This document shows, piece after piece, positions 1-46,208 of a stretch of DNA of 46,208 nt. The stretch is from NCBI RefSeq assembly GCF_004010195.1, contig NC_057719.1, forward strand, positions 3,429,740-3,475,947, in the 5' to 3' direction. The translations under genes and the position numbers were made by a program. Positions within the stretch are counted from its first letter, which is position 1, and every line of letters begins with the position of its first letter. This DNA comes from Chiloscyllium plagiosum. Lineage: Eukaryota. The notes beneath the pieces were generated by a model. It saw nothing but the letters and a program-made list of their open reading frames with translations, ran no database searches and was not told the origin of the DNA.

Positions 1-98
1 CTCTTGCTTATCTCTCCACGCTTCAGGCTCTCTTCCTTTATTCCTGATGAAGGGCTTTTGCCCGAAACGTCGATTTTGCCTGTCCTCGGATGCTGCCT
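1..98 (+). mobile_element. Penelope-like element (family A) 3' end / pseudo-LTR with minimal hammerhead
   Basis: CTGATGA(44-50)-aGGGC-tttt-GCCC-GAAACGTC(64-71), followed by gatgctgcctga. The same tail occurs at 4240-4340, where it follows a Penelope-type RT. Confidence 0.8.
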
Positions 99-258
99 GA
101 GGGTCACTGTGCCTCAGGGCAGAGCCAAGGCTGAGAAGCCATTCCAGGAATTGAACCCAGGCTGTTGGCATCCCTCTGCGTTGCAAACAGTCATCCAGCT
201 GGCTGAGCCTGGACCAATGCTGTCGCTCACATCAGTTCAAATCATGTAGATTCTGAAG

Positions 259-415
259 GTCAAAATCCTGGAATTCCCTCCCTAAGGGCATTGTGGGTCT
301 ACCTGCAGCACATGGACTGCAGCGGGTCAAGAAGGCAGCTCACTCCCACCTTCTCAAGGGGCAACTGGGGACGGGCAATACACAGCCAACAATACTCACA
401 TCCCATGAATGAAAA
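259..415 (+). mobile_element. 3' end of a CR1/L2-group LINE (family B)
   Basis: Encodes SWNSLP...GLQR.KKAAH.HLLKG. Near-identical to 5850-6010 and, in reverse complement, to 9850-9990. Confidence 0.7.
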
Positions 416-904
416 TAGAACAAATTATTAGCTGCAAGACATGTTTGAATTGTACTGAACAAACTGATTAATACATTGTAGCTGCAAAAATTGAGACAAG
501 CATCTTACTCAAGCTCAATCACATTCAGAGTTTGAAAGCATAGTTTATCAAAGTCATTGAGATGTTTAAAGAGAATATTGATAGAGCTATAGTTCACGCT
601 GCAGTCCCTTTGGTCTATAAGGGATTCCCTTCGGCTTCTCAATCTATAGGTTTTGACATGTGAAACTGTTTGACCAGCTGATTATGAGTGTCTGATGGAA
701 AAGGTGAGCAGGGAAGAAACCTTTAATATTGTAGTTTATCTATCAGCTCCGGTGCAACAGGAAGGGTGCATGCTACATAGTCAGGTGGGTTATATTGGAA
801 GGCTATGATTGTTTTTCACTGGGGGGACATCTTCATCTTTCTACACTTTATGCAATTGTCCCTTTGGCAATCTCAACCGATGCCACAGCATATATGAATA
901 ATAT

Positions 905-1045
905 TCTGCCGGTATGATCGGTTAGAAATTTATATTCAAACAACAGAAAATGCAACAAACTTTGTTTTAACCGGCACCTTCTGACCTAGTGCTCTCGATA
1001 AACTGGCAGGAGCTTTACACCTGAAATTCCAGAGATTTACTGTAT
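905..1045. mobile_element. Possible Tc1/mariner (Tigger/pogo-like) DNA transposon end remnant
   Basis: Ends in ...ccagagatttACTG-TA, the reverse complement of a TA-CAGTAAA terminus. Nearby aaccgg motifs recur. Degenerate. Confidence 0.35.
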
Positions 1046-1572
1046 TATTGCAATCTCCACAATGTCTGAGTCGTCAGTTTTATTTAAGGCAAAGTTTCAT
1101 TATTACTAAGTGAATTATGCTATAAGTAAAGTATAGCAGTGATGTGTATACCACATGCAATACGGTTCTGTTCCTGAGCATGCGATTTTACATTGATTAT
1201 GTGGAATGGAATCAACTGAAATGATTGATTAACCGGTACATGCCTGTCCCTCTGGGTGATGGATAATAAGAAGTTTGCTGCATTGCCTACTCTGGAAGTC
1301 TGAAGTAAAACCAGGAAATGCTGGAGAAACTCAGCACTTGGGGAGGGAAGGATAGGGTCATCATGTTGAATCCAATATGGCTGTTCTTTGATCTGATGCT
1401 TTGTTGACATGAGACCACAACAAGCTGTGTAAATCTCTCTGGAACAATAAATCCCCAAATCACAGTAGGTACACACAGAGAGAAACTCCCAACTAATTTG
1501 AGGAAACATTATTGCAGTGATGGATTGGCTTTCCTAAGGAGATGTCAGAGGCCTGGCTTCATTTCAGTATTC

Positions 1573-2868
1573 AGAGTCATAGAATGAGAGGCATACAGCA
1601 CGGGGACAGACCCTCCAGCTCAACCAGTCCATGCCGACCATAACCCCAATCTAAACTAGCCCCACCTGCCTGCTCCTGGCCCATCCCTCTAAACCTTTCC
1701 TGTTCATGTACTTATCCAAATGTCTTTTAAATGGTGTAATTGGACCTGCATCTACCATTTCTTCAGGAAGCTCATTCCACACACGAATCATTCTGTTCGT
1801 AAAAAGGTTGCCTCTCGTATATTTTATAAATGTTTCTCCTTTCGCCTTAAAAATATGTCCTTAGTTTTGAACTCCCCCACCCTCGGCAAGAGACCATTGC
1901 CATTCACCTCATCTATGTCCGTCATGATATCATAAATCTCTATAGAATCACAGATGTACAGTATGGAAATAGACCATTCGGTCCAACCTGTCCATGCTGA
2001 CCAGATATCCCAACCCAATCTAGTCCCACCTGCCAGCACCCGGCCCATATCCCTCCAAACCCTTCCTATTCATATACCCATCCAAATGTCTCTTAAATGT
2101 TGCAATTGTACCAGCCTCCACCACATCCTCTGGCAGCTCATTCCATACACGTACCACCCTCTGTGTGAAAAAGTTGCTCCTTAGGTCCCTTTTAAATTAT
2201 TCCCCTCTACCTAAACCTATGCCCTCTAGCTCTGGATTCCCTCATCCCAGGGAGAAGACCTTGTCGTTTTAGCCTATCCATGCCCCTCATGATTTTTAAA
2301 ATCTCTATAAGATTACCTTTAAACTTCCGATGCTCCAGGGAAAACAGCCCTCAGCCTAATCAGCCTCTTCTTAGAGCTCAAATTCTCCAACCCTGGCAAC
2401 ATCTTTGTAAATCTTTTTAGAACCCTTGCAAGTTTCACAACATACCTTCCAATAGGAGGGAGACCAGAATTGAGCGCAATATTCCAAAAGTGGCCAAACC
2501 AATGTCCTGTACAGTGTCAATGTGACCTCCCAACTCCTATATTCAGTGCTCTGACCAATAAAGGAAAGCAGACCAAACGCCTTCTTCACTATCCTATCTA
2601 CCTGTGACTCCACTTTCAAGGAGCTATGAACCTGCACTCCAAGGTCTCTTTATTCAGCAACACTCCCTAGGACCTTACCATTAAGTGTGTAAGTCCTGAC
2701 CTGATTTGCCTTTCCAAAATACAGCACCTTGCATTTATCTAAATTAAACTCCATCTGCCACTCCTCACCCCTCAACCTCCTATGCTCTAATGAAAAAAGT
2801 CCCAGGTAATCCAGCCTCTCCTTATAATTTAAACCCTCCATTCCCGGCAACATCCTGGTAAATCTCTG
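1573..2868 (-). mobile_element. Nested CR1 (HER1-like) LINE 3' fragments
   Basis: The minus strand encodes LYRTLVWPLLEYCAQFWSP and RFTRMLPGMEGLNYKERL..LGLFSLE.RRLRG. One copy (about 1943-2765) is inserted in another. Confidence 0.9.
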
Positions 2869-2873
2869 CTGAA

Positions 2874-4340
2874 GGAGAAAGTGAGGACTGCAGAGAGTTT
2901 CAACTTCTCTTTCCAATCCTCCCACTTCCTCCAAACCAAAGGAGTAGCCATGGGCACCCGCATGGGCCCCAGCTATGCCTGCCTCTTCGTAGGATATGTG
3001 GAACAATCCATCTTCCGCAGCTACACTGCACCACCCCCCATCTTTTCTTCCGCTACATTGATGACTACATCGGCGCTGCCTCGTGCTCCCACAAGGAGGT
3101 TGAACAGTTCATCCACTTTACCAACACCTTCCACCCCGACCTCAAATTCACCTGGACCGTCTCAGACTCCTCCCTCCCCTTCCTAGACCTCTCCATTTCT
3201 ATCTTGGGCGACTGAATCAACACGGACATTGAGTATAAACCGACCGACTCCCACAACTACNNNNNNNNNNNNNNNNNNNNNNNNNNNNNNNNNNNNNNNN
3301 NNNNNNNNNNNNNNNNNNNNNNNNNNNNNNNNNNNNNNNNNNNNNNNNNNNNNNNNNNNNNNNNNNNNNNNNNNNNNNNNNNNNNNNNNNNNNNNNNNNN
3401 NNNNNNNNNNNNNNNNNNNNNNNNNNNNNNNNNNNNNNNNNNNNNNNNNNNNNNNNNNNNNNNNNNNNNNNNNNNNNNNNNNNNNNNNNNNNNNNNNNNN
3501 NNNNNNNNNNNNNNNNNNNNNNNNNNNNNNNNNNNNNNNNNNNNNNNNNNNNNNNNNNNNNNNNNNNNNNNNNNNNNNNNNNNNNNNNNNNNNNNNNNNN
3601 NNNNNNNNNNNNNNNNNNNNNNNNNNNNNNNNNNNNNNNNNNNNNNNNNNNNNNNNNNNNNNNNNNNNNNNNNNNNNNNNNNNNNNNNNNNNNNNNNNNN
3701 NNNNNNNNNNNNNNNNNNNNNNNNNNNNNNNNNNNNNNNNNNNNNNNNNNNNNNNNNNNNNNNNNNNNNNNNNNNNNNNNNNNNNNNNNNNNNNNNNNNN
3801 NNNNNNNNNNNNNNNNNNNNNNNNNNNNNNNNNNNNNNNNNNNNNNNNNNNNNNNNNNNNNNNNNNNNNNNNNNNNNNNNNNNNNNNNNNNNNNNNNNNN
3901 NNNNNNNNNNNNNNNNNNNNNNNNNNNNNNNNNNNNNNNNNNNNNNNNNNNNNNNNNNNNNNNNNNNNNNNNNNNNNNNNNNNNNNNNNNNNNNNNNNNN
4001 NNNNNNNNNNNNNNNNNNNNNNNNNNNNNNNNNNNNNNNNNNNNNNNNNNNNNNNNNNNNNNNNNNNNNNNNNNNNNNNNNNNNNNCCTTCCTAACCTGC
4101 AATCTTCTTCCTGATCTCTCCGCCCCACCCCCACTCCAGCCTATCACCCTCACCTTAACCTTCTTCCACCTATCGCATTTCCAACGCCTCTCCCCCAAGT
4201 CCCTCCTCCCTACCTTTTATCTTAGCCTGCTGGACACACTTTCCTCATTCCTGAAGAAGGGCTCATGCCCGAAACGTCGATTCTCCTGCTCCTTGGATGC
4301 TGCCTGACCTGCTGCGCTTTTCCAGCAACACATTTTCAGC
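2874..4340 (+). mobile_element. Penelope-like retroelement (family A): 5'-truncated RT, gap, pseudo-LTR with hammerhead
   Basis: FLQTKGVAMGTRMGPSYACLFVGYVE, then after a frameshift FFRYIDD, and LPFLDLSI...YKPTDSH. A short inverted tail (ggagaaagtgaggactgcaga) sits at the 5' junction. Hammerhead core CTGAAGA...GAAACGTC at 4251-4278. Confidence 0.9.
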
Positions 4341-4640
4341 TGAGTGCATAATGGCCTGGTACAGCAACTGCTCTCCCCAGGACCGTAAGAAACTACAGAA
4401 GGTGGTGTGAACACAACCCAGACCATTCCAGAAGCCAGCCTCCCATCCATGGACTCCACTTACACAGCTCGTTGCCGTGGAACATCATCAAAGACCCTCC
4501 CACCCTAGTAATGCTCTCTTCCAAATTCTTCCACCAGGCAGAAGATACGGAAGCTTGAACACAACCTACAACAGGATCAGGAACAGCTTCTTTCCTGCTG
4601 TTAATAGACTGACAAATGGACCTCTCTAACTTCAAACCTA
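4341..4640 (+). mobile_element. Rex1/Babar-type LINE 3' fragment
   Basis: AWYSNCSPQDRKKLQKVV and LPPGRRY.SL...NSFFPAV, homologous to 39840-40264. Confidence 0.75.
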
Positions 4641-4944
4641 ATGTTAATCAAATTAGATAGGATCAAGGACCTGGGGTGTGGGGGAAAGGGGGTCTGTTAA
4701 AGGCCGTTTTATCAGCTGACCCATTTGCTCGTTTGGGTTTGGGTGGCTTTCAGGAGGTAGGCAGCTCCCTCAGCAGTAATGCTACCGAGCCTCTATTGGA
4801 CACTGAAGACCCCCAATCCCGACACATTCGATTGGGTTCTTTGACTAATCAATTATTGAAGGTAACCCCGATGAAACCGAAGCCTGTGGAATCGAGGGAC
4901 AGTGGCTGCACAAATATGAAGTTGACTGTGAAACACCAAGGTAG

Positions 4945-4945
4945 G

Positions 4946-4983
<38 letters not shown>

Positions 4984-5008
4984 GAGAGAGAGAGAGCGCA
5001 AGAGAGCG

Positions 5009-5040
<32 letters not shown>

Positions 5041-5109
5041 CGCAAGAGAGCGAGAGAGAGAGAGAGAGAGACAGAGAGAGAGCACAAGAGAGAGAGAGAG
5101 AGAGAGAGA
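4945..5109. repeat. (GA)n/(GACA)n microsatellite
   Basis: Seen directly in the sequence. Confidence 0.98.
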
Positions 5110-5121
5110 AGTGGCACTTAC

Positions 5122-5379
5122 TTCTCAATCTCAGCCCACATCACTTCCTTCTCATTCCGGAGGGCTGAGAGTTCGACAGTGGCTGCGATGAATTCTGACT
5201 GGAGGCTTGTCAGCTCTGTCAGAGCGTTTTCCAAAGAACAGGACTCATCCATTGGCTTGACGCCTGCCTGGGCCCCGTTCCGCAAGACGAGAATTCGGGC
5301 TGTGCTTCCTTTGCCCAGTGACTGCTCCAAGGCCTCACTAGTGCAGTCCAGCATGCTTATTCCATTGACCTCGATTAAC
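5122..5379 (-). CDS. Internal exon: C-terminal half of PDZ domain plus coiled-coil
   Basis: Acceptor ttgtgtttgtgctccag|G and donor GAGAA|gtaagt; 258 nt, phase 2 to 2. Translates LIEVNGISMLDCTSEALEQSLGKGSTARILVLRN...LENALTELTSLQSEFIAATVELSALRNEKEVMWAEIE. Confidence 0.85.
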
Positions 5380-5479
5380 CTGGAGCACAAACACAACAAT
5401 GGCAGCCATTCTCACCCAGACAAACTTACAGCAAGTAGCTCACACGCTGATGATATCATTGCAACCAGATACTCCCGAT

Positions 5480-6135
5480 GACTGGAGAGTCCGGAACAAA
5501 GGGTCACATTCTAAGGGTAAGGGTGCATCAGTTAGGACTGAGCTGGGGTAAGATCTTCAGCCAGAGGGTCATGTGATTGTGAAACGTTCTGCCACAGAAA
5601 GTAAATAGGCCTAATCATGGGATATTTCCAAGAAGGAGTTAGATACAATTCTTAGCGATAAAGGGATCAAAGGCTTTGGGGAGATTCACCAAAAATCCTC
5701 AGACAGCACCTTCCAAACCCAGGACCACTTCCATCTAGAAGGACAAGGACAGCAGATACATGGGAACACTACCCCCTGCAAGTTCCCCTCCAAGCCCCTC
5801 ACCATCCTGACTTTGGAAATATACTGCTGTTCCTTTAGCGTCACTGGGTCAGAATCCTGGAATTCCCTCCCTAAGGGACACTGTGGGTCAACCCACAGCA
5901 CATGGACTGCAGCGGTTCAAGAAGGCAGCTCACCCCCACCTTCTCGAAAGGCAACTAGGGATGGGTAATAAATGTTGGGGCCAGCCAGTGACACCCACAT
6001 CCCACAACTGAACAGAAAAAAACCAGCAGGAACAGGTGACTGAGTTGAATGAGCAGCCATGATCATACTGAATGGGGCAGCAGGCTTGGAGGGCCAAATG
6101 GCCTACTCCTGCTCCTGTTTTCAATGTTTCTGTGG
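5480..6135 (+). mobile_element. Old CR1 3' end interrupted by a family-B LINE 3' end (5686-6020)
   Basis: CR1-type 3' motifs lie on both sides. The insert encodes VTGSESWNSLP..GLQRFKKAAHPHLL. Confidence 0.7.
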
Positions 6136-6166
6136 AATGTTAATATCATCATTCTTGCAAAACACT

Positions 6167-6528
6167 TCATAGAAGATCATAGCATCCCTACAATGTGCAA
6201 ACAGGCCCTTCGGCCTAACAAGTCCACATCGACCATCTAAAGAGTAACCTACCCAGACCCATTCCCCTACCCTATTACTCTACATTTACCCCATATCAAT
6301 GCACCTAACCTACGCATTCCTTAACATTATGGGGAAATTTAGCATAGTCAATCCACCTGACCTGCACATCTTTGGATTGTGGGAGGAAACCGGAGCACCC
6401 GGAGGAAACCCACGCAGACACGGGGAGAATGTGCAATCTCCATACAGAGAGTCGCCTGAGGCTGGAATCGAACCCCAATCCCCGGTGCTAGGAGGCAGTA
6501 GTGCTAACCACTGAGCCACTATGTCACC
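6167..6528 (-). mobile_element. HE1-type tRNA-derived V-SINE
   Basis: The minus strand has a gtggctcagtggttagcactactgcc head, a ggttcgattcc B box, a tgcgtgggtttcctccgggtgctccggtttcctcccac core and a CR1-like tail. Confidence 0.9.
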
Positions 6529-6559
6529 AACCATCATGAGGAATGATTAGTCAGCACTG

Positions 6560-7000
6560 ATCTTTGAAACTTACAAATATTTCGAATTGAAAGCCGGGAA
6601 GTTGTGTGAAACATTTATAAGAACATTAGCGGGGCACTCACCGGACTTTCACATACAGTGCAGGGCTCTGGGTGTCAGAGTAACGTCAAGGCCTTGGAGG
6701 GGGCACACTGCAGGCTTGCCAGGAGAGGTACCAGGAAGGAAGAGCTTAAATCCTGAGAAAAAAACTAGTGCAGCTCTCCCAAGAGAAGAGAAGGCTAAGG
6801 CCAAGATTTAACTGAGACAAAGAAAACTTTGGATAGAGGTGTAATTAATTCTGGCAACAGGAGAGTTGATAACCAGATCGGCAGATTTGGAACTAGTTGA
6901 CAAGACGTAAAGGAGAGAAATGAAAACTTTAGACGGTGAGTCTTTCGAACCTGACCTGCACTGCCTACAAGCGTGCTGAAGTCAGATGCACTAACAACAG
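6560..7000 (+). mobile_element. Highly degenerate CR1 ORF2 3' region
   Basis: Residual YRTL/RFTR-like motifs in CR1 order. Confidence 0.45.
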
Positions 7001-7002
7001 GT

Positions 7003-7327
7003 TAGATTAGATTAGATTCCCTACAGTATGGAAACAGGCCATTCAGCCCAAAACGTCCACACCGACCCTCCAAAGAGCAATCCACCCAGACCCATTCCCC
7101 TACGTTCACCCCTGACTAACGCACCTAACACTACGGGTAATTTAGCATGGCCAATTCACCTAATCTGCACATTTTTGGACTGTGGGAGGAAACCGGAGCA
7201 CCCGGAGGAAACCCACGCAGACACGGGGAGAATGTGCAAACTCCACACAGACAGTTGCCTGAGGCCGGAATCGAACCCAGGTCCCTGGTGCTGTGAGGCA
7301 GCAGCACTAACCACTGAGCCACCGTGC
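7003..7327 (-). mobile_element. HE1-type SINE
   Basis: Same head and core as the other copies, with a (TCTAA)n tail. Confidence 0.9.
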
Positions 7328-7756
7328 GGCTCATTGGGTTTCCACTCAGTGTAATAATTGGAGATAATCTTGAACATTAGAAATGGGAGCAGGTTCGGCA
7401 TTTATCCATCAGGGCCATGCACTTATTTCCCAAATGTTCAACTCAACATTCCCGCCTGCTTCACCTATCCGATATTCCCTAACAAACCATAAATGCATTT
7501 CTGCAATCGACGCACGTAAGGATGCACCAAGCACACTTTCTTGGGTAAAGCATTCCAATGACCCACAAACCTCCTAGTTTCCTGAAGCAAGTGTCCCCAT
7601 GGTCTAAATTCTCCAGCCAGGGCATAACAATCTTTCAGTGTTGCAGTGAGATTCACCCAGAGGGAAGTAGGGCTTTGAATGCACTGCCTGGGAGGGGAGA
7701 TGAGATGGGAAACCTCACCAACTTTAGAAAATACTTGTATGAGCACTTGAAGTTTT

Positions 7757-8103
7757 AATAGAATCCCTATGGTGTGGAAACAGACCATTCGGCCCAACAT
7801 GTCCACACTGACCCTCTGAAGAGTAATCCACCCAGACCTATTCTCCTACCCGATTAGTCTACATTTTCCCCTGACTAATGTACCTAACCTACACACCCCT
7901 AGACACTATGGGCAATTTCGCATGGCCAATTCACCCTAACGTGCACATCTTTGGACAGTGGGAGGAAACCAGAGCACCCAGAGGAAACCACACAGACACA
8001 GGGAGAATGAACAAACTCCACAGAGTCATCCAAGGGTGAATTCGAACCTGGGTCCCTGGCACCGTGAGGCAGCAATGCAAACTACTGAGGTACTGTGACA
8101 CCC
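7757..8103 (-). mobile_element. HE1-type SINE
   Basis: Diverged copy of the same family. Confidence 0.85.
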
Positions 8104-8436
8104 AGTGTTTTATTGGAGCAGGTTCAAAGGCTCAAGTAGCCTACTCCTGCCCCTATTTTCCATGTTTCAAACTGAGTAGAGGCCCAGTTATTCAGCCTGT
8201 TCCTGCAGGACAACCTTTTTACTCCAGAAACCATTGCAGTGAATTTTCCTGGAGTGTCCCCAAGGCAAATACATCTCTACTTGGGTATAGAGACAAAAAC
8301 TGGACCCCAGGGCTCACAAACACCCAACAGATTTCGAGCAATTCTGATTTGTCCTTGTACTCCTGCCTCCCTGTACGACAGAGTCACATAATGTTTCCCT
8401 TCTGAATTCCTTGCCATATCGGTGTGCTAACTGCCT

Positions 8437-8900
8437 TAGAGTCATAGAGTTGCACAGCACAGAAACAGACCCTTCGGTCCAACTCGTCTATGCCGACCAG
8501 ATATCCTAAATTAATTTAGTCCCACCTGCCAGCATTTGGCCCATATCCCTCTAAACCCTTCCTATTCATATACCCATCCAGGTGCCTCTTAAATGCTGTA
8601 ATCATACCAGCCTCCACCACTTCCTCTGGCAGCTCATTCCATACATGTACACCACTTCCTCTGGCAGCTCATTCCATACATGTACCACCCTCTGTGTGAA
8701 GAAGTTGCCCCTCAGATCCCTTTTATATCTTTCCCCTCTCACCTTAAACCTATGCCGTCTAGTTCTGGACTCTCCCACCCCAGGGAAAAGACCTTGTCTA
8801 TTTATCCTATCCATGCCCCTCATGATTTTATAAACCTCTATAAGGTCACCCCTCAGCCTCTGACATTCCAGCCTTAGTCTATTCAGACTCTCCCTATAGC
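8437..8900 (-). mobile_element. CR1 LINE 3' end
   Basis: RLRGDLIEVYKIMRGMDR...RGNFFTQRVVHVWNELPEEVV, with a short internal tandem duplication at about 8616-8690. Confidence 0.9.
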
Positions 8901-9469
8901 TCATCATCTCTCTGAGCATTGACATTTTGCATCTGTTAGAAAATACACTTTTTCTCTATCTACACAGAAAATAGGAACAGGAGTAGGCCATTCGGCCCTT
9001 CGAGGCTGCAGCACCTTTTATATGATCATGGCTGATTGTCCAAATCAGTCTCATTCCCACTTTCATCCCATATCCTTTGATTCCATTAGTCCCAAGAACT
9101 ATATATAACTCCTTCTTGTAAACATTTCACATTTTGGTATCAATTGCTTTCCTTGGTAGAGCGTTCCCCAGGTTTATCAGTTTGCTGCTTGACTCCTTTA
9201 TTGATCCAAAATCTGTCAAGCGTAGCCCTGACCCAACCTCAGCTGTTTCCTGTGGAAGACAATTCCAAAGACAACCTTCCGAGAGAGAAAAGAGCAAATC
9301 CTCACTCAGTCTTAAATGGGAGACCCCTCATTACTCTGGAAATGTGCCCTGAAGCAAGGATTTGTGTCTGGGGGGTAACGAAGGTGTCGGGTTAGAAATG
9401 GAGTGAATGCTTCATAGACAGCGGAAGTTATAGAAATAGACACAGAGATAAGAGAACTGTAGGGTTAGA

Positions 9470-9765
9470 CATAGGCTTATTTAAGGAGACTAAAGAGACT
9501 AAGAATACATTTTTAAAAAAGACACGAGAGGCAAATTATTTACACAGAGGGTGGTTCGCGTGTGGAGTGAACCTCCTGAGGAAGTGATGGATGCGGGTAC
9601 AGTTACAATGTTTAAAAGACATTTGGATGGATACATGAAGAGGAAAGGTTTGGAGGGATATGGGCCAGGAGCAGGCCGGTGGGAAAGGCTTACTTTGGAA
9701 TTCTGTTTGGCATGGACTAGTTGGACTAAAGAGTCTCTCTCCATGCTATATGACTCAATGATTCT
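9470..9765 (+). mobile_element. CR1 LINE 3' end
   Basis: FTQRVVRVWSEPPEEVMDAG..FKRHLDGYM plus the 3' UTR. Confidence 0.85.
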
Positions 9766-9834
9766 CTGAAGGAGCTGTGGGGTTTGCCACAGATGGACAG
9801 AGACGTGGGTTTACAGATAGATAGCTGGATGTTT

Positions 9835-9995
9835 TGTTTTAAAATTCATCTGTGGGATGTGGGTATCACTGGCTGGGTTCAGCATTTATTACCCGTCCCC
9901 CTAGTTGCCCCTTGAGAAGGTGGGGGTGAGCTGCCTTCTTGAACGGTTCCATGTGCTGTGGGTTGACCCACAATGCCCTTGGGGAGGGAGTTCTG
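9835..9995 (-). mobile_element. Family-B LINE 3' end
   Basis: Reverse complement of 259-415. Confidence 0.7.
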
Positions 9996-10202
9996 TGAAT
10001 GTATTTTGGGATAATCAGACAGAATGAATGAGGAATAAGGCACTGCACAGAGTTTAGTGGGAGATGATTAGAGAGAGGGAATACTGCCACTTGGTCAATG
10101 ATCCCTGAGTGAGTCAACTGAAGATAAATGATTAAACACAGAGGTAGAGGTTGGCTATCTATGAACCAGCCGACCTTCCGGAAGGGTCTTTGTTGTACTT
10201 AC

Positions 10203-10326
10203 AGGTCCCCGGCTGTGAGGGTTGGTATGACAGATGACGTCACCATGGGAATTCCCGTTGAGTCAGTGTTCACCGTGAAACCCCACTCTCTGAAATCCAG
10301 ATCAATAGTCACCTGCAGTAACTGGG
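10203..10326 (-). CDS. Internal exon: N-terminal half of PDZ domain
   Basis: Donor GACCT|gtaagt (phase 2) joins the 5379 exon to give GDLLIEVNG. Best acceptor is ctctgtcctcggtcgtgccctcctcag|CC (phase 1); in-frame phase-0 alternatives start at 10363 and 10378. Translates QLLQVTIDLDFREWGFTVNTDSTGIPMVTSSVIPTLTAGD. Confidence 0.8.
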
Positions 10327-10519
10327 CTGAGGAGGGCACGACCGAGGACAGAGGCTTCCTCCCCTGATGCAGCATGTTCTGTTTAATTAAAACGGACGTG
10401 AGAACCTCATGCTTTTTCTGCCCGGAAGAGAAAGCACAGCCTTTTGGGTGACAAATTAATTGAGCGATACAATTCATCCTTCTGCTCCAGAAAGGCTTCT
10501 CATTCCCAAATGGACACCA

Positions 10520-10620
10520 GGAGAAAGTGAGGACTGCAAATGCTGGAGACTAGAGTCGAGAGTGGGCTGCTGGAAAAACACAGCAGGGCATCCTCGGATT
10601 TTCCAGCAGCCCACTCTCGA
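10520..10620. mobile_element. Penelope family A fold-back mini-insertion with 15-bp TSD
   Basis: Arms gtcgagagtgggctgctggaaaa / ttttccagcagcccactctcgac. Flanks cccaaatggacacca / cccagatggacacca. Confidence 0.8.
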
Positions 10621-10849
10621 CCCAGATGGACACCACGAAGCATTTTACAGTCTCGGGGGACGGTTTGCAGGCGAAAGAGAAGGTTTGGGTGGAAAGTTAT
10701 GTAGATATTCAGAACTTGCATTTATATAGCAGCCATCCACAATCCATTTGTTGAGAGAAGCTAAAAGGGTCTGATCACACGACCGAGAGTATTCCACATG
10801 TCCCCAAGTTGTTGGAAGGAAAATAAAGGTGTAAATCTGTAGGGAAATG

Positions 10850-11052
10850 GTCAGCAGTCACACAACACCAGGTTATAGTCCAACAGGTTTATTTAAAATC
10901 ACAAGCTTTTGGAACAGGTGAAGTGACTCTACATGATGAAGGAGCAGCGCTCCAAAATCTTATGATTTCAAATAAACCTGTTGGACTATAACTGGTGTTG
11001 TGTGGCTTCTGACTTTATCCACCCCAGTCCAACACCGGCACCTCTACATCAT
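10850..11052. mobile_element. Penelope-like family B fold-back insertion
   Basis: Inverted arms cacacaacaccaggttatagtccaacaggtttattt / aaataaacctgttggactataactggtgttgtgtg. Decayed hammerhead at about 10932-10960. Confidence 0.75.
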
Positions 11053-12074
11053 ATGGGGAAATAACAGAGAAAAGCAAGAGGTATCGAGTGGTATATGAGA
11101 GAGGAGTTTCAATTTCCCAGACATTGTGTGGGATATGTTAGTGCACAGGATGAGTGGAAGAATTCAAAAATGTGTTCAGGAGACATTTCTTCACATGTGC
11201 AAACAAAGTAACTTTTTCATGCAAAGTAGTTAGGGTGTGGAATGCATTGTGTGGATTGTAATGGTGTGCAGGGGAATGGGGGAAAAGGCAGGGGATAATA
11301 GAGCCAGTGCAAGCATGATGGGTCAAATGGCCTCCTTCTGGGTAACATTCTGTGATGTACGTTGGTATTTACTGCACCATAAAACCATAGAGTCAGACAG
11401 CATGGAAACAGACCCTTCAGTCCTACCCGTACACGCTGACTACATTTCCCAAACTGAACTGGCCCCACTTGTCTGCATTTGGCCCATATCCCTCTAAACC
11501 TTTCCTATTCATACACCTGTCCAAATGGCTTTTAAACGTTGCAATTCAACCTGCATCTACCACCTCCCCTGGCAATTCATTCCATACACAAACTACCTTC
11601 TGTGTGAAAAAGTTGCCCCTCAGGTTCTTTGTCAATCTTTCTCCTTTCACCTTCAAAAATATACGTCCTAGTTTTGAACTCCCTCACCCTAGGGAAAAAG
11701 ACTTTTGCTATTCACCTTATCTATGCCCCAACGTTGCAATTCAACCTGCATCTACCACCTCCCCTGGCAATTCATTCCATACACAAACTACCTTCTGTGT
11801 GAAAAAGTTGCCCCTCATGTTCCTTGTCAATCTTTCTCCTTTCACCTTCAAAAATATACCTCCTAGTTTTGAACTCCCTCACCCTAGGGAAAAGACTTTT
11901 GCTATTCACCTTATCTATGCCCCTCATGATTCTATAAACCTCAATAAGGTCAACCCTCAACCTCCTATGCTCCAATGAAAAAGTTCCAAGCTATCCAACC
12001 CCACCTTATAACTCAAAGCCACCAGCCCTGGCAATATTCTGGTAAATCTTTTCTGAACCCTCTCAAATTTAATA

Positions 12075-12303
12075 ATGATTTGGAGGTGCCAGTATTGGAC
12101 TGGGGTCTACAAAGATAAAAGTCACACAAAACCAGGTTATAGTCCAACAGGTTTATTTGGAAGCACTAGCTTTCGGAGCGCTGCTTTTTTATCTGGTGGT
12201 TTCACCTTCATCAACCACCTGATGAAGGAGCAGTGCTCTGAAAGCTATTGTTTCCAATTATACCTGTTGGACTATAAACTGGTGTTGTGTGATTTTTAAC
12301 TTT
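12075..12303. mobile_element. Penelope-like family B fold-back insertion with hammerhead
   Basis: Long inverted arms. Core CTGATGA-aggagcagtgctct-GAAAGCTA at 12219-12247. Confidence 0.8.
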
Positions 12304-12465
12304 AATGATATCCTTGCTATGGCAGGGTGACCAGAACTATACACAGTACTGGAACTGTGACCAGAACTATACACAGTTTTACAGGACATTGGTGGCCTCA
12401 CCAATGTCCTGTAAAACCTTAACATGATATTTCAACTCCTATACTCAATGCTCTGACCAAAGAAA

Positions 12466-13240
12466 GCAGAGGGATTGAATTCAAGAGTCGTGAAGTGATG
12501 TTGCAACTGTACAGGACTTTGGTTAGGCCACATTTGGAGTACTGTGTGCAGTTCTGGTCGCCTCACTTTAGGAAAGACGTGGAAGCTTTGGAGAGGGTGC
12601 AGAGAAATTTTACCAGGATGTTGCCTGGAATGGAGAACAGGTCGTACGAGGATAGGTTGAGAGTGCTAGGCCTTTTCACGTTGGAACGGCGAAGGATGAG
12701 GGGTGACTTGATAGAGGATTATAAGATGAGCAGAGGAATAGATAGAGTAGACAGTCAGAAACGTTTTTCCCCGGGTACAACAGAGTGTTACAAGGGGACA
12801 GAAATTTAAGGTGAANNNNNNNNNNNNNNNNNNNNNNNNNNNNNNNNNNNNNNNNNNNNNNNNNNNNNNNNNNNNNNNNNNNNNNNNNNNNNNNNNNNNN
12901 NNNNNNNNNNNNNNNNNNNNNNNNNNNNNNNNNNNNNNNNNNNNNNNNNNNNNNNNNNNNNNNNNNNNNNNNNNNNNNNNNNNNNNNNNNNNNNNNNNNN
13001 NNNNNNNNNNNNNNNNNNNNNNNNNNNNNNNNNNNNNNNNNNNNNNNNNNNNNNNNNNNNNNNNNNNNNNNNNNNNNNNCACTGCCTGTGGGAGTGGTAG
13101 AGTCAGAATCTTTGGTGACCTTTAAGCGGCAATTGGATAGGTACATGGATGGGTGCTTAAGCTAGGACAAATGTTCGGCACAACATCGTGGGCCGAAGGG
13201 CCTGTTCTGTGCTGTATTGTTCTATGTTCTATGTTCTATG
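12466..13240 (+). mobile_element. Younger CR1 LINE 3' part
   Basis: LQLYRTLVRPHLEYCVQFWSPHFRKDVEALERVQR, with a (TTCTATG)n tail. Spans an assembly gap. Confidence 0.92.
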
Positions 13241-14249
13241 TGTGCTAAATGACTTTTTAACCATCCTGTGTCCTTATGATGCAACTTTCAAAGAACTATG
13301 TGCCTGCACTCCTAGGTCTCGCTGTTTGAGAACACTACCCAGGGCCCTATCATTAATTGTACAAGTTCTGCCCTTGTTCATCTTACCAAAATGTAACACC
13401 TCACATTTTATCCAAATTAAATTCTACCAGCCACTCCTTAGCCCATTGGTCCAATTGATCAAAATCCCTTTGTAATCTTAGATAGCCTTCTTCACAATCG
13501 ACTACATCACTAATTTTGGTGTCGTCCACAAAATTATTAACCATGGTTCCTATATTGTCATCCAGATTGTTTATATAAATGACAAATAAAAGTGGACCCT
13601 GTACCGATTCCTGCGAAATATCACTGGTCGGAGGCTGAAAAACAGCCCTCCACCACCACCCTCTGCCTCCTGCCATGAAGCCAACGTTTTATCCTCACCC
13701 TGAATCCCACGTGATCTAACTTTACAGAAGCATTGCTCAGTATGATTTATGGAAATGACAGGGATCAAATGAACTATTTAAATATGGGGGGGGGGAGGTG
13801 TTGAGTACTTTGGTAAGGGTGGTCATCATAAGGTTTACATTATTTAATGGAGGAAAGGAAAGAATAAGCTGAAGTAGAATTTCTAAATTGGAATGTGGGT
13901 TAAAACAAGAGGGAGGAGAGCTAACTGAAGGGATTCCCTCCTCCAATCAGCTTTACACATGGGAACAAACCACTGGATTGTAGAATAATGACTGTGACAG
14001 TCGCCTTCAGGAAAATATCAAGTTATGTTCTCATCAGCCTGGTCAGAGGTTTAATTACACATTACTGCAACGGGTGGGGCATAAACCTGGCTCTCCTAGC
14101 CCACAGGGACATTACCACTACACCACAAGCAATCCTTGAGGTACTGTATAAGGACATGGTTCATGACATTTGTGGTAGGTGTGGTTTTAGAAGTAATAAC
14201 CAGGCAAATAGACATGAGCAAGGTCTTGGGGAGGTTTGAGCCAGGAAGG

Positions 14250-14800
14250 ATATGGTAAAAGCTGATCCTGCTTAATTCATTTAATTGATGTTTCTAGTGA
14301 AGCAGCAGATAAGATTCCTGAAACAGAATTATCGGTTGTTGTCCAAATAGGTTTTTGGAAAACATTTAACAAAGTATCATAGAATTCCAACAGTGTAGAA
14401 AGAGGCCATTTGGCCCATTGACTCCACACCGACCGTCCAAAGAACATCCCACTCAGACTGGCCCCTCTACCGTATCCTTATAACCCTGCATTTCCCACGG
14501 CTAACCCACCTAACCTGCGCATCTCTGGACACCATGGGGCAATTTAGCATGATCAATTCACCTGACCTGCACATCTTTGGACTGTGGGAGGAAACCGGAG
14601 CACCCGGAGGAAACCCATGCAGACACAGGGAGAATGTGCAAACTCACACAGACAGTCGCCCGTGGCTGGAATCGAAACCGGGTCCCTGGTGCTGTGAGGC
14701 AGCAGCACTAACCACGTAAAAGGCTGTTTAACAAAATTGAATTTCATGAAACAGGAGCATCAGTGTCAGCTCTGATTAAAAACCGGTTTAAGGAAAGAAG
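14250..14800 (+). mobile_element. Old CR1 RT fragment split by an HE1 SINE
   Basis: SCL..LI / GFWKTFNKVS | RLFNKIEFH..IKNRFKER matches the CR1 pattern SCLTNL..DFxKAFDKVxH.RLLxKL..WIxNWLxxR. Confidence 0.6.
14378..14715 (-). mobile_element. HE1-type SINE
   Basis: Core and tail present; head slightly truncated. Confidence 0.9.
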
Positions 14801-15346
14801 ATGGTGATATATAGTGGTTAAGGATAGAGGATGGTGATATATAGTGGTTAAGGGTAGTAGATGGTGATATATAGTGGTTAAGGAAAGAAGATGGTGATAT
14901 GTAGTGGTTTAAGGATAGAAGATGGTGATATATAGTGGTTAAGGATAGAAGATGGTGATATATAGTGGTTAAGGAAAGGGGTTACGCTTCGGCGGGTCGG
15001 TGTGGACTTGTTGGGCCGAAGGGCCTGTTTCCACACTGTAAGTAATCTAATCTAAAAGAAGGTGATATATAGTGGTTAAGGATAGAAGATAGTGATATAT
15101 AGTGGTTTAAGGCAAGAAGATGGTGATATATAGTGGTTAAGGAAAGAAGATGGTGATATATAGTGGTTAAGGATAGAAGATGGTGATATATAGTGGTTTA
15201 AGGGAAGAAGATGGTGATATATAGTGGTTAAGGATAGAAGATGGTGATATATAGTGGTTAAGGATAGAAGATGGTGATATATAGTGGTTAAGGAAAGAAG
15301 ATGGTGATATATAGTGGTTAAGGATAGAAGAAGGTGATATATAGTG
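14787..15346. repeat. 30-bp minisatellite (aaggatagaagatggtgatatatagtggtt), about 16 copies, with an HE1 3' fragment inserted at about 14978-15055
   Basis: Seen directly in the sequence. Confidence 0.95.
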
Positions 15347-15599
15347 GACGATAAATGGAGGATGAGGCTCAGCGCACTGGATTACAGCTGTCCTATTACA
15401 TCACAGAATTGTTACAGTGCACAAGGCAGCTAGGAGGCTCATTGGTTCTGCAGTGGTCCTCTGTGGGAGCGCTCACCCTTTACACTATCATTGTCCCAGC
15501 CTATATTCTTGTGAAATCCCTCATTAGAACTATTCTGTAATGATCTCTCTCTCTGATTTTCTTGCAGATTTGTTCATTTACATCTTTCCCACTCCTAAC

Positions 15600-16660
15600 T
15601 GATCTTTAGACTGCACTGAGCAATGTAAATGTACCTGTCTAGTTCCTTCATTCTAGTCAAATGTATTTTGTGCTTGAATGCTCCGAGACATCCTCATTCT
15701 CTGGCACTGTAATCCTCGCGTTAACCAGCTGCCACAGCTTCTTTCCTTCCATTTCTATTTTACTGAGTACCCAGTAACCAGGATGAGCTACCTTTCCATC
15801 TGATACCACGACAGCATCATAGTTCCACAAGCTAATCTCTGCCCTGACTCACTTGTCTTATTTGCTACTCTCCAAGCATTCACACACATGCACATAACCC
15901 TGATGTTACTGACTCCTGGTATTTCCTTATTATTGTCTATGCTGGTGCTATCTGACTCTCCAAGTATTTGTGCACCCTGGTCCTACCCTGGAATATTCTC
16001 TCTCAGTTCGCAAATCCCTGCAGAGATGGATTAAATCCTTCCCAACAAAACACCAGATGGAATCTGAAGCCCATCTCTCTGTTCAGCTGAAACCCAACTG
16101 ATCTTTTCCCAGCTGCCTTTTCGCCAGAGCCAGTCCCAGGAATTTGATGTATTCCTTCCTGCAACTTCTCCGGCCGCACATTCATCCTCCTCTTTCTGTA
16201 CTCACTAATGCACGGTACTTGAACTAATCTGGAGTTTACTCCATTTTTGAGGTTCTGCCTGCTGATTTTCTGCCCAGCTCCCTTACCTCTGACTGTGAGA
16301 TCATACCCTCCTTCCTAACCTTATCACGGGCATCAACCTCTGGCTGATTACCCTCCTGCAGGAGAATGCTCTGTGCCACCCTTGACACTAACAACGCACA
16401 CCATGCTGGAGTCACGTCTACGGTCACAGAGATGGCTGTCTGTACCCCAAACCCATGAATTCCCCTAACGCTGTGACTCTCCTTCCCTCCCTCCTGCACT
16501 GCTGGCCCCACCAGTGGTGCCACCTGCCTAGCACTTGCTGCACCCTTCTGAGAAACTCTCACCAGCATCGTGGCACTGTACCAGCCCGTTTCTCTTCCAC
16601 TGCCTGGCCTCTCCCCCATTGCCCAGCTGCCTGCACACCCCTAACCCGTGGGACCCACCT
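15600..16660 (-). mobile_element. Degenerate CR1 5' region (ORF1 SGNH/esterase-like segment and start of endonuclease)
   Basis: The minus strand gives GTDSHLCDRRRDSSMVC and EMGFRF, resembling CR1 ORF1 (GTDRxFCGxxRDSRMVCC; EGFRF). Confidence 0.55.
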
Positions 16661-16689
16661 CGCGGAATGTGACATCACAGAATTCTCAG

Positions 16690-17293
16690 GGGCATGGTGT
16701 TTGCCTTTATTGGTCAGAGTATTGAGTACAGGTGTTGGGAGGTCATGTCATGATTGTACAGGACATTGGTGAGGCCACGTTTGGAATACTGGATTCAATT
16801 CCAGTCTCCATTCTATAGGAAGGATGTTGCGAAATGTTAAAGGCTTCAGAAAAGATTTACAAAGATGTTGCCCGGGTTGGAGGATTTGAGTTATAGGGGC
16901 TGTTTTCCCTGAAGCGTCTAAGGCTTTGGGGTGACCTTATAGAGGTTTATAAAATCATGAGGGGTATGGATAGAGTAAATAGACAAGGTCTTTTCCCCAG
17001 GGTGGAGTAGTCCAGAACTAGAAGGCATAGGTTTAGGATGAGAGGGGAAAGTTTTAAAAAGGACCTAAGGGGCAACTTTTTCACGCGGAAGGTGGTGTGT
17101 GTATGGAATGAGCTGCCAGAGAAAGTGGTGGAGGCTGGTATAATTGCAACATTTAAAAGGCCTCTGGATGGGTATATGAATAGGAAGGGTTTGGAAGGAT
17201 ATGGGCCAAATGCTAGGTTAGGATATGTGGTTGGCATGGATGAGTTGGACTGAAGGGGCTGTTTCCATGCCGTACATCGCTATGACTCTATGA
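16690..17293 (+). mobile_element. CR1 LINE 3' part
   Basis: LYRTLVRP.LEY..QF, GDLIEVYKIM and FFTRKVVCVWNELP, with a (ctatgact) tail. Confidence 0.9.
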
Positions 17294-17991
17294 CGCACCA
17301 GAGACTCCAGGCGCCCCTTGAGTTCATGTTTCTGCAGCTTGTTCATTCAGATCATATATAATGTCCACATTTCCCCACATATCACAAGGTAGATATTCTG
17401 TTTGGCTGTGCTGCCCTACCATAGCTTAGTTTTCTTTCGTACTGTTTGCTACTAATTGAAGATTAGGGAATAATTAGTTTACACCACTCCTGAGATATCG
17501 GTTTGATTATTTTTCCAACTCGGACATTGGAATACATGGTATGCTATCAAGGTTTGCTGATGATACCAGTTATCAGTCAGGTCACAACTGCAACATTACA
17601 TCCAGTCTGATTGCAAGGGTGAGGATGCAGAAGAGGTTTACCCGAATTGTTCCAGTAATGAGGGATTTTAGCGAGAAGATGGGAAAGGGGGATTCGACTG
17701 AAGTGCACAAGATGGTGAGAATTCAAACTCAGTTTTAGAAAGTCTCAATGGAAAAACCTGGCATCGGTAAAATTGACCATCATCTGTCGGACGATCAGAA
17801 AAACAAAAGGATCCACTGATACTCCCTACGGTGGGAGAGATGTTAAACATAGCTGGTCTGCCTCTGTGTGCAGTTCCATGGGGTTGGTAGTGATGTGCCT
17901 TTGAAGGAAGTCATTTCAATTCACTGAGAAAAGAGCAAGGGGTGACAAATAGAGAAGGAAGATCTATCAAGATGTTCTCGGGATAGGAGTA

Positions 17992-18185
17992 CAGTTGGTT
18001 CTGCTATAACCCGTGTTTCTTTAACACAAATTGGCTTTAACGCGATTGATGAATTTAGAGAATTTATTTGTAGAGTGCCAACTTTCCTTACCCATATTAG
18101 TTTAAATGGTGTAGCTATTGCGTGACTTTCTGATAATGCGAGATCACACGAGAATGGATCTATCACGTTATATCAGAGCCGACTG
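17992..18185. mobile_element. Non-autonomous Tc1/mariner-type (Tigger-like) MITE
   Basis: TA-cagttggttctgctataac ... gttatatcagagccgactg: 19-bp imperfect TIRs with 3 mismatches. Confidence 0.7.
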
Positions 18186-18194
18186 CTGTCCCAA

Positions 18195-18620
18195 GGGGAG
18201 GCTGTGGTGTGGCAGTAATGTCACTAGGCTAGTAATCCACAACTCTGCATTAATGTTCTGGAGACATGTGTTCAAATACTACAGTGAAGTGCTTGCTTTT
18301 GACTGGCACAGACTTGATAGGCCGAAGGGAAATATCTGTATTATAGATCTTTGTGACATTATAAGTCCTGCCATGGCAGATGGTGAAGTTTGATTTGGAT
18401 TAGAAAGTTAGTCTAATGGCAATTTATATAGCCGATAGTCAAATGTCTTAAAATCCCATATCATTCACTTATGTCCTTCAGGGAAGCAAATCTGCGTTCC
18501 TTATCAAGTCTGGCCTCTGTGTGACTCCAGACCCACAGCAGCTAGGTTGGTTTGTAACTGCCCCCTGGGGAATAAGGGACGGGCAATAAATAATGGCATT
18601 CCACGAATGAATTAAAAACA
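18195..18620 (+). mobile_element. Second tRNA-derived SINE family sharing the family-B LINE tail
   Basis: tRNA-like head, ccttcagggaag..tctggcct..gtgactccagaccc body and gggcaataaat..gaatgaat tail. A minus-strand copy lies at about 41380-41720. Confidence 0.65.
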
Positions 18621-19206
18621 AGCCCACGCATTTCCCTGTGAACTGGTCATACTGTGGGGTTTGGGGTTCGGCCTGGTTGCCCATTTGCCCTGCAAGTTGC
18701 TGATTCTTGTAAACTGTTGTTTACTGTTCACTGTTTGTTTGTATTTTTTACAGTTTGATAAAATTAAACAAAATTAAAAGCAAGTCCATTCAACCTTTCG
18801 AACCCGATTGGCTAATCATTGACACCAAATCTGAGTGTGCTGCACAGGGAAGCGGTGGAGACCAGAAATCTTACAACCTTTAAGAAATATTTGGATGAGC
18901 ACTTGAAATATCATAACATTGACGGATGTGGGACAAGTGCATGAAACTGGGATTAGTGCACTTGTAGTGGTAGTTATTGTCAGTGCACACTCAATGGGCC
19001 AAAGGGTCTTTGTTACGATCTATGACGCTATGAGTCTAATGGATATCTCAACTCCATTGATAAGTTTTGATCTAGATCTTTTAATACCTGTCCCCAGCAA
19101 AACACCATCGCACTCAACCGTGAAACTCTCAAGGGCTAAGAACGGGCAATAAATACCTACCTTGCCAGTGGTGGCAGAATGAACAATCTACAGTAAATAG
19201 TCTCAC

Positions 19207-19375
19207 CAGGTTTCACTGAATGAAGTACAAAGAGCTTGGATGTACCTGGAGGTTGTTCACCAGCAGGAGGGTTTTCACCCGAGAATACTGTTCCTTCAAC
19301 TGAATTAAAACCAGCTTCTGTTGAACAAAGTGCAGCTCCAGAATGGCTCCTTCGACAGATGCTCTGGTTGAGCTC
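19207..19375 (-). CDS. Probable internal exon; frame and donor ambiguous
   Basis: Acceptor ctctctatgtgtttag|G. One reading is phase 0 ELNQSICRRSHS...VKP to the donor G|gtgaga (19207). The other is phase 2 RSSTRASVEGAILELHFVQQKL...NLQ to the donor |gtacat (19246). Confidence 0.6.
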
Positions 19376-19677
19376 CTAAACACATAGAGAGTTGACATAT
19401 GCATCATGGCCTTTGCAAACCCGGTTAGTGCTCTATCTGCCTTCCCCCACCCCAACCCTCACACCGTGCCAGGAGCTGATCGACACACAAAGCAATAATC
19501 TCAATTTGTTAACTTACACTCACATTTATATAGTGCCTGACATGGCTCCCGCACTCTGTAAAGTGCTATTCGAGTACATTTTTTTTTAATGAGTCACCTT
19601 GTAATTTAACAAACAGAACAACCAATCAGAGTGCAGTGAAATCCCATCATGTGATAATGACCAGATGGCCTGCTTAT

Positions 19678-19985
19678 ATTATATTCTCTACAGCGTGGAA
19701 ACAGGCCCTTTCGCCCAACAAGTCCACACCAACCCTCCGAAGGATAACCCACCCAGACCCATTTCCCTCTGACTAATTTTCCGGACACTACGGGCAATTT
19801 CCCACAGCCACTCCAGCTAACTTGCACATGTTTAGAGTGTGGGAGGAAACCGGAGCACCCGGAGGAAACCCACACAGATACGGGGAGAATGTGCAAACTC
19901 CACACAGACAGTCACCCGAAACTGAAATCGAACCCGGGTCCCTAGCACTGTGAGGCAGCAGTGCTAACCACTGAGCCACTGTGCT
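19678..19985 (-). mobile_element. HE1-type SINE
   Basis: Full head, core and tail. Confidence 0.9.
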
Positions 19986-20663
19986 GTACTCGTTGTGTCA
20001 ACCTCCTGATGGGGGTGTCTCTGCCTGACCCACCCTGCAGCTAGGAATGCCAATGTGCCATCTCATGTGAAGAAAGGCGTTATTTCAAGTGGAGCCGAGC
20101 CTGTGACATTAGAGAACAAATCAGTGGATCAGAACAAAACCTATCCAGATCAATGATTCCGGATGGTGGGGGGTGTTTGGAGAAACTTGAGAAAGTCATG
20201 ACAGAAGGAGAAAGTAAGGACTACAGATACTGGATAGGNNNNNNNNNNNNNNNNNNNNNNNNNNNNNNNNNNNNNNNNNNNNNNNNNNNNNNNNNNNNNN
20301 NNNNNNNNNNNNNNNNNNNNNNNNNNNNNNTGGTGGTGGTGGGGGGGCTGCTGCCAATGAGATTGGGTGTCGGGGTTGGGGGTTCTGGGGTTTGTGCAGT
20401 CAGTCAATAGCAATGTCTATGATCAGCCAAAGATGTGGACGGGGTTAACTGTCTGATTGGGAAGGTCAAGGTCAGGGGATCCTTCTCACGTCACTCCAGG
20501 AATATGGCCCATGGTCAGCCCTGCACCTAGAGGATTGTGGGACTGTCAGTCAGGGCAATGTTGAGAGGTCTGGTCAGGCAGCAGGTATGGCTCATCTATC
20601 CAGGTCAGTCGGAGGTGGGGGGGGCGGGGGGGGTGGGTGCAGCAGAATGAGGCTCATTGCTGG

Positions 20664-21436
20664 TGAAGATCTAGACGCAGATTTGTCCAGCAACATGGAG
20701 GTTCAAAGCTTCTGTGTTGTTTCAATCTTTGCTGACTGGCAACAGGGTCAGTGGACTGGGGAGGGGGTGGGGGAACAGGAGTTGGCTTACCAGCCACTAG
20801 TGACTGCTCCTTTTGTTTCTGTTGGCGTTTTGCTCTAGCACATTCACGTTTGAGGACTTCAATAGATTTCATGACACCATCAGCTGTTAGTTCAATTCCC
20901 AATTTAGTGGCAATATGCTGCCATGAACATGAAACTGATTCTTTATGAGTTTCATCACAATATTGTCTCCACAGTCTAATTAGTTCCTTTGTCTTGGGAT
21001 ACCTGTTCCTTTGCCAAATCATTCGCTGCACTGATTTGATCAATTGAATACTCTTAAGGGTCACTGAGTGGCCACTGGTCATCACCCAATGCTTTATTTC
21101 GGGTGGCAGAAAGTTTTCGAAAGTCTTTGGATTTTTCCGGAAACTTCTCACATATTTTTACTAATGGTGAAGACGGACCTTCCGTCTTATCTATGTGATT
21201 ACCCATCTTAAAACAAACTTCTGTATCTCACAGAACAATTTAAGTGCCAATTTAAATAACGCCAATCCAACTGAATCGGAATTTCTCAGCTCTGAGAGGT
21301 TCACGACTCTCTCTCTCTTTCTCATTCTGCCTTATGTTATTAAACTGGTAACCTTGCTTTAAACAGACCGTACTCCGAGTGATTCTTTTGACCGATCTCG
21401 AGCCAAGAGGCCCCTTTGGAGGGGTCTAGATCTTCA
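20664..21436 (-). mobile_element. Collapsed endogenous retrovirus-like element with integrase-type ends and a gag 5' fragment
   Basis: TGAAGATCTAGAC ... GTCTAGATCTTCA forms a 13-bp perfect inverted repeat with TG..CA ends. It is flanked by CTGG at 20660-20663 and 21437-21440. Confidence 0.75.
20730..21206 (-). pseudogene. gag: Frameshifted retroviral Gag matrix plus Pro-rich region
   Basis: ATG at 21206: MGNHIDKTEGPSSPLVKICEKF...DQWPLS, then a frameshift to TLKSIQLIKSVQRMIWQR..LIRLWRQYC...KPTPVPPPPP. The MG start, SPL, WPxxGT-like motif and later W resemble gamma/epsilon-retroviral matrix. Confidence 0.65.
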
Positions 21437-22164
21437 CTGGGACTTTGGAGCCACTATTGCAGGACCAGGGAAGCGTAGGGAGTGAAGGCAGGAGTCTGTG
21501 ATGCAGAGGCATGGCAGAGGGGGAGATATTTGATGATGTGGTGGTGGGGGGGTGGGTGGTGGAAGTTGTCATGCACAGGAGGACATAGGAGGACGTAGGT
21601 GATAGGCCGTCACTGCCACTGGGATCTTGATGGGTTGGCATTGTGCACCATGACTGTCCAAACTATAGTGACAGGGCTCAGGTTGTGGGAATTCAGTCAG
21701 GATAGAGTGCCCAGGGAGTACTGGATAGAAGGGGACATGAAGGTTTGGTTGAGGCCTGATGATTAAGGCAAGGCTGGTATTTATAGAGTTGAATATAACC
21801 TGTTCTGAGTTCCATGATATGTTGAGTGCCAAGTGCAACCTGTGATTGGAAAATGGCTGTGACTATGCGTGGAGTCAGTGTTAATTTGCTGACCAAAAAC
21901 CTGGGCTCCACTTATGAGCGATAGAAGGCCCTTCAGGGGCTGTACCAATACAGTACTTGAAAAGTAAAGTTTAGAATCATTTGCAATTATATTATTGTAC
22001 ATTGCATGATGATACAATTGCAAAAGTGTGTTGGTTACCAATGCTGTTCACCACATCATTGATCTTTACAAATTGAAGACAGCCATTTCTGTGAAATAGA
22101 AGTCAAAAAACGAGTGAGCTTAAAAGAGGCACTGCACCCTACAAAGCTCACATCCTTCTCGGTT

Positions 22165-22651
22165 CCTTTGCAAATAAAATCAGTCTGACTCCAAGCTGAG
22201 ACACAAGCAGCCTCAAAATGAGGCCTCACTCCTACAATGGGGAGAAAGTGATCAGTCTGATTCCAAGTTGAGACACAAGCAGCCTCAAAATGAGGCCTCA
22301 CTCCTACAATACATTGGCTGACCTGAGATGTCACCTTTATACTGATAAAAGCTTAAGTTATCTCAGGACAGTGACTTGAAAGAAATTCTGGGATTTGCAC
22401 ATTAATCAATCGAAATCTGCATCCCCATTCTAACTGATTAAAGACTGAATAGCTGTCCAGGTTTGTTCAAGACATGAGCCTTTGATCTTTCACTACAAAT
22501 TCGGTGTCTGATGTATCCTCTCTCACTAGCTGGCTGAGGAAGGAGCAGCGCTCTGAAAGCGCGCAGTTTCAAATAAACGTGTTGGACTATAACCCGGATC
22601 GTGTGAGTTTTGACCTTGTCCACCCCAGTCCAACACTGGCACCTCCACATC
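22165..22651 (+). mobile_element. Penelope-like family B 3' region with decayed hammerhead
   Basis: ctgaggaaggagcagcgctctgaaagc...aaataaacgtgttggactataac...caccccagtccaacactggcacctccacatc, the same tail as 10930-11052. Confidence 0.7.
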
Positions 22652-22654
22652 TAG

Positions 22655-23530
22655 GGTACATGGAGGCACAAAACTGATTCCCTCTCATTTCAGTCCTGTG
22701 GTTAAGAAGGCTTGTCTTTATCGTGGATTATAAGAGCAGGGAGGTCTAGGTTGGAGTTTGTACAGCACCTTGGCTCGGCTGGAGTAATGTGTGCAATTCT
22801 GGTCCCCACATGATAGGAAAGACGTGATTGCACAGGAGGGGGTGCAGAGGAGATTCATCAGGATGCTGCCTGAGATGGAACGGCCCAGCGATGAAGACAG
22901 TCCTGATAAGCTTGGGTTGTTTTCCTTGAACAGAGAAGGTTGAGGGGGGGACTTGATAGAGGTGTGGAAGGTTAGAGGGACATGGACAGGGGGAGTAGAA
23001 AACAGCCCCTGCCCTCAGTCAAAGTTTCATTAAAAAGGGGGAACACTTTCAGGTGAATGGAAGGAAATTGAGAGGGGATTTGAGGCAAAGCATTCTCCCA
23101 TTTACCACCCCCTGAGAAAAAGAAAGGAAATGACATCACCAACCCAAGGAAACCTAAACACATCAATAGAAAGTGGGCTACATCACCAGTGCTTCATCTG
23201 GAGATTCACTGAAAATGTTATCTAGTATGGTGACGAAACGTCTGAAAATGAACCTTCCAGCTCAGCAAGCAAACCTACATTCAGAACCTCAACATGAGCT
23301 ACAAATCTTCTCAGAATTCACAAGATTTCTCATTCAGAGGGCGGTGGGGGTCTGGAATACTGTGCCTGGGAGGGGCATTAAGGTGGGAAACCTCAAAGCC
23401 CTTAAAAAGCACTTGGATGAACACTTGAAGTGTCATAACATTCAAGGCTATGGGTTAAGTGCGGGAATGTGGGACCGGTGAAGTTGGTAATATTTTTTGA
23501 GGAACACACTTGATGGGCTGAAAGGCCATG
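22655..23530 (+). mobile_element. CR1 3' part interrupted by a Penelope-like family C fragment (about 23105-23320)
   Basis: CVQFWSPHDRKDVIA.EGVQRRF and FLIQRAVGVWNTVP. The insert contains tca-CTGAAAA-tgttatctagtatggtgac-GAAACGTC-tga, a hammerhead with one core change. Confidence 0.8.
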
Positions 23531-24727
23531 TCAGTACCAAGGGCTTTACAGGAATGGTTCCTGGGGAACAAGGGTTACCAGAGCTGACAACACCTTGACT
23601 GGCCCGAGGCCCAGATACAGTACAACCCATTCTCCAACCAGGGAGGACGCAACAAGCCTCCTGAGGTTCCACTAGTTGGAGCAGCCTGGTCAGCCTTGCA
23701 GTCCACCCCAGACACAGCACACTGCTTAATGTACAACACGAGGGGATGTGACTGAGGCTGACAAGCTGGCACAGTCTGAGCAGAAAGGTGACCGCATTCA
23801 GCCTGAGGATCATCGCCCTCAGTGGGGTCAAGCCGGAGCAGGGTGAGTGCCACATACCAGCCCGGGGTTAGCTGGCAGGAGCTCGGGGCTGGGGCTGATG
23901 ATGACCCATTGACTGTAACAGTGCTCCGTGCACAAGCTGTTTGCTTCTGTTCCCAGGGGCAAATGCGGCTACAGTTTAATTGATTTCTGCTGGCTTTCAG
24001 CTCTTGTGAATGAAAGGGAACATTTTGAGGTAATTGCTATTGTAATCCCACATTGATCAGCACTAAGGTGCTGGCGTGCAGCAGGAACTGTGGAACAGGA
24101 ACCAGTGACTTAAAGACATTCGTATGAGGGGATACGGCTAAGGACTGGGATATGCTGTCTGGCTTGACGCTAAATCAGTGATAGATGACAAATTATACTG
24201 CTGGCTCTGCAGTTAGGACCATCTCTGAGCTCTGTCCATGTGTTACTGGTTTGAGTTTGCTGTGCCACTGTGATCTCATGTGAAGGGCAGCTCCACTCTG
24301 TCAATGTTTGATGGGTGCATGGTGAGACTTCCAAGATGGCGGCAGGGCCAGGGATTACTGGCATTCACCTGACTGGGTTTGAACAGTGTTTTATAGGCTG
24401 ACGGAGGTTCAGTTTTTTTTCAGTCTGGAGGAGCCTGCTGAAGCCTGTTCTTCTTGCCCCTCATGTTTCTAAAGCACCCTCGTTATGTTCCAGTGTGAGG
24501 CCTGATCACCATCACGAAAGTGTACAGCACTGAGCAAGCTGCATCTTCCAAGACCCCAGAGAAAACTTCTCATATCGGGTGGTCTGGTTAGATGAGTCAG
24601 TAACAGATTGACAGCAGTCTGAACGTTCCCACCTTGTCCTTTTCTTTCCTTCAAGATCTCAACATCATTGGCCAAAAGTGTTTATTCCCACAGTGAATCA
24701 TTGCAGACTGAAATCTGTTTCGTTTTC

Positions 24728-25500
24728 CGTGTGTGTGTGTGTGAGAAAGAGAGAGAGTGTGTATGTGTCCATTTGTGTGTGTGAGAGAGTGTGTGTGTGT
24801 GAGAAAGTGCATGAGTGTGTGTCTGAGAGAGTGTGTGTGTGTGTGAGAGAGAGAGAGAGTATGTGAGTGTGTGTGTCTGTCTGAGTGTATGTGTGAGAAA
24901 GAGTGTGTGTGAGTGTGTGTGTGTGTCGGTGTGTGTGTGTGTCTGTCTGTGTGTCTGTGTGTATGTGTGAGAGAGAGAGTGAGAGAGTGTGTGTATGTGA
25001 GAGAAAGTGCANNNNNNNNNNNNNNNNNNNNNNNNNNNNNNNNNNNNNNNNNNNNNNNNNNNNNNNNNNNNNNNNNNNNNNNNNNNNNNNNNNNNNNNNN
25101 NNNNNNNNNNNNNNNNNNNNNNNNNNNNNNNNNNNNNNNNNNNNNNNNNNNNNNNNNNNNNNNNNNNNNNNNNNNNNNNNNNNNNNNNNNNNNNNNNNNN
25201 NNNNNNNNNNNNNNNNNNNNNNNNNNNNNNNNNNNNNNNNNNNNNNNNNNNNNNNNNNNNNNNNNNNNNNNNNNNNNNNNNNNNNNNNNNNNNNNNNNNN
25301 NNNNNNNNNNNNNNNNNNNNNNNNNGTCTGTGTGAGAGAGAGTGTGCGTGTATGTGTCAGTTTGTGTGTGTGTGTCTGTCTGTGTGTATGTGTGAGTGTC
25401 TGTGTGTGAGAGAGTGTGTGTGTGTGTGAGAGTGAGAGAGTGTGTGTGTGTGCGAGAGAGCATATGTGTGTATGTGTGTGTATTTGCCTGTGTGTATGAT
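24728..25500. repeat. Compound (GT)n/(GA)n microsatellite spanning a gap
   Basis: Seen directly in the sequence. Confidence 0.97.
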
Positions 25501-25657
25501 GTTGTATATATTATTTGAATATTTGTCTGTGTACATGTGTTTACATATCTTAAAAACATTTATATTTTCATATTGCAAATGATGCATATTGGACATTAGA
25601 GAATTAGAGGAACTGGATCATAAGCATCAAGCCCTTTTGAGGCAGTTCAGGACTCAC

Positions 25658-25875
25658 CTATTGTCCCAAACACAAGCCTGTTTCCGTTTCTCTGTCTGCT
25701 GGATACTCCCTTCCATTTCCTCCATCATTCTCTGAATGCAGTTTAATTTGCCTTCCAACAATTCGGCATCCACCGGTTTGTGTAACTCCAGCTCTCGGAT
25801 CTGCCGGCCTGCTTCCTGTAGTCTGGTTTCCACAGCCTGTGCTAATTCCAGAACTCGCTGGGACAACAGGTTCAC
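25658..25875 (-). CDS. Internal exon: coiled-coil
   Basis: Acceptor ctctttctcctttgtag|GTG and donor AATAG|gtgagt; 218 nt, phase 0 to 2. Translates VNLLSQRVLELAQAVETRLQEAGRQIRELELHKPVDAELLEGKLNCIQRMMEEMEGSIQQTEKRKQ. Confidence 0.85.
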
Positions 25876-26099
25876 CTACAAAGGAGAAAGAGCAGGGGCT
25901 CAGTGTCAGACACTTGTAGCAACGTCTATCACTTGAGTCTTGAGTACTTGACCCGAGTGTTGGATGTGGTGTTGAAGAGGTGAAATATTCAACTGAGGCC
26001 CTGTCCATCCAGTCAGCTGGTCATTGGTCTTTTATTGGGCTCCTTATCGAAGGAAAGACGCACCCCCTCAGTACTGCACAGCACAAGCAAACTGTTAAC

Positions 26100-26300
26100 T
26101 GTGACCAGTTTTGGGTCCCTCATCTGAGGAGGCACGTACTGACTCTGGAGGGAGTCCAGAGAAGGTTCACTCAGCTGATTCCAGATATGGAGGGACTGCC
26201 TTATGAGGCAAGGCCTTTACTCTTTCCAATGAATGAGAGGCAACCTCATACAAGATTCACAGGAGATTCAATGGGCTAGATATGGACAGGTTGTTTTCCC
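26100..26300 (+). mobile_element. CR1 fragment
   Basis: CDQFWVPHLRRHVLTLEGVQRRFTQLIP. Confidence 0.75.
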
Positions 26301-26969
26301 CACTGTGGGGCAGTGACTCGTGTACTACCAATACGAATAGCTGGATTTTCACTCCAGCTGAGTTGGGAGTGTTAATGGGGATTGGGCCCACTGCCCTTCA
26401 GGAACGGTGTGAAGGCAGCTAAAGGAGCTATTGGCTCCTGAGGGAGTTCACCCGAATGACCCACCTCCGGTAATCTATTTTTGTCCCAGTTGTAAATAGA
26501 AAGGAAAAGGACGCTCTCTCTCACCCTCACTCCCTCACCCCATCACACGCTTTCCTGCCCTTCACCCCATCTCATACCCTCAGTGCAAACCTATATTCTC
26601 TCACCCACCACTCTTTTCCCTTACCCCCTCCATGCCAATTCAAACAGTGCCCAATCGTGCACAGACTTTAGAACCTGCGCTGGGATGAAATAAGGTTAAG
26701 TTCTAAATGGCTATCAATGGCAGTGTTCTCACTCTTAACTCTTTCATTGATATACTTCTCAAAGACTTTATAACCATTTGGAACTGCCGACTGTCAGGCA
26801 CCCCGCTGTGACAATGGGAGCTTCTGGTAAGAAGGCAGTGGAGTAGAGCGTCTCAGCCTGGGCTCATCTGCTTTTCCTTTTCTTTTCTTTATTCTTTCTC
26901 TTTTCCCTCACTTATCTCTTGGTGAAGAGCTTGGTTATGGTGATGGCAGTGAGTGGGCCCAACAGCGGG

Positions 26970-29900
26970 GACTCATGGTGGTGATGGTGAGGATGGGTTC
27001 TCAGTGGGGTCTGTGTCCGGTGTGGTCTCATGGTGGTGATGGTGAGGATGAGTTCCCGGTTGGGTCTGTGTCTGGTGAAGAATCATGGTGGTGATGGTGA
27101 GGATGGATTCCCGGTGGGGTCTGTGTCCGGTGAAGACTCATGGTGGTGATGGTGAGAATGGATTCCCGGGATGGTGAGAATGGATTCCCGGTGGGGTCTG
27201 TGTCCGGTGAAGGCTCATGGTGGTGATGGTGAGGATGGGTTCCCAGTGGGGTCTGTGTCCAGTGTGGTCTCATGGTGGTGATGGGGAGGATGAGTTCCCG
27301 GTGGGGTCTGTGTCCGGTGAAGAATCATGGTGGTGATGGTGATGGTGAGGATGGATTCCCGGTGGGGTGTGTGTCTGGTGCAGACATTGTGGTGATGGTG
27401 AGGATGGATTCCCGGTGGGGTCTGTGTCCGGTGAAGACTCATGGTGGTGATGGTGTGAAAGGGTGAGTTCCGAATGGGGTCCGTGTCTGGTGAAGGCTCA
27501 TGGTGGTGATGGTGAGGATGGGTTCCTGGTGGGGTCTGTTTCAAGTGAAGGCTCATGGTGGTAATGGTGAGGATGGATTCGCGGTGGGGTCTGTGTCTGG
27601 TGAAGACTCATTGTGGTGATGGTGAGGATGGGTTCTCGGTGGGGTCTGTGTCCGGTGTGGTCTCATGGTGGTGATGGTGAGGACGGGTTCCTGGTGGGGT
27701 CTGTGTACGGTGAAGACTATTGTAGTGATGGTGCAGATGGGTTCCCGGTGGGGTCTGTGTCCGGTGTGGTCTCATGGTGGTGATGGTGAGGATGCGTTCC
27801 TGGTGGGGTCTGTGTCTGGTGAAGGCTCATTGTGGTGATGGTGCGGATGGGTTCCTGGTGGGGCGTGTGTCTGGTGTGGACCCATGGTAGTGATGGTGAG
27901 GATAGTTTCCCGGTGGGGTCTGTGTCCGGTGAAGGCTCATGGTGGTGATTGTTAGGATGAGTTCCGAATGGGGTCCGTGTCTGGTGAAGGCTCATGGTGG
28001 TGATGGTGAGGATGGGTTCACGGTGGCGTCTGTGTCCTGCATGAACGCATGGTGGTGATGGTGAGGATGGCCTTCCGGTGGGGTCTCTGTCCGGTGAAGG
28101 CTCATGGTGGTGATGGTGGAGATGAGTTCCCGGTGGGGTCTGTGTCTGGTGAAGACCCATGGTGGTGATGGTGAGGATGGATTCATGGTGGGGTCTGTTT
28201 ACGGTGTGGGCTCTTGGTGGCGATGGTGTGGATGGGTTCTCGATGGGTCTGTGTCTGGTGTGGGCTCTTGGTGCTGATGGTGAGGATGGGTTCCCGGTGG
28301 GATCTGTTTCCCGCGTGAACACATGGTATTGAAGATGAGGATGCGTTCTCGGTGGGGTCTGTGTCCGGTGTGGTCTCATGGTGGTAATAGTGAGGGTGGG
28401 TTCACGGTGGGTCTGTGTCCAGTACCAACTCATGGTGGTGATGATGAGGATAGGTTGCCAGTTGGGTCTGTGTCCGGTGAAGGCTCATGGTGGTGATGGT
28501 GAGGATGAGTTCCAGGTTGGTCTGTGTCTGGTGTGGTCTCATGGTGGTGATGGTGAGGATGGGTTCTCGGTGGGGTCTGTGTCCGGTGAAGAATCATGGT
28601 GGTGATGGTGAGGATGGGTTCCCGGTGGGGTGTGTGTCTGGTGCAGACTCATTGTGGTGATGGTGAGGATGGATTCCCGGTGGTGTCTGTGTCCCGTGTG
28701 AACGCATGGTGGTGATGGTGAGGATGGATTCCCGGTGGGGTCTGTGTCCGGTGAAGGCTCATGGTGGTGATGGTGAGGATGGGTTCCTGGTGTGGTCTGA
28801 ATCCAGTGAAGGTTCATGGTGGTGATGGTGAGGATGGGTTCCCGGTGGGGTCTGTTTCCCGCGTGAACACATGGTGTTGAAGATGAGGATGGGTTCTCGG
28901 TGGGGTCGGTGTCTGGTATGGACTCATGGTGGTAATAGTGAGGGTGGGTTACCGGTGGGTCTGTGTCCAGTACCGACTCATGGTGGTGATGATGAGGATG
29001 GGTTGCCAGTGGGGTCTGCGTCCGGTGAAGGCTCATGGTGGTGATGGGGAGGCTGAGTTCTCAGTTGGGTCTGTGTCTGGTGTGGTCTCATGGTGGTGAG
29101 GGTGAGGATGGGTTTCCAGTGGTGTCTGTGTCTGGTGCGGACTCATCGTGGTGATGGTGAGGATGCATTCCCAGTGGGGTCTGTGTCCGGTGAAGACTCA
29201 TGGTGGTGATGGTGAGGATGGATTCTCTGTGTCCGGTGTGGTCTCATGGTGGTGATGGTGAGGATGAGTTCCTGGTGGGGTCTGTGTCCGGTGAAGACTC
29301 ATGGTGGTGATGGTAAGGATGAGTTCCCGGTGGGGTCTGTGTCTGGTGAAGACTCATTGTGGTGATGGTGAGGATGGGTTCTCGGTGGGGTCTGTGTCTG
29401 GTGAAGACTCATTGTGGTGATGGTGAGGATGGTTCCCCGATGGGGTCTGTGTCTGGTGAAGACGCATTGTGGTGATGGTGAGGATGGGTTCTCGGTGGGG
29501 TCTGTGTCTGGTGAAAACTCATTGTGGCGATGGTGAGGATGGGTTCTCGGTCGGGGTCTGTGTCTGGTGAAGACTCATTGTGGTGATGGTGAGGATGGGT
29601 TCTCGGTGGGGTCTGTGTCTGGTGAAGACTCATTGTGGTGATGGTGAGGATGGTTCCCCGGTGGTGTCTGTGTCTGGTGAAGACTCATTGTGGTGATGGT
29701 GAGGATGTCTGGTGAAGACTCATTGTGGTGATGGTGAGGATGGGTTCTCGGTGGGGTCTGTGTCTGGTGAAGGCTCATGGTGGTGATGGTGCGGATGGGT
29801 TCTCGGTGGGGTCTGTGTCTGGTGAAGACTCATTGTGGTGATGGTGAGGATGGTTCCCCGGTCGGGTCTGTGTCCAGTGAAGGCTCATGGTGGTGAAGGT

Positions 29901-32900
29901 GAGGATGGGTTCCCCGTGGGGTCTGTGTCCGGTGAAGGCTCATGGTGGTGACGGTGCGGATGAGTTCCCGGTGGGTCAGTGTCTGATGTGGTCTCATGGT
30001 GGTGATGGTGAGGATGTGTTCCTGGTGGGGTCTGTGTCCGGTGAAGACTCATGGTGGTGATGGTGAGGATGGGTTCTCGGTGGGGTCTGTGTCTGGTGAA
30101 GACTCATTGTGGTGATGGTGAGGGATGGATCCCCAGGTGGGTCTGTGTTCAGTGAAGGCTCATGGTGGTGATGGCGAGGATGAGTTCCCGATAGTTCGGT
30201 GTCTGGTGAAGGCTCATTGTGGTGATGGTGAGGATGGGTTCTCGGTGGGGTCTGTGTCTGGTGAAGACTCATTGTGGTGATGGTGAGGATGGTTCCTCGG
30301 TCGGGTCTGTGTCCAGTGAAGGCTCATGGTGGTGAAGGTGAGGATGGGTTCCCTGTGGGGTTTGTGTCCGGTGAAGGCTCATGGTGGTGACGGTGCGGAT
30401 GAGTTCCCGGTGGGTCAGTGTCTGGTGAAGGCTCATTGTGGTGATGGTGCGGATGGGTTCCCCGTGGGGTCTGTGTCCGGTGAAGGCTCATAGTGGTGAT
30501 GGTGAGGATGTGTACCCGGTGCGTCGGTGTCTGGTGAAGGCTCATTGTGGTGATGGTGCAGATGGGTTCCCGGTGGGGCGTGCGTCTGGTGCGGACCCAT
30601 GGTGGTGATGGTGAGGATGGTTCCCCGGTGGGGTCTGTGTCCAGTGAAGACTCATGGTGGTGATTGTGAGGATGGGTTCCTGGTGGGGTCTGTTTCAAGT
30701 GAAGGCTCATGGTGGTAATAGTGAGGATGGATTCGCGGTGGGGTCAGTGTCCGTTGAACGTCACGGTGGTGATGGTGAGGATCTGTCCCTGGTGGTGTCT
30801 GTGCCCGGTGCGGACTCATTCTGGTGATGGTGAGGATGGGTTCTTGGTGGGGCCTGTGTCCGGTATGGACACATGGTTGTGATGGTGAAGATGGTTTCCC
30901 GGTGGGGTCTGTGTACAATGTGAACTCATGGTGTTGATGGTGAGGATGGGTTCCCTGTGTGGTCTGTGTATGGTGATGATTCATGGTGGTGGTGGTGACG
31001 ATGGGTTCCCAGTGGGTCTATGTCCGGTGAACAGTCATGGTGGTGATGGTGAGGATGAGTTGCCAGTGGGGTGTGTGTCCGGTGAAGGCTCATGATGGTG
31101 ATGGTGAGCATGGTTTCGCACTGGGATCTGTGCCCGGTGTGGTCTCATGGATGTGATTAGATTACATTACAGTGTGGAAACAGGCCCTTCGGCCCAACAT
31201 GTCCACACCGCCCCGCCGAAGCGCAACCCACCCATACCCCTACCTTTACCCTTTGCCAATTCACCTGACCTGCACATCTTTGGACTGTGGGAGGAAACCG
31301 GAGTACCCAGAGGAAACCCACGCAGACACGGGGAGAATGTGCAAACTCCACATAGACAGTTGCCCGAGGCTGGAATCGAACCTGAGTCCCTGGTGCTGAG
31401 AGGCAGCAGTGATAACCACTGAGCTGCCATCAGTGATGGTGAGGATGAGTTCCCAGTGGTGTCTGTGTTTGGTGCGGACTCATATTGGTGATAGTGGGGA
31501 TGTGTTCCTGGTGGGGACTGTGTCGAGTGAAGGTTCATGGTGGTGATGGTGAGGATGAGTTCCCGTGGTGCCTGTGTCCGGTGAAGGCTCATGGTGGTGA
31601 TGGTGAGGATGGGTTCCAGGTGGGGTCTGTGTCTGGTGTGGTCTCATGGTGGTGATGGTGAGGATGAGTTCCAGGTGGGGTCTGTGTCTGGTGAAGGCTC
31701 ATGGTGATGATGGTGAGAATGGGTTCCCGGTGGGGTCTGTGTCCAGTGAAGACTCATGGTGGTGATGGTGAGGATGGGTCCCCGGTGGGGACTGTGTCTG
31801 GTGTGGTCTCATGGTGGTGATGGCAAGGATGGGTTCCCAGTGGGGTCTGTGTCCGGTGAAGGCTTATGGTGTGGATGGTGATGATGAGTTCCCGGTGGGG
31901 TCTGTGTCCGGCGTGGACTCATGGTGGTGATGGTGAGGATCAGTTCCCGGTGGGGTCTGTGTCTGATGTGGACTCATGCTGGTGATGGTGAGAATCAGTT
32001 CCCGGTGGGGTCTGTGTCCGGTGTGGGTTCATGTTGGTGATGGTGAGGATGAGTTTCTGGTGGTATCCATGTCCAGTGAAGACACATGGTGGTGATGGTG
32101 AAGATGGGGTCCCGGTGGGGTCTGTGTCCGGTGTAGACTCATGGTGGTGATGGAGAGGATGGGTTCTCCATAGGGTCTGTGTCCGATGCTGTCTCATGGT
32201 GGTGATGGTGAGGATGGGTTCTCGGTGCGGTCTGTGTCCGGTGAAGGCTCATGGTCGAGATGGTGAGGATGGGTTCCCGAAGGGGTGTGTGTTCGGTGGC
32301 GACTCATGGTGGTGATGGTGAGGATGAGTTCCGGGAGGGGTCTGTGTCCGGTGAAGGCTCATGATGGTGATGGTGAGGGTGAGTTCCAGGTGGGGTCTGT
32401 GTCCTGTGTCGACTCATGGTGGTGATGGTGAGGGTGGGTTCCCGGTGGGGTCTGTGTCCGGTGTGGACTCATGGTGGTGATGGTGAGGATGGGTTCCTGG
32501 TGGGGTCTGTGTCCAGTGAAGAATTATGGTGGTGATGGTGAGTGTGGGTTCTCGGTCGGGTCTGTGTCTGGTGAAGACTCATGGTGGTGATGGTGAGGAT
32601 GGGTTCTCGGTGGGGTCTGTGTCTGGTGAAGACTCATGGTGGTGATGGTGAGGATGGGTTCCCGGTGGGGTCTGGGCCCAGTGTGGTCTCATGGTGGTGA
32701 TGGGGAGGATGAGTTCCCGGTGGGTGCTGTGTCCAGTGAAGACTCATGGTGGTGGGTGGTGATGATGAGTTCCCAGTGAGGTCTGTGTCCTGTGTGAACC
32801 CGTGGTGGTGATGGTGAGGATGGGTGTCCGGTGAAGGCTCATGTTGGTGATGGTGAGGATGGGTTCCCGGTGGGGTTTGTGTCCGGTGAAGGATCATGGT

Positions 32901-35900
32901 GGTGACGGTGAGGATGATTTCCAAGTTAGGTCTGTGTCCAGTGTGGTCTCATGGTGGTGACGGTGAGGATGAGTATCCGGTGGGATCTGTATCCGGTGTG
33001 GTCTCATGGTGGTGATGGTGAGGATGAGTTCCTGGTGGGGTCTGTGTCCGGTGAAGACTCATGGTGGTGATGGTGAGTATGAGTTCCCGGTGGGGTCTGT
33101 GTCTGGTGCAGACTCATGGTGGTGATGGTGAGGATGGGTTCCCTGTGGGGTCTGTGTCCAGTGAAGGCTCATTGTGGTGATGGTGAGGATGGGTGCCCGG
33201 TGGGGTCTGTGTCCGGTGAAGACTCATGGTGGTGATGGTGAGTATGAGTTCCCGGTGGGGTCTGTGTCTGGTGCAGACTCATGGTGGTGATGGTGAGGAT
33301 GGGTTCCCTGTGGGGTCTGTGTCCAGTGAAGGCTCATTGTGGTGATGGTGAGGATGGGTGCCCGGTGGGGTCTGTGTCCGGTGAAGTGGGTTCCCGGTGG
33401 GGTCTGTGTCCGGTGTGGTCTCATGTTGGTGATGGTGTGGATGGATTCTCAGTGAGTCTGTGTCTGGTGCAAACACATGGTGGTGATGGTGATATTGAGT
33501 TCCCGGTGGCGTCTGTGTCCAGTGAAGACTCATGGTGGTGTTGGTGAGGATGGGTTCTCGGTGGGGTCTGTGTCTGGTGAAGACTCATTGAGGTGATGGT
33601 GAGGATGGTTCCCCGGTGGGGTGTGTGTCCAGTGAAGGCTCATTGTGGTGATGGTGAGGATGGGTGCCCGGTGGGGTCTGTGTCCGGTGCAGACTCATGG
33701 TGGTGGTGGTGAGGATGGGTTCCTGGTGGGGTCTGTTTCCGGTGTGAACTCGTGGTGGTGATGGTGTGGATGGGCTCTCAGTGAATCTGTGTCTGGTGCA
33801 AACACATGGTGGTGATGGTGANNNNNNNNNNNNNNNNNNNNNNNNNNNNNNNNNNNNNNNNNNNNNNNNNNNNNNNNNNNNNNNNNNNNNNNNNNNNNNG
33901 ATGAGTTCCTGGTGGGGTCTGTGTCCGGTGAAGACTCATGGTGGTGATGGTGAGTATGAGTTCCCGGTGGGGTCTGTGTCTGGTGCAGACTCATGGTGGT
34001 GATGGTGAGGATGGGTTCCCGGTGGGGTCTGTGTCCGGTGTGGACTCATGCTGGTGATGGTGAGAATCAGTTCCCGGTGGGGTCTGTGTCCGGTGTGGTC
34101 TCATGTTGGTGATGGTGTGGATGGGTTTCCGTTGTTGTCTGTGTCCGGCGTGGACTCATGGTGGTGATGGTGAGGATGGGTTCCCGGTGGGGTCTGTGTC
34201 CGGTGTGGACTCATGCTGGTGATGGTGAGAATCAGTTCCCGGTGGGGTCTGTGTCCGGTGTGGTCTCATGTTGGTGATGGTGTGGATGGGTTTCTATTGT
34301 TGTCTGTGTCCAGCGTGGACTCATGGTGGTGATGGAGAGGATGGGTTTTTGGTGGTATCTGTGTCCAGTGAAGACACATGGTGGTGATGGTGAAGATGGG
34401 TTCCCGGTGGGGTCTGTGTCCGGTGTAGACTCATGGTGGTGATGGAGAGGATGAGTTTTTGGTGGTATCCGTGTCCAGTGAAGACACATGGTGGTGATGG
34501 TGAAGATGGGTTCCCGGTGGGGTCTGTGTCCGGTGTAGACTCATGGTGGTGATGGAGAGGATGAGTTCTCCGTGGGTTCTGCGTCCGATGCTGTCTCATG
34601 GTGTTGATGGTGAGGATGGGTTCTCGGTGCGGTCTGTGTCCGGTGAAGGCTCATGGTCGAGATGGTGAGGGTGGGTTCCCAAAGGGGTGTGTGTTCGGTG
34701 GCGACTCATGGTGTTGATGGTGAGGATGGGTTACTGGTGGTGTCTGTGTCCAGTGAAGGCCCATGGTGGTGATGGTGATGATGGGTTCTCTGTGTGGTCT
34801 GTGTCCGGTGAAGACCCACGGTGGTGATGGTGAGGATGTTCACGGTGAAGTCTGTGTCCCGCGTGAACTCATGGTGGTGATGCTGAGGATGGGTTCCCCG
34901 TGGTATCTTTGTCCAGTGTGGGCTCTTGGTGGTGATGGTGAGGATGGGTTCCCGGTGGGGTCTGTGTTCGGTGTGGACTCATGGTTCTGATGGTGAGGAC
35001 GCGTTCCGGTGGTGTCTGCGTCCCATGTCGACCCATGATGGTGATGGTGAGGATGTGTTCCCGGTGGTGTCTATGTCCGGTGAAGACTCATGGTGGTGAT
35101 GGTAAGGATGGGTTCACGGTAGAGTCTGTGCCCGGCGAAGGCTCATGGTGGTGATGGTGAAGATGTTTTCCCGGTGGGGTCTGTGTCCGGTGTAGACTCA
35201 TGGTGACGATGGTGAGGATGGGTTCCTGGTGGGGTCTGAGACCGGTGAAGCCTCATGGTCACAATGGTGAGGATGGGTTCCCGGTGGGGTCTGTGTACAG
35301 TGAAGACTCATGGTGGTGGTGGTGAGGATGGATTCCCGGTGGGGTGTGTGTCCGGTGTAGGCTCATTGTGGTGATGGTGAGGAAGGGTTCCCGGTGGGAT
35401 GTGTGTCTGGTGCAGGTTCATTGTGGTGATGGTGAGGAAGGGTTCCCGGTGGGGTCTGTGTCTGGTGAAGGCTTGTGTTGGTGATGGTGAGGATGGGTTC
35501 CCGGAGGGGTCTGTGTCTGGTGAAGGCTCATGGTGCTGACGGTGAGGATGAGTTCCCGGTAGGGTCTGTGTCCGGTGCAGACTCATGGTGGTGATGGTGA
35601 GGATGGTTCCCCGGTGGGGTGTGTGTCCAGTGAAGGCTCATTGTGGTGATGGTGAGGATGGGTGCCCGGTGGGGTCTGTGTCCGGTGCAGACTCATGGTG
35701 GTGGTGGTGAGGATGGGTTCCTGGTGGGGTCTGTTTCCGGTGTGAACTCGTGGTGGTGATGGTGTGGATGGGCTCTCAGTGAATCTGTGTCTGGTGCAAA
35801 CACATGGTGGTGATGGTGAGAATGAGTTCCCGGTGGGGTCTGTGTCCGGTGAAGGTTCATGCTGGTGATGGTGAAGATGGGTTCCCAGTGGGGTCAGTGT

Positions 35901-37933
35901 CCGGTGAAGGCTCATGGTGGTGATGGTGAGGATGAGTCCCTGGTGGGGTCTGTTTCTGGTGCAGGCTCATGGTGTTGAAGGGGAGGATGAGCTCCTGTGG
36001 GGTCTGTGTCCAGTGAAAACTCATGGTGGTGATGGTGAGGATGGGTTCCCGGTGGGGTCTGTTTCCGGTGAAGGTTTATGGTGTTGATGGTGCAGATGAC
36101 TTCCTGGTGGGGTCTGTGTCCGGTGTGGACTCATGGTGGTGGTAGTTTGGATGTGTTCCCGGTGGGGTCTGTGTCTGGTGTGGTCTCATGTTGGTGATGG
36201 TGTGGATGGGTTTCCGTTGTTGTCTGTGTCCGGCGTGGACTCATGGTGGTGATGGTGAGGATGGGTTCCCGGTGGGGTCTGTGTCCGGTGTGGACTCATG
36301 CTGGTGATGGTGAGAATCAGTTCCCGGTGCTGTCTGGTGAAGGTTCGTGTTGGTGATGGTGAGGATGGGTTCCCGGTGGGGTCTGTGTCCGGTGAAGGCT
36401 CGTGTTGGTGATGGTGAGGATGGGTTCCCGGAGGGGTCTGAGTCTGGTGAAGGCTCATGGTGATGACGGTGAGGATGAGTTCCGGTGGGGTCTGTGTCCG
36501 GTGCAGACTCATGGTGGTGATGGTGAGGATGGTTTCCCGGTGGGGTCTGTGTCTGGTATGGTCTCATGGTGGTAACGGTGAGGATGAGTTTCCGGAGTGG
36601 TCTGTGTCCGGTGAAGGCTCATGGTGGTGATGGTGAGAATGGGTTACCGGTGGTGTCTGTGCTTGGTGCGGACTCATAGTGGTGATGGTGGGGATGTGCT
36701 CCTGGTGGGGACTGTGTCTGGTGTGGTCTCATGGTGGTGATGGTGAGGATGAGTTCACAGTGGGGTTTGTGTTCGGTGTGGTCTCATGGTGGTGATGGCG
36801 AGGATGAGTTCACGGTGAGGTCTGTATCTGGTGTAGTCTCATGGTGGTGATGGTGAGGATGAGTTCCCGGTGGGGTCTGTGTCCGATGTGGTCTCATGGT
36901 GGTGATGGTGAAGATGGGTTCCCCGTGTTGTCTGTGTCTGGTGTGGACGCATGGTGTTGATGGTGAGGATGGGTTCCCAGTGAGGTGTGTGTCAGGTGTG
37001 GTCTCATGGTGGTGATTGGGCGGATGAGTTACCGGTGGGGTCTGTGTTTGGTGCAGACGCATGGTGGTGATGGTGAGGATGGGCTCCCGGTGGGGTCTGT
37101 TTCTGGTGAAGGCTCATGGTGTTGGTGGTGAGGGTAACTTCCCGGTGGTGTCTGTGTCCTGCGTGAACCCATGGTGGTGATGGTGAGGATGCGTTCCCAG
37201 TGGGGACTGTGTCCTGTGTGGACTCATGGTGGTGAGGATGGGTTCTCAGTGAGTCTGTGTCCGATGCAAACCCATGGTGGTGATGGTGGGGATGGGTTCC
37301 CGGTTGGGTCTGTGTCTGGTGAAGACTCATGGTGGTGATGATGAGGATGGATTCCCGGAGGGGTCTGTGTCCGGTGAAGACTCATGGTGGTGATGGTGAG
37401 GACGGGTTCACAGTGGTGTCTGTGTCTTGTGTGTGCTTTTGGTGGTGATGGTGAGGATGGATTCCCGGTGGGGTCTGTGTCTGGTGCAGACTCATGGTGG
37501 TGATGGTGAGGATGGATTCCCGGTGGGGTCTGTGTCCGGTGAAGGCTCATGGTGATGATAGTGAGGATGGGTTCCCAGTGTGGTCTATGTCCGGTGAGGA
37601 CCCATGCTGGTGATGGTGTGGGTGGGTTCTCGGTGGGGTCTGTTTCCGGTGTGGTCTCATGGTGGTGATCGTGAGGGTGGGTTCCCGGTGGGTCTGTGTC
37701 TGGTGTGGTCTCATGGTGAGGATGGCTTCCCAGTGGTGTCTGTGTCTGGTGCGGTCTCATGGTAGTGATCGTGACAATGGGTTCCCGGTGATATCTATGT
37801 CCGGTGAAGACTCATGGTAGTGATGGTGAGGATGGGTTCCTGGTGGGGTGTGTGTCCGGTGAAGACTCATGGTGGTGATGGTGAGGATGTGTTCCTGGTG
37901 TGTTCTGTGTCTGGTGAAGACTCATGGTGGTGA
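26970..37933. repeat. About 11-kb, 55-bp minisatellite array (roughly 190 units)
   Basis: Consensus ctcatggtggtgatggtgaggatgggttcccggtggggtctgtgtccggtgaaga. Period measured as 55 from 29243 to 29298. Confidence 0.97.
31152..31430 (-). mobile_element. HE1-type SINE inserted in the minisatellite
   Basis: Head, core and tail present; the array resumes at about 31433. Confidence 0.92.
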
Positions 37934-38365
37934 TTAGATTTGATTCTCTACATTGTGGCAACAGAGGAGAAGGTGAGGTCTGCAGATGCTGGAGATCAAA
38001 GTTGAAACTTTATTGCTGGAACAGCATAGCAGGTCAGGCAGCATCCAGGGAACAGGAGATTCGACGTTTTGGGCACAGGCCCTTTGGCCCAACACGTCCA
38101 CACCACCCCTCCGAACTGTAACCCACCCAAACCCATTCCCCTACCCTATATTTACCCCTGACTAATGCACCTAACACTGTGGACAATTTAGCACGGCCAA
38201 TTCACCTGATCTGCACATCTTTGGATTGTGGGAGTCAACCGGAGCACCCGGAGGAAACCCACGCAGACACGGGGAGAGCGTGCAAACTCCACACATACAG
38301 GCGGGAAATGAATCCAGGACCCTGGTGCTGTGAGGCAGCAGTGCTAACCACTGAGCCACTGCGGC
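37933..38365 (-). mobile_element. HE1-type SINE with a nested Penelope family A tail (about 37965-38074)
   Basis: The SINE tail is interrupted by ggagaaggtgaggtctgcagatgctgg...gacgttttgggca. Confidence 0.85.
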
Positions 38366-38384
38366 CTGGAGGGAACTTGCCAAG

Positions 38385-38840
38385 TATCCATTGACCTTAT
38401 CCTTACAGATGTCGATATTGTTGTCACTGCTCATCTACTCAGTTTCTGGTCAATGGTAACCCCCAGCAGGTTGATTGTGGGGGATTCAGTGATGGTAACT
38501 CCATTGAATATCAAGGGGTGGTGGTTAGATGGTCTCTTTTTGGAGGTGGTCTATGCATTTGGACTGCTTCAGTATCTGAGGAGTCACAAATGGTGCTGAA
38601 CATTGTGCAATCATCAGCGAACATCCCCACTTCTGACCTTATAATAGAAGGAAGGTCATTGATGAAGCAGCTGAAGATAGTTGGGTCTCGGACACCACCC
38701 AGAGGGACTCCTGCAGAGATGTCCTGGAGCTGAGGTGCCTGACCTTACAACAACCACAACCATCTTCCTTTCTGCCAAGTATGACTCCAACCGGCGGAGA
38801 GTTTGCCCCCGAATTCCCATTGATTCCAGTTTTACTGAGG
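38385..38840 (-). mobile_element. LINE RT fragment (CR1/L2 group)
   Basis: The minus strand encodes AGVPLGGV..P..FSCFINDLPSIIRSEVGMFADDCT. Confidence 0.8.
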
Positions 38841-39164
38841 TTCACAATCTTTGGTGAGGAAGAAAGATTCTTCTCCCCTCTTTCCCCATGGAGCACCCCA
38901 TCATTTTTAAGCAGGGAGTGATTCCTCGATCCAGACTCTCCCATAAGAGGAAAGCACCTTCTAATATCCACCCAGTCACGACATTTCTGGATTTGATAAG
39001 TTGCAATTGAATCAAAATGCTGCCCCTGCCTGACTACTTCATGGTGTCCCTGACCTCAGATGGGCAATGAGTGTTGGCCTAGCCAGCGATACCCACATCC
39101 CGTGGGTGAGTGTAAGAAACTGAGAGCCATTGACGGTCCACAGCTCAGAAAAAGGTCCTTCAGT

Positions 39165-39490
39165 GGGTGACACAGTGGCTCAGTGGTTAGCACTGCTACC
39201 TCACAGCGCCAGGGTCTCAGATTCGATTCCCACCTCAGGCGACTGTCTGTGTGGAGTCTGCATGGGTTTCCTCCGGGTGCTCCGGTTTCCACCCACAATC
39301 CAAAGATGTGCAGGTCAGGTGAATTGGCCATGCTAAATTGCCTGTAGTGTTCAGGGGTGTATAGGTTAGGTGAATTAGTCAGGAATAAATGTACAGTATT
39401 GGGGAAAGGGTTTGGGTGCAATACTCTTCAGGGGGTCTGTGTGGACTTGTTGGGCCAAATGGCCTGATTCCACACTGTAGGGATTATATG
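39165..39490 (+). mobile_element. HE1-type SINE
   Basis: cagtggctcagtggttagcactgct head, core and tail. Confidence 0.9.
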
Positions 39491-39571
39491 AAATTCTACG
39501 AAACCCATTGATTTGGTGTTAGTCAAAACAACCCCTAAAAATTCACAAATCCCAGCACTTGATACATAGCC

Positions 39572-39838
39572 TTAGAATCATAGAATGGAATCCCTACAGC
39601 GCAGAAGCAAGCCATTCAACCCAATGAGTCCACACCGACTCTCTGAAGAAATTCCCACTCAGACTCACACCCCTGTAACCCTGCATTTCCCATGGCCAAT
39701 CTACCCAACCTGCACATCTCTGGACTATGGGAGGAAACCCATGCAGAGATAGGAAGAACGTGCAAACTCCACTCAGGCAGTTGCCCAAGGGTAGAATTGA
39801 ACCCGGGTCCCTGGTGCTGTGAGGCAGCAGTGCTAACC
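39572..39838 (-). mobile_element. HE1-type SINE with truncated head
   Basis: Core and tail present. Confidence 0.85.
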
Positions 39839-40437
39839 AAGCTTTCTTGGATGCTTCATGTGGACGCACTGGTTACAAAGGCCCAACAACGTCTCGTCTT
39901 CCTCAGGAAGCTGAGGAAATTTGGCATGAGGGTGAACACCCATGCCAACTTTTATAGATGCGCCATCGAGAGCATTCTGTCTGGGTGTATCACTCCCTGG
40001 TATGGCAACTGTACCATTCAAGATTGGAGACGGTTACAGAGAACGGTGAACTCGGCCCAGACAATCACAAAGGCCAACCTCCCATCTATAGAATCCATCT
40101 ACCAGGCCCGCGGTCAAGGAAAGGCCGCCAGCATTCTCAACGATCCATCCCACCCTGACAATGTTTTTCTACAGCATCTACCATCAGGGAGAAGGTACAG
40201 AAGCCTGAACACACACACCAGCCGGTTTCGGAACAGTTTCTACCCGACTGTTGTTAGATACTGAATGGACTCACAAACACTTAGCATTCGCCTGTGTTTT
40301 TGTTTTTGCCGCTGTTTACCTGTTATTTACTTATCGATGCTACTTTACTCTGGGATCTGCCTGTATTGCTCGCAAGACAAAGCTGTTTCCTGTGCCTCGG
40401 TACATGTGACAGTAAATTCAATTCAAATTCAAATTCA
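39839..40437 (+). mobile_element. Rex1/Babar-type LINE 3' end
   Basis: KAQQRLVFLRKLRKFG..FYRCAIESILSGCITPWYGNC..LPSGRRYRSL..RFRNSFYP, with an (AATTCA)n tail. Confidence 0.9.
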
Positions 40438-40439
40438 AC

Positions 40440-42020
40440 CATCGAGCCCTTCTATGTTTTGCTTTTGCAAGTGCACGTCTAAATACTTTATTGCTATGAG
40501 GCTTTCTGTTCCTACCCTCTAGATGCCCATCACGTTCTGGGTGGAAATGTTTTCCTTAAATCCCCTCCAACCTTCCTACCCCTTTACCTTAAATCGATGC
40601 CCCCTGCTCACTGATCCCTCCATCCAGGTAGACCTTCTTGTCTACCCTGTCTGTGCCACTTATAATTTTATACATCTGAATCGTGCTCAGCCTCCCCCAG
40701 TCTCCCCCTGCTCTAAGGAAAGCATCCCCAATCCGTCCAATCTCTTCATAACTGAAACTCTCCAGCCCAGGCAATATTCCAGTCAAACTCCCTCTGTCCT
40801 TTCTCCAGTGTTACCACATGCCTCCTATAATGTGGATTTTAGAACTGCACACAGTACTCTCGCTGTGGCCTGACCAATGTATTATACAGGCCCAGGATCA
40901 TCTCCCTGCTCTCAAATCCTATGATTTGGTTATTGAAGGCAAGTATCCCACCTGCCATTGTAATGAGTTGATTTTACCTGTCTTGTAGTGTTAAGGGATC
41001 AGTGAACATGCACACTGAGGTCTGAAACGAACTGAAAATGTACCTTTCAGCTCAGCAAGCAAACTTACACCGAGAACCTCAACCTAAGCTACAAATCTCA
41101 AAACTCACTAACACTGAGATCTCTCTGATCCTCGGTGCTTCCCAGGGTCCTATCACTCACCATGTATTCCCTTTACTTGGAGGTCCTGCCCAAGTGCATC
41201 ACCCTCACACATATCTGGATTGAATTCCATTTGCCCAATGTCAGTCAATCTGACTAGCTGTCTTTATTCTCCTGTAATCTACGGCTATCCTTTTCAGTAT
41301 TTAATCCCCCACCAATTTTCAAATCATCCACAAAAAGTCTGAGAAACCTCCCACATTCAAGTCTAAGTTGTTTATATATTTTTTAAAAATTCATTCGCAG
41401 GATGAAGGCGTCTCTGGCTCATCCCAGCATTTATTGTGCATCCCCAATTACCCAGAGGGTAGTTAAGAGTCAACCATATTACTGTGGGTGTGGGGTCACA
41501 TGTAGGCCAGAGCAGGTAAGATTGGCAGATTCTTTCTCTAAAGGGCATTAGTTGGGTTTTCCCCAACTACAGGTTCTGGGTTATCATTAGAACCTTATTT
41601 CCAGATTTTACTGAGTTCAAATTCCACCATCTGCTGTGGCAGGATTTGAACCCTGGTTCCCAGACCATTACCTGGATGTCTGGATTAACAGTCTGCTAAT
41701 AATACCACTATAGGCCATTGCTAGTGCTCCACATAAACTCTTTGTAGTTTATAGCAAGAGAACCAACACTGATTCCCCACTGGGCACAGCATCCAGTCTC
41801 AAAAAACACCCCTCATCCATCACCCTCTGAGTGCTGCCACTTGGCTAATTCTGGATCCACGTTGCTGCGTTTCGTTGAGACCGTTGCTGTCAGTCTCCCA
41901 TGTGGGACCATGAGTAAAAGTCTCCTTGATGTCTAAGTAGCCCATGTTGAACCCAATGCCCTTATTGACATATCTGGTCACCTCTTCAAAAAAATTCAAT
42001 CGAATTGATCAGGCATGTTG
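40440..42020 (-). mobile_element. Old CR1 with nested Penelope family C tail (about 41020-41110) and SINE (about 41380-41720)
   Basis: LPGLESFSYEE and MYKIISGTDRVD motifs. The inserts match 23235-23315 and 18195-18620. Confidence 0.65.
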
Positions 42021-42102
42021 GCTGAGCAAACCTGAATCAATCCGAAACTATTCCCACTGCCAACTCTGTCCATACAGTTTTACATTGATCCTAAGACAAT
42101 CA

Positions 42103-42195
42103 TTCCTGAGGAAGGGCTTATGCCCGAAACGTCGATTCTCCTGTTCCCTGGATGCTGCCTGACCTGCTGCGCTTTTCCAGCAACACATTTTCAGC
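42103..42195 (+). mobile_element. Hammerhead-only Penelope family A insertion with 14-bp TSD
   Basis: tcctaagacaatca at 42089-42102 and 42196-42209 flanks CTGAGGA-agggcttatgccc-GAAACGTC. Confidence 0.85.
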
Positions 42196-42477
42196 TCCTA
42201 AGACAATCAGACTGTCCTACTCTGTCAGCGGTATCTTCCTCTGCTGAAACTGTCCACCATCTTTGGCCAAGAAAGTTGTTAGTGTTTCGGTCAACCATTC
42301 CTTGCCACAAAGAGTTCAAATCTCCAACTAGCTTCTCAGTCAGACGATCTACATTAGCTGCAAACAACTGATCACAAGTTGGAATGCATGATCCTACTTT
42401 CCCTGACTCTCAGGCAGTGAAAATAACCTTAACTTCTTCATCCCAACAAAACCCGTTATCATTTAGAGGAATGACCT

Positions 42478-43098
42478 CTATGAATTTAGATAAATGGGAG
42501 GTGTTGCCTTTTCGATCGGCAAATCAGGGCAGGGCTTACATACGCAATGGTAGTATCCTGGGAAGTGTTGCTGAACAAAGAGACCTTGGAGTGCAGGTTC
42601 ATAACTCCTTGGAAATGAAGTCACAGGTAGACAGGGTAATGAAGACGTTTAGTACACTTGCCTTCATTGGTCAGTGCATTGGGTATATGAGTTGGGAGGT
42701 CACATTGCAGCTGTACAGGACATTGGTTCGGCCACTGTTGGAATACTCTGTTCAATTCTGGCCTCCCTATCGGAAAGATGTTGTGAATCTTGAAAGGATT
42801 CAGAAAAGATTTACAAGGATGTTGCCAGGGTTGGAGGATTTGAGCTATAGGGAGAGGCTGAACAGGCTGGGGCTGTTTTCCCTGGAGATGTTTATAAAAC
42901 CATGAGGGGCATGGATAGGTTAAATAGACAAGGTCTTTTCCCCGGGGTAAGGGTATACGTTTAAGGTTAAAAGGAAAAGAATTAAAAAGGATCTAAGTGG
43001 CAACTTTTTCACGCAGATGGTAGTGCGTGTATGGAATGAGCTGCCAGACGAAGTGGTGGAGGTTGGTACAATTAGAACACTTAAAAGGCATCTGGATT
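42478..43098 (+). mobile_element. CR1 LINE 3' part
   Basis: EQRDLGVQVH...LYRTLVRPLLEYSVQFW...RFTRMLPGL. Confidence 0.92.
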
Positions 43099-43099
43099 A

Positions 43100-43410
43100 A
43101 GGGCAGCACAGTGGCTCAGTGGTTAGCACTGCTGTCTTACAGTGCCAGAGACCCAGCTCAATTCTACCCTCGAGTGACTGTGTAGAGTTTGCACATTCTC
43201 CCCATGTCTGTACAGGTTTCCTCCCACAGTCCAAAGGTGTGAAGGTTGGGGTAGATTGGCCATGCTAAATTGCCCAGTGTGTACAGGCTAGGTGGGTTAG
43301 CCATGGAAAATGCAGGGTTACAGGGATAGGGTAGGGGGCGTGCCTGCATGGGATGCTGTTCAGAGGGTTGATGGGTCAAATGACTTGCTTTCACATTGTA
43401 GGGATTCTAG
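43100..43410 (+). mobile_element. HE1-type SINE
   Basis: Head, core and tail present. Confidence 0.88.
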
Positions 43411-44329
43411 TAGGGAATCTGCACATACCTTTCTTTGGAACCTCCTTAAACTGTCCATAACCTTTGAACTCTTTTGTGACTCTGAGGCTGTCCTGAGTGA
43501 TTTATCGAAAACTGTGTAATGCCTAATCCTTGACTGAACTAAATGTTCAGCAACCCTTGTAATTGTTCCAGGAATATGACTCACCACAGATTGCCCAGTA
43601 CAAACAATAGGTACAAATAGAGAGTGTTGTCAAAAAGGAGAGAATCAAAGCAGGAGCATGAGAAGAGATTAGCAGCTAATTTAGAAGGAAATCTAAAAAT
43701 AATTTGTAGGCATTTATATCGGTGAGGAGTGCGAAAGGTAGGAGGCGCTGGTGAGGGACCAAATAAGGGAATCGATGCATGGAATATAAGGACAGGATCG
43801 AAATGTGAAATAATTACTTTATATTTGTCTGTACCAAAGAAATGTGGTTGCCTACAGCAGTAATGGAGGAGGAGGTTGGTTTAAAAGCTAGTAATTGGTA
43901 TGAGAGGTGTTTATATTTAAAGTTGCTCAGATATTGAAGATTTGAACACTGATTATATATTGTTACTAAGTGTATTGAAGAATGCCATGTTTTCCACTTG
44001 ATTGGTTTTGATGCAAGTGCACAGTGCATTGAGATCATCGATTATTTATCTTGTGTCTGTAATGCCTTACTTAGGCACAAGCAGGTACCAGGCAGAAATG
44101 GAAATGTCTTTTTACACTCCCAACCATGAACTCCTGACAGTGTTTAACTAACAAATTGATCTTGTGCCATGTACCAGGCGAGATATACTATTTACATTCA
44201 CAGTTGAAAGCTTAAAACATCTCCGTAATAATCTTCTGACCCCAAGACTAAAAGAGGCACTTTCCTGTTTATAGTTGAATTAAATTCTCAGTCCAGTCTG
44301 TTTCACCACACAGGAATAACAGGTGATTC

Positions 44330-44676
44330 ATACAGTTATGAAGTTGTACAGCATGGATACAGACCCTTCGAGCCAACTTGTTCATGCTGACCGGATATCT
44401 GAAATTGATCTAGTCAACTTTGCCAGCATTTGGCCCATATTCCTCCCTATTTGTGTATCCATCCAATTTCATAGAATCCCTACGGCGTGAAAGCAAGCCA
44501 TTCGGCCCATCAACTCTGTACCAGCCTTCTGAAGAGCATTCTTCCTTAACCCTGCATTTCCCGTGGCTAACCCACCTGACATGCACATCTTTGGATTGTG
44601 GGAGGAAACTGGAGCATCCAGAAAAAACCTACGCAGACACGAGGGAGAATGTGCAAACTCCACACAGACAGTCACC
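44330..44676 (-). mobile_element. CR1 tail followed by a truncated HE1-type SINE
   Basis: Matches other copies in this window. Confidence 0.8.
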
Positions 44677-44878
44677 AAGCTTCCATGCCACCTTAAATGT
44701 TGGGGCAGCCATTAAAAGGAGTTCAGCAGAAGTGAGGAACGGTAATCCCTTCTGAGGGCTGGTGAGAATGAATGACGCACCATGTTATTAAAACCTGGGG
44801 GGATTTGCTGATTGCATTTTCTATTTGATGTGCAGCGTAGGGTGTTTGATGCCAATCAGTGACCCATATTTAGCACAT

Positions 44879-45110
44879 AGGAGAAAGTGAAGACTGCAGA
44901 TGCTGGAGATCAGAGTCGAGGGTGTGGTGCTGGAAAAGCACAGCAGGTCAGGCAGCATCTGAGGAGCAGGAGAATTAACATTTCTGGCCAGAGCCTTCAT
45001 CAGGAGTGAGCCCCTCATTCCTGAAGAAGCGCTCTGGCCCGAAACGTTGATTGTCCTGCTCCTCGGATGCTGCCTGACCTGCTGTGCTTTTCCAGCAACA
45101 CACTCTCGAC
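44879..45110. mobile_element. Penelope family A fold-back insertion, hammerhead-like cores on both strands, about 17-bp TSD
   Basis: About 95-bp inverted arms. Flanks acccatatttagcacat / acccatctttagcacat. Confidence 0.85.
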
Positions 45111-45467
45111 CCATCTTTAGCACATGTTAATCCTGAGTGCTTGAGTATAACTGTACACATGTTGGAGTTTGTGTTACTTTTCTAATGCTGTAGAGTAACG
45201 TTTATTGTTGGTGGTTCAATATTGAAGAATCTTGGTGCTTTTACCTCTGACTAACTCCATTGGTTCACATAGTTTGTCTAGAAGTTCCCAGTCTCCATCA
45301 CAATTGTAAGATAAGTTTGATAGCTAGTTCCAGGATTGGAACAATTTTCTTTCGCACTTCACCTCTGAACTTGCAACTCGCTTCCCTGTTTAATTTTCAT
45401 TCTAACTTTTATTGCACACAGCCACAACCCTCACCTCGAACATATGGGAAGAAGAAGGGAACCCTAC

Positions 45468-45547
45468 CTGGTTGTTATCAGGGTCACTGGGAGGAGTTTG
45501 CAGAAATTCACTGGTTGCTTCCTGAGCTATCCCGGGAGGCTGGTCAG
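45468..45547 (-). CDS. Internal exon: low-complexity linker
   Basis: Branch point and acceptor ctaacctctttctttctgcag|CT, donor CAG|gtaggg; phase 1 to 0. Translates DQPPGIAQEATSEFLQTPPSDPDNNQ and is phase-compatible with the 25875 exon. Confidence 0.7.
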
Positions 45548-45635
45548 CTGCAGAAAGAAAGAGGTTAGTTCCGACTGCATTCCAGCACTGCTAAAGGCAC
45601 ACAGAGACAAGTGTAAGGCTCAGCACCAATCCCAC

Positions 45636-45758
45636 CCTTGGCCTCATTCCCAAGGCGCAGTATGTCAGGAAATCCAGGAGACTTGGGGTCAGCCTCCCAT
45701 AAGGCAAGGCTTTCCCTGTGCCATAGTCCCACGGCTTGTGCTAAAGGCTTCAGAAAAT
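45636..45758 (-). CDS. Possible internal exon
   Basis: Acceptor tttccgatttctgtgtgctgtag|AT and donor AAGG|gtggga; 123 nt open, phase 1 to 1, with an 88-nt intron to the next exon. Confidence 0.45.
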
Positions 45759-45836
45759 CTACAGCACACAGAAATCGGAAAGCAACGGAAGCCTGAAGGG
45801 ATATATTCACTCAACAGATCCATGTGAAGATTGTAT

Positions 45837-45988
45837 AATCTCCCAACATTCTGAATGTAACATCATCAATCTCCCAACAGTCTCAATATAAAACACTCAA
45901 TCTCTGAACAGTCTGAATATAACACCATCAATTTCCCAACAGTCTCACTATAACACCCTCAATCTCCCAACAGTCTCAATATAAAACA
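45837..45988. repeat. 31-bp minisatellite, about 5 copies
   Basis: aatctcccaacagtctcaatataa(a/c)acactc-like units start at 45837, 45868, 45899, 45930 and 45961. Confidence 0.92.
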
Positions 45989-46208
45989 GAGTAAAAACAA
46001 TGACTGCAGATGCTGGAAACCAGATTCTGGATCAGTGGTGTTGGAAGAGCACAGCAGTTCAGGCAGCATCCGAGGAGCAGTAAAATCGACGTCTCGGGCA
46101 AAAGCCCTTCATCAGGAATAAAGGCAGTGAGCCTGAAGGGTGGGGAGATAAGCTAGAGGAGGGGGGGGGTGGGGAGAGAGTAGCATAGAGTACAATGGGT
46201 GAGTGGGG
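45988..46208 (-). mobile_element. Penelope family A pseudo-LTR running off the window edge
   Basis: Reverse complement of 1-98. The hammerhead has GAAA changed to GAGA at about 46088-46115. Confidence 0.85.

Follow-up and report, generated by a model that had tools for sequence, protein, structure and literature searches.

A 773-bp shark endogenous retroviral insertion with inverted LTR tips that may derive from a U5–U5 reverse-transcription product

INTRODUCTION

In one study of deleted HIV proviruses, 61 of 395 had arisen by aberrant first-strand transfer with the junction in R or U5, an event that leaves the U3 terminus missing (PMC12657518). That study states that integration of such products can be demonstrated only where the ends are matched to their sites, and it suggests host repair or a CA nearby as the source of the missing end. 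Asymmetric LTRs and inversions are also known among HIV proviruses (PMC9278108). In vitro, PFV integrase can insert two U5 donors in concert, leaving a 4-bp duplication, and 16 bp of the end is enough for this (PMC2615609). Integration sites of XMRV/MLV follow the 4-bp consensus 5'-CTVB (PMC2857682), and endogenous retroviruses (ERVs) of sharks have been documented in the elephant shark (PMC4422223).

We analysed a 46,208-nt stretch of Chiloscyllium plagiosum DNA (hereafter the window; all coordinates are window positions) that contains a 773-bp element of retroviral origin. Like the defective HIV-1 proviruses of models A and B in PMC12657518, the element would derive from strong-stop DNA on a wrong internal site, with a junction in R and loss of the U3 terminus. 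Unlike those proviruses, it shows both ends and a duplication, and the missing end is seemingly a second, flipped U5. Two U5 ends and a 4-bp duplication would also liken it to the PFV U5 donors, except that the assay described in PMC2615609 used artificial, separate oligonucleotide donors whereas the element is one natural germ-line DNA. Its TG..CA ends and 4-bp duplication fitting 5'-CTVB resemble those of gamma-type MLV/XMRV (PMC2857682) and of shark CmiERV (PMC4422223). Unlike gamma-type proviruses, it is without a direct LTR pair, PBS, PPT, pol and env, and has no sequence link to a named virus. With solo LTRs, TRIMs and MITEs it shares a short, effectively non-coding body and TG..CA or inverted ends with a duplication; it differs from them in that 608 of its 773 bp are leader and gag, terminal direct repeats are absent and no copy series was seen among the matches listed. 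No natural integrant with two U5 ends was found in the open-access literature searched, and the sole match to 'U5-U5' concerned RNA pairing.

RESULTS

Ends of the element and target-site duplication

The features of the element, its flanks and the joints discussed below are as follows.

20660..20663, plus strand: left CTGG, fitting the 5'-CTVB consensus (PMC2857682)
20664..20676, minus strand: integrase-type tip of 13 bp whose reverse complement is, letter for letter, the U5 tip at 21424–21436
20677..20718, minus strand: R-side LTR piece of 42 bp in gag sense, about 117–158 nt from the U5 tip, as placed by contig depth, joints and loose ends
20719..21206, minus strand: 5' end of gag, about 162 codons, carrying a proline-rich stretch and a conserved helix-hairpin-helix block besides the predicted matrix domain; interrupted by a frameshift and truncated at 20719
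21207..21326, minus strand: last 120 nt of a retroviral leader, which include a purine-rich run of (GA)n
21327..21436, plus strand: LTR piece of 110 bp comprising the 3' part of R and U5, flipped relative to gag, with ATTAAA at 21339 and the U5 tip at its end
21437..21440, plus strand: right CTGG
21310–21436 (side 110, record 23), 21276–21436 and 21320–21419: joints in contigs of run X9, opposite strands

The inserted element extends from 20664 to 21436 (773 bp) and CTGG is present at both flanks. Its termini form a perfect TG..CA inverted repeat of 13 nt inside the duplication, or 14 nt when one base of the duplication is counted on each side, and the tip sequence occurs just twice in the whole window, even allowing 2 mismatches. 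We did not find a long direct repeat within the element. The window contains 131 perfect 13-mer inverted pairs with a spacing of 100–2000 nt, 11 of which begin with TG; the 20664–21436 element is the one pair that combines a TG start with a 4-bp flanking duplication. Sixty order-3 Markov simulations of the window yielded means of 2.3 inverted pairs and 0.12 with a TG start, and 0 with the duplication. We infer that the CTGG pair is a true target-site duplication. The coordinates and the chance test confirm the preliminary description of a 773-bp insertion with TG..CA inverted ends and a 4-bp CTGG duplication, and the reported lack of long direct repeats inside it held as well.

The flanks (20331–20663 and 21441–21900) are G-rich, look like decayed repeats and had low or zero depth in the aligned runs; neither has a second copy within the window. 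An empty site with a single CTGG was not present among 15 of the 17 contig joints, the flanks being poorly covered. Ten nucleotides of the left flank (20642–20651), 8 nt from the duplication, are an inverted match to 21321–21330 across the leader/R-U5 junction. This match could reflect chance or templated repair.

The remainder of the window is repeat-rich vertebrate DNA with LINE fragments that gave weak RVT_1 matches and a 55-bp satellite. The satellite (26970–37934) spans 11 kb with about 197 copies of the unit, 75% matches and a strong strand skew. Decayed LINE reverse-transcriptase fragments lie at 13404–13688, 38514–38744 and 39647–40261 (RVT_1, E = 1e-4 to 2e-4, together with an ALKBH8_N match at E = 1e-8), and CR1-like pieces are found at about 1940–2750, 16700–17290 and 42480–43100. 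On the minus strand, 5121–5400 is stop-free and host-exon-like, by eye PDZ-tail-like and then coiled-coil, and gave no Pfam match at E = 0.001. The element may lie within or near a host gene. No Rfam match was obtained in 17000–25000 and no tRNA was found in the window.

A frameshifted Gag matrix reading frame

The minus-strand reading frame starts with an ATG at 21206 and is frameshifted near 21057–21066. When the second frame was compared with 1.84 billion proteins, 5 matches reached E ≤ 0.001, and 4 of these are true relatives with 34–51% identity. The other, P0006 (E = 8.7e-4), was discarded as spurious on account of its repetitive sequence. The relative P0003 (XP_072335647.1) is a 302-aa protein of Scyliorhinus torazame annotated as an 'uncharacterized protein' with isoforms; it may be a gag that was co-opted, or else an ERV fragment that entered the annotation. 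The first frame of the element aligns to P0003 residues 1–46 (25 of 47 identical, 53%) and the second frame to residues 50–131 (34 of 82 identical, 41%). As the two frames match consecutive parts of P0003, we conclude that they belong to a single broken gene. A contig of run X2 (record 13) matches 20968–21171 across the frameshift with 0 differences; therefore the break is present in the DNA of that run too.

The intact relative P0008 was modelled together with 6 others (alignment of 7; short cluster members were excluded from alignment A3), yielding a pLDDT of 74.7. Comparison of this model with 48,161 chains placed matrix proteins in all of the top 5 rows: MoMLV (Z = 8.6, rmsd 3.0, 78 aligned), RSV twice (Z = 7.6), MPMV (Z = 6.3) and MMTV (Z = 6.2). 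HIV-1 and FIV followed in rows 8 and 10. A repeat of the fold comparison agreed, its top 6 rows being matrix proteins, and the MoMLV Z values ranged from 8.6 to 8.8; these matrix values are moderate, i.e. below 13, the caution level of the tool for helical folds. Foldseek gave no match at E ≤ 0.001 in PDB and BFVD. Because matrix proteins of four genera concentrate at the top of the comparison, the domain is N-terminal and the protein has an MG start, we regard the predicted assignment of the minus-strand frame to retroviral Gag matrix as secure. The frameshifted, matrix-like frame recognized in the preliminary description is thereby supported, both by the alignments to shark relatives and by the modelled fold of P0008.

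The predicted matrix fold also points to a retrovirus rather than Gypsy as the parent. It had been proposed that the ends were of retroviral or Gypsy type; the retroviral origin stands, and the matrix fold excludes Gypsy as the parent. Possession of a Gag with a predicted retroviral matrix fold, together with TG..CA ends and a duplication in the 4–6 bp range, identifies the element as ERV-derived. The myristoylation-type MG start and the proximity of the modelled fold to MoMLV (Z = 8.6–8.8) are MLV-like features, and the hints of a gamma/epsilon-like (class I) parent are confined to the rank of the matrix fold and the 4-bp duplication, the element containing no RT.

Pfam gave no match with a usable score for the reading frame or its relatives, and MADF (E = 0.04–0.05) was rejected; this shark Gag matrix family is unrecognised by Pfam. 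Sequence searches of PDB gave no match to the Gag family. Atlas searches were empty except for fungal DUF6532 (0.92, about 130 of 256 shared features), which was also rejected. Relatives longer than 302 aa were not found among 625 + 8000 candidates, which is weak evidence. When folded alone (pLDDT 65.5), the C-terminal half of the window's frame gave no match to matrix proteins, and its best match (Z = 6.1) was an unrelated protein. The most conserved block of the family corresponds to 20790–20935 on the minus strand (P0008 residues about 90–140), lies after the matrix core and was modelled as helix, short hairpin and helix. In structure comparisons this block matched helix-loop-helix proteins alone, with Z ≤ 4.7, which is not significant. 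In an X1 contig (record 2), the gag of a relative continues for 455 letters beyond 20781 in sequence unlike the window.

Two pieces of one LTR face each other in the element

Twenty public runs from three organisms contain part of the element. Four of 24 listed runs were aligned to 20500–21600 at 80% likeness, and the runs of organism C (share 0.15–0.18) were left out of the evidence. The contig matches listed comprise 24 of 919 pieces, 20 of 304 loose ends and 15 of 17 joints. Summed depth in X1/X2/X9, which is not a copy number, was 4865/1054/1369 over 20685–20721 and 10474/1008/2636 over 21351–21387, compared with 169–964/7–100/29–168 over gag and leader, i.e. the depth of the LTR pieces exceeds that of gag and leader several-fold to more than tenfold. 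Eight of the 15 listed joints link 20675–20681 to 21323–21343 on opposite strands, and these were seen in all four runs. The listed loose ends include ends at 21327, 20676–20679 and 20718; by eye, those before 21327 (16, 5 and 20 contigs) are the reverse complement of 20676–20700 plus five letters. From the joints and loose ends we conclude that the 42-bp and 110-bp pieces adjoin in the parent LTR. In other copies the 42-bp piece sits 5 letters upstream of the piece at 21327, and beyond 20718 these copies continue as LTR, not gag (25, 8 and 21 contigs and 6 RNA reads). The two pieces are neighbours in one abundant LTR and here face each other. The 5 letters between them in other copies include the four letters of the duplication, with a chance estimated at roughly 2–5%.

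On the plus strand, the element consists of the tip (13), the R-side piece antisense (42), gag antisense (488), the leader antisense (120) and R-U5 sense (110), which sum to 773 bp. A total of 165 bp derives from the LTR and 608 bp from leader and gag, while PBS, PPT, U3 beyond the tip and a direct LTR pair are absent. This partition changes two statements of the preliminary description: of what was taken as about 230 nt of leader, the contigs assign 120 nt (21207–21326) to the leader and 110 nt (21327–21436) to the flipped R-U5 of the LTR, and the label 'LTR-less' is inexact given the 165 LTR-derived bp. The view that the element is not a plain solo LTR was correct, as 608 bp are leader and gag and the R-side piece is flipped. 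The two direct LTRs with PBS and PPT inside of a canonical provirus are not found here, nor does one U3-R-U5 in order make up the whole length, as in a solo LTR, nor are there the short terminal direct repeats with PBS and PPT of a TRIM.

A plain plus-strand solo LTR with a chance antisense reading frame is ruled out by the contigs, the protein relatives and the matrix fold. We also considered a solo LTR of a subfamily whose U3 is the inverted leader-gag piece. Such an LTR would fit the size on the plus strand, the TG..CA ends with their 4-bp duplication, the ATTAAA and the true R-U5 end, but its R-side piece would be flipped and separated from the rest of R, and the listed contigs reaching 21327 from the right (16, 5 and 20 in X1, X2 and X9) all enter normal LTR and none the leader. 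We therefore consider this origin very improbable.

One X1 contig (record 1; 20668–20878, 0 differences) spans both left junctions, its first 6 letters being unaligned. With a depth of 15.9, close to the 12.9 of the left flank and the 9.1 of the right, this contig fits one locus. X2 contains near-identical gag pieces at depths of 6.3 and 10.5 with a depth of 0 on both flanks, a pattern that sits poorly with a single locus unless filtering or lack of coverage removed the flanks. No contig among the matches listed (24 of 919 pieces) crosses the leader/R-U5 junction at 21326/21327 or the flank junctions. This lack of contigs over the right inner and flank junctions, the five N gaps in the window (one of them 330 nt from the element) and the possibility that X1 is the window's own source sample would be compatible with an assembly chimera of repeat pieces bearing a chance duplication. 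Such a chimera is nonetheless extremely doubtful: X1 record 1 spans two junctions without a difference, the junctions share at most about 1 letter, which is too few for joining by an assembler, and perfect tips with a duplication arose in 0 of 60 simulations.

The same contigs bear on the earlier idea that the 773-bp unit belongs to a small non-autonomous, MITE-like family with inverted LTR tips that was copied as a unit. The element does have the terminal inverted repeats and duplication of a MITE-like element, X2 holds near-identical gag pieces, frameshift included, without flank depth, the first 6 letters of X1 record 1 depart from the element, and the matches listed are a fraction of all pieces and loose ends (24 of 919 and 20 of 304). 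Nevertheless, the joints, loose ends and pieces listed include no junction with another flank, the listed loose ends at 20676–20679, 20718 and 21327 all run on as intact LTR, and the depth of the junction-spanning contig (15.9) resembles that of the flanks (12.9 and 9.1). No look-alike was present in the other DNA windows scanned. A unit without U3, PBS and PPT could not undergo retroviral reverse transcription, and we know of no established route of excision by retroviral integrase. The idea thus received no positive support among the matches listed, and we judge such a family improbable. A variant in which rescue by a second strong-stop supplied two-U5 substrates, and the unit was then copied to further loci as a MITE-like family, appears slightly less probable still.

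Searches for the element elsewhere gave little. No RNA run containing the element was listed; from RNA run X21, about 2/100 of which was read, 17 reads aligned and none was at least 95% alike. DNA pattern scans of viral and metagenome contigs returned 5 loci, all chance matches of 19–22 nt, and a protein-guided scan of viral contigs gave 0 of 78. The R piece folds no better than shuffles (z = −0.04), and a TAR-like hairpin in R was rejected because the folding z was about 0 for all 3 pieces.

The right tip is the U5 end in relatives

Three of the 15 listed joints, all from X9, link 21419–21436 to the leader at 21276–21320 on opposite strands. X9 record 23 (633 nt) carries a 110-nt LTR piece upstream of the leader. 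Since the 21436 tip faces the leader in these X9 relatives, we conclude that the right tip is the U5 end of the parent 5' LTR, on the basis of three contigs of one run of another organism (organism B). ATTAAA lies 98–93 nt from the 21436 tip on the same strand. Fifteen X9 contigs end their match at exactly 21436 and continue in mixed sequence with an agreement of 0.41, as a mixture of many flanks and some primer-binding sites would. The consensus past 21436 starts with TT-TGG, which is PBS-like at that agreement of only 0.41. The parent order LTR, PBS, leader and gag is thus seen through the three X9 joints, with a hint of the PBS. Within the leader piece, relatives match up to 21318–21320 and then have unlike letters upstream (records 5, 9, 20, 21, 23 and 24).

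The left tip (20664–20676), letter-identical to the right one, is probably a second, flipped U5 tip. Perfect terminal inverted repeats are possible in MLV-type LTRs, and a parent with such a repeat of 13 bp may instead have supplied the left tip as its U3 tip. The parent U3 tip was sought in viral and metagenome contigs, which gave chance matches or none.

DISCUSSION

The explanation that we favour, with a probability of roughly 0.55, is that the element is a one-off, dead insertion of a faulty shark ERV DNA copy that carried a U5 end at both tips. Its plus strand would resemble a nascent minus strand that starts at the U5 tip and runs about 158 nt back into R. Under this explanation, tRNA-primed strong-stop DNA would have landed by error in gag, near codon 162, and not on the 3' R, an aberrant first-strand transfer, after which gag and then the leader would have been copied backwards. 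The distance of about 158 nt between the tip and the R-to-gag junction is of the order of a strong-stop DNA in length. The minus strand would have started as a second strong-stop DNA of 110 nt that primed in the leader on the nascent strand; alternatively, the first strand could have folded back on its own 5' part, giving the same product. The resulting linear DNA would have a U5 att site at each end but no U3, PBS or PPT, and its formation would require neither PPT priming nor a second-strand transfer. Concerted insertion of this DNA by integrase would then have produced the 4-bp duplication in a single step.

Before or after insertion, about 103 nt would have been deleted, which stripped most of the left 110-bp inverted arm. 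The missing stretch begins directly behind the att tip and reaches slightly beyond the would-be 110-bp inverted stem; we propose loss of one arm of the stem-loop as the cause of this gap. The preliminary description had suggested an aberrant reverse-transcription product, which is also the likeliest origin in our view. A simple doubly deleted provirus with its att sites in normal order does not agree with the present data: the end upstream of gag is a flipped U5, and both LTR pieces come from neighbouring R-U5 stretches.

Alternatively, an ordinary provirus on the plus strand, with its U3 tip at 20664 and its U5 tip at 21436, may have been rearranged by deletion and inversion after insertion. 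Gag would have been joined to the 3' R by deletion, and a segment would then have been inverted between a break in R and a resected break that extended from U3 position 13 to the leader. The inner breakpoints of the two LTR pieces are 5 letters apart, as from one double-strand break, and a single break with inversion explains this spacing more simply than an extra deletion step. The outer plus-strand order, from TG tip to R-U5 tip, would be normal, and the 4-bp duplication would call for no unusual substrate. What makes this history unlikely in our view is that it needs three coincidences in all: a parent whose U3 and U5 ends form a perfect inverted repeat of 13 bp, a break that spared no U3 past that repeat, and a separate deletion near the start of R. 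It must also accommodate the loss of all U3 beyond the tip, PBS and PPT.

The element is probably a rare fossil of a replication error rather than a new system, and its locus is almost surely inert. A shark family of Gag matrix proteins also comes to light here. Should both tips be U5, the element would be a natural record, with ends and site in view, of concerted integration without U3, PBS and PPT. A class of short U5-U5 defective proviruses would then be predicted in retroviral infections and in vector preparations, and PCR with 5'-LTR and 3'-LTR primers would be expected to miss or misread them.
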